A stretch of DNA of 64,000 nucleotides from Candidatus Aenigmatarchaeota archaeon (lineage in GTDB: Archaea; Aenigmatarchaeota; Aenigmatarchaeia; QMZP01; QMZT01), in assembly GCA_026397315.1 (NCBI GenBank), contig JAPLVC010000001.1:167742-231741 (forward strand), read 5' to 3'. The notes under the pieces were generated by a model. That model ran no database searches and was not told the DNA's origin. It saw only the letters and a list, made by a program, of their open reading frames with translations. Positions 1-64,000 of this stretch are shown here, piece after piece. Position numbers and translations under genes: made by a program. Positions within the stretch are counted from its first letter, which is position 1, and each line of letters starts with the position of its first letter.

Positions 1-2
1 TG

Positions 3-1313
3 GCGAGCATAATCCTTTGCTACATGTATTATCGCCGCACGGAAAAACAGGATGAAAGAAAACAGATGAGGATCATGATCATTGGCACGTCAATACCGCT
101 TTTCGGCGGCATCGTGACGCAGATTGTCCCGATCATAATGGGCTTCGAAATGATTCCGCTGTCTTCGACGCTCTCGATAATCATAGTGGTGGCCGCCGCG
201 CTCGGCGTCATGCGCTACAGGCTCATGACACCCGTGTCTTTCAGCATCCGCAAGAAGATAATAGTTTCAATCATGGTGGCGAGCATAATACCGCTCCTCA
301 TGCTGAGTCACGTTTCTATATCGAGCATCAGCTCTCTCGGTTTGATGCACACCGAGCACATGGACACCATAAGCAACTTTTCCATAAACGAAACTGTTCA
401 TTCGCTGGAAGCGCTTGGCGCCGAAATGGTAAAGCAGAAGGCATTCGACGTCTCGAACCAGATAGGTATTTTCATCAGTAAGTCGCCCCAGATGACCGAA
501 GAACAGATGAAAAACAACGCTGAGCTTGCATCGATAGCTGTCCAGCGCGTCGACAAAACTGGTTACACTGCCGTGCATAACAACAAAGGCATCAACCTGT
601 TCCATTCCAATCCAAATATCATAGGCTCAGATCTTACGAAGCTGAATTTGACGGGCTTCAGGGAGATAGTGCAAAAAAGCCTGAGTCAGGAGGCGTATGG
701 CTATTACGACTGGAAGGAAAGCGACGGCAGCATAAGGCAAAAATACATGCACTGCGTTCCCGTAAAGATGACAGGCTTGGTAGTGTGCGCAACAACATAC
801 ATAGACGAGTTTTCCGAGCCTTCGGATGCTGCGATGAAAAGACTGAACAATGCCACAAAGCAACACATACTTGATGAAAAAGATGTCCAGGCCGCGCTCC
901 TCGTCACCATAGGCGCGATGCTAATCCCGATGGTGGCGATAATGATAATTATTACGTACCTGCTCACCGGAGCCCTTTCCAAACCCATACTAAAGCTCAC
1001 AGATGCGATGAAAAAGATAAGCGGTGGCAACCTCGACGTGAAAATAGAAGTGAAAGAAGGCGACGAGATAGGCCAGCTTGCTTCATCTTTCAAACAGATG
1101 CTTGAGGAACTGAAAACTTCAAAAATCAAAATAGAAGAGCATAGCAAGACGCTGGAGAAAGATGTCGAGGATAGGACTAGTCAGCTCGAGGATAAAGTGA
1201 GCGAGCTGGAGAGGTTCAGCAAGCTGGTCATAGGCAGGGAGCTTAAGATGGTGGATCTCAAGAAAAAATTAAAGGAAGTTGAGGATAAGCTGAAGAGCAA
1301 GGAGAATAAATAA
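3..1313 (+). CDS. 5'-truncated membrane sensor: multi-TM N-terminus, extracellular Cache-like domain, HAMP, C-terminal coiled coil, no kinase domain
   Basis: Frame is open from the window edge (ASIILCYMYY...). Several TM helices; Cache-like segment (GYT...HSNP...GYYDW...KYMHCVPV); HAMP (PILKLTDAMKKISGGNLD...DEIGQLASSF); ends GRELKMVDLKKKL. Confidence 0.8.
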   Translation, partial: ASIILCYMYYRRTEKQDERKQMRIMIIGTSIPLFGGIVTQIVPIIMGFEMIPLSSTLSIIIVVAAALGVMRYRLMTPVSFSIRKKIIVSIMVASIIPLLMLSHVSISSISSLGLMHTEHMDTISNFSINETVHSLEALGAEMVKQKAFDVSNQIGIFISKSPQMTEEQMKNNAELASIAVQRVDKTGYTAVHNNKGINLFHSNPNIIGSDLTKLNLTGFREIVQKSLSQEAYGYYDWKESDGSIRQKYMHCVPVKMTGLVVCATTYIDEFSEPSDAAMKRLNNATKQHILDEKDVQAALLVTIGAMLIPMVAIMIIITYLLTGALSKPILKLTDAMKKISGGNLDVKIEVKEGDEIGQLASSFKQMLEELKTSKIKIEEHSKTLEKDVEDRTSQLEDKVSELERFSKLVIGRELKMVDLKKKLKEVEDKLKSKENK

Positions 1314-1335
1314 TAATTTTATGGAGGGTGATAAT

Positions 1336-2115
1336 ATGAATAAATTTTTGATTTCGGCGCTGTGCATTTTGCTTGTCATCGGATTTTCGGGATGCACGCA
1401 GACAAACTTGAATGGAAGCGGCTCATCTCTGTTAAAATTGAAAGAGCCGGGCAAACTTATAATAGGCACGAATTTGCCGTACGAACCAATGGAGTTCTAC
1501 GACGCTTCGGGAAATATAGTTGGCATTGACGCGGATGTTGCAAAAGAAATCGCTTCGCAACTTGGGCTGGAGCTGGAAATAAGAAATGTTGACTGGGACA
1601 AGCTGTTCGAACAAGTGAAATCAGGCGATCTGGATATTATAATTTCATCTATATCTATAACAAATGAAAGGCAAAAGGAATATCTTTTTAGTGCGCCATA
1701 TTTCAACGCAGGCCAGGTGGTTATCACCAAAAAGGGCAATACCGACATCAAATTCCCGGAGGACCTCAAAAACAAGAAAGTGAGCGCCCAGAAAGATACA
1801 ACAAGCGCTGAAGAGGCTGCAAAATACTCGAACAGCTCTATAGTGTACGAAAACTCAGATTACGAAAAAACTGTCGCTGACCTTAAAAATGGAAATTTAG
1901 ACGCAATTGTCATGGATTATGTTGCCGGCATCATGCTGGTGAAGAACGACCAGTCACTTAAAATAGCTGTGGAACCTTTCACCCAGGAGTTTTACGGCAT
2001 AGCCACGCAGCTAGGCAACACGGCACTCATGAATGAAGTGAGCAGAGTGCTCAGAAATATGAAGGAGACAGGGAAGCTGGAAGAAATAAAAAATAAGTGG
2101 CTTAGCGAGACGTGA
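1336..2115 (+). CDS. Polar amino-acid ABC-type solute-binding lipoprotein (family 3)
   Basis: Lipobox-like FSGC; motifs YEPMEF, GIDADVA, ISITNER, FSAPYF. SD GGAGGGTGA favours ATG 1336 over 1321. Confidence 0.9.
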   Translation: MNKFLISALCILLVIGFSGCTQTNLNGSGSSLLKLKEPGKLIIGTNLPYEPMEFYDASGNIVGIDADVAKEIASQLGLELEIRNVDWDKLFEQVKSGDLDIIISSISITNERQKEYLFSAPYFNAGQVVITKKGNTDIKFPEDLKNKKVSAQKDTTSAEEAAKYSNSSIVYENSDYEKTVADLKNGNLDAIVMDYVAGIMLVKNDQSLKIAVEPFTQEFYGIATQLGNTALMNEVSRVLRNMKETGKLEEIKNKWLSET

Positions 2116-2170
2116 AATGTTTGGATCTGGCAGTGCTTTGAAAAATAACAAAGATAAGTGGCTCGGGTAA

Positions 2171-3862
2171 ATGAAAATAAACATATCGCTGAAGATAATC
2201 GGGGTAGTTTTTTTGCTTTTTTTACTCGTTTTTATAATCATCGCTTACAACAACATCATAATCTATGAGAACGATGTGACAGGCTACTTCATAGAAAAAG
2301 CTAAAGCTATTGCATATTCCATCGAAGCTGGCATAAAGAACAGGGAAACCCTGAGCAAAAAGGATGAGATGTTGTCCAGCATCCATAAAATCATGTGGCT
2401 TAATTCTGAAATTGTAGATATAACATACGTCACAAGTAGCGAAAGCGGGCTGGTAAATTACATATCAAACGACCCCGAAAGAAACGGTGTCGAGCCCGAA
2501 CCTGAAAATTATGAAGCGTTCGAAAAGGATATCGTGATAAGCAAGATTTACACTCGGGGATATTCAGCCATGCTTAAAATCGTATCACCTCTTCACATCT
2601 CTGGGCAGGTTGTCGGCACCGTGCAGTTGGATTTTACCATGGAAAGCATTAATGGTAAAATAACAGCTGTCAGAAACTCCCTCATCGTGGGTTATCTTAT
2701 GTTAATGATCACTTCCGCTGTTCTGTTGTTCTTTTTGCTGAGAATACTAGTCATAAAACCTATTCAAAAAATAAACAAAGGCGTTGAATCTGTATCGTCT
2801 GGCAAGCTGGACTACAGCGTCGATATAAAATCCAATGACGAGATAGGCAATTTATCAAAAGCTTTCAATAGGATGGTAAACGATCTTAAGCAATCCAACG
2901 ACCAGATAAAAAGGCACGAGCATGATCTCGAAGAAAAGGTAAGCGAAAGGACCAAGGATCTTGACTCCAAAGTGGGCGAGCTCACGGATACGAAGACGGC
3001 GATACTCAACATGATGGAGGACATGGACGATGCCAACAGGAACCTTATGACGATGCAGGACGAGCTCAGGAACAGCCTCAAGGAACTGAAGGAAAGCGAC
3101 ATCAAGAAGGACGAATTCATATCGATAGCGGCGCACGAGCTGAAGACGCCACTGACATCGATACACGGTTTCTCTCAGCTGATGCAGAACAAGGACGTCA
3201 TAGAAAACAAGGAAAGGAGGGGAAAATATCTGGGTATAATGGAGCATGAGACCACGCGCCTGGCAAAGCTCGTGACCGACATCCTCGACCTTTCAAGAAT
3301 TGATCTTGGAACGCTTAAAATGGCGATAGAAGAGGTCGATGTTTCGTCGCTTATAGACGACGTGAGCAAGGAACTCAACATACAGATGAAGTCCCATGGT
3401 CTCGAGTCTGAATACATCATAGAAAAGGACCTGAAAATGATGACGGACATGGAGAGGCTTACACAGATAGTGATAAATCTCATAAACAACTCCATCAAAT
3501 ACACGCCGAAAGGCAAGATAACCGTGAAGGCATGGAAAGACGGCGGCGACTTCCATTTCATGGTCAAGGACACGGGTATAGGCATACCGAAGGACAAGCA
3601 GCACCACATCTTCCAGAGGTTCTATCAGGTCGATTCTTCATACACCAGGTCAGCTGGAGGCGTCGGCCTCGGCCTTTCTCTATGCAAGGAGTTCGTGAAC
3701 GTCCTCGGGGGCAAGATATGGTTCGTGAGCCAGGAAGGCAAGGGAAGCGAGTTCCACGTCACTCTGCCCATGAAGAAAACTGTCGCGCCCGGTATATTTG
3801 ACGTGAAAGCAAAGGCGGCAGAAATCCTCAAGAAGTCTGAAAAAATCACGAAAGGAAAATAA
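2171..3862 (+). CDS. Membrane sensor histidine kinase (2 TM, HAMP, HisKA, HATPase)
   Basis: H-box AAHELKTPLTSI, N-box NLINNSIKYT, G1 DTGIGIP, F-box FQRFYQ, G2 GVGLGL. Confidence 0.95.
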   Translation: MKINISLKIIGVVFLLFLLVFIIIAYNNIIIYENDVTGYFIEKAKAIAYSIEAGIKNRETLSKKDEMLSSIHKIMWLNSEIVDITYVTSSESGLVNYISNDPERNGVEPEPENYEAFEKDIVISKIYTRGYSAMLKIVSPLHISGQVVGTVQLDFTMESINGKITAVRNSLIVGYLMLMITSAVLLFFLLRILVIKPIQKINKGVESVSSGKLDYSVDIKSNDEIGNLSKAFNRMVNDLKQSNDQIKRHEHDLEEKVSERTKDLDSKVGELTDTKTAILNMMEDMDDANRNLMTMQDELRNSLKELKESDIKKDEFISIAAHELKTPLTSIHGFSQLMQNKDVIENKERRGKYLGIMEHETTRLAKLVTDILDLSRIDLGTLKMAIEEVDVSSLIDDVSKELNIQMKSHGLESEYIIEKDLKMMTDMERLTQIVINLINNSIKYTPKGKITVKAWKDGGDFHFMVKDTGIGIPKDKQHHIFQRFYQVDSSYTRSAGGVGLGLSLCKEFVNVLGGKIWFVSQEGKGSEFHVTLPMKKTVAPGIFDVKAKAAEILKKSEKITKGK

Positions 3863-3875
3863 GGAAAAAGACCGG

Positions 3876-4694
3876 TTATTTCTTATCTTGTTTTTTACCC
3901 ATCGCGCTTGCGCCAGCCTGTTGCGCGGCTTCAAAAAGCCTGGTAATGACCACTCTGTTATATATGAAACCGGTAGCCATCAGGATGTAGTCCATGTTCC
4001 AAAGTATGTCTATAATGTTTCCGGTCTCATAACTGCCGAGAATATAAGAATATATTATATCAGCGCACGTGCTCAGCATCAACGCGAAGAATATTACAGA
4101 CCATGGCTTGATGAATTTGCTGTCCCACAGGTAAGTCAGGCCGAAAGCCATTGAAATAAGCAGGAACATGTCTTCTGCAATGTATCCGGCCGAAGCCGCT
4201 TTCTCCAACAAAGGAGTTTCAGTATCTGCTGCAAATGGTGCAATAAGAAATATTGAAACCACCGCTATCGCTATCACAACGGACAGCAATATCCACTTTT
4301 TTCTGCCGAGCTTCGATGACGAAAGCTTGCATATGAAAAACATGCCGGCGATGAAAAACGCGTAGCCCGCATACCAGAAAATATCGGCTATCGACACGAC
4401 TGGCTTGAAGTCAGTAAATATCTCCAGAACTCCCCATGTTATTTCACCCAGAGTCCAGAATGCCGTCCCTACCGCGATGAATAACATCGCTTTTCCCTGC
4501 TCGCTCTTGAAGCCATGTATCTTGAAGGCGAAAAAGCCGGCCAGCGTGGCCATTATCGCCAGCGCGGCCACCCACACGTCTGCGATGACGTAAAATGAGT
4601 CGCCCAACGGCCGGAAGGCGAAAAGCGCCAGATTTATTACCAACAGAGCAACGAGAATCGAAAGCCCGAGATATTTCATATTTTCTAATTTCAT
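3876..4694 (-). CDS. Integral membrane protein (7-8 TM), probable stand-alone membrane sensor domain
   Basis: Hydrophobic throughout; WTLGEITW and SIADIFWYAGY motifs resemble membrane sensor modules; signalling context. Confidence 0.65.
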   Translation of the reverse strand: MKLENMKYLGLSILVALLVINLALFAFRPLGDSFYVIADVWVAALAIMATLAGFFAFKIHGFKSEQGKAMLFIAVGTAFWTLGEITWGVLEIFTDFKPVVSIADIFWYAGYAFFIAGMFFICKLSSSKLGRKKWILLSVVIAIAVVSIFLIAPFAADTETPLLEKAASAGYIAEDMFLLISMAFGLTYLWDSKFIKPWSVIFFALMLSTCADIIYSYILGSYETGNIIDILWNMDYILMATGFIYNRVVITRLFEAAQQAGASAMGKKQDKK

Positions 4695-4712
4695 TTTAAC
4701 AACATCATCATA

Positions 4713-4943
4713 TCATTTGATATATTTCCTGTAAAGCGGATCCATCTTTTTCTTGGCCGCGCACACGCCTATGAACTTCCCGAGAAAGTCGGTACACTCG
4801 TCCAGGAAGTCCTTCGGGTATTTTTCAGGATCATCAAAATTTTTCAGCTGTTCGGATACTACAGAACCTAGCAACTTGTCAAATACTGATTTAGCTTCTT
4901 CTTTCAGTGCCATGGTATCGGCCTGTAATATAAAATGGTTCAT
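4713..4943 (-). CDS. Small helical hypothetical protein coupled to the response regulator
   Basis: ATGA overlap with the receiver gene; alternative start 4913. Confidence 0.55.
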   Translation of the reverse strand: MNHFILQADTMALKEEAKSVFDKLLGSVVSEQLKNFDDPEKYPKDFLDECTDFLGKFIGVCAAKKKMDPLYRKYIK

Positions 4944-5320
4944 CCTATCATTTTCTTGACCCTTTTGACGAGGTCGTCGTTGTCAAAGGGCTTGTTTATG
5001 TAGTCAAGCACTTTCATTTCCTTGAGGATGTCCTTGCCAGCTTCGGAGAACTTGGCCACGGTTAGAAAAGCGATTTTCAGGCCCCTGGTCTTCGGGTCTT
5101 TCCTTATCTTGTCGCACACCTCGCGGCCGCTCATGCCAGGCATCATCATGTCCAGAAGTATGAGATCCGGTGACATTGTTTTGAGCTTATTCAGGCAATC
5201 CTCGCCATCCGATGCTGTGGCCACGTCGTATCCCTCATGCTCGAGCACGGCAGAGACAAGCTCCCTAAGGCTTTCCTCGTCGTCGACTACGAGAATCTTC
5301 TTTTTTGTCATATTTAACAT
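4940..5320 (-). CDS. Single-domain response regulator (CheY-like receiver)
   Basis: ILVVDDE, phosphoacceptor LLDMMMPGMSG, FLTV, YINKPF; start may be 5311. Confidence 0.95.
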   Translation of the reverse strand: MLNMTKKKILVVDDEESLRELVSAVLEHEGYDVATASDGEDCLNKLKTMSPDLILLDMMMPGMSGREVCDKIRKDPKTRGLKIAFLTVAKFSEAGKDILKEMKVLDYINKPFDNDDLVKRVKKMIG

Positions 5321-5376
5321 ATTGCATCATCTCTTTATTAAAATTATTAAATCCTGAGATAGTCCTTAGATGGCGT

Positions 5377-5946
5377 TCACCCGAAATTTATCGTCTTGTC
5401 CGCGAACATGCCCAGATCCTTCATGAGCTTATCGTTCTCCTCCTGCGGTATGGTGTCCTGCTTCAGGAGGATGAAGAGCTTTTTGACGTTCTCTTTCGTA
5501 TCGTCCGACATGATGCTGTGGGTGAAGCTCACGACCGACGACGTCTGCTGGTAAATGAGGAGCGTGGATATCGTGTCGAAAAGTATGACGCTGCAGCTCT
5601 TTTTCTCGACCGCTTCCTTTATCGCCACCCGTATGGCGGCAAGGTCGCGTGGTGAACGCACGAAAAAGCAGTCCTTGCACGGCTCGGGGTCGTGGTAATG
5701 CGACGTGAGCACGTCTATGAAGAAGAAATCCGACAGATTGAACCCCTGCTTCGAAAGCTCCTCTTTGACGTCTTTGACGGGCTTGCTGAGGCACACGTAG
5801 CATATTTTCGTCTTTGTCTTCTCCACGCCATTGATTATCTCTTCCATGCGAGCTGTGTATTCGCTCTCCTCCATCATGATGATGAGGAACCTGTTGCTAG
5901 TGATTTCCTTGATGAGGTCCAGTACCATTATTGTAATTAGCGGCAT
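5377..5946 (-). CDS. Degenerate KaiC/RecA-fold protein without Walker A (DUF835-like)
   Basis: ICYVCLSKP, FFFIDV, Walker-B-like ILFDTISTLLIY, terminal FADKTI; no GxxGxGKT. Confidence 0.7.
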   Translation of the reverse strand: MPLITIMVLDLIKEITSNRFLIIMMEESEYTARMEEIINGVEKTKTKICYVCLSKPVKDVKEELSKQGFNLSDFFFIDVLTSHYHDPEPCKDCFFVRSPRDLAAIRVAIKEAVEKKSCSVILFDTISTLLIYQQTSSVVSFTHSIMSDDTKENVKKLFILLKQDTIPQEENDKLMKDLGMFADKTINFG

Positions 5947-6023
5947 AACTTATAAATTTAATTTTAAAATGTTTAAACATAATAAATGTTTTATAAGCAA
6001 AAGCGATAATAATATATAAACGG

Positions 6024-6821
6024 ATGGAAAAAACACTGCTATCCGTTGCTAAAGAGGCGCTTTCATTCATAAAACCTGAGATATGTTTCTTCTGCGCAGG
6101 CATAGCAGCGTCGGGGTATATCGTTTTCAACGGGATTGATGCAAAACTCCTGCAGCTTTTCATCGCTGCTTTCCTGGGAACAGGTGCAAGCTACGCCTAC
6201 AATTACATGAAAGACGCGAAAGAGGACATGGCAAACGGGAAAAAACTGAACTTTTTCGTCATAAACAGCGGCCGTGGGCGAATTTTTGTCTCGCTTCTAT
6301 ATGTTGTCGGCTTCCTTTTTTCTCTATTGTCTCCGGTCTCTGCGGCTTTTTATGTCGTCATGGCTGTCATGAGCGTGTTTTACTCAAGGAACAGGATAAA
6401 GGAGATTTTTCTCGTGAAGAACGTTTTCACCGGCATGACCATATCGCTTTCATTCCTGCTCGGCGCTGCAGCTGGCGGCTTTTCACCGGCCATGGTACCT
6501 TGCGTCGCCGCCATCTTTTTCCTCGGCTCTGCTGCCAACGCGCTGGGCGACATACGCGGCAGGAAAGGCGACGAGGCGATAGGCATGATCACGCTTCCCA
6601 TAGCGATAGGCGTGGAAAGGACGAAACTTGTCATATATTCGCTCCTTTCGCTCTGCGGCGCCTCGATATTATTGTCCGGCAGCAGGGCATTGTATCCCGT
6701 AATACCTTTTGTCGTGCTCACCATAATGTGTCTCTCTAGGAATAATATTGCCCTCAGCAGGGTGTCTATGCTGTCGTCTTTTGCCCTGCTGCCCCTTTTC
6801 ATTATCGCAGGAATCTGGTAG
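6024..6821 (+). CDS. UbiA-family prenyltransferase (divergent)
   Basis: Multi-TM; Asp-rich motifs NYMKDAKED and DIRGRKGD...TLP; YS...K...KN motif. Confidence 0.85.
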   Translation: MEKTLLSVAKEALSFIKPEICFFCAGIAASGYIVFNGIDAKLLQLFIAAFLGTGASYAYNYMKDAKEDMANGKKLNFFVINSGRGRIFVSLLYVVGFLFSLLSPVSAAFYVVMAVMSVFYSRNRIKEIFLVKNVFTGMTISLSFLLGAAAGGFSPAMVPCVAAIFFLGSAANALGDIRGRKGDEAIGMITLPIAIGVERTKLVIYSLLSLCGASILLSGSRALYPVIPFVVLTIMCLSRNNIALSRVSMLSSFALLPLFIIAGIW

Positions 6822-6829
6822 GTGATGTG

Positions 6830-7882
6830 ATGTGCTGCATAACGTTCAACTGGAAGGAGAACGATGCCGTGGAAAAGGTGGAGCATTTCAGGCGAAAGCG
6901 CACGGTTTCTTGGGCGGTGGTCGAGGTGACCGAGGCGTGCAACCTGAACTGCAAGTGGTGCTACGCCTCTTCCAGCTACAAAAACAAAAATGCCGGGTTC
7001 ATGCGGGAAGACGAAATAATCTTCATCCTCAACAGGCTTTCCGAAGCCGGAGCGAGGCAGGTCACGTATTCGGGCGGCGAGCCGAGCATTTACCCGCACC
7101 TTGATTTTGCCATAAAGGAGGCGAAGGAGCGCGGCATGGTCGTGCACGTGAACACGAACGGCTACATGCTGACGAAAGGCCTCGCTGCGAAATGGGCCGG
7201 GCTCGGAGTTACACAGGTCCAGGTGAATATCGACAGCACGGACGCAGCGAAGCATGACGAAATCCGCGGCAGGGCTGGCTCCTTTTCCCGCGCATTGAAA
7301 GGAATAGGCAACACTGCCGCAGCCGGCATTACGCCGGTTTCGCAAACCGTGCTGACCAGTGAAAACGAAGGAGAGGTAATGCGCATCATATGCTTGGCCA
7401 GAAAAGCGGGCGTCGAGCGCGTCAGGTTGTGGGACATGATGCTTTCGGGCCATGCGCAGGACAGGAGAGACATGCTCCCGGCCAGATATCTTGAAATACT
7501 CAAGGAGGTTTCAGAATACGCCCTGCAGACCGGCGCGAAAAGCATAGAAGCCGGCGAGCCGCTCTTCCCTCTCGGATACGAAACTGGCATGAAAGTGATG
7601 GATTCTTTCTGCGTATGCCTCGCCGGGCTTCTCGCCAATTTCTCGGTCAGCGGCGATGCTTACTTCTGCTGCATGCACAGGAAGCCGCTATACAATGTAT
7701 TCAAAGACGCGGCGGAGGAGCGACTGGACGGGCTTCATGCAAGAAAAATAAGGGAATTCTCGGACCGCTTTAGCCTGCCAGAAAAATGCGTCAAATGCGA
7801 CGTGCTTGGAAAATGCATGGGAGGCTGCATCGCCAGGAGAGGCTTCACGCCAGACGGCAGGGACTACTGGTGCACTGAATAG
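6830..7882 (+). CDS. Radical SAM protein with SPASM domain
   Basis: CNLNCKWC, SGGEP, TNG, HDEIRG; C-terminal CVKC...CMGGC...DYWC; SD AGGTGA. Confidence 0.92.
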   Translation: MCCITFNWKENDAVEKVEHFRRKRTVSWAVVEVTEACNLNCKWCYASSSYKNKNAGFMREDEIIFILNRLSEAGARQVTYSGGEPSIYPHLDFAIKEAKERGMVVHVNTNGYMLTKGLAAKWAGLGVTQVQVNIDSTDAAKHDEIRGRAGSFSRALKGIGNTAAAGITPVSQTVLTSENEGEVMRIICLARKAGVERVRLWDMMLSGHAQDRRDMLPARYLEILKEVSEYALQTGAKSIEAGEPLFPLGYETGMKVMDSFCVCLAGLLANFSVSGDAYFCCMHRKPLYNVFKDAAEERLDGLHARKIREFSDRFSLPEKCVKCDVLGKCMGGCIARRGFTPDGRDYWCTE

Positions 7883-8877
7883 ACGAGCTTCAGCCGCCTG
7901 CCTGCGTAGTCATAACCGGAAAGGAAAAGGCCGGGCTCGAAAATGCGCAGATAGCCGAGTATGGTCTGCGACAAGAAATCCCAGTTATCCTTCTCCAACT
8001 GCAGGCCGCATGCGGGATTTTTTATCAGGACAATGATTTCCTTCGCTTTCATTTCAATGCTGACGATGCCCCAGCCCATGACCTGCAGCAGTGTTTTCAG
8101 CAGCTGCGCTTTTTTGATGTCGTCTGCGTTGCTTTCCACGATGCCGTTGAAAAAGGATTTGGATACGTCCGCCACGCAGCCGGACATTATGCCCTTGTTT
8201 CCTATTAAATGGAATAGCGTACTTTCTATTGGTGAGATGGATTTGCCGCGGAAACTTATGGCATTGCCCTTCATCTCGAAAACTTTTGTTTTAAGCGCGT
8301 CCCTCAGCGTGAAATCGTCTGACGCATCTGTCCTGTTGAGCTTATCGTAAAGCTGCCTGCTCTTGCCCGTGATGGACATGCGCTCGCCCGTCCTCCTGAA
8401 GACGTACCTGCATTCGCCAGTGCTCTGTTCGGCCTCGACCATGGCGAAGCGGAAGCCGTACAGCGAACCGAGTATGCCCCTGTAAAACCCTTTCATCAGG
8501 CTGTTGCTGCCCACAATCCTTGTCAGACCCTCGTTTCTGGTAGTTATCTCGAACAGGCCGGCATCCTCGCGCATGTGAAAATAATCCATCAGATACACGC
8601 TTACCCATATCTTCTTTATTATGACGTTGAGGAAAAATTTCGGCGGCAGCTTCCTGAAGCTGGATGGCAGGAGCGAGCCGAAATAAAGAGCCATCCATCT
8701 TTCGCCAATTTCCTCCATCTCGGCGGCGTAACCGGCGTCTTCGCAGGCCTTGACATAGCCGGCGCCTATCTCCTCGAAGAACAACGTAATCCGTCTCGGG
8801 CGCAGCTTTACCCTGTTAACAATGTCGCCGGCGTGCGTCTTGATGCCGCCTTTCCTCAGAAAATCGGCTATTCTCAT
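7864..8877 (-). CDS. Protein with tandem V4R-like ligand-binding folds
   Basis: GFYRGILG...VEAE...ECRYVF and LQVMGWGIVSIE...IKNP resemble V4R halves; directly downstream of a KaiC-like gene. Confidence 0.55.
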   Translation of the reverse strand: MRIADFLRKGGIKTHAGDIVNRVKLRPRRITLFFEEIGAGYVKACEDAGYAAEMEEIGERWMALYFGSLLPSSFRKLPPKFFLNVIIKKIWVSVYLMDYFHMREDAGLFEITTRNEGLTRIVGSNSLMKGFYRGILGSLYGFRFAMVEAEQSTGECRYVFRRTGERMSITGKSRQLYDKLNRTDASDDFTLRDALKTKVFEMKGNAISFRGKSISPIESTLFHLIGNKGIMSGCVADVSKSFFNGIVESNADDIKKAQLLKTLLQVMGWGIVSIEMKAKEIIVLIKNPACGLQLEKDNWDFLSQTILGYLRIFEPGLFLSGYDYAGRRLKLVYSVHQ

Positions 8878-8888
8878 GGTCGGTTCTT

Positions 8889-9557
8889 CTATATTATTTT
8901 TGTGTCTGTCATCCTGATTTCTTTGGGGTCTATGACAATCTCATGGGGCACTTTCGGGTCGAAGCGCGCGTATCTCATCTTGTGGATGGTCATGATTCTC
9001 TGGGGCTTTTCCTCAAGCTCCAGGAACGAGAGCGAAAGCACGCCGTCGCACTCGAATGATTCTCCGTTGCCCGTGTCTATGTGCTCGCCTCTCGTCTCGC
9101 AGATAAGGAGCGTGCACCCCATCTGCTTGAGGCTTTTCACGAGCTCGTACAGGTGTATCCTGTAGGAGCGCTCGTTCTCAGCGAAGATGAGCAGCTTGTT
9201 GACGTTATCGATAACGAGACGGTCCAGCTTTGGATAGGAAGCGATTATGTCTATGAACTTCTTCATGGTGATGTTCTCGCCGAGCGGTATGTGCTCTATG
9301 GCGAAATTCTTGCCGACGTATTTCTCCATGGTGCTGAGCGTTTCGATGCCTTTGCTAGCGCGGAGAAGTTCTTCTTTCGTCTCGTTAAGCGAGACGTAGC
9401 AGCACCTTTCCTTTTTGAGGATGCCTTCCATGAGGAAATTCATGGCGAAGAGCGTCTTGCCGGAGCCAGGCCCGCCTGAAACAAGGACCGTCGTTTTCCC
9501 CGGGAAGCCGCCGCCAAGCAGCTTGTCCAGCTTCTTAATGCCAGTGCTCATCGTCAT
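8889..9557 (-). CDS. Single-domain KaiC/RAD55-like ATPase
   Basis: STGIKKLDKLLGGG, Walker A GGPGSGKT, LVIDNV, FECDG, HKMR. Confidence 0.92.
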   Translation of the reverse strand: MTMSTGIKKLDKLLGGGFPGKTTVLVSGGPGSGKTLFAMNFLMEGILKKERCCYVSLNETKEELLRASKGIETLSTMEKYVGKNFAIEHIPLGENITMKKFIDIIASYPKLDRLVIDNVNKLLIFAENERSYRIHLYELVKSLKQMGCTLLICETRGEHIDTGNGESFECDGVLSLSFLELEEKPQRIMTIHKMRYARFDPKVPHEIVIDPKEIRMTDTKII

Positions 9558-9561
9558 AGTC

Positions 9562-9903
9562 TCACTCCTTAGCCTCCATGTCCTTGAAAACAGGTATGCC
9601 GAAAGCCGACTTCTTGATCTTTATGAGAAGGTACGTGTTGTCGTTGATGCTGAACATCCTGGCCGGGACCTTTTTCTCGAGGATCCTTATATCGAATTTC
9701 TCGAGTATCTTTTTGGGCAGCATGACCCTGTTGCTGTTGCCCAGCTTCCCCGTGGTCAGCAAATAGCTCATGAAAGTGTGGCTGGTGGGCACTAAAATCA
9801 GGTCGGAAGTGTTGTTGCTGAGCGTTTCGTATTCGGCCTTGGATATCTTGAGGTTTACCAGAACCTTGTCTCTCTTGACGTCTATTGTTTGTATCTCGGC
9901 CAT
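9562..9903 (-). CDS. Hypothetical protein with AbrB/SpoVT-like beta-hairpin motif
   Basis: GKLGNSNRVMLPKKIL resembles the AbrB-type GNSxxVxLPK motif; first gene of the KaiC-V4R unit. Confidence 0.55.
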   Translation of the reverse strand: MAEIQTIDVKRDKVLVNLKISKAEYETLSNNTSDLILVPTSHTFMSYLLTTGKLGNSNRVMLPKKILEKFDIRILEKKVPARMFSINDNTYLLIKIKKSAFGIPVFKDMEAKE

Positions 9904-10000
9904 AAGTTATATATTTAGGCGTAATATTTAAACTTTTCCTGCTTTTTTGCTTACCCTGGACGGCTGTGAAATTTATTAGCAGCGGATTCAATACGTTTAT

Positions 10001-10852
10001 ATGATTTTGCGCAAGAAGAAAAAACCGGCTTCTTCTGAAAAAATCAAGAAAGCCGAACCGGAAAAGGCGAAGCCCGTCGCTAGCGAGAAGCCGCTGTCTG
10101 CTAAGGCTAAGGAAAGCGAGAATTTCATAAAGACCGGCATAGAAGGCTTCGACGGCCTCATCGAGAAAGGCATACCTAAGGGGTCAGCGATACTCATAGC
10201 GGGCGGCGCAGGCTCGGGCAAGACCATCATGTGCCTCCAGATACTGGCGCACGCCGCCAAGAACGGCAAAAAGGGCTTTTACATGTCCTTCGAGGAGTCA
10301 GAATCGCGTCTTCGAAAACACATGGAGGATTTCGGGTGGAATGCGACTGAATACGAGAAGAAAGGCAATCTCGTGATAAAGAGGATGAGCTCATACGAGA
10401 TAGCGCGCGCGGTCGAGGGATTGCTAGCGAAGGAACGAGGCGAACTCCTTATCGACCTCGAGCCCATACTCCTGCCGGACAACTATAAACCAGACCTTGT
10501 GGTCATTGACTCGCTGAGCGCGATTGCTTCGTATTTCATGGGCAAGACCGGCCAATACAGGAGTTACGTCGAACAGTTATTCAGGTATTTCGAGCGCATG
10601 GGGACGACTTCATTCATGATAGCGGAAACGAAACAAATCCCTGAGGTATTCAGCCCGACGGGTGTGGAAGAGTTCCTGGCTGATGGAGTCGTCGTGTTAT
10701 ACAACATCCGCAAGGGCGACATACGCGAGAACGCGATAGAAATACTCAAGCTCCGTGGCACGAAGCACGTAAAAAAGATAGTCGCCATGCAGATAGTCGA
10801 CAATCAGGGCATAGCTGTCTACCCTGACCAGGAAGTCTTCGGCGGACTCTGA
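10001..10852 (+). CDS. Single-domain KaiC/RAD55-like ATPase with Lys-rich N-terminal extension
   Basis: KTGIEGFD, Walker A GGAGSGKT, SFEE, VVIDSLS, EEFLADG, LKLRG. Confidence 0.95.
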   Translation: MILRKKKKPASSEKIKKAEPEKAKPVASEKPLSAKAKESENFIKTGIEGFDGLIEKGIPKGSAILIAGGAGSGKTIMCLQILAHAAKNGKKGFYMSFEESESRLRKHMEDFGWNATEYEKKGNLVIKRMSSYEIARAVEGLLAKERGELLIDLEPILLPDNYKPDLVVIDSLSAIASYFMGKTGQYRSYVEQLFRYFERMGTTSFMIAETKQIPEVFSPTGVEEFLADGVVVLYNIRKGDIRENAIEILKLRGTKHVKKIVAMQIVDNQGIAVYPDQEVFGGL

Positions 10853-10879
10853 ATAATTTTTACAGTTTCTTTTCAAGTC

Positions 10880-11044
10880 TCAGTTCCAGACGACGCTGTC
10901 TTCCTGCTCGTTCTCGAGAACCAGGCCGAACGGCGTGAAGAAAGTCGAACATTTAGGACAGACGAACGCTTCCGGCGTTTTGTTCCATATCCTGCCGTGC
11001 GCCCCGCATACGGGACATTTCTCATCGAACATACTACAGACCAT
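10880..11044 (-). CDS. Zinc-ribbon microprotein (54 aa), absent from the ORF track
   Basis: Manual translation MVCSMFDEKCPVCGAHGRIWNKTPEAFVCPKCSTFFTPFGLVLENEQEDSVVWN; two CPxC motifs; GAGGGT upstream; alternative start 11032. Confidence 0.7.
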   Translation of the reverse strand: MVCSMFDEKCPVCGAHGRIWNKTPEAFVCPKCSTFFTPFGLVLENEQEDSVVWN

Positions 11045-11083
11045 ACCCTCAAACAGCCGTGTTACGAAAAATACGCTGTCAAT

Positions 11084-11482
11084 TTACTTTTTGTTGGCAA
11101 CTTTTATATTGTTTTTAACAGCGAACTCCATGATTGCAAAGCGCTTTCTCTTGCCGACAGTGCCGGCTATGACCGCCATGTCGTCCTTGCGGTTCAGTTT
11201 TTCCATGTCTTTCGTGTTCCTTACAAGGACTTCCCTGTAGCCCATCCTGTTAAGGCCGCGGACTGCGGCTGGCGAGCCGTATCCCACACGGGGAAGCGCT
11301 CCCCTGGCGACCTCGTGCTCGCGCTGCTTGGAATGTATGCCCCTCGGCTTGCGCCAATTGCGATCTAGCGTTTTCTTGCACCACCACTCCTGACGGAGGA
11401 ATGACGGTTTTCTCTTTTTCATCTTCCTGCGAATCGCTAGAAGTTCCTCTTTGGTTTTACCCGTCGCTTTTTCGTTGCTCAT
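11084..11482 (-). CDS. rpl32e: 50S ribosomal protein L32e
   Basis: KPSFLRQEW, WRKPRGIHSKQR, GYGSPAAVRGL. Confidence 0.97.
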   Translation of the reverse strand: MSNEKATGKTKEELLAIRRKMKKRKPSFLRQEWWCKKTLDRNWRKPRGIHSKQREHEVARGALPRVGYGSPAAVRGLNRMGYREVLVRNTKDMEKLNRKDDMAVIAGTVGKRKRFAIMEFAVKNNIKVANKK

Positions 11483-12018
11483 TCCTCTCCCTCCAGGTAT
11501 GGCTTCCTTGTTATGTAAAGGCCGTCTTGGAAAACACGCTTATCATAACCGCGTATCCTTGTCGTTTGCTCTATCCTGCCGCAAAGCTGGCCCACGCGCT
11601 CCTTGTCGTGGCCGGAGACTTTTATCAGGCTCTGGTCAAGTTCGACTTTTATGTCTGACGGTATCGGAACGCTCCTCGGGCTTTTCTCGCCCAGGAAGTT
11701 GTCGATGAGAAGTCGTCCCTTGTCGACCTTGAGCTTTATCGGGAAGTGCGAGTAGACGAGCTTCAGCTCGGCTTTCCAACTCTTCTCGGTTCCCTTGAAC
11801 ATGTTCCTGACGAGCGTCTCCCAGGTGGTGACTATCGCTCGCACCTTCTTCCTCTCGTTCGGGGACGTTATGACTATTTTGCTCCCTTCGAGGCTCATGC
11901 CGAGCATGGGGTTGACGAAGACCTTGCTCGCTTCGCCTTTCTTGCCCTTGACAGTCAGCCTTCCGTCCGCTAACGACACGTTCACTCCTGCCGGGATTTC
12001 TATCTCGTTCTTAAGCAT
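11479..12018 (-). CDS. rpl6: 50S ribosomal protein L6 (uL6)
   Basis: EIPAGV, YSHFPI, NFLGEK, DKRVFQDGLYI; ATG 12018 follows SD AGGTG. Confidence 0.97.
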   Translation of the reverse strand: MLKNEIEIPAGVNVSLADGRLTVKGKKGEASKVFVNPMLGMSLEGSKIVITSPNERKKVRAIVTTWETLVRNMFKGTEKSWKAELKLVYSHFPIKLKVDKGRLLIDNFLGEKSPRSVPIPSDIKVELDQSLIKVSGHDKERVGQLCGRIEQTTRIRGYDKRVFQDGLYITRKPYLEGEE

Positions 12019-12067
12019 AGGTTGCACCTGAAATATGAATATCTTTAGAAGGTAATATATTTAAGCG

Positions 12068-13327
12068 TTATTTCTTTTTCTTGGCAGCGGCTTTCTTCTT
12101 TTCCTTCGCTTTCGCCGGCTTTTCCTCTTTCTCTGCCTTCTTTTTTACGGGTTTCTCGGCTTTCTCTTCCTTCTTCTCGGCCTTCGTCTCCTCCGCCTCG
12201 TCTTCGGGCTGCTCCACCTTGACCTCAGGCATGCGCCCGACGAGCGTGAACGCTCCGGTGCCCATGGGTATGACCTGGTTCATGATGATGTTTTCCACAT
12301 GCCCCTTGAGCGGGTCGCGCATTCCTTCGATAGCCGCGGAGATGATGTGCTTCTTCGTCTCCTCGAAAGCCATTCTCGCAAGAACTGAGTCCTTGTTGCC
12401 TGCGATCCCGTATCGCCCGATGCCCATTATTTTGCCGCCGGATGTCATGAGATCGGCAAGCATTGAAACATAACGTATGTCGACACCGAGGCCCTGCTCC
12501 TCTATCGTGCCGACGGCTTCCTTGATTATCGAATTTCTCGCCGCTTCTACGCCAAAAACGTCGTATATCTCGAACGGGTTGTTACATGTCGTTCTTGTCG
12601 TGTCGACGCCCTCGATGGCGAGAACCTTGTGCAGGTTCGAGCCAAGCGTCGATATCACCCATTCGTCGCCCTCTTCTTTGCTGACGATGACGTGTGAAAT
12701 GTTTTTCACGCCCTTTATGTGGGTTTCCAGCAGCTTGTATTTCAGCTTGTGCAGGTTGACGTTGTCCGCCTTCTTTGGCATGATTATGAGTTCCTTGCCC
12801 TTCGCCTCGACGTCGATGTTCTTCAGCTTGACGTGTTTCGGAAGGTCCTTCATGTCGACGTCGAACTTCTTCAGCTTCTCGACATCCATATGGCATGTAA
12901 TGGTGAGGTTTATCAGGTCTATGACGTTGCTGAGGACGAAGTCCTTGAGCTTGACTTCCTTGATTTTCTTGGCTATCTCTATCGCTTTGGTCTCGCTGCC
13001 GTGCTCCGGATCGAGATATATGGTCATGCTCGGGGTCTCGGGCTCTTTCTTCGCATCGAAAATCTCGGCCAGACGCGGCAGGCCCAGCGTGACTTGTATG
13101 CCTGCGGTTCCTGCGAAGTGGTATGTTCGCATCGTCATCTGCGTCGCGGGCTCGGAAAGAGACTGGGCGCTCACGACTCCGACCGCTTCCTCAGGGTCAT
13201 ACATGGACATGCGGTAGAAATGCTTTACTTTTTCGACTATCTCGTGCTTCTTCTCGCTCTCGATGCCCTTCTTCTTGCAGTATTCATCGATTTCTTCCCT
13301 GATTTTCAGCGGCAGATCTGTCATCAT
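12068..13327 (-). CDS. rpoA2: DNA-directed RNA polymerase subunit A'' (Rpo1C)
   Basis: AQSLSEPATQMTMRTYHFAG, TLGLPRL, VLARMAFE; Lys/Glu-rich C-terminal tail. Confidence 0.97.
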   Translation of the reverse strand: MMTDLPLKIREEIDEYCKKKGIESEKKHEIVEKVKHFYRMSMYDPEEAVGVVSAQSLSEPATQMTMRTYHFAGTAGIQVTLGLPRLAEIFDAKKEPETPSMTIYLDPEHGSETKAIEIAKKIKEVKLKDFVLSNVIDLINLTITCHMDVEKLKKFDVDMKDLPKHVKLKNIDVEAKGKELIIMPKKADNVNLHKLKYKLLETHIKGVKNISHVIVSKEEGDEWVISTLGSNLHKVLAIEGVDTTRTTCNNPFEIYDVFGVEAARNSIIKEAVGTIEEQGLGVDIRYVSMLADLMTSGGKIMGIGRYGIAGNKDSVLARMAFEETKKHIISAAIEGMRDPLKGHVENIIMNQVIPMGTGAFTLVGRMPEVKVEQPEDEAEETKAEKKEEKAEKPVKKKAEKEEKPAKAKEKKKAAAKKKK

Positions 13328-13329
13328 AA

Positions 13330-15828
13330 TCACCCGTGCTCCACGAAGTCAATCCAGTTCAGCTTGCCCCAGTCCGATTTGGACGGGTCGATGCCGTCGT
13401 CGCCCACGAAGAACTGTATTATGTTGCCGTTCGAGTCGCGCACGCTCATGTCTCCGCAGACCTTGAGGTCCTGCAGCGAATTCATCAGTCGTCGCTGCAT
13501 GTAACCCGACTTTCTCGTACGCAGTGACTTGTCCATCAGGCCTTCTCGTCCGTTCATGACGTTCCAGAAGAACTCGAAAGGCGTCAGCCCCTGCTTGAAT
13601 CCTCTCGCTACGAAGCCCCTGGTAGCGGCTGAAAGGTCACCCACTTTGAAGTGCGTCGTCGTGCGTCCGAGATAGCCGCGCTGTATGCGTTTTCCGAGGA
13701 TGGTCTCGGAGCCTACGCACGCGGACATCTGGGTCGTGTTGATGTTCGAACCCTTCGCGCCGGACTGCGACATCACGAGGATGTCGCTCGGCCTGATGTT
13801 TTTTATCATGATCTCGCTGACCGTGTTGAGACCCTCGGCCAGCGTGGAAAGTATCTGTGTCTCTAACGAATCTTCGGGCGTCATGCCCGGAAGAACCTTG
13901 AGCTTGTCCTCGTTGAACTTGATTACAAGCTTGTCGGCGTCTTTCATGGACGTCTGTATCTCTTCGCTTATGATGTTCTCGATCCTTGTCGGGACGTCGA
14001 GATCCGAGATGCCTATGGAGAAGCCCCTCATCATGAGATACGATACGCCAAGCCTGCCGAGCCTGTCGATGAAGTTCTTCAGTTCATCGTCAGCGACGAG
14101 CCGCCTGATCTTGTTGAGCATCTTGCCCTTGAACGCGCCTGCAGCTCTCGTGTCTAGCACGCCCGTCTTCAGCACGCCGTCTTTGATAGAAACCCACATG
14201 TCGTGCTTGCATTCATCTTTAAGGCACTTGTCGCATTCCTTGCACGCATTGGCCTTGAAGTACATGTTGAGCTTCTTGGGCAGAAGCAGACTGACTATGT
14301 CCTTGCCCGTGAACGTATCCTTGTCGGGCAGCTCGATGTCTATCGCCGCCCTTGAGAAAAGCTCCGCAGTCTCTTTCCTGCCGAGAACTGTTTCCTTGCT
14401 TGTGAGAAGGAACAGGCCGGATATGTGGTCCAGGTCGAGACCGACAAGCGGGCCGCCGAACCTCGGTGAGATGATGTTGTTCTTGACTTCCATGAGCATT
14501 GACGCTTCGACCTGCGCTTCCTCCGACTGCAGCGCGTGTATGTTCATCTCGTCGCCGTCGAAGTCTGCGTTGTACGGAGCGCATACGCTCGGGTTCATGC
14601 GGAACGTCCTGTACGGCATGACCTTTACCCTGTGAACCATTATAGAAACCCTGTGCAGCGAGGGCTGCCTGTTGAAAAGCACGACATCGCCATCTTTCAG
14701 CTGCCTGTCCACGCTCCAGCCAATCGCGAGGTTGGTTATTATGTCTTTCCTGTTTTCATCCGTAACTTTTATCTTGCGGCCGTCAGGCCTTGTGATGTAG
14801 TTGACCCTGCCGTCCTTTATCAGCTCTTTTATGTTCTTGGCATTGAGCGTGGTGATGGTCTCGGGAATCGTGAGCTCTCTGGCGACTTCGACCGCGGGTA
14901 TGCCGACCTCGTTTATCGAGAGTGTCGGATCGGGTGATATGACCGTGCGCGAGGAATAGTTTACCCTCTTTCCCAAGAGGTTGCCGCGTATGCGCCCTTC
15001 CTTAGCTTTCAGCCTCTGTATTATGCCTTTCAGCGGTCGGCCTGAACGATGTCTCGCCTGCGGGATGCCTGTAAGCTCGTTGTCGAAATACGTCGCGACA
15101 TGATACTGCAGCAGTTCCCAGAGGTCGTTGAGAATGAATTCCGGCGCGCCGATGTCTATGTTCTCCTTCAGCGACTGGTTTATGCGGACGATGTCGACAA
15201 GCTTGTGCGTTAGATCGTCTTCGGAGCGCTCTCCAGTCTCGAGGGTAATGCTCGGTCTCATCGTGACCGGAGGGATGGGGAATAACGTAAGCGTGAGCCA
15301 TTCAGGACGTCCGCCGCGGAAGCCGATTTTCTGTAGATCCTCGCCTTTTACGCGCTCGAACCATTCCCTTATCTGCATGGGGTTGAGCTCTTCCTTGCCG
15401 AGATAATAAGTGTAAGGCTTGGCGAACGTGACTTTGCCCTGCTGTTTGTCGCAGTGGGTGCATTTCCTCATCGGCGCCTTTGCAACCTGGTCCAGCGAGA
15501 TGGGATTCCTGTGAAGGATGTGCCCGCATTTGGAGCACGAGGCCTTAAGCAACTGGTAAATCTGCTTGGTGTACATGACATGTATGACCGGCCTTGCCAG
15601 CTCCACGTAACCGAAGTGGCCAACGCAGTCGCCTATCGTGCTGCCGCATGTCCTGCAACGGAGACCTGGATCGACGACGCCCATTCTCGGGTCCATCGCT
15701 CCTCCGTCGACCGGGTAGCCGTCCGCATCGTATAAATCGGACGTCACTATTCGCACAGTCGCTAGCGACTTGACCATGCTCGGTGAGAGCAGGCCGAAAT
15801 CAATCGAATTGATTTTTGACAAAGTCAT
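13330..15828 (-). CDS. rpoA1: DNA-directed RNA polymerase subunit A' (Rpo1N)
   Basis: Catalytic YNADFDGDEMN, LFNRQPSLH, GNLLGKRV, N-terminal Zn motifs. Confidence 0.98.
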   Translation of the reverse strand: MTLSKINSIDFGLLSPSMVKSLATVRIVTSDLYDADGYPVDGGAMDPRMGVVDPGLRCRTCGSTIGDCVGHFGYVELARPVIHVMYTKQIYQLLKASCSKCGHILHRNPISLDQVAKAPMRKCTHCDKQQGKVTFAKPYTYYLGKEELNPMQIREWFERVKGEDLQKIGFRGGRPEWLTLTLFPIPPVTMRPSITLETGERSEDDLTHKLVDIVRINQSLKENIDIGAPEFILNDLWELLQYHVATYFDNELTGIPQARHRSGRPLKGIIQRLKAKEGRIRGNLLGKRVNYSSRTVISPDPTLSINEVGIPAVEVARELTIPETITTLNAKNIKELIKDGRVNYITRPDGRKIKVTDENRKDIITNLAIGWSVDRQLKDGDVVLFNRQPSLHRVSIMVHRVKVMPYRTFRMNPSVCAPYNADFDGDEMNIHALQSEEAQVEASMLMEVKNNIISPRFGGPLVGLDLDHISGLFLLTSKETVLGRKETAELFSRAAIDIELPDKDTFTGKDIVSLLLPKKLNMYFKANACKECDKCLKDECKHDMWVSIKDGVLKTGVLDTRAAGAFKGKMLNKIRRLVADDELKNFIDRLGRLGVSYLMMRGFSIGISDLDVPTRIENIISEEIQTSMKDADKLVIKFNEDKLKVLPGMTPEDSLETQILSTLAEGLNTVSEIMIKNIRPSDILVMSQSGAKGSNINTTQMSACVGSETILGKRIQRGYLGRTTTHFKVGDLSAATRGFVARGFKQGLTPFEFFWNVMNGREGLMDKSLRTRKSGYMQRRLMNSLQDLKVCGDMSVRDSNGNIIQFFVGDDGIDPSKSDWGKLNWIDFVEHG

Positions 15829-15837
15829 AATGACACC

Positions 15838-17640
15838 TCAAACTTCCACGACGTTCAGCTTCGGGTAGACACCGAGCGATTTCAGCTCGTCCATCGTCAG
15901 CTTGAACGCGTACGAAGTGCTGACCCACAGGATTTTCGAATCCTTGCACACGGGACAGTAAGTCTTGTTCTTCGCCTTGTCGTTTATCGCTATAAGGCCG
16001 CACGACTGGCAGATGGGAAGCGACGTTTCGTCGGAGTTGAAGCGTTCCTTGAGTGTAAGCGCTGCGCCGTGCCCTACCAGGCACTGCTGCTCCATCTCGC
16101 CGAGACGAAGCCCGCCGCGCTTCGAGCGGCCCTCGGTCGGCTGTCTCGTAAGAAGCGTTACCGGTCCTTTCGAGCGTGCGTGTATCTTGTCCGCGACCAT
16201 GTGGTCCAGCTTCATGTAGTATGCTATTCCCGTGAAAATCATAACCTCGAATTTCTTGCCCGTGCGTCCGTCGTATAACGTTTCTTTCCCGTCGTCGCGG
16301 AAGCCGAGCTTCTTCAGCTCTTTCCTTATGTTCTCTTCCCTGGTTCCGGAGAAAGCGGACGAGTCGATTTTTTCACCAGCGATTGAGCCGTATTTGCCCG
16401 AAAGCAGCTCAAGCAGCTGGCTGACGGTCATACGAGATGGAATGCCGTGCGGGTTGAACAATAAGTCAGGCACGATGCCTTCCTTAGTGAATGGCATGTC
16501 CTCCTGCGGCACGAGCAACGCCGTTACGCCTTTCTGCCCGTGCCTCGTGGCGAACTTGTCTCCAAGCTCCGGTATGCGCTCGTCCCTTGTCCTTATCTTG
16601 AAAAGCTGCTCACCGCTCACCGTCTCGCTTATCAGCACGCGATCGATTATGCCGCGCTCGCCGTAGCGTATCGTGACCGACGATTCTCGCTTGTTTTCAA
16701 TATCAGTCGTGAAATCGCCACCCGTCAGGAAACGGAGCGGTGAAGTCTTGCTTACAAGGACCGAATCCGATTCGACGTTGGTCTCCGGGTTGATTACGCC
16801 GTCTTCAGGGATGTCCTTGTAGGCTTCCTCGCCCCTGTATCCCTTTATGCCCGGCTCGGGGATCGCTATAACGTCTTCCTGGCCGCCCCAGTAGCGTTTT
16901 CGAATGGTTTCATAAGTCCTGAAGTAGAATGAGCGGAACATGCCGCGATCGACGGAACCTTTGTTGAGCACGACTGCGTCGTTCATGTTGAAGCCGTCCC
17001 AGCACATGACCGCGACCACGATATTCTGGCCGTATGGATGCTGCTTGAGAATCTTGTCCGTCGCCGTATCTACGAGCGGCATTTGCGCGTAAGTGAGGAC
17101 GTTGAACTTCGTGTCCGTCCTGACCTGGAAGTTGTCTATGGGCGCGCCTATCGCCTGTCCGACCATCTTCGCTCCGTAGTTGACGCGGTCGCCACGGTTG
17201 TATTCAGGGAATGGCGTAAGGCTTGCTGAAATGCCAAGTATGAGAAGCGGGTTTATCTCCGCGTGCGTGTGCTCTTTGTTGACTTTTTCTATGTCGATTG
17301 CTATGTAACTGTTTTCTTCCTCTTCAGCGTCTACGTATTCGATTATGCCGTGCTTGACCAGGAAGCTCCAGTTTATCTTGCCGGCCTTGAGCTTTTCGAT
17401 GTGTTCCTTCGTAAGCTTCGGCTTGCCATCCTCCACGACGACGAGCGGCCTTCTGGCGCGTCCCGAATCGGTGTTTATCCTTATCTCGCCGAACTCGGTG
17501 TGATAAGAAACATTCATCTGGTCGGGCAGTATGCCGTGCCTTCTCTTCTTCCTCAAATCTTCGACTACATCCTCCGGCTTGTCCGTCGTGCCGACGAAAT
17601 CGCCGTTGAAATATATGTCAGCTTCTGATTTGCCTTTCAT
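15838..17640 (-). CDS. rpoB1: DNA-directed RNA polymerase subunit B' (Rpo2C)
   Basis: GDKFATRHGQKG, NPHGIPSRMT, GGLRLGEME. Confidence 0.98.
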   Translation of the reverse strand: MKGKSEADIYFNGDFVGTTDKPEDVVEDLRKKRRHGILPDQMNVSYHTEFGEIRINTDSGRARRPLVVVEDGKPKLTKEHIEKLKAGKINWSFLVKHGIIEYVDAEEEENSYIAIDIEKVNKEHTHAEINPLLILGISASLTPFPEYNRGDRVNYGAKMVGQAIGAPIDNFQVRTDTKFNVLTYAQMPLVDTATDKILKQHPYGQNIVVAVMCWDGFNMNDAVVLNKGSVDRGMFRSFYFRTYETIRKRYWGGQEDVIAIPEPGIKGYRGEEAYKDIPEDGVINPETNVESDSVLVSKTSPLRFLTGGDFTTDIENKRESSVTIRYGERGIIDRVLISETVSGEQLFKIRTRDERIPELGDKFATRHGQKGVTALLVPQEDMPFTKEGIVPDLLFNPHGIPSRMTVSQLLELLSGKYGSIAGEKIDSSAFSGTREENIRKELKKLGFRDDGKETLYDGRTGKKFEVMIFTGIAYYMKLDHMVADKIHARSKGPVTLLTRQPTEGRSKRGGLRLGEMEQQCLVGHGAALTLKERFNSDETSLPICQSCGLIAINDKAKNKTYCPVCKDSKILWVSTSYAFKLTMDELKSLGVYPKLNVVEV

Positions 17641-19115
17641 TTCTTTCCACCCTGCTTTTCTCCATGCAAAAGATTAAGTATGTTGTCGTCTTCCTCTTTC
17701 GATACGCCTGGCGTTATTTCCGTCAGCAGCGCCAAATGCTTTCGAAGCCCGATTGAGCTGCCTTCTGGCGTTTCGGCCGGGCACAAGCGACCCCATTCGG
17801 TCGGATGAATCTGCCTCGCCTTGAAATGCTCCTGCGTTGGCGTCAGGGGCGAGAGAACCGAACGCAAGTGAGAAACCGTCTTTATGTAAGAACTTCTGTC
17901 CAGGCGCTGCGATACGCCAGTGCGCCCGCCTATCCACGTTCCGGTCGCCAGCGACGAAAGAATCTGCTTCGTCACGGTGTTTGCCTCTATTATTGACTGG
18001 ACTGACGGGAACTTGCCTCTCTTGACAAGTTTCTGGTAGTTGTAAGTCATCTTCGCTATAAGGCCCCATCGTCCCAGAAGTATGGAGCGGAACAACTGCC
18101 CGAACAGTTCGCCAGACATTAGTAACCGCTTGTTCGAGTAGTGGTCTATGTCATCCTCTGGTGAGAGATCGAGTCTTATGTATATGCACTTCCTGATTAT
18201 CCTCGCCAGGTATTTGCTCTTCCTTATCCTGTCGCCTACCTCCTGGCCCAGATGGGGCAGCAGGTAGCGGTCAAGGATCTGGTTTACCCTTTCATCTATG
18301 TAATCTTTGGTAACCTTGAGTTTCTTGCCTATGTAATCGACCGCTTCCTCCGTCGTTATGACGTCGGTCTCGTAAAGGTTCGTGTAGAACTCGTTAAGAA
18401 TCTTGTCTTCCCTCGAGACGAGGTCGCAAAGTTCCTTGTCGTTCTCCAGGCCCAGCGCCTTCATGAGGACGACTATCGGCAGCTTCTTGATGTTGGCAAA
18501 CGAGATGGTTATTTCTCCGTCGGGCTTCATTTCGACCAGGTGACGCTGCTTGAATCCCGACTTCTCGGAGTTTATCCTCACGGACACGCCGCTGTTTTCG
18601 GTTTTCTCGAAAATCGGCTTGTTCGAAGTGATTTCCTCGATTAAAACCAGCACGCGTTCGGTACCATTGACGACGAAGTATCCCCCAGGGTCGGTCGGGT
18701 CTTCGCCCGCGGCGATCAGCTCTTCGTCAGAGATGCCGGTAAGGTTGCATATCTTGGATTTGACCATGACGGGCAGGTCGCCTACGTGGACCGTTTCCGA
18801 CTTCTCCTGCACGCCGTTGAAAATGGGAGTGAGTTTGACGTAAATGGGCGCCATGTAGTTCAGGTTGCGTATTCTCGCCTCGTTCGGGTATATCGCTCTG
18901 CTCGAGCCGTCCGCTTCGTGGACGACGGGCTTGCCCAAAGCGACCTCGCCGAACTTTATCTTCAGGTCTTCCTTGTCCTGCACGACGCGAATGGTGCCGA
19001 CCTCATTTATGATTTTCTGCAGGCCGAAGTCAATGAAGTTATTGAAAGACTCGACCTGATATCGCACCCATTCCTTTTCCTTCCCGAAACCGCCAACTAT
19101 AGTGACAACCGACAT
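17637..19115 (-). CDS. rpoB2: DNA-directed RNA polymerase subunit B'' (Rpo2N)
   Basis: PNEARIRNLNY, DPGGYFVVNGTERV, GRLCPAETPEG. Confidence 0.97.
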   Translation of the reverse strand: MSVVTIVGGFGKEKEWVRYQVESFNNFIDFGLQKIINEVGTIRVVQDKEDLKIKFGEVALGKPVVHEADGSSRAIYPNEARIRNLNYMAPIYVKLTPIFNGVQEKSETVHVGDLPVMVKSKICNLTGISDEELIAAGEDPTDPGGYFVVNGTERVLVLIEEITSNKPIFEKTENSGVSVRINSEKSGFKQRHLVEMKPDGEITISFANIKKLPIVVLMKALGLENDKELCDLVSREDKILNEFYTNLYETDVITTEEAVDYIGKKLKVTKDYIDERVNQILDRYLLPHLGQEVGDRIRKSKYLARIIRKCIYIRLDLSPEDDIDHYSNKRLLMSGELFGQLFRSILLGRWGLIAKMTYNYQKLVKRGKFPSVQSIIEANTVTKQILSSLATGTWIGGRTGVSQRLDRSSYIKTVSHLRSVLSPLTPTQEHFKARQIHPTEWGRLCPAETPEGSSIGLRKHLALLTEITPGVSKEEDDNILNLLHGEKQGGKK

Positions 19116-19120
19116 ACAAA

Positions 19121-19366
19121 TCACACAACTAGCCTGTAATAAACGTATTCTCCGGCGACTTCGGATTTTCTCTTTATCTCGAGGATGTCGCCCTTCTTGG
19201 CCTCGATATTCGTGACTATGGGATCAACCTGAAGAATTTTAGGTAATTTTTCTTTCGTGGTTTTGAGTTTTTCGAGAAGCCTCGCCTTCTCCTCGTCTGA
19301 AAGGACCCTGAATTTAGGAACTAGGACATGTTCTAAAATGTTAATGCAATCACCCTTTAAACTCAC
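19121..19366 (-). CDS. rpoH: DNA-directed RNA polymerase subunit H (Rpo5)
   Basis: HVLVPK, LPKI...DP, RKSEVAGEYVYYRLVV; start codon uncertain. Confidence 0.95.
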   Translation of the reverse strand: MSLKGDCINILEHVLVPKFRVLSDEEKARLLEKLKTTKEKLPKILQVDPIVTNIEAKKGDILEIKRKSEVAGEYVYYRLVV

Positions 19367-19546
19367 AAGGCTTAGCAGCCGTAGAGGAGTTTTAAGTTTT
19401 TAATGGGTATAGTATGGTGTAGGCGTGGTTCGATAACTAAAATAGATAAACTTGTTATTTAAATACTTTTCGGCTTTTGTCGTCTTTTTCCGGCCAAAAA
19501 GGCAAAAAACCGGATTTTCAGGGGTTTTGGAGAAAAAAAGAGGGAG

Positions 19547-19692
19547 TGAGCCCGGCGGGAATCGAACCCGCGACCCCCAGATGTCTTTCCGCACCTTGTT
19601 CTGTCATTGGCTTTCGCCAGAAAGCGATAACCTCAGCATACTTTTATCGAACAGATAAAAGTCTGGTGCTCTACCGATTGAGCTACAGGCCC
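19547..19692 (-). tRNA. tRNA-Lys(TTT) with 73-nt intron at 37/38 (intron 19583-19655)
   Basis: Acceptor GGGCCTG/CGGGCTC-A; D arm GCTC/GAGC; anticodon stem CCAGA/TCTGG with CT-TTT-A; T arm GCGGG-TTCGATT-CCCGC; BHB central helix CTTT/AAAG. Confidence 0.93.
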
Positions 19693-19781
19693 ACGCAGCG
19701 ACAGACGCAGTTTGCGACTGCGTCATACGCTTGCAGCGACAGACGACCTGAAATATAAATTCAAGTCGTCAATTGCTGCGA
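19693..19781. repeat. tRNA-Asp/tRNA-Lys spacer made of two hairpins and a 13-bp direct repeat GCAGCGACAGACG
   Basis: Repeat copies near 19695 and 19733; hairpins GACGCAGT/ACTGCGTC and GACGAC/GTCGTC. Confidence 0.8.
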
Positions 19782-19892
19782 CGCCCTGGCCGGGAGTTTC
19801 AGACGGACGCAGATAAAATCTGCGTCATGCGCCTTTGAACCCGGGTCCTCGAAGTGACAGTCCGAGATGATAGGCCACTACACTACCAGGGC
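19782..19892 (-). tRNA. tRNA-Asp(GTC) with 38-nt T-loop intron at 59/60 (intron 19796-19833)
   Basis: Acceptor GCCCTGG/CCAGGGC-G; anticodon arm TCGGA-CTGTCAC-TTCGA; T stem CCGGG/CCCGG interrupted after TTCAAA; central helix TTCA/TGAA. Confidence 0.92.
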
Positions 19893-19999
19893 AGAGTTTT
19901 CTGGTTGATAATATTTCTAATCACGTCCAATATTTATAAATCTGAAAAAAGGCAGGAAAAACACTAAACGGAAAAACGAAGCAAAAAAGATTAACAAGA

Positions 20000-20115
20000 G
20001 GTGAGCAGCTATCTGAGGTTCCCCCTTGTTCAGGAGTACTTTCCAGACCGTCGGAAAGTTTAACTTCCGTGTTCGAAATGGGAACGGGTGAACCTTTCCA
20101 CTTTGGCCGCTCAAT
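20000..20115 (-). rRNA. rrf: 5S ribosomal RNA, not linked to 16S/23S in this window
   Basis: Conserved core CACCCGTTCCCATTTCGAACACGGAAGTTAA; terminal helix TGAGCGGC/GCTGCTCA; ends approximate. Confidence 0.93.
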
Positions 20116-20133
20116 ACTTCTATTGCCGGCTAC

Positions 20134-20150
20134 TATTTAAAAGCTTTGCG
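20134..20150 (-). promoter_or_regulatory. BRE-TATA promoter of the 5S rRNA
   Basis: Minus strand CGCAAAG-CTTTTAAATA about 20-35 nt upstream of the 5S 5' end. Confidence 0.7.
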
Positions 20151-20172
20151 TCCTGAAAAAAATAGGCCCAGC

Positions 20173-20259
20173 CTAGAATTTAATCAATATGAGCATTATA
20201 GCCATAACTATGCCAGCCAGATAAATCCTGCGCTCGAGTCTTGCAAAGTTAATGCTCAT
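20173..20259 (-). CDS. Putative 28-aa single-TM microprotein
   Basis: Manual translation MSINFARLERRIYLAGIVMAIMLILIKF; basic N-part followed by a hydrophobic helix. Confidence 0.4.
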   Translation of the reverse strand: MSINFARLERRIYLAGIVMAIMLILIKF

Positions 20260-20364
20260 GTAAAATCACAAATGTGAAGTATACTATGAAGAGATAAGTT
20301 TTTAAACGTGTTTACCGCCCGGATCGTCCAAAAAACATGGTTTCAGTATTAAAAAAAAGAAGTA

Positions 20365-20558
20365 TCCCCCGGGTGAGATTTCCATACGCGAAAGCTGCTG
20401 GTTTTCGCTTAAGCCTTTTCAACAAAAGGCTTATTTTGAACTCACAACCTATCGGTTTCTGAAGCGACTGCGAATGACCAACACACTCGTAAAACCGAGT
20501 TTAAGTCACCGTGCGAGAGTCTACAGCCGATCGCTCCACCAGATTGAGCTACCGAGGG
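20365..20558 (-). tRNA. tRNA-Tyr(GTA) with two introns: 64 nt at 37/38 (20457-20520) and 56 nt at 59/60 (20379-20434)
   Basis: C1-G72 acceptor CCCTCGG/CCGGGGG with A73 (archaeal Tyr identity); anticodon stem ATCGG/CCGAT with CT-GTA-G; T stem GTGAG/CTCAC; followed by a T-run. Confidence 0.92.
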
Positions 20559-20774
20559 ATGCACGCAATACGCGTAATATTATATAAACGTCTCCAGAAT
20601 TTAAATATTGGCCAGACCACGGTCATTATCAGTCGGAGTATAAGAACGGTGGAATCCTTTATCTAAAAATGTTCTTTTTTAGTTTTTTGTTGTCTTTTTG
20701 AATAGCACTTGAACCATTAATTGCATTTTGTGTTTCGTGCGCCCATCTATCAGGTTATCAGATGCTTTATGATA

Positions 20775-23714
20775 TCAACATCCGGGTTTGCTGCCTTTTC
20801 CGAAGTCCTTGCCTATCGTGACCAGATCGAAAATGTTGACTCCCGAGTCATGGTTTATGTCAGCAGCCACGTTGAAGCCGGAAGTCAAACCGAAGTTTGT
20901 GGCGACAAGAACCGCATCGGAAATATCCACGCAGTGGTCCCCGGTCGTATCGCCGGAGCACAACGGGTCAGTGCCGTCGCAATTCTCGTCTGCGCTATTG
21001 TCGCATATTTCTGTTGTTGGGTTTATTGATCCTGTGCAGTTGCTCCATTGTCCTGCTACGCAGGTTTGGTTTCCTAGTTTGCAGATTCCTATGTTGTTTG
21101 TTCCGCATGTTTTTTTCTGCCCTGCTGTGCAGTTGCATGTAGAGCATAATGAAAGATTAACTCCATATGAATTTCCTTCAGGCAATACTATTGACAAATT
21201 GCCATAACTATTCGTAATGGCAGTTGTATTCAGAATTGAATTGATAAATAGATTATAAGTCCTGTCTGGAATAAGACCTGTTTTATTCATGATTGTTGGT
21301 TTATCCATCCTTTCTACGTAAAATGTCGTTTTAATATTAGACAGATTCTTTATTACAAACCAATTAGCAGATGCGTTAGAATAACAGTTTTGAGTTGGTG
21401 AGATAAATGTGTAGTTTGCAATTGTAATTTTTTGGTTGCAATAATGATATATGTTAAAATTTGATTTATTCATCACGTAGTATTTTGTGTTATTAATTGT
21501 TTTTACTAATTCTCGCATATACAATTCATTGCCCGAATAATTTAGATGCACAACATCATAAAGAAGCGAAGTATTCCCTCCCATCAAATACTGAATTTCC
21601 ATAAAGGGAATCTGATTGTCAATTGCGATTTGCCTTAAGCCAGCATCATATAATGATTGAATTGTGCGATTGTCATAATTTGTTATATATAATGTAGTTG
21701 TAGAAGTTATTAGAGTTGTGTTTAAAGCATTGTTTTTTATTCCCTCAAGTAATATCCTGGCATCTCTTGTGTACTCTGAAGCTGATACTCCCTTCGGAAT
21801 ATCATTTATGTTTGGGAGAACATACGCGAAGCGAGGATTGTACGAAACAACGTCATTCATATATCTATTTACAGCACTTGTAGCAGGATTTGGGCACGTG
21901 CTAGCTAAGCAAGACCCGTCTATCCCTTTATTCACGGAGGTTAGATTCCAAAATGAGTAATTTGTAGCTAATTCTAAAGCCGCAGGTGCGATGAAACTTC
22001 CACGAGGAAACCCCCTCATTACAGAATCACCAAGGCCAAGAAGAGTATTATTCCAAGAATTGACTGCGGGTGTCGTGCCGTTCACTGTTATATTAATGTT
22101 TGGAGTGAAGTCCCCGAACCATTCCACTCCCTCTTTAAGCATCCTCCATCTTAGTACATATGTTCCGAGCTTGGATGGAGCGATGATGGTGAACCTGAAC
22201 TCCTTGCTCGACCCGGGATTCACTATCTCACCCTGATTAAGAAATGCTCCGGAAATAACCCAAACGCTGTCATTCCCTGATTGAATCCCCAGACGATGAG
22301 AACTCGCCTTAGTCCATGCCGTCGTACCAGTATTATTCATGGTGACAGAGATATTATAATTTTTTCCAGCAGCCATCCTTGTTGGAATAGACTGTGAGAC
22401 GAACCGAGCATTATTCACAGGAGGCTGAGTCGTATTTTGATACTTGCAGCTTTGATTGCACAGCCCGGTTCCTGGTGCCTTGCCATTGCAGGATTGTGAT
22501 GCGTTGCAGGCGGAATCACAGAGGTTATTTCCAGAACCGCCAGGCCTTACTGTTAATGTACCATTGCATTTTGCTTGTTCCGCGTTTCTATAGCTGACTC
22601 CGTTCACCCCGCAGAATGGATTCGGGTCCTGGATGCTGCACATGACTTCTTTCCCCCAGGCTTTATGCTGGGCCAGCATATCAGGGACATGCAAGCCAAT
22701 TCCCAAGCACTTCATTGTGGTGGCTGAAAGATATGCATTATAAGCCGCGGCAGTAGAATATGTGAATCCTATCACTCCTACCACATCAGAATCAGATTTA
22801 GCCCAATCATAATACCATTGCTGCTGGCAAATGCTCGGTATCTGACTTATGCCCCAGCCTCCGCCATATTGATTGCACTTAAAATTCTGCGGTATCAAAA
22901 GTATTTTTTTGGAGGAATCAGAATGAACAACCCTATCAATCTCGGCCAATTGTTCCGCTGTACATCCATCGGGATAAGGCTCATCACAAGGGGCATATTG
23001 GATTATAGTGCCGCCGGATTTAACCCAATAAAAAACATCGTTCATTTGATCAAGGAAAGATTGTTTATTAGCGGCATTGCATGCGAAAGGGTTTGTATGC
23101 GAAGCTTCATAATCAGTGGTGAAAAAGTATGGGTCAAGGGCTATAAAGTCTAATTTTGGATTATTGAGAACTGATCTGCCGCCATCGCCGCCCCAAGCCA
23201 CATTAAAAACAATAAATGTCTCTATATTTGGAAAGTATTCTTTTGATAGATTGATAATCAAATCAACTCTTTCTGGATGATGTATAAACTCAAAATAATT
23301 ATACGTGTTTGGCTCATCCATCAAATAAAATGACCAGACTTTATCAGCATTAGCGCCAAGATTAGTCTTTATCTTATCGAGGCAGCTTCGCCACACACTT
23401 TCTGATTCCCAAAAATTATGTGCATAATAAGATGTAAGCGAAAGAATTATCTTATGACCATTATTATATGCAAAATTTATATTCGTGTCATAAGTCTTAT
23501 TGCTGGTATCACAGGAAGCACCAATAAAAACGATGTTCGTGAAGAGGGAGAGATTCGCCTCTTCTGCGGTGCCGGTCCTCACAGGGGCGCCATAAAATCC
23601 ATAATATTTTAAGTTGGTCGAAGAAGCTTGCGCGATTCCGATAGTATTTTCAAATAGACATGAAATGATTAAGACGACGGTAGTAATTACTAATAAGAGA
23701 ATGGGCCTCTTCAT
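20775..23714 (-). CDS. Secreted modular protein: glycoside-hydrolase-like domain, Ig-like (NBR1-type) domain, SGNH/GDSL esterase, Cys-rich module, C-terminal dockerin-like domain
   Basis: Signal peptide; FYLMDEP; NNARFVSQSIP...TMNNTGTTAW; GLGDSVMRG/NDI/DVVH; EICDNSADENCDG; twin Ca loops GDTTGDHCVDISD and ADINHDSGVNIFD. Alternative start 23729. Confidence 0.75.
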   Translation of the reverse strand: MKRPILLLVITTVVLIISCLFENTIGIAQASSTNLKYYGFYGAPVRTGTAEEANLSLFTNIVFIGASCDTSNKTYDTNINFAYNNGHKIILSLTSYYAHNFWESESVWRSCLDKIKTNLGANADKVWSFYLMDEPNTYNYFEFIHHPERVDLIINLSKEYFPNIETFIVFNVAWGGDGGRSVLNNPKLDFIALDPYFFTTDYEASHTNPFACNAANKQSFLDQMNDVFYWVKSGGTIIQYAPCDEPYPDGCTAEQLAEIDRVVHSDSSKKILLIPQNFKCNQYGGGWGISQIPSICQQQWYYDWAKSDSDVVGVIGFTYSTAAAYNAYLSATTMKCLGIGLHVPDMLAQHKAWGKEVMCSIQDPNPFCGVNGVSYRNAEQAKCNGTLTVRPGGSGNNLCDSACNASQSCNGKAPGTGLCNQSCKYQNTTQPPVNNARFVSQSIPTRMAAGKNYNISVTMNNTGTTAWTKASSHRLGIQSGNDSVWVISGAFLNQGEIVNPGSSKEFRFTIIAPSKLGTYVLRWRMLKEGVEWFGDFTPNINITVNGTTPAVNSWNNTLLGLGDSVMRGFPRGSFIAPAALELATNYSFWNLTSVNKGIDGSCLASTCPNPATSAVNRYMNDVVSYNPRFAYVLPNINDIPKGVSASEYTRDARILLEGIKNNALNTTLITSTTTLYITNYDNRTIQSLYDAGLRQIAIDNQIPFMEIQYLMGGNTSLLYDVVHLNYSGNELYMRELVKTINNTKYYVMNKSNFNIYHYCNQKITIANYTFISPTQNCYSNASANWFVIKNLSNIKTTFYVERMDKPTIMNKTGLIPDRTYNLFINSILNTTAITNSYGNLSIVLPEGNSYGVNLSLCSTCNCTAGQKKTCGTNNIGICKLGNQTCVAGQWSNCTGSINPTTEICDNSADENCDGTDPLCSGDTTGDHCVDISDAVLVATNFGLTSGFNVAADINHDSGVNIFDLVTIGKDFGKGSKPGC

Positions 23715-23873
23715 AAAAACAATAATCATAAATATTATATATAAAACAATAAATTTGCGTTAAGTCTATACAAGGTTGCCAAAAAATAATCGATTCTGGG
23801 AATTTAAAATAAAAGTATTGAAACAAAGTCCTGATTTATCCGTATTCGATTCTTAAAAAATTATTCGGCCGCT

Positions 23874-25235
23874 TTACTCCAGGATGACTTCACGAGAGAA
23901 GACTTTTGTCTTCCCTTCGCTTTCTTCCATGCCCGTCCTGTAGGAAATGTATGCCCTCGGCATCTTGAGCTGCGCCTCGACGAGCGGCTGAATCTTGTAT
24001 GAAAGGTAAATCTGGCTTCTCGGCTTCATGTCGCCGAGATTCCAAAAGAGCTCGGTCCCGTATTCCGTTTCCCTTATGACCGGCTTGGGCCCGCCAAACT
24101 CGGGAAGGACTTTGCCGAGCGCCGTTACCCTGTCCTTGACTATGACGTTCTTCAGGTCGCTCATGACAGGGCCCTTTATCTCGAGAACTATGATGTGTTC
24201 GTTCCTCTTTTTCACGTGGCTCTTCTTTATCGACGGCGCCCTGACCTTGACCGCGCCCATTCCCAGAAGAGCGACAAGGCAGAATATCATGATGAAGGAG
24301 CCGATGACGAAGGGTAGCCTGCTTATGTTGTATACGAATGAGACGCTCTTGCCAACTGCAAGACCCTCGACCCTCCAGTTGTAGCTGACGGCGCTGCCAT
24401 CTATGAGCGTGCTGGACGGTGTGTCGACAAAGCCAACATACTGGTTCGCCTGCACGCTGTCAGAAGCGACGTAGTCTTCAGGTGTGTTGCCTTCATTCGT
24501 GACTGTTATTATGACATCCTGTCCAAAAGGCGTGGAAACGACTTCCTTCTTGGTCACGACCTCGTGTATGGCAGTGACTGCGAACGAACTCTGCGCCTTC
24601 ACGCCGAATTCCGGCATGTCGACCTTGACTATGTAATTGCCGGCGAGAAGTTCGCCGAGTTCGAATGCCTGGGTGATGACCCCTATACCACTGACCTGCT
24701 TATTCATTTCAAAATGCTTTACAAGGTTGCCGCCGGCATCGAAAACATCGAAAGGTATTTTCACGGTCCTGCTGCTCTTGGACGTGACTTTCGCCTCCAC
24801 CAGAAGCTGGGTTCCAGTGATTTCGCTTTTCAGTTCCTTGACGTCGAACTCCTTTTCCGGAATAACTGTAAGCTCTATGGCTTTGGAGTCAATCCTTTCA
24901 GTGTGGTCTTTCGCATAAACAATGACGCTGTAGTCGTATTTCCCCTCGAGAGTCGGGTAGAAGAAAAGGCCTATGTCCTGGCTTTCGCCGCCGGCAATGG
25001 TCGTGAAATAGCCGCCCAGGTTAAGCCATTCGAGATGCGGGCCGGTGACCGTTATCACGAACTCCTCGGACATCGGGTAGTCATTATTTATCTGTATATT
25101 ATACCACCCGTTCTGTCCAGTCTCCACTTCGACTGAAGAAGGCGAGACGCTTATCTCGACGGCGCGCGCGGGACTTGCAAAAAATGCGAGCGAAAAAATT
25201 GACAAAACACAGACTAATAGGACTAGCTTTTTCAT
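23874..25235 (-). CDS. Membrane-anchored surface protein (Ig-like ectodomains, TM, cytoplasmic beta domain)
   Basis: Signal peptide ending ARA; beta-rich repeats; TM LPFVIGSFIMIFCLVALLG. Confidence 0.65.
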   Translation of the reverse strand: MKKLVLLVCVLSIFSLAFFASPARAVEISVSPSSVEVETGQNGWYNIQINNDYPMSEEFVITVTGPHLEWLNLGGYFTTIAGGESQDIGLFFYPTLEGKYDYSVIVYAKDHTERIDSKAIELTVIPEKEFDVKELKSEITGTQLLVEAKVTSKSSRTVKIPFDVFDAGGNLVKHFEMNKQVSGIGVITQAFELGELLAGNYIVKVDMPEFGVKAQSSFAVTAIHEVVTKKEVVSTPFGQDVIITVTNEGNTPEDYVASDSVQANQYVGFVDTPSSTLIDGSAVSYNWRVEGLAVGKSVSFVYNISRLPFVIGSFIMIFCLVALLGMGAVKVRAPSIKKSHVKKRNEHIIVLEIKGPVMSDLKNVIVKDRVTALGKVLPEFGGPKPVIRETEYGTELFWNLGDMKPRSQIYLSYKIQPLVEAQLKMPRAYISYRTGMEESEGKTKVFSREVILE

Positions 25236-25354
25236 ACTTCTTTATATCGCGTGCAGATTTAAATTATTTCATTGAGCCTGCCGCGACGGCGAATGCGGTT
25301 TTTTGGATTTTTTCATGAAAAAAATTATAAAAACAGCACTGACAATTAAGGATT

Positions 25355-26023
25355 ATGAAAGATGCGCTAGTCCTGCTGATAAATCTCAAGACGTATGACG
25401 AAGGCACGGGAGCGAACGCGCTGAAACTTGCGAAAGCCGCTTTCTCACTAGGGAAAGAAAAGGTAGAGATAATATTCGCAGCGCAGGCAACCGACATAAG
25501 AATGCTTTCGAAAGAAACGCACATTCCAATTTTCGCGCAGCACGTCGACTCGGTGAAGTTCGGCTCGAGCACGGGATGGATTCTGCCGGAAGCCGTAAAA
25601 TCCGCTGGAGCTAGCGGCACGCTGCTCAACCATTCCGAAAGGCGCATCGATTTCGAAACCGCGAAGCGCTCGCTAGCAAGATGCCGCGAACTGGGCCTGC
25701 GCGTGGTCATGTGCGCCGAGTCGCCTGAAAAAGCGCAAGAGCTCGCGTCGCTAAGGCCGGATTATATTGCAATAGAGCCGCCCGAACTCATAGGCGGCGA
25801 CATCTCGGTATCGAAGGCGAAACCAGAAGTTATAACTGAATCCGTGCAGAAAGTCCACGCGGTCGCGCACGTCCCTGTCCTCTGCGGCGCTGGCGTCAAG
25901 GATGGCGAAGACGTGCGCAAAGCGCTAGCGCTAGGCGCGAAGGGCATACTCGTCGCTTCCGGCGTCGTCAAAGCGAAAAACCCTGTGGAAGCGATAAAAA
26001 ATCTTCTGGTCGGGTTCGAATAA
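25355..26023 (+). CDS. tpiA: Triosephosphate isomerase, archaeal type
   Basis: INLKTY, AQHVD, LNHSERR, AIEPPELIG, LVASGVVKA. Confidence 0.97.
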   Translation: MKDALVLLINLKTYDEGTGANALKLAKAAFSLGKEKVEIIFAAQATDIRMLSKETHIPIFAQHVDSVKFGSSTGWILPEAVKSAGASGTLLNHSERRIDFETAKRSLARCRELGLRVVMCAESPEKAQELASLRPDYIAIEPPELIGGDISVSKAKPEVITESVQKVHAVAHVPVLCGAGVKDGEDVRKALALGAKGILVASGVVKAKNPVEAIKNLLVGFE

Positions 26024-26037
26024 GGAAATGAAGAAAT

Positions 26038-26541
26038 ATGTACAAGCATCATGTTTATTCTACATCCAGGATGAACTGGATAAAAAAGAGCAAGGCAAAA
26101 ACGTCAGGATGCCTTTTCTGCCGCGTCGCTAGAGACGACCCGCACGTCGAGAAGGAAATTATTTACAAGACAAAAGATATCATGGTCGCGATGAACATCT
26201 ATCCTTACAACACGGGACATCTGCAAGTCGTGCCATTAAGACACGTGGAAAAGTTCGAGGAGCTGAGCGAGAGCGAGATAGCGTCGCTTTTCGTCATGAC
26301 GCAGAAATGCGTGAAGCTTTTGAAAAAAGTCCTGAATCCCGACGGCTTCAACATCGGCATGAACATCGGAGGCGACGTCGCGGGCGCGTCTGTCATGCAT
26401 CTCCACGTCCACGTGGTCCCGCGCTTCGTCAGGGACAGTGGCTTCATGGAAGCCGCATGCGAAACTAAAGTCCTGCCGCAGACCGTCAGCCAAGTCGCAG
26501 AAAAACTAAAGAAGGAAGTTAAGATGCTAAAAAGTGAGTGA
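26038..26541 (+). CDS. HIT-family nucleotide hydrolase/phosphorylase
   Basis: CLFC, NIYPYNTGH, GFNIGMN, triad HLHVHVVPR. Confidence 0.93.
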   Translation: MYKHHVYSTSRMNWIKKSKAKTSGCLFCRVARDDPHVEKEIIYKTKDIMVAMNIYPYNTGHLQVVPLRHVEKFEELSESEIASLFVMTQKCVKLLKKVLNPDGFNIGMNIGGDVAGASVMHLHVHVVPRFVRDSGFMEAACETKVLPQTVSQVAEKLKKEVKMLKSE

Positions 26542-26542
26542 T

Positions 26543-27103
26543 TCATTCAAAGAAGCCGAGCTTGTTCATAATTTGTCTGACTTCCGGTGAAAATGAATCC
26601 AGATTGATGAAATTTTTGATTTTTATATGGCCACGGTTTCTCTCGGCAAAATCCATTAAACTTTCCATGAAATATGATGCTCCTTTTGCGAAATCTTTTC
26701 TGGCAACATCTGACGCAATTTCCTTCTCACGCCCCATGAAACTTTTCTCAAACAGCCTGTAAAGTCTGAAATTAGACAGCTTACCACCAACAGTCAGATA
26801 GCCTTTGTATTTGTCGTTTGTAATGTCTGGGTTGAGGAGATTTATGCGCAGTAATTTTTCTTCACCGTGTCTTATATCACTGCTTCTAACTAAATGCGCA
26901 GGTAAAAACGTACCTCTTTGAGTAAGCATACCATCTTCTATAGCGACATGAATACCTGACTCGCTGAAATCTATTCCTGTATTACTGGCTTCTCCGAAAG
27001 GTCTATATGCAATGGACGGAAATCCGTTTCGGTATGTTGTTTCTATTACAGAAACAGGAGCGAATTTAGCATCCTGAACGTAATTCTGGCTTGGCATAAA
27101 CAA
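26543..27103 (-). CDS. Hypothetical protein (AT-rich orphan)
   Basis: 186-aa ORF filling the gap between HIT and fbp; no motif recognised; start uncertain. Confidence 0.55.
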   Translation of the reverse strand: MFMPSQNYVQDAKFAPVSVIETTYRNGFPSIAYRPFGEASNTGIDFSESGIHVAIEDGMLTQRGTFLPAHLVRSSDIRHGEEKLLRINLLNPDITNDKYKGYLTVGGKLSNFRLYRLFEKSFMGREKEIASDVARKDFAKGASYFMESLMDFAERNRGHIKIKNFINLDSFSPEVRQIMNKLGFFE

Positions 27104-27207
27104 TCGCTGGAACCAAGCTTTTTAAAAGTATCGTTTTCACTACTTTTTGGTTCTCTATATATGTATATAATATATCCAACGCTCTTGGTGCTGAGGCGTT
27201 CAGGGTG

Positions 27208-28335
27208 CTATTTTCTGGTTTTCTTTGCTTTCTTTTCTCCCCTGACCACGAACTTCTTGTCCAGCTCATTCATTATCTCGACTATGCCGCCGTATTCCAG
27301 CTCGCTGTATGACAGCATCGCCGGGCCTGAGAACCCTTGCCTGCGGATTTCCAGCGCTTTCTTCGACACGCGCTTTCTCACGAAGTCCCAGAACGGATGG
27401 TCGAACGCGTCCGCCGCCTCGGTAAGCTTGCCGTTATGGACGCAGAAAGCCGCGCAGCTCACGATGGGCGGGCCGTCGAAGAACGAGATGGGTGAATTAA
27501 GCTTGACCGGCATGAGCGGGCCCGTGTGGGAACCGCGCATGAATCCCGCTACATAATGGCCTATTGCGAATGGCGACAGCACCTCGCCAGTCGCCGGGAA
27601 ATCTTTCTGCACGCGCACCAGCATGACGGGATCGTCCTTGCCCACGTATTTTCCCGCGATGTTGTGCAGGCGCGTCGTGCTCACGGAGGCGGCCTGATCC
27701 CTCGTCGCTCTCGAATGGATTGATTCGACGACGAACCTGCCGTTGTCGCGCAGCAGGGCCGCTATCTTATACATGTCTTCGGGCGTGTTGAGCTCGATGA
27801 CGCGGTCGCCTTTCGTGTTCTCGACGTCCATTATCGTGTACTTGAATCCCTTTCCAAGGCTGCTGCTCAAAAGAAGGCCTGCGCAGTGCATGGGATCCGT
27901 GAACGCTAGGTAAAGAGGCAGGTTGTACGCGCCGGGCTCAGTCTTGTCCGCGGCGAAGAAGAGGAACGCCTCGTTCGGCCTCTCTTCAATTTCGAGCTCC
28001 GCGACAGCCGGGCCCATGCCTTTCACGTTCCCTGAAAACGAGTCTTTAAGCAAATCCTGGCCGGCGCCGTAAAGGCCCTGATCTTTCGCGGTCTGAGTTC
28101 CCGCCTTGAAAGCGTCCCAGGCCAGCTTGTGTATTTTTTCGCTCTCGCACCCCAGCGCATGGGTCATGAGAATCGCTATGTCGTCTCCTGTGTAGCTTAT
28201 ATAATAATCCTTGAGCAGGTCCTTGCCATACTCTGCTATGAACTCGCGCACCGTATCGAGGACCCTGGCGCTCGGTTTTATGTGGCCCCCTATGCTGCCT
28301 ATGTCCGCCTTTATCACAGAAATCGTAACCTTCAT
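27208..28335 (-). CDS. fbp: Bifunctional fructose-1,6-bisphosphate aldolase/phosphatase
   Basis: SVIKADIGS, GLYGAGQDLLKD, ADKTEPGAYN, YVGKDDP, GFMRGSH; ATG 28335 after SD GAGGTG. Confidence 0.97.
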   Translation of the reverse strand: MKVTISVIKADIGSIGGHIKPSARVLDTVREFIAEYGKDLLKDYYISYTGDDIAILMTHALGCESEKIHKLAWDAFKAGTQTAKDQGLYGAGQDLLKDSFSGNVKGMGPAVAELEIEERPNEAFLFFAADKTEPGAYNLPLYLAFTDPMHCAGLLLSSSLGKGFKYTIMDVENTKGDRVIELNTPEDMYKIAALLRDNGRFVVESIHSRATRDQAASVSTTRLHNIAGKYVGKDDPVMLVRVQKDFPATGEVLSPFAIGHYVAGFMRGSHTGPLMPVKLNSPISFFDGPPIVSCAAFCVHNGKLTEAADAFDHPFWDFVRKRVSKKALEIRRQGFSGPAMLSYSELEYGGIVEIMNELDKKFVVRGEKKAKKTRK

Positions 28336-28427
28336 GCCAACACCTCTCTTAGATGAAACTGATACATGTAAAATACATTGATAATTTATTCTGAAAACAG
28401 AACAATAAAAAGTTTTGGATTCGCTGT

Positions 28428-28682
28428 TCACTGGGTTTTTGCTTCCTGCTTCGCTTCCATGGCCTTGGCCGAGCTTATGCTAGTGTAGCCGCACTTGCCG
28501 CAGTAAAGCCTGTTCTTGTGCTTCGAGAGAAACACGCCTCCGCCGCATCTGGGGCAGAAGTTGTTCTTGCGCGTGAACGTGTCGCCCTTGAGCTCGTATT
28601 TCTTCCAGATTTTTATCGTCTCGTGCTTGCGCCCTTTGCGCACGCGCTTGCCTTTCGTCCTTACTTTCTTTTCCTTTCCCAT
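28428..28682 (-). CDS. rps27ae: 30S ribosomal protein S27ae (eS31)
   Basis: CPRCGGGVFLSKHKNRLYCGKCGYT. Confidence 0.95.
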   Translation of the reverse strand: MGKEKKVRTKGKRVRKGRKHETIKIWKKYELKGDTFTRKNNFCPRCGGGVFLSKHKNRLYCGKCGYTSISSAKAMEAKQEAKTQ

Positions 28683-28720
28683 TTATCCACCTATGAATAT
28701 TATACTAATACTTTATACTG

Positions 28721-29011
28721 CTACTCGGCCGTGAGCTCGAATTTCCCGGCGCGGAATCCCTTTTTCGTGTGCATCTTGTTGCATTGCTTGCATAACAGGC
28801 GGAGATCGACTTTTTTGGTCGGTTTGCCTTCTCCGGTCGGCTTCGGTCTGGGGAAAGAGCCGTAGCCGTCCATCTTCCGCTTGAAGCGCCTCTGCGACTG
28901 CGACAGCGGGTGCGCGCTGGAGCGGCCTTTTCTCTTCGCCTGCTTTACCAGATGTTCCGTGTGCTTCTTGCACTTGGGACAATATGTATTGACAGTTTTA
29001 GGGAATTTCAT
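28721..29011 (-). CDS. rpl44e: 50S ribosomal protein L44e (eL42)
   Basis: MKFPKTVNTYCPKCKKHTEH, KPTKKVDLRLLCKQC. Confidence 0.96.
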   Translation of the reverse strand: MKFPKTVNTYCPKCKKHTEHLVKQAKRKGRSSAHPLSQSQRRFKRKMDGYGSFPRPKPTGEGKPTKKVDLRLLCKQCNKMHTKKGFRAGKFELTAE

Positions 29012-29129
29012 GCTCGCACCTATATAACAACTTATAATACTCATGTCAATTTATAAACTTATTCGCTTCCAAGCCCGGCTTTTATGCGCACAGACAGGTT
29101 TTAAATTTCTTATCTTTTAACAGATAACC

Positions 29130-29561
29130 ATGCCTTCGATGCACTGGTTCAGACACTGGGACAAGATATTCTGGCTGTTTTTCATACTCATGTGTCTCGC
29201 TATCGCTATCGGTGGCGTGACTGGGCTGGTATCCGCCGAATTTTTCGTCGTGCTGGGCATATTCATGGTTATAATGGGCGCGGGCAAGCTAGCGTCTGAA
29301 ATAACGCACAGGAAGGTCATGAACTACCAGGACGACATCTACAAGAAGCTGCACCAGATGTCCCAGCATATCGAGAAGACATTCGAGCTGGCGAGCATGA
29401 ACAAGGAGAAAACCGAGTTCCGCATAGGCAAGCTGCACCAGAGCAGAAAGGACATGGACAAGAAGATAGACAAGAACTACCGCGACCTCGCCAGAAAAAT
29501 AATCGACGTCGAAAACAAGCTCAACAAGATGAACAGAACGTTGGGCAACAAGAGATTTTGA
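29130..29561 (+). CDS. Hypothetical protein with 2 TM helices and C-terminal coiled coil
   Basis: Hydrophobic N-half, heptad-rich C-half. Confidence 0.7.
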   Translation: MPSMHWFRHWDKIFWLFFILMCLAIAIGGVTGLVSAEFFVVLGIFMVIMGAGKLASEITHRKVMNYQDDIYKKLHQMSQHIEKTFELASMNKEKTEFRIGKLHQSRKDMDKKIDKNYRDLARKIIDVENKLNKMNRTLGNKRF

Positions 29562-29562
29562 T

Positions 29563-30510
29563 TCACTCGAATTCTATGGTTCCCGGCGGCTTGTTGGTGA
29601 TATCGTATACGACGCGATTGACTTTCTTGCCTAAGACGTTCGTTATTTTGACCGAGATTTTATCAAGCACATCATGAGGGATTTTAGAGTAGGAAGCGCT
29701 CATGCCGTCGATGCTCTCGACCGCCCGCAGGGCAATCATGTAGCCGTAGTTGCGCAGGTCGCCGTGCACTCCGACGCTTTTCACCGGCAAGAGAGCGGCG
29801 AAATACTGCCATGGCTTCGACACTTTTTTTTCGGCGAACGCTTTTTCCATCTCCCCGTCCATTATCGCGTTCGCTTCTCTCGCGATCTCGACGTTTTCTC
29901 GAGTCAGCTCGCCTATGACGCGGACTGCGAGGCCGGGACCGGGAAACGGCTGGCGCTCATGAACCTCGATGTTCAGGTGCTTCGCGACTTTCCTGACTTC
30001 GTCCTTGTAAAGGTCGCGCAGCGGCTCGACTATCTTAAGGCCCATCACTTCCGGGAGGCCGCCGACGTTGTGGTGCGATTTTATCTTGTCGCGCACGCCG
30101 CCGCCGGATTCTATCCAGTCCGGAGCTATCGTTCCTTGTATGAGATATTCCGCCTTCTCTTCGCTGGCGATGCGCTCGAACACGCGGATGAATCTCTCGC
30201 CGATTATTTTTCTCTTTTGTTCCGGCTCTGTCACGCCTTTGAGCGCTGTGAAAAACTCGTCTTCCGCTTTCACGACGCGCAGGTTGAGGCCTATGCGCTC
30301 GAGCATGCATTTGACTTCGTCGGGCTCGCCCTTGCGCATGAAGCCCGTGTCGACGAAAACCGCTATCAGGTTCTTGCCTACAGCTTCCTTAGCCAGCGCG
30401 GCCGCGACCGTCGAATCGACGCCGCCGGAGCACGCGATTATGGCTTTGCCTTTTATGCGCTCTCTCAAACGTTCGGTTTCTTCTTTGACAAATTTATCGA
30501 CGTTGAACAT
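29563..30510 (-). CDS. guaAB: GMP synthase ATP-pyrophosphatase subunit B
   Basis: SGGVDS, QGTIAPDWIES, IKSHHNVGGLP, PFPGPGL, KPPGTIEFE. Confidence 0.97.
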   Translation of the reverse strand: MFNVDKFVKEETERLRERIKGKAIIACSGGVDSTVAAALAKEAVGKNLIAVFVDTGFMRKGEPDEVKCMLERIGLNLRVVKAEDEFFTALKGVTEPEQKRKIIGERFIRVFERIASEEKAEYLIQGTIAPDWIESGGGVRDKIKSHHNVGGLPEVMGLKIVEPLRDLYKDEVRKVAKHLNIEVHERQPFPGPGLAVRVIGELTRENVEIAREANAIMDGEMEKAFAEKKVSKPWQYFAALLPVKSVGVHGDLRNYGYMIALRAVESIDGMSASYSKIPHDVLDKISVKITNVLGKKVNRVVYDITNKPPGTIEFE

Positions 30511-30519
30511 GATATCACC

Positions 30520-31113
30520 TTATTCATGCTTATGTTTCTTCTCGCTGTGCTGCCTGCATATCTCGATGAAATTCCTGAATATGTCGTCGCCGAATTCGCA
30601 GTCCTCCACTTCAGGGTGGAACTGCAGGCCAAATAAAGGTTTGGTGCGATGGTGTATGGCCTGTATCCTGCAGTTGACTGAAGAAGCGAGAATCTCGAAT
30701 TCTTTCGGCAGGTCCTTTATCTCGTCGTTGTGCGATTCCCAAGCCGTGAACTTTTGCGGCAGGTTTCTGAAGATGGGCGAGGCCTTGTGTATCTCGACTT
30801 CCATCCTGCCGAATTCCGGGATATCAGATGGCCCTGCGGAGCCGCCGTAATGCAAAGCCATGAACTGGTGGCCTACGCAGATGCCGAGTATGGGAAAATC
30901 GCCCTTGTCTATGTATTCGCCTATGTTGCCGAGCTTCGCCGATTCCCAGCCTATGCGCGCGGCGCCGCCCGAAAGAACGAGGCCGTCGACATCCTTTATT
31001 TCGTCCAGCGACGTGTCATTGACTATTATTTTTGTATCCACGCCCAAGTCGCGGAGAACGCGCCATTCCCTGTGCGTCCACTGGCTGCCGTTGTCGACGA
31101 CAAATATCTTCAT
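30520..31113 (-). CDS. guaAA: GMP synthase glutamine amidotransferase subunit A
   Basis: DNGSQWTHRE, PILGICVGHQ, QFHPEV. Confidence 0.96.
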   Translation of the reverse strand: MKIFVVDNGSQWTHREWRVLRDLGVDTKIIVNDTSLDEIKDVDGLVLSGGAARIGWESAKLGNIGEYIDKGDFPILGICVGHQFMALHYGGSAGPSDIPEFGRMEVEIHKASPIFRNLPQKFTAWESHNDEIKDLPKEFEILASSVNCRIQAIHHRTKPLFGLQFHPEVEDCEFGDDIFRNFIEICRQHSEKKHKHE

Positions 31114-31228
31114 GTTTCAAATACGCTTTTGGTAAATAAAGCTTTTATGCAACAGACAACATTAATGAAAACGTACCCGCAAAAACAAAAAGGTAAAGGT
31201 TTTTAAACTACGTTCTTGATAAAATATT

Positions 31229-32836
31229 ATGCAGAAGAAAACGAAGTTTATTGTCGTAACCGGAGGGGTTATTTCCGGTCTCGGCAAGGGGATATTCACT
31301 GCTTCTCTGGGAAAGCTGCTCCAGTCCAAGGGGTTCAACGTCGTGCCGATAAAGATTGACCCCTACATGAACGTCGATGCGGGAACCATGAACCCGATAG
31401 AGCATGGCGAAGTCTTCGTTCTTGATGACGGCGGCGAGGTGGACATGGACCTCGGGAATTATGAGCGCTTCCTTGACATTACTCTGCGCAGCGAGAACAA
31501 CATAACCACTGGAAAAATATATCACAAGGTCATAGACAAGGAACGCGAGGGCAAATACCTCGGCAAGACCGTGCAGATAATACCGCACATCACTGACGAG
31601 GTCCAGAGCTGGTTCAAGAAAGTCGCTGCTAGCTACGATGCGGACATCGTGCTCATAGAGATAGGCGGGACCGTGGGCGACATAGAGAACCTCGTTTTTC
31701 TGGAGGCATGCAGGCAACTCTCGATGAAAGACGACGTGATTTTCGTGCACTGCACCCTGGTGCCCGTGATGAACGTCGTCGGCGAGCAGAAGACGAAGCC
31801 GACGCAGCAGAGCGTGCAGAAGCTCAGGGAAATAGGCATAATGCCGGATTTCCTTTACTGCAGGTCCGCCGAGCCGCTGAAGCAGAAGATAAAGGAGAAG
31901 ATATCGCTCTTCTGCGGCATACCGGAGGGGAATGTCATATCGGGCCCGGACGTTGACAACATATACAGGGTGCCGCTCCTGCTGGAGGACGAAGGCGTAA
32001 CGAGAAAGGTCCTGGATAAACTCGGCCTGCAGGCCACCAAGAAGGACATGAAGGACTGGGAAGAGCTTGTACGTAACATCAGCTGTGCGAAGAGGACTGT
32101 GAACATAGCCATAACGGGCAAATACACTGAATTGCACGATTCTTATGTTTCAATAATGGAGTCGCTGAAATCCTCATGCGGCAACGTAGGCGTGAAAATG
32201 AACGTCAGATGGATAGAGACAACCGATATAGAAAACAAAAAAGTGAGTGCTAAAGAAGCGTTAGAAGGCATAGACGGCATCATCGTCCCTGGCGGCTTCG
32301 GCCCGCGTGGCACGGAGGGAAAGATAGAGTGCATACGCTACGCCAGGGAAAACAACATTCCCTTCCTCGGCCTTTGCTACGGCTTCCAGCTGGCGACCAT
32401 TGAATTCGCCAGGAATGTGTGCGGCATGAAAGATGCGAATTCAACCGAGATAAACGAGAAGACGCAGCATCCTGTCATAGACCTGCTACCTGAACAGAGG
32501 AAGATTTACAAGAAAGGCGGCACCATGCGTCTGGGCGGCCACGACGTCATAATCAAGAGCGGAACTAAAGCGCATAAAATCTACGGGGCGCTCAAGGTAA
32601 GGGAGCGCTTCCGCCATCGATGGGAGTTCGTTCCGAACTACAAGGAAAAGATAGAATGCAAAGGCATCGTTTTCTCCGGCCACGACTCATCCGGCGAGAT
32701 AATGCAGATACTGGAACTGCCTGGCCACCGCTTCTTCATGGCTTCCCAGTTCCACCCGGAATTCACCACGCGCGTGCTGAAGCCGAACCCGCTGTTTCTC
32801 AACTTCATAAAGGCTTCAGCGGGCAAAGAACAATGA
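31229..32836 (+). CDS. pyrG: CTP synthase
   Basis: [40 protein letters not shown]. Confidence 0.98.
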
Positions 32837-32884
32837 AAGTTTAAATTTACACAATCCAAAGTTCTGTATTGTCCCGGTGGGAAT

Positions 32885-34336
32885 TTGAAATCTGACCTGA
32901 CAAAAAAAGAAGCTTGCGGAGTTTTTGGCGTACGTTCCTTTGACGAACAGAATGTTTCCAGGATTATTTACAACGGGCTCATTTCTCTCCAGCACAGAGG
33001 TCAGGAAGCATGCGGCATCGCTACTTTAAACGAAAATCAAATACATGTGCAAAAGTCGCTGGGCCTCGTATCCACTTCATATTCGGACAGGGCTCTTTCC
33101 GAACTCGAGGGCAGAATAGGCATAGGCCACGTGCGCTATTCGACTGTAGGTACGTCGACCGTTACGGACGCGCAGCCATTCAAGATAGGATATCCCAGGA
33201 ATGGCATTGTCCTCGCTCACAACGGCAACCTTGTCAATTACGTAGAAATGAGGAACGAGTTGCTGAAGAATGGCAGAAACCTCGAATCGACGTGCGACGC
33301 GGAGATAATCGCGCACAAGGTCGCTGACGAGCTGATAAGAACGAAGGACATCGAGAAGGCTGTTTATAATTATATGGAAGCTGCTGAAGGCTCGTATTCG
33401 ACCGGCATGTTCACAGGCGAGCGCGAGCTCATCGCCTTCCGCGACCCGAACGGCATAAGGCCGTTCAGCTTCGGCGTGAACGATAAGGCGGCGATGCTTT
33501 CTTCGGAGAGCGTTGCGATAAACGTCAACGGAATCGAGAATGTTCAGGACGTAAAGCCCGGCGAAATGATAATTTTTCACGAAGACGGCAAGACCGAGAG
33601 AAAATGCATCATGAAGGGTGAGGGCAAACACTGCATGTTCGAATATGTTTATTTTTCCAGGCCCGACAGCACGATAGAGGGCAGGAGCGTTTACGACGTG
33701 AGGATAGAGCTGGGCAAGAACCTGGCCAAAGAGTACGCTTCAAACGCGGACATAATAGTTCCGGTTCCGGACACGTCGCGTTCTGCTGCAGAAGGGATTG
33801 CCAGGCAAACTGGCATACACGTTGCCGAGGGTCTTATGAAGAACCGCTACGTGCACCGCACTTTCATCATGCCTGAGCAGAAGACGCGCTCGCTCATGGT
33901 GGAAATGAAACTGAACCCCATAAGGTCGATACTCAAGGACAAGCACATCATACTCGTCGACGATTCAATCGTGCGCGGGACCACCATGGAGAAGATAGTG
34001 AGCATGGTCCGCAAGGCAGGCGCGAAGAAAATAGACCTTTTCATCACGTGCCCGCCGGTGATTTCTCCGTGTTTTTACGGTGTTGATATAGCGACGCACA
34101 ATGAACTGATTGCAGCGAATCATTCGATTGCGGAAATACAGAAGAAGCTCAACGTCGACAAGCTGTGCTACCAGAGCATGGATGGCCTCGTAAAATCGAT
34201 AGGCCTTGGTAACAACATATGCAAAGCCTGCCTGACGGGCGAATACCCGACGTGCAAGGCCCAGAAAATTGCGGACAAGATGAAGACGCAGAAGTCGCTC
34301 ACACACAAGAGATACTACGAGATGGATCACTGCTAA
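32885..34336 (+). CDS. purF: Amidophosphoribosyltransferase (propeptide and Fe-S type)
   Basis: EA-CGVFG, LQHRGQE, HVRYST, PRPP motif VDDSIVRGTT, CKAC; TTG start. Confidence 0.96.
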   Translation: MKSDLTKKEACGVFGVRSFDEQNVSRIIYNGLISLQHRGQEACGIATLNENQIHVQKSLGLVSTSYSDRALSELEGRIGIGHVRYSTVGTSTVTDAQPFKIGYPRNGIVLAHNGNLVNYVEMRNELLKNGRNLESTCDAEIIAHKVADELIRTKDIEKAVYNYMEAAEGSYSTGMFTGERELIAFRDPNGIRPFSFGVNDKAAMLSSESVAINVNGIENVQDVKPGEMIIFHEDGKTERKCIMKGEGKHCMFEYVYFSRPDSTIEGRSVYDVRIELGKNLAKEYASNADIIVPVPDTSRSAAEGIARQTGIHVAEGLMKNRYVHRTFIMPEQKTRSLMVEMKLNPIRSILKDKHIILVDDSIVRGTTMEKIVSMVRKAGAKKIDLFITCPPVISPCFYGVDIATHNELIAANHSIAEIQKKLNVDKLCYQSMDGLVKSIGLGNNICKACLTGEYPTCKAQKIADKMKTQKSLTHKRYYEMDHC

Positions 34337-34342
34337 TGATGT

Positions 34343-35017
34343 TTACTCTTTCTCTTCGGCGTATTCGCTGTTGAGCAACTCCCAGATTTTGTTCGCTTTT
34401 ACCTCTCCGATGCCCTCGACTTTCATGAGTTTTTTCCGGTCGGCCGAGAAAACGCGCCTGGGCGTCTTGAATTTCTTTAGCAGGTTCCTGCCCAGTTTTG
34501 TGTTTATGTCGGGCAGGCCGGCAACGAGAAATTCCTGGTGGTCGCTTGTTGTTTTTTTCTTCTCCGGGCAGCGAACCGCGACAGAACGCTTTTCGTCAGA
34601 CTGCTCCCTGCGGGCTATCCAGTATATCTGCTCCGCCGTCTCTCTAGCGTCGCTGGTCCAGATTATGGGAATATGATGGTCTATCGCTATCGAAGCGAGT
34701 GCGCCTCTTATGGCGTTGGGATGGACGTCGCGGTCCGAGAACAGCCTCGAGACGTCACCCTCGACAATGAGCACGGGCTTTTCAAAACATTCTTTCATCT
34801 CCGCGACCTGCCTGAAAATCCTGCGGTCTATCATCGACTGGACGAAATCGCTCACAGTCTTCCTCTCGACAACGACCCTGTCCGAGCAGATGAAGTCGCC
34901 CGTCTTCAGCTGTTCGCATGTGAGCTCCGCGTCGGTGTCCTTGAGATGCAAGAAAACGTGGTTCTTCGTCTCCCTGTGATCAACAAATATTTTTATTTTC
35001 GGTTGTGCCTCTGCCAT
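34343..35017 (-). CDS. xpf: XPF/ERCC4 structure-specific nuclease, short form (nuclease + HhH2, no helicase)
   Basis: VDHRE, GDF...VERKTVSDF, LIVEG, KVEGIGEVKA. Confidence 0.92.
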   Translation of the reverse strand: MAEAQPKIKIFVDHRETKNHVFLHLKDTDAELTCEQLKTGDFICSDRVVVERKTVSDFVQSMIDRRIFRQVAEMKECFEKPVLIVEGDVSRLFSDRDVHPNAIRGALASIAIDHHIPIIWTSDARETAEQIYWIARREQSDEKRSVAVRCPEKKKTTSDHQEFLVAGLPDINTKLGRNLLKKFKTPRRVFSADRKKLMKVEGIGEVKANKIWELLNSEYAEEKE

Positions 35018-35110
35018 AAAGAATAATTGCAGTCAAATAATATATTTGACTCGCTTCCCTGCAGCAGCATTTTGATAAGTTTTTATACGGGCGGGCCGGA
35101 ATTATATAAT

Positions 35111-35704
35111 ATGAGTATCAAAAACACAATAGGCAAAAGGAAGGGAGCCATAGAGTTGAGCTTGGGGTTCATCGTGACTGTCGTCTTCGCAGTCGTTCTT
35201 CTGAGCCTTGCAATAGTATGGTTAAGAGGCATGTTCGCCAACATCGACGTCGTTGCAGTGGACTTGACGACACAAGCACAGGAAGAAATAGGCAAGACCT
35301 TCAGTGAAACGACTTCGAATTTCGCGGTAAGGCCCGCGAGACCGGACGTCACGAGAGGGACGTCACTGAAAGTCCAGGCTGGTATCAAAAACAACGACCC
35401 GAGCGGAAAAACGCTTAGATACGTGGTAAACATAAAGGCTGGTAACACAAACACACAAGTCACCAAAGAAGAGATGACAAAGTGGATCACACAGACCACG
35501 GAAACCGCGGCTGGCCCGAATCAAATCGCTTACAGGGACGTCGTAATAACGATACCACAGAGCGCAGAAACAGGCGCGTACATGTTCGACGTTTTCGCAT
35601 GCGCTTCGGAAACATCGGGCTTGGACCCGGCAACCTGTGACACGACCAGCAACAACCTATGGGGAGTGCCTCAGACTCTCACGGTTAATGTGAAGTCCAG
35701 CTAA
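35111..35704 (+). CDS. Type IV pilin-like protein (class III signal peptide)
   Basis: KRKG/AIELSLGFIVTVVFAVVLL; ATG 35111. Confidence 0.8.
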   Translation: MSIKNTIGKRKGAIELSLGFIVTVVFAVVLLSLAIVWLRGMFANIDVVAVDLTTQAQEEIGKTFSETTSNFAVRPARPDVTRGTSLKVQAGIKNNDPSGKTLRYVVNIKAGNTNTQVTKEEMTKWITQTTETAAGPNQIAYRDVVITIPQSAETGAYMFDVFACASETSGLDPATCDTTSNNLWGVPQTLTVNVKSS

Positions 35705-35737
35705 ACCATTTATTCTCCCCCTTTACATTATTTAATA

Positions 35738-36211
35738 ATGGACGTGTCCCTGGTTTTCGGCATAATATTCGCATCTATAGTCATGGGTCTGATTGTTTTT
35801 TTCGGCTACAACTACATAAATCAGATGATGATGCTGAGCTGCCAGTCGCAACTGGGCCAGCAGATTGAAAAGATGGATAGCACGATAAAGTCGACTCTTA
35901 CGCTCTCGAAGGGCTCTGCCCAGGAATTCGACATACTGCTGCAGAGCAATTGCGTCACTAAGATATGTTTCGTGGACCCTGAGCAGGCTTCGATAGAGAA
36001 CGAGGCCGGCGGCTGGATGCCCGACGAGTTCACCGCATATTTCGCCTCGCGCAACAAGTTTAACGTCATCATATTCAAGCCGGACAATGGGATGGACGGC
36101 TATGAAATAGCTAAGCTGAAGCCCTCCGCCAACTTCTGCCTGACATCTTCGAAAAAGGTGATTTTCAGGAACACGGGCGTGCTGGTCGACGTCGGCCCGC
36201 CAAATGCTTAG
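35738..36211 (+). CDS. Pilin-like protein with N-terminal hydrophobic helix, no basic leader
   Basis: MDVSLVFGIIFASIVMGLIVFFG; Cys-containing globular part; within the pilin array. Confidence 0.6.
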   Translation: MDVSLVFGIIFASIVMGLIVFFGYNYINQMMMLSCQSQLGQQIEKMDSTIKSTLTLSKGSAQEFDILLQSNCVTKICFVDPEQASIENEAGGWMPDEFTAYFASRNKFNVIIFKPDNGMDGYEIAKLKPSANFCLTSSKKVIFRNTGVLVDVGPPNA

Positions 36212-36229
36212 CGGATCCGTGGTGCGCAA

Positions 36230-37285
36230 ATGTTAAGCGTCTTCGATATTTTCAAAATAATTCTCGGGATAATAATATCGGTATTTATCATATTCGTCGT
36301 CATGAAATTCGTCGGCTCATACATGGAAATCGGCGAGTCGGGCAGACAGGTCTCTTTGATGGTCAACTTCAAGAAAACGGTCGAGAACGTCTACACCACG
36401 GGTATATCAACCGACTTCGAACTCAAGGAGAGCGAAATTCTCGATTACAGGCCGCCGTTAATCGAGACCGAGAGCACGGTCATTGACACCAGTCCCACGC
36501 CAACGTTGCTGCTGCCAGGCAAAAAGCTCTCGGTTGGTAGGGTTGATTACGAAATTGGGTGGTGGAAGTTCTATGTCATAGAGGCGCTGCCTGACACGAA
36601 AATAATATTTGTCGTTCCGGAGGCGGACGAGACGACGTGGGCCCTGGTGGGCAACATCACTAAGGCGCTTCCGTCGACTGAGAACACTGAAACCAAGGTC
36701 TGGTTCGGCGTTGGATGCACCAACAAGACTGCCCCGAATTTCGGATGGGAAGGAAAAAAATTCACGGACAGCATTATTCCGGGCATAATATCCATCAAAA
36801 AGGAATTCGAGCTCTGCGAAAATGCGGCATACTGGAAAGAAAAAGACTATAAGCTGGTCACCATAACGCAGACGCCGGGTGAAGAAGATTTCGTTGTAAA
36901 GCCCGGCGATAACGGCATAGGCCACGTTTACATAAAGACAGACGATGGCTACAGCGATTACATTTACAGGAACAACATCGACATCGCGGCTTTGCTGCTG
37001 GGCGGGCAGATATTTTACAGGTACATGAGCGGGAAATTCCTGAGCGAGCTTGACGTCGCCGCCAGCGTCGCGCAGAAGGAGTATGGCCTTCTGATGACTA
37101 ACACGGAAATAGCCAGGCGATGCAGCAAAGACGTCAGCGACTTCCTGGCGATTCTGGACGCGATAAGAGAAACGATACCTAAGGTCAAGGACGGCCAGAA
37201 CGAGGAGTTAATCGCGGAATTTGCCGGGTATCTGGGGGATTCGCGGGCGAAGTTCAGGCAACTCGAGAGTGAGGGATGCGCATGA
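36230..37285 (+). CDS. Large pilin-like/membrane-anchored protein
   Basis: N-terminal TM FDIFKIILGIIISVFIIFVV; overlaps the next pilin gene. Confidence 0.55.
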   Translation: MLSVFDIFKIILGIIISVFIIFVVMKFVGSYMEIGESGRQVSLMVNFKKTVENVYTTGISTDFELKESEILDYRPPLIETESTVIDTSPTPTLLLPGKKLSVGRVDYEIGWWKFYVIEALPDTKIIFVVPEADETTWALVGNITKALPSTENTETKVWFGVGCTNKTAPNFGWEGKKFTDSIIPGIISIKKEFELCENAAYWKEKDYKLVTITQTPGEEDFVVKPGDNGIGHVYIKTDDGYSDYIYRNNIDIAALLLGGQIFYRYMSGKFLSELDVAASVAQKEYGLLMTNTEIARRCSKDVSDFLAILDAIRETIPKVKDGQNEELIAEFAGYLGDSRAKFRQLESEGCA

Positions 37286-37764
37286 AAACGAAGGGACAGA
37301 TGCACATGATGGAATACGTGCTGCTCAGCTTTTTCGTCCTGCTCATAATAGTCGTCGTCACTTTTTTCCTCACTGGATGGCAGATAAGCTCGACGCGCTC
37401 GGAGCGCAGGGAAGTCGAATACCAGAAAGCGGAATTCCTGCTGCGCACGATAGCCAACTCGCCGTACATAAACAGGAATACGTACAAGGAAGGCTCGATG
37501 CTTGAGGACTCTAAGCTCACGTCGATAACGTGCGAAGAGTTCCAAACGCTTTACGGCACCGGCTGGTATGCCGAAATCGAAATTCCCGGTTTCAACGATG
37601 CCTGCCTGCCTGACGTCTATCCGTTGTGTGGCAGCTGGAGCTACTGCAAAGACGAAAGTAAAGAAGCGATGATATTCGACATACCAGTGAACATATACAG
37701 GAAGATGACTGGCGCAGTCGACGCAGGATTCCTGAGGGTAGGAGTGTATATAAATGCGAATTAA
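37276..37764 (+). CDS. Type IV pilin-like protein (class III signal peptide)
   Basis: KTKG/QMHMMEYVLLSFFVLLIIVVV. Confidence 0.8.
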   Translation: MRMKTKGQMHMMEYVLLSFFVLLIIVVVTFFLTGWQISSTRSERREVEYQKAEFLLRTIANSPYINRNTYKEGSMLEDSKLTSITCEEFQTLYGTGWYAEIEIPGFNDACLPDVYPLCGSWSYCKDESKEAMIFDIPVNIYRKMTGAVDAGFLRVGVYINAN

Positions 37765-38257
37765 TGAGTATCAGAACTGCACCAGGAAAGGCCAGACGAG
37801 CATAATGCTCATAGTCCTCGTAGTCGTAATATTCTTCGTCATAGGTATATTCCTCCTTGTCTCGTCCATAAAGCCCGTTAACAACGAATATTACAACCTC
37901 TATGCACACAATCTGCTGCTTTCGGTTCTCAGGAGCAACACCGGATACGGAGGATACTGCGACACGTATTCGGCAACGATTTCATGCGCCTACATGACTT
38001 CTTACAGGAAGTGCGGCGGCGTTGAATGCAGCAACCTTTCGGCGGAAATAGTACCTCAACTCATAGAGCGCCTGATAAAGCCCAGCATGGATTACTGTAT
38101 GATAATCGAGCCTGAAAACGGCACCTTTGGCAGCCAGATTGTTTACGGGCCGCGGTGCGACGTGGTCATGGGAAAGAAGTCCGTGTGGACGGCCAACGAG
38201 AAGATTCTGCAGTACGGGGCGAACCTCAACATCCGCATGACGATAGCCGAGACGTAG
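37754..38257 (+). CDS. Type IV pilin-like protein (class III signal peptide), Cys-rich
   Basis: TRKG/QTSIMLIVLVVVIFFVIG. Confidence 0.78.
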   Translation: MRINEYQNCTRKGQTSIMLIVLVVVIFFVIGIFLLVSSIKPVNNEYYNLYAHNLLLSVLRSNTGYGGYCDTYSATISCAYMTSYRKCGGVECSNLSAEIVPQLIERLIKPSMDYCMIIEPENGTFGSQIVYGPRCDVVMGKKSVWTANEKILQYGANLNIRMTIAET

Positions 38258-38318
38258 ACAGCAAAACTCTTAGGACAATAGCCCAATAAAAATCTTTTTG
38301 TCAATTTTTTATAATATT

Positions 38319-39215
38319 ATGAAAGATGTACCCGACGGTATGGCCACGACATCCGATGTGGCAAACTATCTTGGCATTTCCCCAACAACTGTCAGAAGAT
38401 ACTTGACTCCAGCAGATAAACTTGGTAATAGTAATGTGTACAAATGGAGCGACGTCAAAAAGCTAGAAATTGAGATGGGCCACACATCGGATGCTACAGA
38501 AGCTCTTTCGCCTGAAAATATTGGAATTGATACAGGGTCTTTTGACGCAAGCGCCGTTTTATACGATGCATTGAACCGGCTATCAAAAAACATCAGAAGA
38601 GTCACTCGGGAGAGAAACGGGCTAAAAGTCGAAGCCGCCCTTGGCCCTAATGGCAAGTACACTGGAGATAACGTGGTAGAAGGCGTGACCCATGTCACCA
38701 GATATAGAAGAAGTGTTGAATCTGCAGAACTTTTTAAATACATCCCGTTGGAAGATTTGGTCAAAAAGAGAGTGTTCACTCCTTCTTATGACATGAAAAA
38801 ACTGCGCAAAATAGGACCAAACCTTGTTTCTAGAGTTGTCATAGCAACGCTGAAAGACATTGAAAAATATTGCAAAGAAAATGGTATAGAAATTGAAAAA
38901 ATTGGCAGGAAAAAACTGGCAACCTTGACCAGCGACTTTAGAAAGAAAACAAAGACAAAAATACCGCCAGTAATACTCAAAGAAATGATAGAAGACCGTC
39001 ACTATGGAAAGATCAGTGCCGGTGCTGTAAGGGACTATGCTACTGATATTCTGAAAAGTTGCATCAAAAAGACACCATACACGAGAGAACTTAAAGTAAG
39101 ACTCACGGCTGAATACAGAAACTCTGTGCAAAAAATCATAGAAGAAGTTGAAAATAATGCTACGAAACAAACTGAAAGCGAGATAAACAGACTTTTCGGC
39201 ATAGATGATATTTAA
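38319..39215 (+). CDS. Putative DNA-binding protein with N-terminal MerR/excisionase-like HTH
   Basis: TTSDVANYLGISPTTVRRY...YKWSDV; basic, AT-rich gene. Confidence 0.65.
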   Translation: MKDVPDGMATTSDVANYLGISPTTVRRYLTPADKLGNSNVYKWSDVKKLEIEMGHTSDATEALSPENIGIDTGSFDASAVLYDALNRLSKNIRRVTRERNGLKVEAALGPNGKYTGDNVVEGVTHVTRYRRSVESAELFKYIPLEDLVKKRVFTPSYDMKKLRKIGPNLVSRVVIATLKDIEKYCKENGIEIEKIGRKKLATLTSDFRKKTKTKIPPVILKEMIEDRHYGKISAGAVRDYATDILKSCIKKTPYTRELKVRLTAEYRNSVQKIIEEVENNATKQTESEINRLFGIDDI

Positions 39216-39238
39216 AACGCGGCCCGACTATTTCTCAT

Positions 39239-40489
39239 ATGAAACCGCGCATGTCCGTATACATCGAGACTTACGGCTGCACTGCCAGCCAGGCGCGCTC
39301 TGAAATAATGGAAGGTGCACTGGCGGCGAATCAGATGGCTATGGTCAAGCATCCTGCCAGAGCGGATGTTATTCTCCTAAACACGTGCATAGTCAAAACG
39401 CCCACGGAAAACAGGATACGTGACAGGATAAAATCATTGGTCAAGAAATATCCGCACAAAACCCTTGTCATTGCTGGTTGCGCAACCGATGTCGGGTTTT
39501 TCAGAAACATCGCACCCAACGCGCTTTTCCTGTCCTCGCATAAGCCGGAAGAAGTGACTAAACTACTTCTGAAAAAGACTAATGAAAAAACTGGTAAAAT
39601 GAGAAAGAACCCGCTGGTCGGGATAACAGAGATATCAAGCGGGTGCCTGGGAAAATGCTCGTATTGCATCGTCAGGCTGGCCAGGGGCGAGCTAAAGTCG
39701 AAAAGCCCGGACGAAATAATCGCTGAAGTTGAGCGCGCCCTGGCGGATGGCTGCATGGAGATATGGCTCACTAGCCAGGACAACTCATGTTACGGCTTCG
39801 ATATCGAAAGCAATCTTGCCGGGTTGCTCGAGAAAATAGCGAAACTGGACGGCAAATTCAGAATCCGCGTGGGCATGATGAACCCGTCGCACGCAAAACC
39901 GATTCTCAAGCGGCTACTGAAAGCTTACGCCAGCAAAAAGGTCTACAAATTTGTCCATATTCCGGTCCAGTCGGGCTCGGATAAAATCCTGAAGTCCATG
40001 GGTAGGGGTTACAGCGCTGGCGAATTCGAGAAGCTGGTGGACGCTTTCAGGCATGCTTTCCCGCTAGTCACGCTCTCCACAGACGTCATAGTCGGTTTCC
40101 CCGGAGAGACGGGCGGGAATTTTGAGAAGACATTGAAACTCATAGAGAGGATAAAGCCCGACATCGTCAACGTATCTAAATTCGGCGCGCGACCAGGGAC
40201 GATTGCTGCCCGCATGCGACAGCTAGACAACAGGATTATCAAGGAGCGTTCAGCAGCGATGGCGTCGCTCGTCAGGAGAATCGGCGCGGAGGCGAATAAA
40301 AAATGGCTGGGCAGGACGTGCGAGATATTCGTGACGGAGAAAGGCCGCGACAAAAAACAGTTCACCGGCAGAAACGAATCATACAAGCCCGTCATAGTCG
40401 AAGGAAAGCGACTGCTTGGAAAAGTGTTAAAAGTAAAAATTACAAAATGCGGTCAGACTTTCCTGGCCGCAAAGATCAACCAAAGCTAG
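39239..40489 (+). CDS. mtaB: tRNA t6A37 methylthiotransferase (archaeal MtaB/CDKAL1-like)
   Basis: ETYGC, LNTCIVK, AGC; radical SAM CLGKCSYC; RVGMMNP; HIPVQSG; TRAM domain. Confidence 0.92.
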   Translation: MKPRMSVYIETYGCTASQARSEIMEGALAANQMAMVKHPARADVILLNTCIVKTPTENRIRDRIKSLVKKYPHKTLVIAGCATDVGFFRNIAPNALFLSSHKPEEVTKLLLKKTNEKTGKMRKNPLVGITEISSGCLGKCSYCIVRLARGELKSKSPDEIIAEVERALADGCMEIWLTSQDNSCYGFDIESNLAGLLEKIAKLDGKFRIRVGMMNPSHAKPILKRLLKAYASKKVYKFVHIPVQSGSDKILKSMGRGYSAGEFEKLVDAFRHAFPLVTLSTDVIVGFPGETGGNFEKTLKLIERIKPDIVNVSKFGARPGTIAARMRQLDNRIIKERSAAMASLVRRIGAEANKKWLGRTCEIFVTEKGRDKKQFTGRNESYKPVIVEGKRLLGKVLKVKITKCGQTFLAAKINQS

Positions 40490-40904
40490 GCACGAAACCG
40501 CTGGCTATGCCCACGAGATACGGCACCACGAATATGCTTATGAAGTAGCCCGCTATGCCGACGATCAGCACGTGCGTGAACTTCATTTCTCTGAAGAACA
40601 ATTTTATTACCAGCACCCATATCAGCGCAGGCAGTATGATGCCAAGGAACGGTATGAACGAGATGTAAGGCATTATCAGCGCCGTGACGCCGAGCAGGTT
40701 CACCAGGTTTATTATAAGCACCACGATGAACGCGTTTACAAGCTTCACCTTCTCCTTGAACTTCATCTCCAGCATTTGCACCAGCAGGAGGAGCACTATC
40801 CCGCCTATCAGCGTGGACAGTATCAGGTTTATGGCCAGTGTTATGGGATTTGCGAAATTTATGCCTAGGCTGCCTACCAGATTCGTAAGAACGTCTGCTG
40901 CCAT
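40476..40904 (-). CDS. Hypothetical membrane protein (about 4 TM)
   Basis: Strongly hydrophobic 142-aa ORF downstream of glmS. Confidence 0.75.
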   Translation of the reverse strand: MAADVLTNLVGSLGINFANPITLAINLILSTLIGGIVLLLLVQMLEMKFKEKVKLVNAFIVVLIINLVNLLGVTALIMPYISFIPFLGIILPALIWVLVIKLFFREMKFTHVLIVGIAGYFISIFVVPYLVGIASGFVPSFG

Positions 40905-40947
40905 AATAATATTTTGGCCGCGGCCTCTTTTAAAGATGTTCTGAAAA

Positions 40948-42705
40948 TTACTTGACTGTAACCGATTTGGCCAGATTTCTGGGTGTGTCTATATCGCAGC
41001 CTCTCAGGTCGCCGAGGTGGTATGCCAGAAGCTGCACTGGTATTATGTTGACCATGGGCGATGCGAGGCCTACGTCTGGCGTCTTGAGCCAGAAATCGAA
41101 TACTTCGTATTTCTTCGGACCCACGCCTATTATGTATCCGCCTCGTGCCTTTATCTCCATCGCGTTGTTTACGGTGTCCTGGTCCGAGCCGTCGCCTGTG
41201 AGGACGATGCAGGGCGTGTTTTTCTCTATGAGGGCAATGGGGCCATGCTTCATTTCGCCCCCTGCGAAGCCGTGGGCATGTATGTAGCTGACTTCCATTA
41301 TTTTTATCGCTGACTCCATCGCCATTGGATAATTGAGCGAGCGGCCGATTATGTATATGTTTTTTTTGCGCTGCATGGAACACGCCAGCGCCCTTATCCT
41401 TTCGTCGTATCTTGGATTTAGCATGTCGTTTATTTTTGACGCAACCTCGAGAAGCAGCCGCTTGCCCTCTTCAATCCTGCCCGCACAGGCGTACGCCAGA
41501 AGATAGAGTATGGCCAGCTGGGCAGTCGTGGCTTTCGTCGAAGCGACCGCTTTCTCAGGGCCCGCGTTTATGTGGAACGTGAAATCCGACATGCGATGGA
41601 GAGTCGAGCCGCGCACGTTGACAAGCGATATGACCTTTGCGCCTTTTTCTCTGGCTACTCTTACTGCCTCGAGCACGTCCGCAGTCTCGCCACTCTGCGA
41701 GACCATTATGAGAAGCGTTTTCTTGGTCAGGAAATCTCTGTAACCGGGGAATTCGGAAGCGACGACGTGGTTGACGTGCTTTTTCGCTATGGAGGAAAAT
41801 ATGTATTCGCCAGTGTGGCAAACGTTGCCGGCGGTGCCGCATCCGATGAGGAAAACGCCGTAAGCTTTGTTTATAGCGGCCGCGACCTTTTTTATCTCGC
41901 CGTCGTTCTGGTTTATGGCGCGGATTATGGTCTCCTTCTGTTCCATTATTTCCTTTATCATGAAGTGGCGGTAATTGCCTTTTTCAGCGTGTTTCGCATC
42001 CCAGTCTATCTTTATAATGCGCTTTTCGATCCTGGTGCCAGTGCCTATGTTCCTGAATACCGGCTTCCGGTCACGCTCCAGGACTACCATTTCACCATCG
42101 TCGAGATACATGACATCTTTCGTCCTGTTCAAAAACGCAGGCACGTCCGACGCTATAAAATACTCGTCTCGACCCACACCGAGAATCAATGGCGAACCGT
42201 TCCTCGCCGCCACGATGCCGTCGAAATCGTTCTTTATAACAAGGACGGCCGACCGGCCTTTCAGTATTTTCATAGTCCTCATGACGGCCTCAGGAAGGCC
42301 AAGCTCGATGCTATCCTCTATGAGATGCGCTATTATCTCGCTGTCCGTATCGGACCTGAAAACATGGCCCTTCTTCACAAGGTCGCTTTTCAGCTTCTCG
42401 AAATTCTCTATTATGCCGTTGTGTATGACCGCTATGCGCTTGGTGCAATCGAGATGGGGATGCGCGTTCGCTTTCGTCACCTTGCCATGGGTCGCCCATC
42501 GTGTGTGCGCTATGCCGACAGAACCGGGGAGTTTCTCGAATCCGGCCTCGCTGACCTTGCCTTTGCTTTTCCTTACCCAGATTTTTTCCCCGTCAAGCGT
42601 GGCGAAGCCGTAAGAATCATAGCCTCTGTATTCCAGGCGTTTTAGCGAATCAAAAAGTATTGGAGTCGCATTCTTCGCTCCCACATAACCTATTATGCCG
42701 CACAT
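40948..42705 (-). CDS. glmS: Glutamine--fructose-6-phosphate aminotransferase
   Basis: MCGIIGY start, LEYRGYDS, HTRWATHG, SQSGETAD, PRNLAKSVTV. Confidence 0.98.
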   Translation of the reverse strand: MCGIIGYVGAKNATPILFDSLKRLEYRGYDSYGFATLDGEKIWVRKSKGKVSEAGFEKLPGSVGIAHTRWATHGKVTKANAHPHLDCTKRIAVIHNGIIENFEKLKSDLVKKGHVFRSDTDSEIIAHLIEDSIELGLPEAVMRTMKILKGRSAVLVIKNDFDGIVAARNGSPLILGVGRDEYFIASDVPAFLNRTKDVMYLDDGEMVVLERDRKPVFRNIGTGTRIEKRIIKIDWDAKHAEKGNYRHFMIKEIMEQKETIIRAINQNDGEIKKVAAAINKAYGVFLIGCGTAGNVCHTGEYIFSSIAKKHVNHVVASEFPGYRDFLTKKTLLIMVSQSGETADVLEAVRVAREKGAKVISLVNVRGSTLHRMSDFTFHINAGPEKAVASTKATTAQLAILYLLAYACAGRIEEGKRLLLEVASKINDMLNPRYDERIRALACSMQRKKNIYIIGRSLNYPMAMESAIKIMEVSYIHAHGFAGGEMKHGPIALIEKNTPCIVLTGDGSDQDTVNNAMEIKARGGYIIGVGPKKYEVFDFWLKTPDVGLASPMVNIIPVQLLAYHLGDLRGCDIDTPRNLAKSVTVK

Positions 42706-42777
42706 TGAAAGTGATTTCCCGCGAACCATATATATGGATTATTAAAGAAAATTTCATAGAACCAGCGAGCGACCGCA

Positions 42778-42793
42778 AAGTATTTAAATACTT
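42778..42793. promoter_or_regulatory. Perfect 16-bp palindrome AAGTATTTAAATACTT containing a TATA box, in the glmS/regulator divergent region
   Basis: Read directly; BRE-like CGCAAAG at its left end. Confidence 0.55.
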
Positions 42794-42855
42794 ATATTAA
42801 AATAAAAACAATAATATTATAAAAAAATTCATGGTATCATTCCAGGAGGCGCATT

Positions 42856-43782
42856 ATGAAGGAAAAACACTATCTCATGAAGAGCGGCAACGAGGATGCT
42901 ATAACGCCGGCCAGATTTTTTGAGAAGCCTGACATCCTTAGAGCGATGGCCAGCCCGCTGGGGTTTCGCATACTCCAGATGCTCGCAACGCCGCGCTGTC
43001 CCATGGACATAGCCAGGAAGCTGGGCGAGCACGAGCAGAAAGTCTATTATCACATAAACAAGTTCAGGAAGCACGGCCTCGTGGAGGAAGTGAAGAGCGA
43101 GAAACGCAAAGGCACGCTTGCCAAGTTTTACCAGACAAGGGAAAACGCCTTTGCATTCAAGCTTGGCGAGGCGAAATGGCAGACGCTATCGTCGCTGGTT
43201 CACGAACGTAAGAGGTCGTTAGAGCCGTTCGTGTCGAATGGCAAGGCCGATTTCATAATCATCGTGGGATCGCCTGACCCGCACGGCCCGTGGAACGAGC
43301 GCGCGCTCGATTCACCAACAGCGATAGACCTGGCGCTCTTCATCGGATCTTTCATAAGCGAGAAAGTCACGCCAGTCTACAAGCTAGACGTGGAAACGAG
43401 GGAGAAAGACCTGAAAAACAACCTCATTCTCGTCGGAGGACCGATAGTCAACATGGTGACGAAAAGGGTGAACAAAATCCTGCCCGTCAACTTCGAGCCG
43501 AACAAGAGGGACATAATATCGAGGATATCTAAAAACGTCTACAGGGACGACCAGTTCGGCGCCATAAACCTGATAGAGAACCCGTGGAACCGGTCGAAAA
43601 AGATTCTCGTCTTCGCCGGCAAGCGCTTCCCCGGAACGCGCGCTGCCATCCTGGCCTTCATGAACGATCACCAGCGGCTACTGAAGGGAAACCGCTTCGA
43701 TAGGACAAAAATCTCGCGCGTCGTGAGAGGGTATGACATGGACGGCGATGGCGTGATAGACAGCGCAGAAATAATGGAGTAA
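42856..43782 (+). CDS. ArsR-like winged-HTH regulator fused to an S-layer-C-terminal-like domain
   Basis: SPLGFRILQML...DIARKLGEHEQKVYYHINKF; NLILVGGPIVNMVT; terminal DMDGDGVID; SD AGGAGG. Confidence 0.75.
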   Translation: MKEKHYLMKSGNEDAITPARFFEKPDILRAMASPLGFRILQMLATPRCPMDIARKLGEHEQKVYYHINKFRKHGLVEEVKSEKRKGTLAKFYQTRENAFAFKLGEAKWQTLSSLVHERKRSLEPFVSNGKADFIIIVGSPDPHGPWNERALDSPTAIDLALFIGSFISEKVTPVYKLDVETREKDLKNNLILVGGPIVNMVTKRVNKILPVNFEPNKRDIISRISKNVYRDDQFGAINLIENPWNRSKKILVFAGKRFPGTRAAILAFMNDHQRLLKGNRFDRTKISRVVRGYDMDGDGVIDSAEIME

Positions 43783-43791
43783 AAAGTCGTT

Positions 43792-44904
43792 TTATTTTAA
43801 TTTAACAGCCCAATATGACGGATCTGACTTGGCTCCCATTTTCCTTTTCATGTCGTCTAGCCCCCTAAGCTCGGATCCTCCGAGAAGAACTTCGTCGAAA
43901 TTTCTTGCCTCCAAGTCTTCAAAGATAGTGAGATAAGTTGCTGCCGGCATTGCAGTAAAACCTCTTTTCCGTTCCTTTTTGTCTGCAATTGTTTCATTAG
44001 GATTCATTCCAAGTTCATTGAATACAAACATCGTATCTCTTAGTGTAAACGGCGTATATAAAGCGACTCTCTTGTCAGAAAGTTTCTCACCAACAAACAA
44101 TGAGACAGGCAGATTGTCCAAAAAACCTAAATGCGCAATTGTAGAATCCAATCTTGCTATTTTTGCATCTATAGAATTGTAGTGATCTTCGGGAACAGAG
44201 CCAACTTGCTTGCCTGCTTTTCTGAGCATATCAAAATGCTTTTCAACAATAATCTTTGCAATCTCATAATCTTCTTCTCCTCGATATTGTCTTAGGTGAT
44301 ATCTCAGTCCATTTCTTTTTAAAAAGTTATCAAATCTGTTGGACGCCAGTCTTAATTTTTCATTGCTTTTGATTGCATTATCCAAATTTATCAAAGAATG
44401 TGAAAAGGTTTCATCCTCTCTAGAGGCAGATGCATGCCAAGGATTATGAGATTCATCCACAGACAGAAAGCCTTTATTTAATAGTTCATCGTATTGTTCT
44501 CTGATCAAAAAACGTGCATAAACTCCTTTGCAAGGTATTTTGCAATCACTTATTGCAGCATCAGTAAATTCCATGATTTTCTTTGTTGCATTTCTACCTC
44601 TGGGTGAAACCACAAAAATATAGCCAGTAGAATCTTTTGGGTCCGATTCTTTCCTGTAGTATCCGATGGAAAATAAGGTTTCTCCGTCTTCAAAAACCAG
44701 CCCGAACGGATGATTTGAACTCCTACCTCTCGAGTTATTACCGTTTGAGTAGAGGGCAAAACCTATATTGCTTACGCCATAACTGCCATCTTTGTATCTG
44801 TCGATTGTTCCTTTTCGGGCTTCTTCTGCCGTAAAGGACCTGACACTGTCAAAATTTTCCAGTAAATATTTTTCCAGGATGTCTCTATTATTTTCGCTAC
44901 TCAT
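43792..44904 (-). CDS. Hypothetical protein, possible tandem GNAT-fold (DUF2156/FemAB-like) transferase
   Basis: C-terminal EVLLGGSELRGLDDMKRKMG resembles the Gly-rich/GL..K end of such folds; AT-rich. Confidence 0.45.
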   Translation of the reverse strand: MSSENNRDILEKYLLENFDSVRSFTAEEARKGTIDRYKDGSYGVSNIGFALYSNGNNSRGRSSNHPFGLVFEDGETLFSIGYYRKESDPKDSTGYIFVVSPRGRNATKKIMEFTDAAISDCKIPCKGVYARFLIREQYDELLNKGFLSVDESHNPWHASASREDETFSHSLINLDNAIKSNEKLRLASNRFDNFLKRNGLRYHLRQYRGEEDYEIAKIIVEKHFDMLRKAGKQVGSVPEDHYNSIDAKIARLDSTIAHLGFLDNLPVSLFVGEKLSDKRVALYTPFTLRDTMFVFNELGMNPNETIADKKERKRGFTAMPAATYLTIFEDLEARNFDEVLLGGSELRGLDDMKRKMGAKSDPSYWAVKLK

Positions 44905-44939
44905 AAATAGTTAGTAATGACATATTTTATAAAATGTTG

Positions 44940-44957
44940 TAGTAAAAACTTTTACTA
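44940..44957. promoter_or_regulatory. Inverted repeat TAGTAAAA-AC-TTTTACTA, candidate TrmB-family operator
   Basis: Lies between two divergent TATA-like elements in the 87-bp intergenic region. Confidence 0.5.
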
Positions 44958-44991
44958 AAATATTTAAAAGGATAGGAATCCATTTTATATA

Positions 44992-45723
44992 ATGAAAGAA
45001 GTTCTCAAGGAACTTGGATTGACGAACAACGAAACCGAGGTATATCTTACGCTTTTGAGAAAGGGCTCGATATCGGTTAACGAGATTGCCCAACGTTCTG
45101 GATTGCATCGGCAAGCGGTGTATGACGCGCTGGACAGGCTTCTCGAAAAGGGATTTGTAAGCTTCGTCATTAAAAACGGCAAGAAATATTTCCAGGGCAT
45201 AAAACCGGAGAAGATATCGGAATATCTCAAGGAAAAGGAGGAGAAGTTCAATTCCATTTTACCTGGGCTGATTGACCTTACAAAACTTCCGAGAGAAGAC
45301 ACGTTCGTCGAAGTGTTCAAAAGCAAAGGAATCGTCAAGACAGTTTACAGCGATATAATAAATGAATTTCAGAAAAAATCGGGGGATGTTTTGATTTCAG
45401 GAGTTGATGAAAGAAAATTCATGGAAGAAGACAAAATCGCTCTATGCCAGCACCTCAAAAAATTGCAAAAACTCAAGTGCATGGAAAGAATCATGATAAA
45501 GGATGGCGACACTTATTTTGTCAAAGGCGCTCAGACCGAATACAGATGGGTTCCCGCGGAATCGTTTAACCCGACTCCGATTTACGTTTATGGCAATAAA
45601 ATGGCGTTCATCATCTGGGGCAACCCTAATTACGCCATCATAATCGAAAACAAAAACCTTGCCGATTCGTACAGAAAGCAATTTAATATGATATGGAAAA
45701 TTTCCAAAAAAGCGGGAAAATAG
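44992..45723 (+). CDS. TrmB-family transcriptional regulator
   Basis: LGLTNNETEVYLTLL...IAQRSGLHRQAVYDALDRLLEKG; C-terminal YGNKMAFI...FNMIW. Confidence 0.92.
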   Translation: MKEVLKELGLTNNETEVYLTLLRKGSISVNEIAQRSGLHRQAVYDALDRLLEKGFVSFVIKNGKKYFQGIKPEKISEYLKEKEEKFNSILPGLIDLTKLPREDTFVEVFKSKGIVKTVYSDIINEFQKKSGDVLISGVDERKFMEEDKIALCQHLKKLQKLKCMERIMIKDGDTYFVKGAQTEYRWVPAESFNPTPIYVYGNKMAFIIWGNPNYAIIIENKNLADSYRKQFNMIWKISKKAGK

Positions 45724-45730
45724 GCGCGCC

Positions 45731-46924
45731 TTATTCGAAAATCATGGCTCTCGGTTGATTGGCCTGTTCCCTGGCGTTCTGCTCTATAGCAGCGAGCGCC
45801 GTGTCTATGTCGCTCTTCATCTTGTCGAAGCGCTTCTCGTAATTAGTGACGAAGTCGTTTATGAACTGCGTCGTGTGGGCGCGGAATACCTTTATCTCGT
45901 CCGTCTGCTTGATGAGTTCCGACGTCGACTTGTCTTCTGTGTGAGAAAGCCGCGCTATGATCTTGTCGCTCGCGTCGTTGAGTTTCGCCACCACGTTCTC
46001 ATTGAAGGCTTTCTGGTCGTCGGTCATCTTGGTTATGCGCTCGTCAGTCCATTTCTTGAGGTTGTCGATGCCAACCTCGGCGTTTTTCAGCCTGTTGTCG
46101 AAATATGAGTTCTTCTCCTTTAGCGAGTCTATCCTGCCGGCGAAGTTCTTGAGATCGACTGAAAGGTTGTCGAAGTCGTGCTTTATGTTTTCCTTCTTTA
46201 CTGCGAACATGTCCAGCTTTCCCGCTACGGACGTTTCGAATTCCTTCATCCTCGTTTTCTGGTCGGAGGCGAATTTCTCGAAGTCCTTGACGTCCTTGTT
46301 CAGCCTGTTTTCCAGGTCACGGACCTTAATCAGCTCGCTGTTCATCTCCTTTTCGATGCTGCCTATCTTCTCGTTTATCACGTTCTTCAGAGCCTCGTTC
46401 TTGCCCGCGAGCTCGTAGAGCGACTTGTTCAGGGAATTGATGTTACTGGTCAGCGACGCGATTTTCTTATCATACTCGCCGTTTCTCTCCATCACTTTCC
46501 GGGCGTTTTCCATGACCAGTTTCGAGTCTTTCTGGTTCTTGTCTATCATGTCCTTTGACTGCGCCATGAGCGTTGCGCTTATGGCTTTCGCCCTTTCCGT
46601 GAGCTGCGAATTGAGCTCGCGCGTCTCCAGCTTGACGTCTTCTTCGAGCTTCATTCTCATTGCGGCCTGGCGGCTTTCCAGGGACGCTATCGACTTCTCG
46701 AGGGATATCATGAAAGAGCGGATTGACGAGAGTTTCTCGTCCTTAGTTTCCGACTTGCCCGTCATGCTCGCGAGCTCGTTCTTGAGGAACTCTATGTCGC
46801 TGGTGTTCTTGTCAGTCGTCTTTTTCAGCTGCTCCACGAGGTATTCGTGCTTCTCGTGAAGCTCTTCCTTCTCCCGCTTGATTTCGTTTATCCTTTCCTT
46901 TATTTTGTCCAGTTTTTCGTTCAT
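45731..46924 (-). CDS. Coiled-coil protein (397 aa)
   Basis: All-helical K/E/D-rich heptads; ATGA overlap with the upstream gene. Confidence 0.85.
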   Translation of the reverse strand: MNEKLDKIKERINEIKREKEELHEKHEYLVEQLKKTTDKNTSDIEFLKNELASMTGKSETKDEKLSSIRSFMISLEKSIASLESRQAAMRMKLEEDVKLETRELNSQLTERAKAISATLMAQSKDMIDKNQKDSKLVMENARKVMERNGEYDKKIASLTSNINSLNKSLYELAGKNEALKNVINEKIGSIEKEMNSELIKVRDLENRLNKDVKDFEKFASDQKTRMKEFETSVAGKLDMFAVKKENIKHDFDNLSVDLKNFAGRIDSLKEKNSYFDNRLKNAEVGIDNLKKWTDERITKMTDDQKAFNENVVAKLNDASDKIIARLSHTEDKSTSELIKQTDEIKVFRAHTTQFINDFVTNYEKRFDKMKSDIDTALAAIEQNAREQANQPRAMIFE

Positions 46925-49900
46925 GATTCCACGTGCTTAAGAAGCTCGTCGAGTTCCGCTTCCTTTTCCTTCTTCGTTCTCGAAACATGTTCGGAAACCG
47001 CGCCGATCTTTTTCTCGACGTCGGCCATCCTGGCTCCGATTATCTGCTCCTGCGTGCGCAGGCGCTTCTCCATTTCCTTGAGGAAGTTGTTCATCCTGGC
47101 CATGTTGTTTTCGTCCAGCGTCCTGCCCAGCGATTTGACGTCGTCGAGGACTAGAGTCCTGGCCTTTTTGACGGTGTATATGTCCTCTTTCATACCATCG
47201 ATTTTTTCGCTGAGTCTGCCCACTTTTTCAACGGCCTTGCTGACGAAGACATGCATTTCGTCTATCTCCGTCTTGAGTGACGCTTTCGAATCCACAATGT
47301 CGCGCTTCTTGTTTTCGTTCAGCGACGCGAGTTTGCCATCGACCATCACCGTGTTTTCCTTTATTATCTCGTTCTTGAACGAGTTCTTTATTCCCGCGAA
47401 CGCGTTTATGGCGGCGTCCACGTCCTTCATCCTTTTCGTCATCTCGCCCTTTAGAATCATGAGCTCCTTGAGGTATTTGTCCGTTTCCTTGCGCCTTTGG
47501 GCCTCGCCTGTCTGGAATTTGCCCTTGAGGCCTTCGGCCAGCGCTTCCACGTCGCGCCTCGCTTTTTCCGCCTTCTCGACCGTCTCTTCCATGGAGAGCT
47601 CGAAGTCGTCCGTCTTTTCGGCGATTATCTCGTCGAACTTGTCTTTAAGCTGGCCTGTTATTTCCGCTAGGCCTTTGCTCATGGTCTTGTTGTCCGTTTC
47701 GAGCACCTTAACCCTGCTGTCGAGACCCGCCGAATATTCTCCAAATCTTGCCTTGAACTCCCTTTCTATCGCCGCCCTTGTCCTGTCTGTCTTGTCCTCT
47801 CTCTTTGCCTCGGCGGCCTCGAACTGCTTTTTGACAGCAGCCACCTCGGCCCTAGCGGCATTGAGACCGGCTGAAATGTCGTCCGTTATGGCCTTGACGG
47901 TCGTTTCAACGTCCGCCCTGAGGGCGACGACCACCTTGTCGAGTTCGCCTGTCTTCTTGCCCGTAATCTTGTCCACTTCGAGTCTGATTTTGTCGACGAC
48001 AGCGACTATGTCGCTCCTCAGCGCTTTCATGTCGATTTCCAGTGTCCTGGTTCTTGCATCCGTCTTGACTGCGAAATCGTCGAGTTTTAGTTTGAACTCC
48101 TTGTCGAGGGCGAGCTTCGCCTTCTCTGCCTTCTCGCTTCGCCTGAGCTCGCCCGCCTCGAACTCCTTGCGTATGAAAGTCGCGCTTTTCTCGTATTGCC
48201 CTTTAAGCGCGAGGACCTCGGCCTTCATTTCCTCGAAGTTTTCGAGTATCTCCGCGTTCACAATCTTGACGCGCTCCTCGAAATCCCTGCGTAAACCAGC
48301 GACGATCCTGTCCGTTTCGTCCGTCTTTTTGCCAGTGACCTTGTCAACATCAAGCCTTAGTTTGCCGACCGTCTTTTCCAGCTCCACCCTGAAGCTGGTG
48401 ATGTTAGCTTCCGCCTCGCGTATCCTGGCGTCCGTGCCTTTCATCAGTTCGGCGAGCTTGTTCTCCATCTCGTCTTTCGACGCCCCAAACCTTTCGTCTA
48501 TGCCGGCGACGATGTCCTTGACGCGTTCCTGAACGCCTGAAAGGCTTTCCGTGTAAATCTCTTTTTTCAGCTCCTTCTTTATCAGCGAGAATTCGGCTAT
48601 CCTCTTGTCGACGTCCTCTAGTTTCTCGTCTATCTTGCCTTTGGCCGCTATGAACTCCTTGAGCATCCTGTCTATTTCCTTCGCTTTTTTGACCTCGCTT
48701 TTCTCGACGTCGCTCTTGAAGGTGCTTATGACCAGGCCCACGTCCTTTTCCATCGCCTTCATGTCGAGGACGAGCGACTTTACTTCCTTGCCGAATTCCT
48801 TGGTCTTGGCCTGGATTATGGAGTCGAACTTCTCGCTGAGGTCGACGGTGAAATTATCAGTCGCTTTCATGAGCGAGGTTATCTCGTCCTCGGCCGCTTT
48901 GAGCCTGTTATCAGTTTTACCCTCGAAGGCTGCGAAGCGGCTGTCGACGTCTTTCTGAAGCGTTTTTGAATATGCCGCCGCTTCCCTGTCTTTGACGACG
49001 TCGCGCTTATCGAACTCCTTTTGCAGGAACTCTATCTTTTTGTCCGTCTCTGCTTTCAGGTTGGTGACAGTTGCCTGGAAGCCTGTGTTGAACTCGTCGA
49101 AATCGCTTTCCAGCGACGCTATCTTGTCCACGAGGCCGTCCTCGACCAGCTCGAACTTCTTTTCCATCTCCTCGAATATGGCCTGCGTCTTCTCGTGAAC
49201 GCCTGCAAGGCTTTCCTTGACTATCTGCTTGCGCAGCGTGTCGGCCATTTTGGAGAATTTGTCAAGCTCGAGCGATACTTCGCTTATTTTCTCGTCCACT
49301 TCGCCCTTAACAACCATGAATTCTTTGATAACCTTGTCAATGTCCTTCTGCCTCTTTATCTCGCTCTTGTCAAACGCCTTTCCCAGCAGGTCGACGGTCT
49401 TGGAAAGCTCGGCCTTGTTGTTGTCGACGTTCCTAGATATGTCGTCTATCTGGGCGTTGAGGGCGTCCGTCTCGGCCTCGACTTTCTTGGTCATGAGAGC
49501 CTGCATGGACGCGAAGCCGGTCTCTATCTTCTTCTCCCGCCTCTCCTCGCCCAGCTCGACTTTCCTGTCTATTGTCCCTATGAGCTTCTCTGCCTCTTTT
49601 TTCGAGGTCAGCAGTTCCGTTCTGAGCGCGCCGAGGTTCGCATCCCATGCGGCAGCCGAATCTTGCACCTGCTTGTCAACCTTCGCCTTCATCTGTGTTA
49701 TGAGAACATCAAATTCCTTCGTCTTGGCCGCCGTGAAGTCGCGGGTCTCGACCTTCGCCCGGCCGAGCGTTTTCTCAAGATCGACCCTGAACTTGCTCAG
49801 CTCTTTCTCCGAGTCCATCGTCTTCTTTTCGACGTCCTCTTTTACCTGGTCTATGCTGCCGCCCATGTCGTCCATCCTGGCATAAATCTGGGCGGTCTCT

Positions 49901-51084
49901 GTTTCCAGCCGTTTGGTAAGGGAAGCGTTGAACTGAACCAGCGACGAGGCGAGAGTCTTCTCCCGTCGTTCCTCTCCGGACTCTATTTTCCTGTCTACTA
50001 GCGATATCAGCTGCTCCATTTCCTTTTTCGTTTCAAGCAGCTCGGACCTTAGCGTCCCGAGATTCTTGTTCCACTGGTATGCGGTCGCTTCAGTCTGGAC
50101 ATTCATCTTCTTCGTAAGCTCGACAAGAAGAGTATCGAATTCTTTCGATTTCGACGCGACGAAGTCGCGGGTATCGACTTTAGCCTTGCCCAGCGTCTTT
50201 TCCAGATCTATCCTGAACCTGTTCAAATCGCCTTGCGCGTCGACCACTTTTTTCTGCAGGTCATCGGAAAGGCTGGCGAACCTCTCCTCGAGACCCGCTG
50301 AAAGCATCTCTAGCGACTTGGACATCTCCTTGCTTTTCTTGATGTCGAGGCTCTCTATCGTTTTTTCCATGGCGATCATGGATCTGGCGAAATCAGTCTT
50401 CGTTTTGTCTAGCTCCGCAGTCGCCTCGGCCAGCGCGTCGCCGAGCTCCTTGGCCTTCTTGATGTCTACCTTCTCCATCTCGTTGTAAAGCGCGTTTGAC
50501 TGGCGCTCGAATTCTTTCTTGAAGTTGCCTATCGAATTCGCGACGCCCAGCTTCAGCACGCTGAACTCGTCCTCGATTTTGCGGGTGTCCTCGCCGAATT
50601 TCGCCTTTATCTCCTCGACCTTTTCCCCCAGCTCCTCGGAGCCGAAAGTCTGGACCGTCGAGATGCGCCTGGTAATTTCATCGTGACTCTTCTTCACCTG
50701 GTCCAGCTTGACAGAAATGGTGACCTGCTTTTCCTCGGCCTGCAGCATGTCCTTCTTGAAGCTGCCTATGATAACCTCGAACTCGTTCATCCGCTTTAGC
50801 GACGCGCTTATGTTCTTCTCGTATTCCCTGGTCCTCATGGCGAGGGCTTCGAATTCTTCTATCTTGGCCTTGATAGGTTTGACATTCTGCTCAACAAATT
50901 CAGTAAGGCGCTTGCCCGACTCCTCGTAAAGCACGCCGGCCTGCTTGAGCTTTTCAATCAGAAAGCGGTTCCTCTCCTCAAGATATTTCTTCTCGTTTTC
51001 AAGTTCCGTGATGAACCTCTTCTTTTCCAGGGTTTCCTTCTTGAGGCTCCTCATCACTTGCTCGAGTTCGGTTAGCTCGCTCAT
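46921..51084 (-). CDS. Giant repetitive coiled-coil protein (1387 aa)
   Basis: Nearly Pro-free helical sequence with internal repeats; no Walker motifs; ATGA overlaps at both ends. Confidence 0.88.
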   Translation of the reverse strand: MSELTELEQVMRSLKKETLEKKRFITELENEKKYLEERNRFLIEKLKQAGVLYEESGKRLTEFVEQNVKPIKAKIEEFEALAMRTREYEKNISASLKRMNEFEVIIGSFKKDMLQAEEKQVTISVKLDQVKKSHDEITRRISTVQTFGSEELGEKVEEIKAKFGEDTRKIEDEFSVLKLGVANSIGNFKKEFERQSNALYNEMEKVDIKKAKELGDALAEATAELDKTKTDFARSMIAMEKTIESLDIKKSKEMSKSLEMLSAGLEERFASLSDDLQKKVVDAQGDLNRFRIDLEKTLGKAKVDTRDFVASKSKEFDTLLVELTKKMNVQTEATAYQWNKNLGTLRSELLETKKEMEQLISLVDRKIESGEERREKTLASSLVQFNASLTKRLETETAQIYARMDDMGGSIDQVKEDVEKKTMDSEKELSKFRVDLEKTLGRAKVETRDFTAAKTKEFDVLITQMKAKVDKQVQDSAAAWDANLGALRTELLTSKKEAEKLIGTIDRKVELGEERREKKIETGFASMQALMTKKVEAETDALNAQIDDISRNVDNNKAELSKTVDLLGKAFDKSEIKRQKDIDKVIKEFMVVKGEVDEKISEVSLELDKFSKMADTLRKQIVKESLAGVHEKTQAIFEEMEKKFELVEDGLVDKIASLESDFDEFNTGFQATVTNLKAETDKKIEFLQKEFDKRDVVKDREAAAYSKTLQKDVDSRFAAFEGKTDNRLKAAEDEITSLMKATDNFTVDLSEKFDSIIQAKTKEFGKEVKSLVLDMKAMEKDVGLVISTFKSDVEKSEVKKAKEIDRMLKEFIAAKGKIDEKLEDVDKRIAEFSLIKKELKKEIYTESLSGVQERVKDIVAGIDERFGASKDEMENKLAELMKGTDARIREAEANITSFRVELEKTVGKLRLDVDKVTGKKTDETDRIVAGLRRDFEERVKIVNAEILENFEEMKAEVLALKGQYEKSATFIRKEFEAGELRRSEKAEKAKLALDKEFKLKLDDFAVKTDARTRTLEIDMKALRSDIVAVVDKIRLEVDKITGKKTGELDKVVVALRADVETTVKAITDDISAGLNAARAEVAAVKKQFEAAEAKREDKTDRTRAAIEREFKARFGEYSAGLDSRVKVLETDNKTMSKGLAEITGQLKDKFDEIIAEKTDDFELSMEETVEKAEKARRDVEALAEGLKGKFQTGEAQRRKETDKYLKELMILKGEMTKRMKDVDAAINAFAGIKNSFKNEIIKENTVMVDGKLASLNENKKRDIVDSKASLKTEIDEMHVFVSKAVEKVGRLSEKIDGMKEDIYTVKKARTLVLDDVKSLGRTLDENNMARMNNFLKEMEKRLRTQEQIIGARMADVEKKIGAVSEHVSRTKKEKEAELDELLKHVES

Positions 51085-53018
51085 TCGCTTTTCAACTCTT
51101 TAAGAAGTATATTTATCTTGTCCCTCTGCCTTCGGTTCTCATCCTCGAATTTCTTCCTGTCGGCAAACGTCTGTTTAACAATGGTATTGAACTCGTTGAG
51201 AGTCTCGTCGAGCTTGCTGCCCGCAGCTAACAAACGTTTGTCCATATCCTTCTGGCGGAGCTCTATCGCCTTCGTCCATTCAGCGAGCGAATTTAGGGAT
51301 TTGCGCATCTCGGCGAGCTCGCTCACATTCCCTTTAAGGTCCTCGTGACGAGTCTTGAGTTTCTCGAGCTTCGCATCCGTCTTGGCCATCTCGTTCTTCA
51401 GCAGCGTGAGCGTCGGGTTTATCACGTTCTGGAACTGGACGAACTCCGCCTCGAAATCCTCGAACCTGTCGTTCGTCCCCTTGGTGAACTTGGCAATATC
51501 CGTGTCCATGTCCTTGAGACGCGGGCCGGATATGGTGGTGAACATGTCCTTGGCGCGCTCCTGCAGCTCCTTCTGGAACTCGGCCTGGTTGACTTTTATC
51601 TTCTCCACCCTGTCGTTCGTCTTCTCTATCCCCTCTTTCATCAGGGTGAGCGTCGGGTTGACGACGTTCTGGAACTGGACGAACTTGGAGAGCATGTCGT
51701 TGACCTTCGCCCTTGATACGGCGAGGTGCTTCTCCGTCCTGTCTTCAATCTCGAGAATCTTTTCCTCGGTCAAGTCGTCGAAATAGTCCTTGGTCTTGGC
51801 CTCGAGTTTTGCGGTGAACGCCTTGTCGAACTTGTCTATCCTGTCGTTTATGATGTCCGCCTTCTTCTGCAGCACGGCCTCCAGCTTGTTGACAAGCGCT
51901 ATCAGATTCGCTTCCTTTTCCTTGAGCTTGTCGTCCAGCCTGTCCTTCTTCGTCTGCAGGTCGGATATGTAGTCCCCGAACTTGTAAAGCGTCTTTATCT
52001 CGGTCTTGAAGTAATTGACTTCGTCGAAAAGCCTCTTGATGTTCTCGGCGCCCTTTTCTATGCCGTCCTTGACGCTTTTGATGTCCTCGAAGACCGGCGT
52101 GAGTTCCTTGCCGAGCTTCTTCTCTATCTCGTTCGGTATGATTTCACCGGTTATCTCGTCAGCGGAAAAAATGAATTTCTTGAGCTTCTCTATGTTGCCT
52201 GGGCCCATGCGTTCGATGAGGCCTTCGAGCTTCTCCTCGAATGTAGGGAAGCGTTCGAGGACCTTAATCTGCTCCTTTATCCTCGTTATCCTGGTGTCCA
52301 TCTCGTCCTTGAGCTCATGGACGCTTTTCTCGACGTCCTTCACGCTGCTCCTCATCTCGAGCAGGTCGTTCTTTATGTCGACGCGGCCGCCGAAGACTGA
52401 AAGGCCTTTCGAGACCTCTTCCTCTTTTCTCGGCTGGTCCATCCTCTCGACGAGCTTCTTTATCTCGTCCTGCAGGTCCACCATTTTCTTCGACGTCTCT
52501 GCCTGGACGTTGTCTATCATGTCCTTGACCTTGCTGCCCATCTTCTCCGGTTTCTCTGCCTTCGCCAGCTCCTCCATCTTCGTTCCCATGGCTGTGATGG
52601 CGCTGTGGACGTCCTTCATCTGGTCCTGCATCTGGCTTTTCATCCTGTTTTCGGCGTCTTTCATTTTAGACTCGACGTCGACTGACTGCTTTTCATTATC
52701 TTCTTCAGGCATATTTGACACCTTCTCAATTATTTCAGCAAGGCTTCTTGATTTTTCGCGCTCGTGCTCCAGTTCTTCTCTCAACTCATGCGCATCATCA
52801 TTATGCTTTTTCTTCTTCGGTTTCTCGTCTTCTTCGGATTCTTCCGGTTGTGCCGGGCTTTCGGCGCTATCGTCCGTCTCGTCGTGCGTCTCGTCGTGCG
52901 TCTCTTCCGAAGACTCTGTATCAAAATCGCTTTCAGGCGTGGCTTCGCCCTCGCCGCCTTCGGCGGCTTTCCCCAGCGCCTCCATGCCTTCGAATTCCTC
53001 ATTTTTCTTCTTGGACAT
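51081..53018 (-). CDS. Coiled-coil protein (645 aa) with acidic disordered N-terminus
   Basis: E/D-rich head; repeated FVQFQNVxNPTLTL. Confidence 0.88.
   Translation of the reverse strand: MSKKKNEEFEGMEALGKAAEGGEGEATPESDFDTESSEETHDETHDETDDSAESPAQPEESEEDEKPKKKKHNDDAHELREELEHEREKSRSLAEIIEKVSNMPEEDNEKQSVDVESKMKDAENRMKSQMQDQMKDVHSAITAMGTKMEELAKAEKPEKMGSKVKDMIDNVQAETSKKMVDLQDEIKKLVERMDQPRKEEEVSKGLSVFGGRVDIKNDLLEMRSSVKDVEKSVHELKDEMDTRITRIKEQIKVLERFPTFEEKLEGLIERMGPGNIEKLKKFIFSADEITGEIIPNEIEKKLGKELTPVFEDIKSVKDGIEKGAENIKRLFDEVNYFKTEIKTLYKFGDYISDLQTKKDRLDDKLKEKEANLIALVNKLEAVLQKKADIINDRIDKFDKAFTAKLEAKTKDYFDDLTEEKILEIEDRTEKHLAVSRAKVNDMLSKFVQFQNVVNPTLTLMKEGIEKTNDRVEKIKVNQAEFQKELQERAKDMFTTISGPRLKDMDTDIAKFTKGTNDRFEDFEAEFVQFQNVINPTLTLLKNEMAKTDAKLEKLKTRHEDLKGNVSELAEMRKSLNSLAEWTKAIELRQKDMDKRLLAAGSKLDETLNEFNTIVKQTFADRKKFEDENRRQRDKINILLKELKSE
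51406..51685. repeat. Intragenic direct repeat (about 40 bp, 240-bp period)
   Basis: GTGAGCGTCGGGTT...ACGTTCTGGAACTGGACGAACT at 51406-51445 and 51646-51685. Confidence 0.85.
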
Positions 53019-53037
53019 TCATAACCCCCAGGACAAG

Positions 53038-53304
53038 CTAGCCCAAATCCTCGATCAGCTTCTCTACGACGCTCTCGTTTTTCCGGACCTTCTTTTCAAG
53101 TTCTGCAATCCTTGAATTAATGTCCCCGAACCTCATCTCAAGCTCTTTGTTCGGGTCCGTGCCCAGATCTTCGAGGTCGCGCTTGAGTTTTTCGGGGATG
53201 AATTCCGGTTTTTCCCTCTTTCCCGTATATTTTATTCTATATATCTGATATAATAAAAAGCAAATCACGGCCAGCAATACCACTACCGTTATTTCATACA
53301 GCAT
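53038..53304 (-). CDS. Small protein with N-terminal TM helix and short coiled coil
   Basis: ITVVVLLAVICFLLYQIY followed by basic residues and heptads. Confidence 0.8.
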   Translation of the reverse strand: MLYEITVVVLLAVICFLLYQIYRIKYTGKREKPEFIPEKLKRDLEDLGTDPNKELEMRFGDINSRIAELEKKVRKNESVVEKLIEDLG

Positions 53305-53332
53305 ATAGATAATTTCTCCCAGTTTCTATAAA

Positions 53333-54115
53333 TTATTTCTCGGTGCGTTTTGGCCTGAAGAATTCGAGAATTCCGGAGAACATGCCCTTCGGCTCGATGT
53401 ATTCTTCGCCCACTATCTTGGCCGCGAGCCTTACGAATTCCTTGCTCGATGGCGAATTGGGCGAGAAAAGGACGACTGGCATCTTGAGCGCCAGGCTGCG
53501 TAGCACGTTTTTGTCCATGGGTATCGTGGATATCACGGGCAGCTCTATAAGCTCCTCGACTTCCTTGTTCGTGAGCTCGTATTTGTCCTTGCCCACCATG
53601 TTGAGCACGACGCCGAGCGACTTGACGCCCATCTCATTCGCCACCTGGTGACATTTTATGATGTCCATAGTTGATGGAACGAAAGGTGTGTTGACAAACA
53701 CGACCTCGTCCGCTGCTTTGACTGTCGCCATCGCTTCTCTTCCAAGGCCGGGCGCAGCGTCGAGAAGTATGATGTCCGCCTTGCCGAACAGCTTCTTTAT
53801 CGTGCTCTTCAGCTTGGCTATGTCCACCCCCTTTAAATCGCTGAACGAGAGCGACGCAGGGATGACGCGCAGGCCGTGTATGTGATACTGGTATATCGCA
53901 TCGTCAATGTGCGCGTCGCCTGTGAGAACCTGGTTAAGCGTGACCGGCGTGTAATAAAGGCCGAGGTAAAGGCCGAGATGCGACGTCGATATGTTGCAGT
54001 CGATGACAATGACGTCTTTCTTGAACTTCTGGGCGATGACCGAACCGAGATTCGCCACAACAGTGGTCTTGCCGACCCCGCCCTTGCCTGAGATAATGCC
54101 TATTACCCTTGTCAT
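53333..54115 (-). CDS. minD: MinD-family ATPase
   Basis: Deviant Walker A SGKGGVGKTT, LLDAAPGLG, GVVLNMV; C-terminal amphipathic helix GMFSGILEFF. Confidence 0.93.
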   Translation of the reverse strand: MTRVIGIISGKGGVGKTTVVANLGSVIAQKFKKDVIVIDCNISTSHLGLYLGLYYTPVTLNQVLTGDAHIDDAIYQYHIHGLRVIPASLSFSDLKGVDIAKLKSTIKKLFGKADIILLDAAPGLGREAMATVKAADEVVFVNTPFVPSTMDIIKCHQVANEMGVKSLGVVLNMVGKDKYELTNKEVEELIELPVISTIPMDKNVLRSLALKMPVVLFSPNSPSSKEFVRLAAKIVGEEYIEPKGMFSGILEFFRPKRTEK

Positions 54116-54183
54116 GCTACCCTCTGCGTATACCTTGTTTTTATTTCTTAAATTCTTGCTTTTGCGCTAGCGCCTCTGCAGGC

Positions 54184-54840
54184 TTACCACTTCAGCGCGC
54201 ACAGCATCCTGGAAAGCTCGTTCTCATCCTTCACCAACACAGGGAAATCTATCGCTTTTCTGAGTTGTCCGTCTATCGCTCGCATGTAGTTCAGCAGGTC
54301 GCGCTCAGTCGCTAGCGCAATCGACGTGGAAATCATGCGGAGGACGACGTCTGCCTCGTATTTCTTGCAGAACATCCTGAGATTAGAGAAAAGCACGTAA
54401 AGGAATATGTCCACGAATACCTGCGGCCCGTATTTGCCCACCAGCTCCTTGTCGTTCCTGTAGAGAATTTTGAGATTTTTGACATCGAAAAACACGGAGC
54501 GGTATTTCTCCATGAATTTCTGCACTGCCGCCCATTTCGTCCTCAGCAGGAAGTCGGGAAGCCAGTCGCCAGCGCCGCTGGCCGGATATTTCTGCAGTAT
54601 GTAGCCCGGGACCCACTTGAATTCGGCTTTCAACCGTTTGCCCGTTTTGGTTATGTAGTTGTCCCTTATCATGGACCTGAAGAGCGGGCCTTTAAGCCCG
54701 ACCTCGTCGTGGTAGAGGTAATTGGTCTTCACGTCCCACGTCGTCTGTATCTCGAAAAGCGAGAGTCCCTTCTCGCTGCCGCAGTTTATCCATATGAGCC
54801 AGAAATTTTTGTAGTCCGTTATCCTCTGTTTCGTTTTCAT
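54184..54840 (-). CDS. Hypothetical protein leading the minD operon, possible N-terminal winged helix
   Basis: 218-aa ORF with TATA-like TATTTATATA about 30 nt upstream; LSLFEIQTTWDVKTNYLY segment. Confidence 0.7.
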   Translation of the reverse strand: MKTKQRITDYKNFWLIWINCGSEKGLSLFEIQTTWDVKTNYLYHDEVGLKGPLFRSMIRDNYITKTGKRLKAEFKWVPGYILQKYPASGAGDWLPDFLLRTKWAAVQKFMEKYRSVFFDVKNLKILYRNDKELVGKYGPQVFVDIFLYVLFSNLRMFCKKYEADVVLRMISTSIALATERDLLNYMRAIDGQLRKAIDFPVLVKDENELSRMLCALKW

Positions 54841-55003
54841 TTCATCACAATGTAAAATTGCCCCGATACTTATATAAATATACTATTCTTGAGGCGTTAT
54901 AAAATACCCACCCCCCGTTCCGGAACATTAACCGTTTGTTATGCCGCGAAAAAAATGACTAAAGATTTTATACAAATATACTATTTATAAAAACACGCTA
55001 ACT

Positions 55004-58000
55004 CTATTTGAAAGCCGCCTTCTTTTTGTCGATGGCCACCAGCTTCTCTTCATTGCGCCTCTTCAGGTCGGCATACGCGTTTTCAGAAATGAGGCCTTCC
55101 TTGAACTCGCGCTCGAGCAGGCCGAGCACGCGTCTCACATTCGCCTCTTCTTTCTCGAATGTCTCCTTCTCCTTCATCTTCTCTACGAACACGGACGCTT
55201 TCGCCGCGCCGGCCGCGCCTGGCACCTGCATCCTGAAAACCTTGTCGAAGACGCCTCTCATCTTCTTGACCATGAACAGCAGCGCGCCTATCACTATCGC
55301 CAAGATGACGAGTATGATTATGAGCCACGGAGGGATTATAGTTTCCATGAGTATCTCGGTGAACGGTGCCTGGGCAAGCAGGTATCTCGCTTTCTCAAGT
55401 ATGCTCCATCCTGTGTGGACCGCGCTGAGCGACTCGTCATACATCTTCTTCTCGAGATAGTCTTCCGAGAGCCTTATCTGCTCCTTTATCTGGTCGACAT
55501 AGGGAAGGACGTCTTTCACGTTTTTGCCGGCCTTTTGTGCGTTGGCTATGTCGGACTCAAGCTCCTGCACCGCCTTTGTCAGCCTTTCTATCTCCCAGCG
55601 TATAAGCTCAGCCCTGGAAGCGAAAAGCGTGATGGAGAACGACTTCTGGTCTTTCGCTGAGCTGGAATTGGCCGTTATCTGGCCCACGTATTCTTTCGTT
55701 TCCGCGGTAGGCGGGATTTTAAGCGTTATGGTAAAAATGGTGCTGTTGCCCACGCCAAGCGAATCCACGACCTTGGGCGATATGTCCTGTATCCAAGGCG
55801 ATGGTATGCCCGATATTTTGATCGTTACGTTGTAAAGTTTGCTGCCGCCGGAGTTCTTGACCTCGATGGTCGGGTATTTTACCGAGTCGAGCTCCATGCC
55901 TAACTCCTGCGGGTATTTTATAATCTCTATTTTCGGCGGCAACGATGGCGCGCCTGCACCTGCGCCTTCTTCCGCAGGTCCGCCTGCAGGCGGCTGGGGC
56001 GGCTGCGTCCCGCCTTCCACGACAAGGAAGCTGGAGTTTGCCGTGGCGACGGGTTGCGTCGAGTCATAAGTCACTTTCGCGTTTATGAAATACTGTCCGA
56101 GCGGCTGGCCTGAAACAACGTAAAGGCTCCTTATGAGCGTGCGGTTGGCATAGGCGTTTATCATAAGGGATTCGGACCTGTAATCCCAGGTCTGGTTCGC
56201 TCCGGATATCCAGTATTCCAGAAGCACGTCCGGCGTCGTGCCGCCCATGTTTATGAGAGTGAGCTCGAAGTCGGCATAGTCCGACCTCGTCACCTCGGTG
56301 TCGAGCATGTTTATGCTGACGTCGTATGGACCACCTGTCGTTATGCTGAATGGAATCATGTCCCACGCTTCCTTGTCACCGTTGCCGACCCTCATGACTG
56401 CAAGGTATGTGCCTGTGAGCGTGCTGCTGCTTATGAGCTCGTTATAAGTGTAGAAGCACGTCATGTTCTGAGTCATGTTGCTTTTGTGCAGAACTCTCCA
56501 CGTCTGCGGCGTGTAGCCCTCGGTATAATATATCGTGATATCGATTGTTTCCGGCTCGCTGGCCATGCACTCGCCGTTGTCAAGTATGAAAACGCTGATG
56601 GGCATGACTTTCTCCCTGTAAACGTAGTAGGGTATGCCCAACTCGGCCTTGACCTTGCTCGCGTCCCTGACTTCAGTCGGGAAGGATGAAGTCGCGTTTA
56701 TCATCTTGTTGACGCTGGTCTCGTTGTATGTCCCGTTCGCCGAGAACGTGTAGTTCCCGAGGATGGCGTTAGTCGGAACGAGGTATAAGGCTCCCGCATC
56801 GCCGTTCGCGTCCGTGACGAAGGTCCTGCCGTTCCAAAAGTAATAATCCTTGTTGCCGCCGTTCGGGTCCACGAAGCTGATGTTAACATTCGCCCCGGCG
56901 AGCGGTGTGCCGACCGCGTCGCGCGACTTTATGCGCACCTCAAGCGAGTCGCCGCGGTAGGCGTATCTGGTCGTGTTCAGGTCTATGAAAAGCTTGTAGT
57001 AAATGAAAAAGCTGCTGTTGATGGTATTGTTCTTGCCACGATTGTCGACGGCGTAAATGGTCACATTGTAATAGCCCTTCAATGTTGTGTTGCCCCATAT
57101 TCCCGGGTTCAGGAAATAAAAAGGGTTTTCTGGATAGCTGACGTTCCACTTCGTGATGCCTCCGCTGGCGGTGCCGGTGAAAGTCATCATCACGGTACTG
57201 TTGACGCCGTCTGGTCTTGTAACGGTCACTGTCACATTAGAGTCGGTCGCATTATATCCTATGCCGGCGCCCGACTGGTCCGTGACGTTAACGTATATCC
57301 ACGTCTCTCCTAGCTGCTCTGTTATGTTTGGCGTAAAGCTCATGGAGAGGCTGGGCTTTATGAACGGGTTGAGCACGACCTGCAGTACGGTGTAGTTCGG
57401 TGACGAGCCTGCCTGTATGGCATCGATGGTGTAGTTGGCGTAATAGAACTTGATGGTTTGGTTGGTTATGTTGTATTGAACGAAGAGCGTGTAATTGCTG
57501 ACATTTGCGACGGTGAAGTTGACAGCGCTGGTCCACGTGCGGTTCAGCATGCTAGAGGAGCTGGTGGCGGGTATGATGGTGAAGTTTATGTCGACGTTGC
57601 CGGTGTTGTTTACCAGAACGTCGCAGGCGACGCCCTCTTCAGGTGACATGACTTTCTCGCAATATGTCGTGTTGAGCGTCCACGTTCTCGACGTCGGGAC
57701 GGTTATGTTGACCGCGATTTCCTTGTAGCCGCCGTTTGCGCTCGTTACATTTATCAGGCCTGTGTAAAGTCCGGGAAGCGTGCCTATCTTCGCAGTAACG
57801 TTGACCATGACTCCGCCAGGGTATTCTCCGCCCAGCGATGCGACGTCCGACGGGATGAAAAGGAACGTGAAGTCCGGGCTGAAGTTGGAAGCGGCGAAAG
57901 CGATGGTCTCGGACGGGTCGTTGCCCGTCGAGTTGAGCGTTATGTTGCCTATGTGCACTTGCGTTCCATGAGTCACGTTCTTGACTATCGAATCGGTGGG

Positions 58001-60958
58001 AACCGTAAGATTGATGTGGGACGTGACCGTTATGTTAAGCATCGTGCTGTTGGAGTTTTTGCCGCTTTCGGGGTCCTCCCACTCTATCGAGACGTTGGCC
58101 GTGTAATTGCCGGAGTGCGTCGTGGGCAGAACCGTGAAAAGTATGGTAGTCGTGCAGCCCAGCGCTTTGCCGATGTTGCCGCACAAATATGCTGTTTCGT
58201 TGGCTGTTATGTTCGCGGATGACAAATTGATTTTTATGGTGGCGTTATACGCCGTCGAGTTGCCTATATTCGTCGTGTTTACTGCCAGCGAGAAGTTCTG
58301 CCCGTTGTACCAGGAAACGTTTTCGGCTGTGAAGTTGTATTTGTCGAGAGCGATGGTCATGTTGGTCCCGGCGACTGCGATGGTCACGTTTATGATGCGA
58401 TGACCAGCATTCGCTGTTGTCACGTTTATGGTGCCGTTATATTCTCCCGACGTTATGTCGGTGCTCGAGTTGACCCATATCTCCACGTTCTGCGAGACGC
58501 CGACTCCGATGGAAGTCGAGTTGTAAGGCACGAAAAGGAACGTCAGGTTCTCCGGGAAGCCCAGCAGGGTGAAATTGACGTTCTGCAGCGGAACGTTACC
58601 CAAGGCGTCGACGGTGAAATTGTCTATGTTTTTCGGCGGCCTGCCCGATGCTATTATGCCGAGCACGAAATTCTTGGGCACGTTCATCAGCGGGTTGGTA
58701 AGGACGGATATGTTTATCGCGGAACTGTTGAAACCAGGCAACGCGTTGGAATTGCGCCAGCGCACGCTTATGTTGGCCGTGTAATTCGCCGGCGGCGTTG
58801 CGCCGAGCACGATTATCTGGAAGGTTTTCGTGCAGTTCTTGGTGAGCAGGAGGTCGCCGCAAAAAGCGACGGTTGTGTTGGCCGTTATGTTGGGGCTCGA
58901 GAAGTTGAGCGTTATGTTCAGGTCGTAGGCGCTGCCGTTCGCTATGTTCTTGACCATGACGGAAATGTTGAAGATCTGGTTGGAATACGACGTCACGTTG
59001 TCCGCGACGAGGCTGTATGTGTCCGACGTGATGCTCACGTTCGTATCGTATGTCTCGCACGTGAACTCGCCGAACGCGTATCCCGTGTTGTTGTTGCGCG
59101 CCACGTTGCATGACAATGTGAACAGGTCGGCATAAGACGGCGCCGCGAACCAGAGGCGATAAGTTCCGTTGCCCAGGTCGCTTATGTTCTGCTGCGGCAC
59201 TTCGGTCGAGGCGAACGTGCAGTTGATCGTGGCGTTGGCAATCCACCTGTCCTGCCTGAAGTTCCTGACTGAAACCGTGGCGTTTATCTGCCTGCCTGTG
59301 AAGCCTGTCGGGTTCGTTATGTTAACCGTGGCGTTGTATGTGCTGGTCACGTTGAATGGGAAAGAGCTCGTGTTCAGGGCGTAGCCGCTCTGGTTGTATG
59401 CAGTGAACGTCGTGTTCCATACGCCTGTCGCATCCGCATCGAGAATGCCGTAAATGTTGGCGAATACGCCATCGCCGGCGGCGCTGTCGTTGTGACTGCC
59501 GTCATCGTAAAGAGTTATATTAGACTGGCCTACGCCTGCCTTGTTTATGCTGGCGTTTATCTTGCCGGAAACATTGTAAAGGTCGCTCACGTTGGCCCAT
59601 ATTATGACGGTCTCGTTCCTGTTGAATATCTGGACCTGGTTCGTTGCATTGGCATAGAATTTGCCGTCCGGGAAGACTGTTCTTATCTCGCCTGCATGTG
59701 TCGTTATGTTCAGGAGCGTGATGCTCTGGTTGACGAAACCCAGGAAGTGGTCTTCCGCCCCGAGGCTGCCGCTCGCGTTGAACTGCACGACGGTTGTGTG
59801 GCTTATTGACGATCCGGCGGCTATTGTAGTTTCAGTTAGTTGAACGCCCATCATGCCGGTAGCACTGTCGAATAGCGCGAAGAAATTGGAAGTTCCCGTC
59901 TCGTTTATGTTGACAAGACCCATCCAGAATGTACCGCCATACTGGTTCGCCCAGCCATAAGAGCCTGGGTCCGCGGGATTGGACATGTTGTTATAGTAAG
60001 GGTTACCCTCAGACTCCCTGAACGTGTAAGTGAGGTTCATGCCAAGCGCGCCCGAGACTGTCGAATTCCTGGTGATGCTGTAGGTGGCGTTGTTGACAAA
60101 AATCTGCTCTATCTTAATCCAGTCGAGATAGCGGTAGAACGTGTATCTCTTTATCATGTAGCCCTCTGTCATGTTGCCGGGCTGGTTCCATTTTATCTCG
60201 TTGCCCCTCTGCTCGAAAACTATCCTGGCGGGACCGGCATATTTCAGGGTGGCGTTGTTCCTAAAGTCGAAGCCAAATACGTCGCTAGCGTTGGAAAGGC
60301 TGGAATACTCGGCCGCCTTGCCTACGGAAGGGTCGACAAGAAGTATGTCGTTATCGTGAAGCGCGTCCTGCACCTGGTAGAAGCCGGACGTGTTTTCCTC
60401 GAGCGCCGTGTTCACTCCCCAGCGGAAGAGCGTGTTGTTGACGCTGAACGACTCCATGTTGCCGTTGGCGCCGGTGTAGTTGTACGCGAGGTCGGTGGTG
60501 TATGATTTTGCCTGCTTGTTGCCGTTTTCAATCGTATCGAAATATATGTAAAAATAGCGGATATGATTCGCAACGCTGGTTCCGTTCATCGAGAACGCGG
60601 CTGTTCCCACGGCGTTTGTGCTTGCGTTGTAACCATCGCTTTTGTCGAACTGCGAAGGCACCTCGTAAAGTATGGTCCCGCTGGAATTGTATTCGACCAC
60701 GCGCGTCGAGTTCTCGTCGAACGTGCCGTAAACGCTCATGTTGTTGAGGATGCGGGTGAAGTTTATGGCGTATTCGACCGGCCAGTCGGTCCTGTTGTAA
60801 AAGGTGCTGTTTATCTCCAGGCCGACCCTGTAATGCCATCGCACGTCGTACCAGCGGTAATTATAAGACTGTGAAAATGTGCCGGAAAAGCTCACCAGCA
60901 GCATGGCCGATAATATCACTAATGCCAAAACTAATTTGCCGTGACGGATTGAACTCAC
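55004..60958 (-). CDS. Giant membrane-anchored surface glycoprotein (DUF2341-like N-domain, Ca-binding DDG module, many Ig-like domains, helical stalk, TM, short cytoplasmic tail)
   Basis: Signal peptide; WHYRVGLEI; YDDGSHNDSAAGDGVF; very many NxS/T sequons; 226-aa internal duplication; TM WLIIILVILAIVIGALLFMV; GTG start overlaps the upstream stop. Confidence 0.85.
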   Translation of the reverse strand: MSSIRHGKLVLALVILSAMLLVSFSGTFSQSYNYRWYDVRWHYRVGLEINSTFYNRTDWPVEYAINFTRILNNMSVYGTFDENSTRVVEYNSSGTILYEVPSQFDKSDGYNASTNAVGTAAFSMNGTSVANHIRYFYIYFDTIENGNKQAKSYTTDLAYNYTGANGNMESFSVNNTLFRWGVNTALEENTSGFYQVQDALHDNDILLVDPSVGKAAEYSSLSNASDVFGFDFRNNATLKYAGPARIVFEQRGNEIKWNQPGNMTEGYMIKRYTFYRYLDWIKIEQIFVNNATYSITRNSTVSGALGMNLTYTFRESEGNPYYNNMSNPADPGSYGWANQYGGTFWMGLVNINETGTSNFFALFDSATGMMGVQLTETTIAAGSSISHTTVVQFNASGSLGAEDHFLGFVNQSITLLNITTHAGEIRTVFPDGKFYANATNQVQIFNRNETVIIWANVSDLYNVSGKINASINKAGVGQSNITLYDDGSHNDSAAGDGVFANIYGILDADATGVWNTTFTAYNQSGYALNTSSFPFNVTSTYNATVNITNPTGFTGRQINATVSVRNFRQDRWIANATINCTFASTEVPQQNISDLGNGTYRLWFAAPSYADLFTLSCNVARNNNTGYAFGEFTCETYDTNVSITSDTYSLVADNVTSYSNQIFNISVMVKNIANGSAYDLNITLNFSSPNITANTTVAFCGDLLLTKNCTKTFQIIVLGATPPANYTANISVRWRNSNALPGFNSSAINISVLTNPLMNVPKNFVLGIIASGRPPKNIDNFTVDALGNVPLQNVNFTLLGFPENLTFLFVPYNSTSIGVGVSQNVEIWVNSSTDITSGEYNGTINVTTANAGHRIINVTIAVAGTNMTIALDKYNFTAENVSWYNGQNFSLAVNTTNIGNSTAYNATIKINLSSANITANETAYLCGNIGKALGCTTTILFTVLPTTHSGNYTANVSIEWEDPESGKNSNSTMLNITVTSHINLTVPTDSIVKNVTHGTQVHIGNITLNSTGNDPSETIAFAASNFSPDFTFLFIPSDVASLGGEYPGGVMVNVTAKIGTLPGLYTGLINVTSANGGYKEIAVNITVPTSRTWTLNTTYCEKVMSPEEGVACDVLVNNTGNVDINFTIIPATSSSSMLNRTWTSAVNFTVANVSNYTLFVQYNITNQTIKFYYANYTIDAIQAGSSPNYTVLQVVLNPFIKPSLSMSFTPNITEQLGETWIYVNVTDQSGAGIGYNATDSNVTVTVTRPDGVNSTVMMTFTGTASGGITKWNVSYPENPFYFLNPGIWGNTTLKGYYNVTIYAVDNRGKNNTINSSFFIYYKLFIDLNTTRYAYRGDSLEVRIKSRDAVGTPLAGANVNISFVDPNGGNKDYYFWNGRTFVTDANGDAGALYLVPTNAILGNYTFSANGTYNETSVNKMINATSSFPTEVRDASKVKAELGIPYYVYREKVMPISVFILDNGECMASEPETIDITIYYTEGYTPQTWRVLHKSNMTQNMTCFYTYNELISSSTLTGTYLAVMRVGNGDKEAWDMIPFSITTGGPYDVSINMLDTEVTRSDYADFELTLINMGGTTPDVLLEYWISGANQTWDYRSESLMINAYANRTLIRSLYVVSGQPLGQYFINAKVTYDSTQPVATANSSFLVVEGGTQPPQPPAGGPAEEGAGAGAPSLPPKIEIIKYPQELGMELDSVKYPTIEVKNSGGSKLYNVTIKISGIPSPWIQDISPKVVDSLGVGNSTIFTITLKIPPTAETKEYVGQITANSSSAKDQKSFSITLFASRAELIRWEIERLTKAVQELESDIANAQKAGKNVKDVLPYVDQIKEQIRLSEDYLEKKMYDESLSAVHTGWSILEKARYLLAQAPFTEILMETIIPPWLIIILVILAIVIGALLFMVKKMRGVFDKVFRMQVPGAAGAAKASVFVEKMKEKETFEKEEANVRRVLGLLEREFKEGLISENAYADLKRRNEEKLVAIDKKKAAFK

Positions 60959-62550
60959 CTTTTGCCAAGGATCATCTTCCTGGTCTTATCGTAAGCTTCT
61001 TTGCTTATCATGCCTTTCCTGAAGGTTTCTTCAAGGTCTTTGAGAAGCATGTCGTTCCTGTTTTTCTGGTCTTTTGTGAACACTGGCTCTTTCTTCTCTA
61101 CCTTCACCGGTTTAGCCGGTACCGGCTCTTTTATGGTCTGAGTCGCTTTAGGTGCGGCCTTGTTGTCCAGCTCCTTGAGCTTTGCGAGATTCGCATTTCT
61201 CATCTTTTCGTATTCTCCCTTCGAAATCGATTTGCTCTTGAGCTCGTCCTCTAGCGTTTTGAGCAGCATCTTTATCTCTTCTTTCTGCGATTCTCTTTCA
61301 TCCGAAGCAGCGGCTGGAGCATACGACGCGGCGGATGATATGGTTGCCTGGACGCTGGACCTGAACGACTCCAAGTCGTCTCGTGTGACGAAATACGCCG
61401 CTTTCGTGTTCAGCTCGTCCAGGTTCTTCAGCACGTCGTTGAGCATGTCGTCCACCCTGTCCTGCTTGGCGCGGTAAAGCATGAATTCTTCCATCCTCTT
61501 GCTGAGCTCGGCATACATGCCCTGAATCTTGTCTGACATCTTCTGCACGCTTCTCTGCATGTCCTGCATTTCCATGAGCTTCTCGGACGCTTCCGTCCCT
61601 ATCTTTATCACGTGTTCGAGGCTGCCGATGTTGCGGAGAAGCGTCTCGATGCGTTTGAGCATCTCGCCGAATTCCTTCGACGTCTCCTCCAGCTTGTTGA
61701 CGCGCAGGGCCTGGTTGCTTATTTCCTTGTCCCTCCTGCCAATCTCCAGCAAAAGTTTCTCAGGCTCCAGCTTGGACAACAAGTCAATCATTTTTTCCAT
61801 CTTTATTTCCTGCTCCTTCGTCGAAGCCTCCCTGCCGTAGACCATCGTCCTTACTTCTGCAAGTCCCTCGACGACGCGCTGTATCTTGTCGTCGTCAATT
61901 TTTCTGCTCTCTTTGACCGCTTCCAGCTGGGCCTTCATCTTGTCTATCTCGGCGTCGAGCTTCGCGAAGCTGTTCCTCATCTCGGTCATGTCCTTGTCCG
62001 TGACCTTTGAACCGATTTCCTCCACCATCTTCCTTATGCTGTCGGCGAGATCCATCTGCATCTTCTGCAGGTCGTCCTGGCTTATGCCGAGAGCTGCGGC
62101 TTTTTCCTTCTCCTTCTTGCCCTTCGCTTTCTCCGCCGCAGGCGGCAGCTCCTCTTCGACATCCTCAATTACGGGAATCTCGACCTTCGGCCTGACAATT
62201 TTCACGGGCTGCCGGATGGGTTTTTCCTGGACATCTTCCTCTGGGATGACAGTGGAAGCGGCTGCCTGCGCCTTGGAAATGGCCTCTATCTTTCTGTTTA
62301 TTTCATCGAGCTTCTTCTCGTTCTTGGACTTTATGTCATCATAATCCGCTTCCAGTATCGACGCTTCGCTGTAGGCGTCCTCAAGCGACGACAGCAAAGC
62401 CTGTATCTCTTCCCTCTGGTGTGTCAGTTGCTCAAGGCTTTCAGTCGGTAGCGAAGCCTGACGGATCTTGGGCTGGCTCTCGGTTTTCACAGAAATATTT
62501 TTTTTGGGCGCACTCCTTGCCCTAACCGGTTTGCCCCTTTTCCCCGCCAT
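60955..62550 (-). CDS. Soluble coiled-coil protein with three SHOCT-like helical motifs
   Basis: LEDAYSEASILEADY, LEDELKSKSISKGEY, LEETFRKGMISKEAY; long central coiled coil. Confidence 0.82.
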   Translation of the reverse strand: MAGKRGKPVRARSAPKKNISVKTESQPKIRQASLPTESLEQLTHQREEIQALLSSLEDAYSEASILEADYDDIKSKNEKKLDEINRKIEAISKAQAAASTVIPEEDVQEKPIRQPVKIVRPKVEIPVIEDVEEELPPAAEKAKGKKEKEKAAALGISQDDLQKMQMDLADSIRKMVEEIGSKVTDKDMTEMRNSFAKLDAEIDKMKAQLEAVKESRKIDDDKIQRVVEGLAEVRTMVYGREASTKEQEIKMEKMIDLLSKLEPEKLLLEIGRRDKEISNQALRVNKLEETSKEFGEMLKRIETLLRNIGSLEHVIKIGTEASEKLMEMQDMQRSVQKMSDKIQGMYAELSKRMEEFMLYRAKQDRVDDMLNDVLKNLDELNTKAAYFVTRDDLESFRSSVQATISSAASYAPAAASDERESQKEEIKMLLKTLEDELKSKSISKGEYEKMRNANLAKLKELDNKAAPKATQTIKEPVPAKPVKVEKKEPVFTKDQKNRNDMLLKDLEETFRKGMISKEAYDKTRKMILGKR

Positions 62551-62621
62551 GATAATTAATTAACTGTAATAAAATATATAATAGTAAAATAAGCGAACCT
62601 TGGTGAAAATCGTTTTCTGCT

Positions 62622-64000
62622 TTATGCCTTTAACCTAGCCTTCAGCGACTCTATGTAGCTTTCCGCCATCGAGAACTGGCCGGCCTTCATCTTGTCCCTC
62701 GCGAGATTGAGCTCTATCTCTAAGTCGGTCGTGTCGACCTTCCTCGCCTTCATGGACTCGATCTGCTTATGTATCTTCTCGATCTCATCCTGGACATTGA
62801 CGTACTTGGCTATCTCCTCGTCGGTCAGCCTGCCCGTGTCGTGCAGCAGCGGACGGAAGGCTATGAAATACGGCTTGCCTTCGTTGAAGGCCGGGTTCTG
62901 GACAAGCGCCGTGCCTGTCGTAAGCTTCACGACCCTGGATGCGAAGTCCATGCCGTACTTGGTCTTCACCCTTCCGATGTCACCCTCGTATTTCGTCCTA
63001 AGCTGGAGCTCTGTGGCTATGTTCGCACGGATAGCGCCCCTGAAGTCCATGAGTACCTGCGATATCATGAATACGCCTATGCCCCACTTACGGAACTCAC
63101 GGCATGCGCGTTCGATAGCAATATAACCGCCTTTACCGCCGTACTTCGGAAGCAGCCTGTGGACCTCGTCGTATATGAGCAGGAGCTTCAGCTCTCTCTC
63201 TTCAGGCAGCGCGGCCTTGAAGACTGACGTGACCGTCCTCTGCACGAACTTGTCCAGATACCCCGGGTCCAGCTTGTTCATGACGAAGACCGTCATCTCG
63301 CCAGGCTTCCTGTATTTCTGGATGTCCACTTCCATCTCAGGGTCAGTGACGAGCACGATGTTCGTCTTGAACGCCATCGCTTCGTCCGGCTTCATGCCGA
63401 ACTGCGCGTAAAGGTCGAACATCCTCTTGTCCTTGCACGGCTTCATGAAGCCCGTCCACTGCGCGGTCGGGTCGAACACTATTATCGGCATCCCCCTCTT
63501 CAGCAGTTCCTCCGAGCAGACCATGGCTGAGACGGATTTTCCGGAGCCAGTCGCTCCTGCTGCCAGCGAGTGCATCATCAGCGATCTTGTGTCGATGTAC
63601 GCTTTCACATCTGTCTCCGCAATCTTGCCCACGAGTACTGTGTCAGGTCCAGGCTTCGGCAGCTTGTTGAAGTCAAGCGGGAAGATGTATCTCTTGCCTT
63701 TCTTCTTCTTGTCTTTCCACGTCGCTAGGAATCGGCGGCCGAAGTAGATGCCGGGTATCGCTGCGAACGCTATCGCGTACGTGGCCCAGTGCATGAACAC
63801 CGCGCGCAGCAGGGCGAGGGGCGCGGGCAGCACGAACACGTCGAACGAGTCGACCGCATACGCCGACTTCTTGCCATACCAGTATGTCACGTTGACCTCG
63901 ACTATATACCTGTCCTGCGGCGTGTCGTCGGGGATGGATATCGTCTTTGTAAAGCTTTTCACGCTGTCGACTGCGATGGTCTCGCTGTTCCTGAGTATGA
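62622..64000 (-). CDS. 5'-truncated membrane-anchored HerA/DUF87-like P-loop ATPase with N-terminal Ig-like segment
   Basis: Frame open to the window edge; TM WATYAIAFAAIPGIYFG; Walker A GATGSGKS; VFDP; Walker B LIYDEVHRLL; REFRKWG; ISQ. Confidence 0.9.
   Translation of the reverse strand, partial: ILRNSETIAVDSVKSFTKTISIPDDTPQDRYIVEVNVTYWYGKKSAYAVDSFDVFVLPAPLALLRAVFMHWATYAIAFAAIPGIYFGRRFLATWKDKKKKGKRYIFPLDFNKLPKPGPDTVLVGKIAETDVKAYIDTRSLMMHSLAAGATGSGKSVSAMVCSEELLKRGMPIIVFDPTAQWTGFMKPCKDKRMFDLYAQFGMKPDEAMAFKTNIVLVTDPEMEVDIQKYRKPGEMTVFVMNKLDPGYLDKFVQRTVTSVFKAALPEERELKLLLIYDEVHRLLPKYGGKGGYIAIERACREFRKWGIGVFMISQVLMDFRGAIRANIATELQLRTKYEGDIGRVKTKYGMDFASRVVKLTTGTALVQNPAFNEGKPYFIAFRPLLHDTGRLTDEEIAKYVNVQDEIEKIHKQIESMKARKVDTTDLEIELNLARDKMKAGQFSMAESYIESLKARLKA

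Follow-up and report, generated by a model that had tools for sequence, protein, structure and literature searches.

A conserved MinD gene cluster of Aenigmatarchaeota encodes a candidate membrane-anchored coiled-coil scaffold

A six-gene cluster in a Candidatus Aenigmatarchaeota MAG (DPANN; 1.05 Mb, 91% complete) may encode a MinD-organised, membrane-anchored coiled-coil scaffold that is coupled, through putative contacts, to an envelope complex. The probability of this reading is estimated at about 50%. The system looks like an undescribed membrane-tethered cytoskeleton that is lineage-specific to Aenigmatarchaeota. The genes occupy positions 45731 to 54840 on the minus strand of the window (the whole stretch of DNA that was analysed, 64,000 nucleotides) in the order A218, MinD, TM88, CC645, CC1387, CC397, and all six co-oriented ORFs listed in an earlier sequence-only reading were found. 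The features of the region, in the direction of transcription, are:

62622 to 64000, minus strand: HerA/FtsK-like ATPase, membrane-anchored; 5' end cut by the contig end, which is also the window end.
60955 to 62550, minus strand: U531, 531 aa, soluble.
55004 to 60958, minus strand: Giant1984, upstream of the operon; signal peptide, ectodomain, C-terminal TM segment and cytoplasmic tail.
54908 to 54940, minus strand: intergenic block of ~33 nt between Giant1984 and A218; candidate operator or regulatory site.
54868 to 54888, minus strand: promoter-like block, TATA-like TTTATATAA, ~30 nt upstream of the A218 start codon.
54184 to 54840, minus strand: A218, 218 aa, predicted N-terminal winged-helix and helical C-terminal domain, soluble.
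53333 to 54115, minus strand: MinD, 260 aa, archaeal MinD-family ATPase with a C-terminal amphipathic tail.
53038 to 53304, minus strand: TM88, 88 aa, single-pass, N-terminal TM helix and charged helical cytoplasmic part.
51081 to 53018, minus strand: CC645, 645 aa, helical; Lys-rich N-terminal peptide, acidic linker, core and helices.
46921 to 51084, minus strand: CC1387, 1387 aa, near-continuous alpha-helical rod with in-phase duplicated modules.
45731 to 46924, minus strand: CC397, 397 aa, helical rod, period 3.57.

As judged from sequence comparison the operon ORFs are genuine genes; stop-free orthologues occur in more than 50 genomes. The AT skew is -0.3 to -0.42 and the coding strand is purine-rich, so the many long plus-strand ORFs are antisense artefacts. 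ATGA overlaps were read directly in the sequence at the CC645/CC1387 and CC1387/CC397 junctions. The remaining intergenic gaps are 68, 28 and 19 bp, and GGAGG/GGGGT-like motifs precede the internal start codons. Together, the overlaps and the tight spacing suggest co-expression of the operon genes, but the co-translation proposed earlier is better called translational coupling of two junctions. The 21-nt promoter-like block is near-invariant in a DNA alignment of six genomes from three genera and presumably acts as a promoter, while most columns of the ~33-nt block are invariant across six aligned genomes with divergent flanking DNA. The conserved putative promoter before A218 probably drives a single A218-MinD-TM88-CC645-CC1387-CC397 transcript.

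The genes also stay together in related genomes; three arrangements are seen, and the linkage recurs in a second order of the class. The CC645 core and A218 are co-present in 45 of the 47 genomes having the CC645 core, and in 41 of the 45 genomes with both no more than ~3 kb separates them, although such counts overstate the support because kin are not independent. This linkage is kept across three different gene arrangements. All of the relatives examined first (16/16) keep the order U531-Giant-A218-MinD-CC645-CC1387-like; in most of them TM88 and a CC397-like gene were detected too. In 56 loci taken from species representatives, two placements of the rods occur, one downstream of MinD and the other upstream of A218 in divergent orientation, and the HerA-U531-Giant trio is found upstream, or inverted downstream. 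A genome of another order encodes consecutively a Giant, a 150-aa protein, MinD, a 56-aa TM protein and three charged helical proteins; A218 is located elsewhere in that genome and the 150-aa protein occupies its place beside MinD. The Giant surface protein, the 531-aa protein and the membrane HerA-like ATPase thus co-travel with the cluster, and linkage to the neighbouring surface-protein gene is likewise conserved. At loci L073, L076, L081, L082 and L085 A218-MinD occurs without adjacent rods, and one complete genome carries the cluster in separate pieces, so MinD may have a rod-independent role.

The 260-aa protein scored 238.2 bits against the TIGR01969 minD_arch model (cut-off 201.75), and its closest solved chains are the archaeal MinDs 1HYQ, 1ION and 1G3Q. 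Its deviant Walker A motif, GKGGVGKT (residues 10-17, with the signature lysine), is invariant in 19 sequences. The canonical Walker A' motif D-x-D is absent: D39-C-N41 aligns with D-A-D or D-G-D of 1HYQ, 1ION, 1G3Q and 4V03, so that Asn replaces the second Asp. This second-position N41 is invariant in the 19 sequences, paralogue included. Hydrolysis by E. coli MinD depends on the second Walker A' Asp, and because of the replacement the archaeal protein may hydrolyse slowly. The C-terminal tail is amphipathic (Phe/Leu face, terminal Lys/Arg, muH 0.5-0.85) and appears membrane-targeting-like. The tail pattern is kept in 18 cluster-linked MinD orthologues and absent from the genome's second MinD. 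The MinD call of the sequence-only reading is upheld, and this tail is a candidate for the membrane-targeting helix that it named. That reading also saw no MinC, MinE or FtsZ in the window. MinC and MinE (PF03775, PF03776) were not found in the whole 91%-complete genome, while control genomes gave matches, and four FtsZ-family genes are located outside the window.

The TM segment noted earlier in the 88-aa protein corresponds to one hydrophobic helix at the N-terminus (residues 1-19), with a basic stretch after it, and TM88 is a candidate rod anchor. Its orthologues are 52-62% identical in close relatives and ~30-38% in others, and positional analogues of the same build follow MinD in the distant loci L103 and L106.

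CC645 carries the acidic disordered head described before: its first 75 residues contain 28 Asp/Glu and 4 Pro and have a pLDDT of ~30. The N-terminal peptide is Lys-rich and includes a short motif that is conserved; a conserved core lies at ~195-360, and three helices of ~100 residues each come after it. This layout was read from an alignment and from AF2 secondary structure in a monomer model of low confidence (pLDDT 59, pTM 0.20). The period is ~3.5 (3.46-3.56 in orthologues). Searched against 1.84 billion representatives, a profile of the core reached E<1e-10 with only 29 clusters.

The 1387 residues of CC1387 include just one proline, and one hydrophobic stripe runs in phase over the whole protein. 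The spectral peak is at 3.636-3.644 (power 17.5, shuffle 99th percentile 2.1; 3.638-3.642 in close orthologues), and autocorrelation lags of 7, 11, 18, 29, 40, 51 and up to 142 span more than 1200 residues. A period of 3.64 in phase throughout implies a nearly unsupercoiled rod, up to ~206 nm long if fully extended. Internal repeats are found at offsets of 142, 124 and 222 aa, corresponding to 39.0, 34.1 and 61.0 turns; since the duplications are of whole-turn lengths, the stripe stays unbroken. Orthologue comparison shows that length varies among species by whole-module indels. CC397 has one proline, near the C-terminus, a length of up to ~59 nm, a period of 3.570-3.574 (7+7+11) in six close orthologues and autocorrelation lags of 7, 11, 14, 18 and 25. 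Only sub-threshold coiled-coil matches to it were found in Pfam and NCBIfam. The long periodic helices expected from the earlier call of coiled coils are therefore present, but they are not ordinary heptads, with periods of 3.64 in CC1387 and 3.57 in CC397. Coiled-coil formation by the rods and their oligomeric state are predictions from sequence periodicity.

A period of 3.64 is also near the 11/3 helix of lipid-surface proteins, and the long helices could instead be membrane-surface amphipathic helices (apolipoprotein, perilipin, synuclein) or remodellers of the PspA/Vipp1/ESCRT-III type with a PspC-like anchor. CC1387 has a weak Apolipoprotein match (E 3.6e-4, 20.7 bits), but the cut-off is 90 bits; TM88 weakly matches PspC (E 0.033); and the top Foldseek rows for CC645 are Vipp1, PspA and CHMP4-7, none significant (E at least 5, probability at most 0.07). 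However, all of these matches fall far short of threshold, and the CC1387 stripe is narrow, taking up only ~3/11 positions, and rich in Leu, Ile, Val and Met (core bins: 4-6% Ala, 49-61% large hydrophobic residues). Acidic residues flank it and the opposite side is basic (Lys), the reverse of class-A lipid-binding helices. Such a membrane-surface or remodelling role is very unlikely.

The rods fall outside the known families that might have claimed them (SMC, Rad50, chemoreceptors), as no curated family matched. No Walker A motif was found in CC645, CC1387 or CC397, in agreement with the first description of them as lacking SMC/Rad50 Walker motifs. SMC, Rad50 and ASRP were rejected because scores were 11-27 bits against cut-offs of 300-1000 and covered coiled-coil arms only. 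The genome has SMC_N proteins at other loci. Chemoreceptors were rejected as well: no Pfam MCP hairpin or HAMP family was found at E<=0.1 in the six proteins. PADLOC matches to the Zorya ZorA, Lamassu LmuB and Wadjet JetC models (E 2e-10 to 5e-3) fall at coiled-coil tail or arm positions only, and these systems were rejected since the rods have neither a TM segment nor Walker A. The six proteins gave no Pfam match to DivIVA. CC1387 shares with the intermediate-filament-like proteins of the Scy/FilP type the long rod and hendecad-type periodicity; homology to them and an Ala-rich core were not found.

The first gene, listed at first only as an unknown 218-aa protein, is present, but its predicted winged-helix domain and its status as the most constant neighbour of MinD (56 loci) had been missed. 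A218 has no Pfam or NCBIfam match, and its 90 homologues are all hypothetical and all from Aenigmarchaeota; 56 columns are invariant across 15 orthologues. In the AF2 model (pLDDT 70) the fold of residues 1-77 resembles that of winged-helix regulators (Z 6-7.4, rmsd 2-3 A, ~60-68 residues), so the N-terminus has, according to the model, a winged-helix domain. These features suggest that A218 could be a centromere-binding adaptor analogous to ParB, SegB or HpaB, with MinD as the partition ATPase and membrane-anchored rods tethering or spacing the chromosome relative to the envelope. The constancy of the A218-MinD pair, the basic N-terminus, the invariant KTNYLYH motif and the conserved 33-nt block just upstream agree with putative DNA binding, and archaeal ParA-like ATPases are known to pair with unrelated novel DNA-binding adaptors, e.g. 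HpaAB (PMC13722703). However, the winged-helix Z of 6-7 is modest and the fold serves protein binding too. The ATPase scores as MinD and not as ParA (ParA_partition 49.9 bits, cut-off 180), and its signature is a membrane-type tail, not a DNA-binding surface. The intergenic DNA showed no array of centromere-like repeats, and in another order the Giant-MinD-anchor-rods cluster lacks A218. Chromosome segregation or tethering is therefore improbable.

The same winged-helix fold, with the conserved candidate operator and promoter, could also mean that A218 is only the operon's transcriptional regulator, the gene order being inherited synteny and the rods unrelated to MinD function. In the divergent arrangement A218 and the rod genes share an intergenic region, and the rods diverge fast, with 55-66% identity within the genus compared to 84% for MinD. 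Inertia alone, however, does not predict a linkage that outlasts three or more rearrangements and even the substitution of A218. Co-expression is indicated by the overlaps and spacing, and a CC1387 stripe in phase through every duplication implies that the rods are under selection. This explanation is distinctly improbable.

Upstream of the operon, Giant1984 has hydrophobic segments at residues 9-27 and 1879-1897, a large Asn/Thr/Ser-rich ectodomain and a charged cytoplasmic tail of ~87 aa. Its match to NPCBM_assoc passes the Pfam cut-off and that to MG2 does not, and orthologues of 31-64% identity adjoin A218-MinD in most loci. U531 is syntenic in relatives and matches nothing in Pfam at E<=0.001; a helical motif in its N-terminal region resembles the cytoplasmic tail of Giant1984. 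GvpG matches of U531 and Giant1984 are weak (E 0.03 and 0.08), and SHOCT_2 reaches only E 3.7. The HerA/FtsK-like ATPase contains DUF87 and HerA_C domains, and its full-length orthologue in genome G004 is 1087 aa long with the ATPase domain from ~residue 750.

In the scaffold model, MinD-ATP dimers would be held at the inner membrane face by the C-terminal amphipathic tail, with slow hydrolysis making MinD a stable landmark more than an oscillator. TM88, oriented N-out/C-in, would be the fixed point of membrane attachment. Because their periods differ (~3.5, 3.64, 3.57), the rods most likely form separate homo-oligomeric bundles, which would be joined end to end or side by side and not as a mixed coiled coil. 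CC1387 would be a straight strut or spacer whose length depends on the species. The Lys-rich peptide of CC645 on its flexible acidic linker would have the usual form of a ParA/MinD-contacting peptide, and A218 may be a MinD adaptor or a regulator of the operon, although its winged-helix domain would suit a DNA-linked role equally well. The scaffold may couple to Giant1984 (through the cytoplasmic tail), U531 and the membrane HerA-like ATPase, so that MinD would fix the location of the envelope complex on the small cell. Gene content, conserved linkage, periodicities, domain assignments and the lack of known rod families are established by the analysis; protein-protein contacts, membrane binding, filament formation and cargo are all things that we infer. 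The sequence-only reading named two refuting conditions, loss of linkage in relatives and matches to known families. Both were checked and neither was borne out, so its scaffold interpretation is supported in part, and its physical claims stay conditional here.

In Bacillus subtilis DivIVA-MinJ-MinD, a membrane adaptor and a coiled-coil landmark recruit MinD to a membrane site without oscillation. Unlike that system, the present cluster has no MinC and no homology to it; its putative adaptor has 88 aa and a single membrane pass, and its rods exceed DivIVA 5-20 times in length. In PomXYZ of Myxococcus xanthus, the ParA/MinD ATPase PomZ works with the coiled-coil scaffolds PomX and PomY (PMC7993993, PMC11725790). 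In both cases a ParA/MinD-family ATPase is encoded with large helical scaffold proteins, which form one large assembly in Pom and are seen from the genes here. An N-terminal peptide of PomX contacts the ATPase, and CC645 has a conserved Lys-rich N-terminal peptide before a flexible linker. There is no sequence relationship, the present system is archaeal, and it comprises three rods, a TM anchor and a predicted winged-helix protein. The PomZ matrix is the nucleoid whereas MinD here has a membrane-type tail, and Pom is linked to FtsZ positioning but this cluster to surface-protein genes. Scy of Streptomyces is a polarity rod that interacts with ParA (PMC3718342), with more than 1000 residues in nearly all hendecads (PMC9858780). 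CC1387 is likewise a non-heptad, near-unsupercoiled rod of more than 1000 residues with 7-/11-residue units, several rod genes are adjacent, and there is a link to a ParA-family ATPase (functional in Scy, gene linkage here). There is no homology, the period differs (3.64, not 3.67), and Scy/FilP dimer cores are Ala-rich (PMC9858780), whereas CC1387 has a Leu/Ile/Val/Met core with ~5% Ala, a hint of a higher oligomer. Motility machinery is positioned by MinD4 in Haloferax (10.1101/2020.04.03.021790), and both MinD4 and MinD2 of Haloferax volcanii function in the absence of MinC and MinE (10.1101/2020.04.03.021790; PMC11588486). These are archaeal MinD-family ATPases that place envelope-associated machinery, as is proposed here, but no dedicated operon of anchor and rods is reported for them, and their cargo, the archaellum and chemosensory arrays, was not seen in the cluster.

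A further, doubtful step is that the HerA/FtsK-like ATPase, U531, Giant as a TM-anchored surface glycoprotein, A218, MinD, TM88 and the rods form one trans-envelope organelle, a host attachment and exchange apparatus. If so, an internal rod skeleton would keep the surface adhesin together with a translocase at a single site, with the strut length set by CC1387 and the position by MinD. Such an organelle would be a means by which ultrasmall symbiotic DPANN cells deal with their host.

The minus-strand ORFs of the cluster run head to tail, and the six co-oriented genes reported by the sequence-only reading were recovered exactly at the coordinates it had given. Two conserved blocks lie in the spacer between A218 and the gene of Giant1984, a TM-anchored surface protein encoded upstream. 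The features, in window positions, are:

54908-54940, Giant1984-A218 spacer: conserved block of ~33 nt, upstream of the TATA-like block
~30 nt before the A218 start codon, Giant1984-A218 spacer: near-invariant TATA-like block of 21 nt
54184-54840, minus strand: A218 gene, 218 aa
53333-54115, minus strand: MinD gene, 260 aa
53038-53304, minus strand: TM88 gene, 88 aa, N-terminal TM protein and candidate membrane anchor
51081-53018, minus strand: CC645 gene, helical rod of 645 aa
46921-51084, minus strand: CC1387 gene, helical rod of 1387 aa
45731-46924, minus strand: CC397 gene, helical rod of 397 aa

The ATGA overlaps said to join the rod genes were read at the CC645/CC1387 and CC1387/CC397 junctions. 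The remaining intergenic gaps are 68, 28 and 19 bp, and the internal starts are preceded by Shine-Dalgarno-like motifs. Long plus-strand ORFs over the cluster were rejected as genes: they are antisense artefacts, the coding strand being purine-rich with AT skew down to -0.42. The minus-strand products are kept in dozens of genomes. The source genome measures 1.05 Mb in 7 contigs (91% complete), and the window is the final 64 kb of one contig.

A synteny survey found the cluster linked in related genomes, so the candidate cytoskeletal or polarity system first proposed here is not undone by unlinked genes. The order U531 (a 531-aa soluble protein), Giant1984, A218, MinD, CC645, CC1387-like is kept in 16/16 first relatives, which belong to two families. 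Most of these also have TM88 and a CC397-like gene, and the cluster usually ends at glmS. Over 56 loci of species representatives three layouts occur: every cluster gene co-directional; the rods and TM88 divergent from A218-MinD; or the trio of the HerA-like membrane ATPase, U531 and Giant1984 inverted and downstream of MinD. Within the phylum, A218 was detected in 65/371 genomes and the CC645 core in 47/371, both mostly in three families of one order. Counted from two tables, 45 genomes carry both, ~3 kb or less apart in 41 of them; these linkage counts describe and do not test, because kin are not independent. Some lineages have A218-MinD without nearby rods. A rival explanation makes A218 purely regulatory and the synteny inherited.

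At one locus of the divergent layout (L053:10158-14225) the genes after MinD encode a DUF7504/KaiC-like protein, a multi-PAS protein and a HAMP histidine kinase. On the complete 742-kb chromosome CP070804.1 (G304) the CC645 homologue is split between C1:556625-557125 and C1:202390-203577; the N-terminal piece adjoins A218-MinD and the remainder lies 354 kb off. This suggests either a misassembly or a rearrangement that broke within the gene.

Weaker relatives of the CC645 core were also placed in context. In a genome of another order (locus L103) a 150-aa protein separates Giant1984 from MinD, and after MinD come a 56-aa TM protein and proteins of 426, 630 and 641 aa; A218 of that genome is on a different contig from the MinD-rod cluster. 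The 150-aa protein occupies the A218 place but was rejected as an A218 homologue (hhalign probability 0.4). The distant clusters also contain small, metalloprotease-like polytopic membrane proteins that carry an HExGH motif, at L103:6565-7017, the A218 position, and at L106:9348-9896. A metagenome contig has the order MinD-like, small TM protein, CC447. Both of these weaker CC645-core relatives adjoin MinD-like genes, and two others are on contigs too short to inform.

The 260-aa MinD passes the curated archaeal MinD model (238 bits against a cut-off of 201.75) and carries a deviant Walker A with the signature lysine. Its tail, ~20 residues after a conserved GEEY, has a Phe/Leu face and Lys/Arg at the terminus, a pattern retained in 18 cluster-linked orthologues. 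The second MinD of the genome, 41% identical, stops short of this tail. In solved MinDs, archaeal and bacterial, Walker A' reads D-x-D, whereas the cluster MinD has D39-C-N41 (window 53993-54001), and Asn at the second Asp is found in all aligned Aenigmatarchaeota MinDs, the tail-less paralogue included. E. coli MinD D40A is the basis for expecting slower hydrolysis; judging from the motif, D39-C-N41 could slow it too, and these proteins may be slow or switch-like ATPases. The window had been described as free of MinC, MinE and FtsZ. MinC and MinE were not found in the 91%-complete genome, and the FtsZ-family genes lie outside the window: four (C3:90672-91670, C3:53076-54029, C4:71556-72539 and C1:100810-101772) exceed the TIGR00065 cut-off, all in 1.05 Mb.

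A218 has zero matches among curated families. None of its 90 close homologues has a protein name, and the few with an organism name are all Aenigmarchaeota. Conservation is strong: 56 alignment columns are invariant. In its AF2 model (pLDDT 70), residues 1-77 align to winged-helix regulators (Z 6-7.4, rmsd 2-3 Å), an assignment that comes from the VIA wide search only; Foldseek against the PDB returned nothing at E<=0.001, the weak rows being PadR, GST and MukF. Neither search assigned a fold to the helical C-terminal half. The winged helix is what a rival explanation builds on, in which the cluster has a DNA-tethering or partition role through A218. A predicted complex of two MinD, two ATP and A218 (score 0.00, mark 0.32) speaks neither for nor against contact.

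No family in Pfam, NCBIfam or PADLOC reaches threshold for the rods, so the proposed system is not displaced by a known family such as split SMC. As first described, they lack SMC/Rad50 Walker motifs (0/3); SMC_N proteins are encoded elsewhere in the source genome. SMC, Rad50, ZorA, LmuB and JetC were each rejected as identities, the matches being confined to coiled-coil arms, and PADLOC defence systems were rejected likewise (arm or tail positions only). CC1387 (46921-51084) matches PADLOC ZorA models with E down to 2e-10, only at positions of the long cytoplasmic ZorA tail, which likely reflects common coiled-coil character and not homology. Composition-corrected BLAST between the three rods gave zero matches; uncorrected BLAST gave only composition-driven ones of ~20% identity. 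Because the matches vanish under correction, no paralogy is claimed.

CC1387, a protein with a single proline, is strongly periodic. Its large hydrophobics give a Fourier peak at 3.640 residues (half-height 3.636-3.644) with a power of 17.5, where the 99th percentile of shuffles is 2.1, and virtually zero power at 3.5 or 3.667. The hydrophobic stripe is in phase over the entire chain, since autocorrelation remains positive at lags 7, 11, 18, 29, 40, 51, 62, 91, 102 and 142. The period is close to the 3.63 residues per turn of an undistorted helix (PMC9858780), which argues for a nearly straight bundle. Its computed maximum length is ~206 nm; a Nanoarchaeum cell, for comparison, is ~400 nm across (PMC6349945). 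Duplicated modules are offset by 142, 124 and 222 residues (39.0, 34.1 and 61.0 turns), and two of them coincide exactly with segments absent from close orthologues. Proteins at this position range from 643 to ~1770 aa; their period is 3.638-3.642 among the nearest genera, and for most of the others it lies within 3.56-3.65. In one relative (G004, L015:10169-13994) the orthologue reads as two overlapping ORFs, 1111 and 179 aa long, possibly because of a frameshift or sequencing error near the C-terminal end.

CC397 has a period of 3.570-3.574 in close orthologues (pattern 7+7+11). CC645 has one near 3.5 and is broken into segments by prolines. Since the three periods differ, they argue that each rod would form its own bundle. 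The acidic disordered head ascribed to CC645 was confirmed (28 Asp/Glu per 75 residues). It is preceded by a conserved Lys-rich peptide that carries a short hydrophobic-Glu/Gly-x-Met/Leu motif. The protein also has a conserved core at residues 195-360 and three helices of ~100 residues. Among 1.84 billion representatives the core profile hit just 29 clusters at E<1e-10, and none of ten weaker matches scanned reached a Pfam cut-off.

The rods could alternatively be lipid-surface or PspA-like helices. A low-confidence CC645 model searched against the PDB with Foldseek gave a best E of 5, with Vipp1, IpaB, PspA and CHMP4-7 among the rows. The CC1387 stripe, ~3/11 positions with 49-61% Leu/Ile/Val/Met/Phe/Tyr and ~5% Ala, is flanked by acidic residues with Lys on the opposite side, a layout that differs from class-A lipid-binding helices. 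Scy and FilP, by contrast, have Ala-rich dimer cores.

Upstream, Giant1984 combines a signal peptide and an Asn/Thr/Ser-rich ectodomain with a TM helix at 1879-1897 and a charged tail, which resembles a helical motif of U531. A SHOCT identity of this motif is not supported (SHOCT_2 E 3.7, GvpG E 0.03-0.08). The HerA-like gene is truncated by the contig end, which is also the window end; the G004 orthologue is 1087 aa. On a 1.1-Mb contig of G004 (L088, C2:758000-777500) four surface-type proteins (2094, 660, 505 and at least 1592 aa) are encoded ahead of that gene, so the envelope gene block extends far beyond what the window covers. On the other side, an AT-rich stretch (43792-45723, GC 0.40) encoding a TrmB-like regulator (243 aa) and a 370-aa protein sits between CC397 and an S_layer_C/HTH gene. 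G002 carries both genes, G014 the TrmB gene only, and the pair is missing from G004 and G001; the stretch looks like an insertion outside the cluster.

The best-supported reading, with a probability of about one half, is a rod scaffold organised by MinD, anchored in the membrane and coupled to an envelope complex. The gene module itself is real and conserved and is classed here with ParA/MinD-with-scaffold systems; it is undescribed in the literature found, our search yielding no paper that treats it. Its closest working analogues, none of them homologous, are PomXYZ, Scy with ParA, and DivIVA-MinJ-MinD.

The cell biology of DPANN archaea is almost blank, and we know of no cytoskeleton described for Aenigmatarchaeota. 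The cluster offers a defined, testable gene set of MinD, a membrane anchor and three rods, whose ~8 kb of coiled coil is a cost hard to bear for a 1-Mb genome. CC1387 is a natural ruler: from species to species its orthologues differ greatly in length, by whole helical turns, which would allow a structure imaged by cryo-ET to be assigned to the gene by length. Among archaea, the cluster would be the first example of a MinD-family ATPase with a genetic tie to dedicated intermediate-filament-like proteins.

What the first reader, a model, noticed from the sequence alone, without database searches (positions are those of the whole stretch)
55004..64000. Membrane-anchored HerA-like ATPase + coiled-coil scaffold + giant surface glycoprotein: candidate trans-envelope machine
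Seen: the ATPase has HerA/FtsK/VirB4-superfamily motifs but is preceded by a TM helix and an Ig-like segment resembling the surface protein's domains (IPDDTPQDRYIVEVNVTY versus VVSGQPLGQYFINAKVTY). No nurA/mre11/rad50 lies downstream of it in the window (its upstream side is outside). It is followed by a soluble coiled-coil protein coupled (GTGA) to a 1984-aa TM-anchored Ig-rich protein. Known: this superfamily forms ring motors that pump DNA or protein. Inference: a motor with its own ectodomain, an adhesin-like subunit and a cytoplasmic scaffold could form a host-contact, uptake or secretion device of a symbiotic archaeon.
Basis: partly seen in the sequence, partly recalled or inferred. Interest (0 to 1): 0.82.

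Follow-up and report, generated by a model that had tools for sequence, protein, structure and literature searches.

The report
SPEARE-type giant surface ATPase with partners
The "membrane-anchored ATPase" is the last 458 residues of a giant, sugar-coated surface protein of a tiny symbiotic (DPANN) archaeon, a type already published as "SPEARE"; its two neighbours are fixed partner genes across many DPANN lineages, which the papers I could search do not describe, and what the set does is still untested.

Summary
The three genes are real and their anatomy is largely as described. The scale is wrong. The ATPase ORF is cut by the contig end. In relatives the same module is the C-terminus of proteins of 2,700 to 14,525 aa, built as signal peptide, huge N-glycosylated beta-sandwich ectodomain, one TM helix, HerA/VirB4-branch P-loop ATPase and helical hairpin.

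This is the published SPEARE architecture (Hamm 2019; Reva 2023). The window's ATPase matches the C-termini of 9,433- and 8,891-aa ORFs in Nanohaloarchaeota at E about 1e-102. It is not the repair HerA, because canonical DUF87 genes and NurA lie elsewhere in this genome.

- A coiled-coil adaptor follows the ATPase in 73 of 80 related loci.
- A roughly 2,000-aa orthologue of the glycoprotein is present in 32 of 48 loci with enough flank, across several DPANN phyla.
- The glycoprotein's cytoplasmic tail shares a conserved 55-residue helical module with the adaptor (HHalign 97%, E 5e-11).

Function (host contact or transfer) remains inference. The scan has reported this protein type and its partner genes before, on other genomes. 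Verdict: a known protein type in a conserved gene set I found in no paper; moderate interest.

The parts
62622..64000 (-). 3' end (458 codons plus stop) of a SPEARE-type giant surface protein gene; the 5' part is lost at the contig end
   Evidence: The ORF is open at the window end and the window end is the end of contig C3. Orthologues are the C-termini of ORFs from 2,728 aa up to 14,525 aa.
63825..63998 (-). Last extracellular beta-sandwich fragment (residues 1-58 of the partial ORF)
   Evidence: The AF2 model shows strands 29-39 and 44-54. Family consensus IPxxxxxGxYxxxxxAxY...FxVxxP.
63753..63824 (-). Single transmembrane helix (about residues 59-82), followed by a basic KDKKKKGKR stretch on the cytoplasmic side
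   Evidence: Hydropathy segment 51-72. Continuous helix 59-101 in the model.
62829..63650 (-). HerA/VirB4-branch RecA-like P-loop ATPase core (residues 117-390) with intact Walker A, Walker B, REFRKWG and SQ motifs
   Evidence: Pfam DUF87 2.4e-10 and HerA_C 5e-8. Invariant residues G148-K154, D277, E278, R300-G306, S313 and Q314 in 50 sequences. Fold matches: HerA 4d2i Z 26.4, DndH-C 24.4, VirB4 23.1, TrwB 19.0, FtsK 17.3; Foldseek HerA 1.7e-13.
62625..62822 (-). C-terminal three-helix hairpin / coiled coil (residues 393-458)
   Evidence: Helices 393-418, 424-438 and 442-457 at pLDDT about 96. Conserved in the family (consensus of 80 tails). Matches the 'coiled-coil domain at the tip' described for SPEARE proteins.
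62551..62621 (-). 71-nt AT-rich spacer with a TATA-like TTATATAT about 25 nt upstream of the adaptor's ATG; possible internal promoter (inference only)
   Evidence: Sequence read.
60955..62550 (-). 531-aa cytoplasmic coiled-coil adaptor with three copies of a helical LLxxLExxYxxGxISxxAY module
   Evidence: No TM segment and only 1 sequon. No Pfam family. An orthologue lies directly downstream of the ATPase in 73 of 80 loci.
62278..62442 (-). Adaptor module copy 1 (residues 37-91), homologous to the glycoprotein's tail
   Evidence: HHalign of the tail profile against the adaptor N-terminal profile: probability 97.2%, E 4.7e-11, 55 columns. Reversed control P 0.25.
60958..61263 (-). Adaptor module copies 2 and 3 (residues 430-470 and 503-531)
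   Evidence: Motif scan. HHalign of the tail profile against the adaptor C-terminal profile: probability 90.5%, E 1.4e-6. Pfam SHOCT_2 only E 0.05, below its cut-off.
60955..60958 (-). GTGA overlap of the adaptor's stop codon with the glycoprotein's GTG start (translational coupling)
   Evidence: The N-terminal extension from the GTG start is conserved in orthologues, whose alignments begin at residue 1.
55004..60958 (-). 1984-aa partner glycoprotein: signal/TM 3-30, all-beta ectodomain with 119 sequons, helical stalk, TM 1866-1904, and an 80-aa cytoplasmic tail carrying the shared module
   Evidence: Pfam NPCBM_assoc 6e-8, MG2 2e-6 below its cut-off. AF2 model of residues 25-1200, pLDDT 86.2, all beta. 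Generic Ig/MG-array fold matches. Full-length orthologues of 1,890-2,100 aa at 28-62% identity.
55007..55246 (-). Cytoplasmic tail of the glycoprotein (residues 1905-1984) with the conserved module VLGLLEREFKEGLISENAYADLKRRNEEKL
   Evidence: Conserved in 23 orthologues. Profile matches to the adaptor.
45731..54840 (-). Context, not part of the core trio: 218-aa protein, archaeal MinD, 88-aa TM protein and three long coiled-coil proteins, co-directional downstream
   Evidence: minD_arch 7.6e-71. Syntenic in the closer relatives only. MinD is near the trio in 20 of 48 loci. Subject of another finding, e1-5631126.

Best explanation
Shown: the window holds the 3' end of a SPEARE-type giant surface protein gene and its two conserved partner genes, in an Aenigmatarchaeota (DPANN) genome of about 1 Mb.

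Shown in orthologues, inferred for this gene: the full protein has a Sec-type signal peptide, a heavily N-glycosylated ectodomain of thousands of residues made of beta-sandwich domains, one TM helix, a cytoplasmic HerA/VirB4-branch ATPase with intact catalytic motifs, and a helical hairpin.

Shown: downstream, a cytoplasmic coiled-coil adaptor is translationally coupled to a roughly 2,000-aa C-terminally anchored glycoprotein. That glycoprotein's short cytoplasmic tail carries the same 55-residue helical module as the adaptor.

Inferred mechanism:
- The ATPase domains assemble into a ring under the membrane, as HerA, VirB4 and FtsK do. This bundles several giant ectodomains into a long surface fibre.
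- The adaptor docks the partner glycoprotein's tail through the shared module, and may link the assembly to the MinD and coiled-coil proteins encoded next to it.
- The whole forms a surface organelle for contact with another cell. ATP hydrolysis drives either a conformational or assembly step, or the passage of a polymer (DNA or protein).

The confidence given is for the whole statement. Identity as SPEARE-type plus conserved partners is about 0.95. The contact-organelle mechanism is about 0.4.
For: Family and architecture:
- 360 cluster representatives match at E<1e-30, nearly all with the module at the extreme C-terminus of proteins up to 7,665 aa.
- In relatives' genomes the ORFs reach 14,525 and 13,459 aa. 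They carry 923 and 661 sequons, an N-terminal signal/TM segment and, in the 14,525-aa ORF, a TM segment just before the ATPase.
- The published description of SPEARE and related giant proteins gives the same order of parts.
- The window's ATPase hits the C-termini of 9,433- and 8,891-aa ORFs in Nanohaloarchaeota genomes at E 6e-102 and 3e-104. Each has a 620-660-aa paralogue next to it, as published for SVXNc_0300 and BNXNv_0298.

ATPase:
- AF2 pLDDT 92.7. HerA Z 26.4, VirB4 Z 23.1. All catalytic motifs are invariant in 50 sequences.

Partners:
- Synteny holds in 8 of 8 fetched loci from three families.
- All 18 relatives with an orthologous ATPase also have the glycoprotein.
- The adaptor is present in 73 of 80 loci, and the glycoprotein in 32 of 48 loci with enough flank. 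These include Undinarchaeota and a Nanohalarchaeota MAG.
- Shared module: HHalign 97.2%, E 4.7e-11; reversed control P 0.25.
- GTGA coupling.
Against: - No experiment exists for any member of this gene set. Even for SPEARE proteins only expression has been shown (PMC6642349).
- One TM helix per subunit, with no polytopic membrane protein in the conserved set, makes a translocation channel hard to picture.
- The ectodomain is not hypervariable between congeners: 67.7% identity, against 71% for the partner. This gives no sign of an arms race with a host.
- The halophilic Nanohaloarchaeota with published SPEARE proteins lack the partner glycoprotein with this query. The partners are therefore not obligatory for the family.
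- In this genome the giant part of the gene is not assembled, so its size here is inferred from relatives.
Confidence: 0.6

Rival explanations
1. DNA (or nucleotide) import device. The ring ATPase is a membrane-anchored DNA translocase in the manner of FtsK, TraB, CedB or VirD4. It pulls host DNA into a cell that cannot make its own nucleotides, and the giant ectodomain and partner glycoprotein hold the host.
For: - The fold belongs to the FtsK-HerA pumping ATPases. All close matches are nucleic-acid motors or T4SS ATPases: HerA, DndH, VirB4, TrwB, TcpA and FtsK.
- The best NCBIfam hit is the Sulfolobales DNA-import ATPase CedD (5e-9).
- Hamm 2019 already proposed DNA uptake for SPEARE proteins.
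Against: - The CedD, TraD and TraC hits lie far below their cut-offs (35 bits against 600) and cover only the P-loop.
- No CedA/VirB6-like polytopic channel, pilin or relaxase lies in the conserved set.
- There is a single TM helix per subunit.
- No DNA-binding domain was detected.
Confidence: 0.15
2. Envelope and division module. The 1984-aa glycoprotein is the cell's main S-layer-type wall protein. The neighbouring coiled-coil, MinD and rod genes organise the envelope or division. The giant ATPase protein is merely a co-located surface fibril.
For: - The glycoprotein has the hallmarks of archaeal wall proteins: a signal peptide, 6 sequons per 100 aa, a helical stalk, a C-terminal TM anchor, and a length conserved at about 1,900-2,100 aa.
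- SbsB S-layer protein is among the fold matches.
- MinD is adjacent in many loci.
Against: - The glycoprotein was not found in 13 of the 40 relatives searched, including all 5 of one family (one of them 96% complete in 7 contigs). None of these 13 has an orthologous giant ATPase either, though one has a more distant (45% identical) paralogue. A wall protein should not track one accessory gene.
- It sits directly behind the giant gene and its adaptor across phyla.
- It shares a cytoplasmic module with that adaptor.
- The fold matches are generic Ig arrays.
Confidence: 0.15
3. Protein secretion 'straw', as proposed by Reva et al. 2023. The VirB4/TraG-like domain pumps effectors to the host through or along the giant ectodomain.
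For: - Published proposal for the nanohaloarchaeal homologues.
- VirB4 and coupling proteins are close fold matches (Z 23.1 and 19.0), and EccC-type secretion ATPases score Z 17.
Against: - The VirB4 N-terminal domain (PF03135) is absent, and AAA_10 and T4SS-DNA_transf score at or below their cut-offs.
- HerA ranks above VirB4 by both sequence and fold.
- No other T4SS component lies in the locus.
- A chain of beta-sandwich domains is not a conduit.
Confidence: 0.08
4. Repair helicase HerA with unrelated neighbours that are adjacent by chance.
For: HerA is the best sequence and fold match.
Against: - There is no HAS barrel; a TM helix and an ectodomain take its place.
- The DUF87 match covers only 60 of 220 positions at 41 bits. 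Two canonical DUF87 ORFs (133 and 118 bits) and NurA lie elsewhere in the genome.
- Neighbour conservation across 70+ loci rules out chance.
Confidence: 0.01

Closest known systems
SPEARE proteins, also called 'giant membrane-anchored extracellular proteins', of Nanohaloarchaeota (Hamm et al. 2019, PMC6642349; Reva et al. 2023, PMC10266531: SVXNc_0300 at 9,409 aa, BNXNv_0298 at 8,880 aa, NAR1_1133 at 5,998 aa)
   Same: - The order of parts is the same: signal peptide, giant adhesin-like ectodomain of Ig-like domains, one TM helix near the C-terminus, cytoplasmic P-loop ATPase, terminal coiled coil.
- The ATPase domains are homologous (E about 1e-102, 41-44% identity).
- Hamm 2019 already noted similar cytoplasmic domains in Aenigmarchaeota, Woesearchaeota, Micrarchaeota and Altiarchaeales.
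   Different: - Here and in most Aenigmatarchaeota the gene is followed by a coiled-coil adaptor and a roughly 2,000-aa partner glycoprotein (often with MinD). The published nanohaloarchaeal loci have a second ATPase paralogue instead, and those halophilic genomes lack the partner with this query.
- Complete Aenigmatarchaeota orthologues reach 13,459-14,525 aa.
- No PQQ propeller, LamG, protease or toxin-like domain was detected in the 14,525-aa orthologue; Pfam finds almost nothing in it.
HerA (repair helicase of HerA-NurA; also anti-phage Sir2-HerA and DUF4297-HerA)
   Same: - Best match of the ATPase core by profile (4d2i, 3.8e-11), by Foldseek (1.7e-13) and by VIA (Z 26.4, 252 residues at 2.7 A).
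- The segment aligned to ...REGRKFGVGL..SQ in HerA is conserved.
   Different: - No HAS-barrel N-domain and no nuclease partner.
- Membrane-anchored and fused to an ectodomain.
- Canonical HerA-like genes and NurA are encoded elsewhere in the genome.
T4SS and conjugation ATPases (VirB4; coupling proteins VirD4/TrwB/TcpA/DotL) and the archaeal Ced system (CedB, CedD)
   Same: - Same superfamily. VirB4 Z 23.1, TrwB Z 19.0, TcpA Z 17.5; DotL 1.4e-4.
- N-terminal membrane anchoring of a cytoplasmic ring ATPase, as in coupling proteins.
   Different: - No family-specific domain, and the curated models are not reached.
- No other T4SS or Ced gene in the conserved set.
- Anchored by a giant ectodomain rather than a small TM hairpin.
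Archaeal S-layer / stalk proteins with a coiled-coil stalk and C-terminal anchor (SlaB-type, tetrabrachion-type): comparison for the 1984-aa partner, from my own knowledge
   Same: Secreted, heavily N-glycosylated beta-rich ectodomain, a helical stalk before a C-terminal TM anchor.
   Different: - It has a conserved cytoplasmic tail module shared with the adjacent adaptor.
- Its distribution tracks the giant ATPase gene rather than being universal among relatives.

Membership tests
SPEARE-type giant membrane-anchored proteins | Cytoplasmic domain homologous to that of the nanohaloarchaeal SPEARE or giant proteins | tested here: met
   E 6e-102 and 3e-104 to the C-termini of 9,433- and 8,891-aa open frames in Nanohaloarchaeota genomes, each with a short paralogue adjacent. 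This fits the published SVXNc_0300 and BNXNv_0298.
SPEARE-type giant membrane-anchored proteins | Single TM helix near the C-terminus, with the ATPase on the cytoplasmic side | tested here: met
   Hydropathy. Helix 59-101 followed by a basic stretch. One sequon in the ATPase fragment (at residue 35, before the TM helix), against 6 per 100 aa in the ectodomains.
SPEARE-type giant membrane-anchored proteins | Very long extracytoplasmic N-terminal part made of adhesion-type domains | tested here: inconclusive
   For this gene the 5' part is beyond the contig end and is not elsewhere in the assembly. It is met in every orthologue examined: more than 4,465 aa in a congener at 88% identity, and 13,459 and 14,525 aa where complete.
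SPEARE-type giant membrane-anchored proteins | Terminal coiled-coil or helical domain after the ATPase | tested here: met
   Helices 393-457 at pLDDT about 96; conserved in 80 tails.
HerA repair helicase | N-terminal HAS barrel and a full-length DUF87/HerA model match | tested here: not met
   The model has a TM helix and no barrel. DUF87 is matched over positions 3-62 of 220 only. NCBIfam HerA models score 18-31 bits against cut-offs of 800-970.
HerA repair helicase | Operon with NurA (and Mre11/Rad50) | tested here: not met
   None of the nine downstream genes matches, and none appears in the orthologous loci, including upstream of the complete genes. NurA is at C4:8018.
VirB4 / VirD4-type T4SS ATPases | Family-specific domains (VirB4 N-domain PF03135; T4SS-DNA_transf / TraG above cut-off) | tested here: not met
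   PF03135 is not hit. T4SS-DNA_transf scores 20.7 bits for the whole protein (cut-off 20.1), but no single stretch passes. AAA_10 scores 15.8 bits against a cut-off of 27.5. TraD and TraC models score 19-20 bits against cut-offs above 360.
VirB4 / VirD4-type T4SS ATPases | Other T4SS or Ced components in the locus | tested here: not met
   Pfam scan of all neighbours. The conserved neighbours are coiled-coil proteins, a glycoprotein and MinD only.
FtsK/SpoIIIE | Polytopic N-terminal membrane domain, FtsK_SpoIIIE model above cut-off, gamma domain | tested here: not met
   One TM helix. 20.6 bits against a cut-off of 24. FtsK fold Z 17.3, below HerA and VirB4.
SHOCT domain (for the shared helical module) | Match to the Pfam SHOCT / SHOCT_2 models | tested here: inconclusive
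   SHOCT_2 E 0.05-0.14 at 13-14 bits, against a cut-off of 24. The resemblance of the consensus is from my own reading.
Archaeal S-layer protein (for the 1984-aa partner) | Lattice-forming, abundant main wall protein present throughout the lineage | tested here: inconclusive
   Anchor, glycosylation and stalk features are met. It was not found in 13 of the 40 relatives searched, none of which has an orthologous giant ATPase. Abundance and lattice formation cannot be tested with these tools.

The most novel reading that the evidence does not exclude
The giant ATPase-anchored fibre, the coiled-coil adaptor and the roughly 2,000-aa glycoprotein (with MinD and long rod proteins in many lineages) form one DPANN-wide, ATP-driven, cytoskeleton-tethered cell-contact organelle. 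It is unrelated in composition to T4SS, Ced, pili or archaella. The 55-residue helical module is its cytoplasmic docking code.
Probability: 0.3. Interest if true: 0.8.

Novelty: new variant of a known kind. Interest (0 to 1): 0.45.

Why it matters
DPANN archaea live attached to other cells, and how they hold and exploit a host is an open question. SPEARE-type proteins are the main candidates, yet they have been discussed only as single proteins.

The gene comes with fixed partners across several DPANN phyla. One partner's cytoplasmic tail shares a docking-type module with the adaptor. This gives concrete interaction hypotheses that pull-downs, complex prediction or cryo-ET could test.

The complete Aenigmatarchaeota genes (about 40-44 kb, roughly 4% of a 1-Mb genome) encode proteins longer than the 8,553-9,409-aa proteins that the two papers I read call the largest in archaea. 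They also break short-read assemblies, as happened here.

Tried and rejected
- I looked for the missing 5' part of the gene at the other contig ends. Open ORFs exist at the ends of C1, C2, C4, C5, C6 and C7. None matches the ectodomain of the congener's 4,465-aa orthologue or of seven other giant orthologues.
- Repair HerA reading: rejected.
- A shared module in the ATPase's own C-terminal hairpin: HHalign probability 1.9%, so it is not shared.
- SHOCT membership of the module: below the Pfam cut-off.
- ESM Atlas look-up for the 1984-aa protein: returned only its own cluster.
- Fold search of the glycoprotein's first 1,176 modelled residues: only generic Ig/MG arrays, and no informative head domain.
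- Pfam on the complete 14,525-aa orthologue: almost empty. It found NPCBM_assoc, DUF87 and HerA_C, plus a sub-threshold HTH at the very start.
- Hypervariability of the ectodomain between congeners: not seen.
- Literature: no paper holds both 'DPANN' and 'DUF87'. 'DPANN' with 'HerA' and 'giant' gave nothing relevant. The SPEARE link came, before I opened the scan's notes on other genomes.
- A proper phylogeny against curated HerA, VirB4, VirD4, CedB and FtsK sequences was not possible, because I had no reference sequences by reference. Model scores and fold Z-scores were used instead.

Full report
**What is in the window.**
All relevant genes lie on the minus strand.
- An ORF runs from beyond the window end to 62622 (458 codons, no start).
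- After a 71-nt AT-rich spacer comes a 531-aa ORF (62550..60955).
- Its TGA overlaps the GTG start of a 1984-aa ORF (60958..55004; AGGTGAGTT).
- Further downstream lie a 218-aa protein, an archaeal MinD (minD_arch 7.6e-71), an 88-aa TM protein and three long coiled-coil proteins. These are the subject of another finding (e1-5631126).

The window is the last 64 kb of contig C3 in a 1.05-Mb, 7-contig assembly, so the first ORF is cut by the contig end. The closest loci elsewhere carry Aenigmatarchaeota titles.

**The ATPase fragment.**
- Pfam finds only the P-loop part of DUF87 (2.4e-10) and HerA_C (5e-8). T4SS-DNA_transf, FtsK_SpoIIIE and AAA_10 score at or below their cut-offs.
- The best NCBIfam model is CedD at 35 bits, against a cut-off of 600.
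- An AlphaFold2 model from a 50-sequence alignment is confident (pLDDT 92.7). It shows a beta-hairpin fragment (29-54), one long helix (59-101) whose first part is the hydrophobic TM segment, a RecA-like core (117-390) and a three-helix hairpin (393-457).
- Walker A (G148-K154), Walker B (D277, E278), REFRKWG (300-306) and SQ (313-314) are invariant in 50 sequences. The domain therefore looks catalytically competent.
- By profile against PDB sequences the nearest structures are HerA proteins (3.8e-11 to 5e-7). DotL scores 1.4e-4, FtsK 0.05 and TrwB 0.66.
- Foldseek ranks HerA first (1.7e-13), then FtsK and TcpA (about 3e-9).
- The Foldseek-independent search gives HerA Z 26.4, DndH-C 24.4, VirB4 23.1, TrwB 19.0, TcpA 17.5, FtsK 17.3 and EccC 17.2.

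The domain thus sits in the HerA/VirB4 branch of the FtsK-HerA superfamily. It lacks the HAS barrel of HerA and the N-domain of VirB4. The genome has two canonical DUF87 genes (133 and 118 bits) and a NurA gene on other contigs, so this is not the repair helicase.

**What the fragment belongs to.**
- An exhaustive search of 1.8 billion cluster representatives gave 1,024 hits, 360 of them below 1e-30. Almost all carry the module at the extreme C-terminus of very long proteins of 2,033 to 7,665 aa.
- In whole genomes of relatives the matching open frames are 4,465 aa (same genus, 88% identity, itself cut by a contig end), 5,373, 6,351, 8,399, 13,314, 13,519 and 14,526 aa stop to stop.
- From their first start codons, the two frames I could check as complete are 13,459 and 14,525 aa.
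- Each of those two has an N-terminal signal/TM segment, and they carry 661 and 923 NxS/T sequons. In the 14,525-aa ORF a TM segment lies just before the ATPase.
- Pfam sees almost nothing in the 14,000-aa ectodomain.
- The remainder of the gene in this genome is on no other contig. Its size here is inferred from relatives.

**It is a known protein type.**
A literature search led to the SPEARE proteins of Nanohaloarchaeota (Hamm et al. 2019, PMC6642349) and their re-analysis (Reva et al. 2023, PMC10266531).
- The described order of parts is signal peptide, Ig and PQQ-propeller domains, about 75 Ig-like domains, a TM helix, a 'VirB4/TraG-like' ATPase and a terminal coiled coil.
- Hamm et al. 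already noted similar cytoplasmic domains in Aenigmarchaeota, Woesearchaeota, Micrarchaeota and Altiarchaeales.
- I tested the link directly. In 70 Nanohaloarchaeota genomes the window's ATPase matches the C-termini of 9,433- and 8,891-aa open frames (E 6e-102 and 3e-104; 41-44% identity). Each has a 620-660-aa paralogue next to it.
- This fits the published 9,409- and 8,880-aa proteins and their downstream second ATPase.

The family occurs in Aenigmat-, Micr-, Nano-, Woese-, Undin-, Nanohal-, Parv- and Altiarchaeota-labelled MAGs. The scan's earlier notes reach the same verdict on other genomes, including the 14,525-aa protein. I opened those notes only after making the link myself.

**The partners.**
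- In 8 of 8 loci fetched from three families of the order, the gene order is giant ATPase gene, adaptor, then a roughly 2,000-aa glycoprotein. In seven of the eight a MinD gene follows, preceded by the 218-aa gene in the six loci that extend that far, and in those six coiled-coil rod genes follow too.
- All 18 relatives with an orthologous ATPase also have the glycoprotein. Five more have only contig-edge fragments of the glycoprotein. In 13 genomes I found neither the glycoprotein nor an orthologous ATPase. These include all five genomes of one family, one of which is 96% complete in 7 contigs.
- Among 80 loci from the species-level genome collection, 73 have the adaptor within 3 kb downstream.
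- Of the 48 loci with at least 9 kb of downstream flank, 32 have the glycoprotein (28 nearly full length, 28-62% identity) and 20 have a MinD.
- These include Undinarchaeota and the Nanohalarchaeota MAG QJJ-7.
- Micrarchaeota loci have a larger coiled-coil gene and no glycoprotein within the flank.
- The halophilic Nanohaloarchaeota with published SPEARE proteins lack the glycoprotein with this query. The window therefore represents a locus variant different from the published one.

**Anatomy of the partners.**
- The 1984-aa protein has a signal/TM segment (3-30) and 119 sequons, or 6 per 100 aa. Cytoplasmic proteins of the operon have 0-0.8 per 100 aa. No sequon lies after the C-terminal TM segment (1866-1904). 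An 80-aa tail follows.
- Residues 25-1200 model as an uninterrupted chain of beta-sandwich domains (pLDDT 86.2). Fold matches are generic: hydin, alpha-2-macroglobulin MG domains, titin, SbsB, GhpA. 'Ig-rich' is right, but no specific binding function follows from it.
- The adaptor is TM-free and sequon-poor.

**The shared helical module.**
- The glycoprotein tail carries a conserved module, consensus RmLxLLErEykEGIISxxAYxeLKKRnEeKL in 23 orthologues.
- The adaptor carries related modules at its N-terminus (residues 37-91) and twice near its C-terminus.
- Profile-profile comparison gives 97.2% probability (E 4.7e-11, 55 columns) for tail against the adaptor's N-terminal module.
- It gives 90.5% (E 1.4e-6) for tail against the adaptor's C-terminal module.
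- Reversed-profile controls give P 0.25-0.6.
- The ATPase's own hairpin does not share the module.
- The module resembles SHOCT but does not reach the Pfam cut-off.

This supports the docking idea of e1-5631128 at the level of homology. It does not show binding.

**How it most likely works.**
Shown:
- a SPEARE-type giant glycoprotein whose cytoplasmic HerA/VirB4-branch ATPase has intact catalytic motifs;
- an adaptor translationally coupled to a second anchored glycoprotein;
- a shared cytoplasmic module;
- tight phyletic and positional linkage.

Inferred, from what ring ATPases of this superfamily do:
- The ATPase domains form a ring beneath the membrane and so bundle several ectodomains into a fibre.
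- The adaptor ties the partner glycoprotein, and possibly the MinD and rod proteins, to that ring.
- The assembly mediates contact with another cell.
- ATP drives assembly, a conformational change, or the transport of DNA or protein.

Points that weaken a transport reading:
- There is one TM helix per subunit and no polytopic membrane partner.
- The ectodomain diverges no faster between congeners than its neighbours do (67.7% against 71% and 59%).

**Verdict.**
The interpretation matches an already published hypothesis for a known protein family. The conserved partner set appears in none of the papers I could search, and the scan has reported it repeatedly on other genomes. Interest is moderate.

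Noticed in passing
L029:3-5120 (G014:C3, N-terminus of the 14,525-aa orthologue): The giant ORF begins with about 85 residues that look like a winged-helix HTH (Pfam HTH_11, E 9e-4, below cut-off). They lie in frame, with no stop, before the signal/TM segment MKSEVGQIQILAVV. This is either a separate upstream gene read through or a cytoplasmic N-terminal DNA-binding domain. The 13,459-aa orthologue lacks it.
   Followed up: partly
L022+L023 (G004:C2:755000-794999): In the closest relative (91% identical ATPase, 4-contig assembly) the giant gene is split into at least five consecutive frames of 2,597, 505, 660, 2,094 and 1,087 aa. This could be long-read frameshift errors or a decaying gene.
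   Followed up: no
G000 contig ends (C1 start, C2 end, C5 start): Three contig ends carry the same sequence, seen as identical translated stretches DVRRHGLFEVNNAAEKRTESRVHNIQPV... and MFGDTVYSRSTMQQKKELKVV... A repeat appears to break the assembly there.
   Followed up: no
G000 contig ends C1 (end), C2 (start), C4 (end), C5 (end), C6 (end), C7 (end): Several other contigs also end inside large secreted or surface-protein ORFs (open frames of 188-1,123 aa with signal peptides, Cys-rich or LamG-like stretches). Big surface-protein genes are the main cause of fragmentation in this genome.
   Followed up: no
window 62551-62621: An AT-rich 71-nt spacer between the ATPase stop and the adaptor start holds a TATA-like TTATATAT about 25 nt upstream of the ATG. 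The adaptor and glycoprotein pair may have its own promoter.
   Followed up: no
Nanohaloarchaeota genomes G080, G081, G082, G063, G091, G093: The giant ATPase-tailed ORFs (1,784-9,433 aa) are each followed directly by a 620-680-aa paralogue of the same ATPase family. This is a different locus design from the Aenigmatarchaeota one.
   Followed up: partly
G010, G015, G019, G026, G035 and G040: Some relatives carry two or three paralogous giant ATPase-tailed genes (45-49% identical ATPase, ORFs of 2,000-5,200 aa). Only one copy is detectable in this window's assembly.
   Followed up: no
L032 (G035:C2, downstream of the glycoprotein): In this more distant family the MinD and rod genes do not follow the trio. 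Instead a KaiC/RadA-like 275-aa ATPase and a 1,367-aa secreted protein lie convergently, and a MinD-like gene sits upstream of the giant gene.
   Followed up: no
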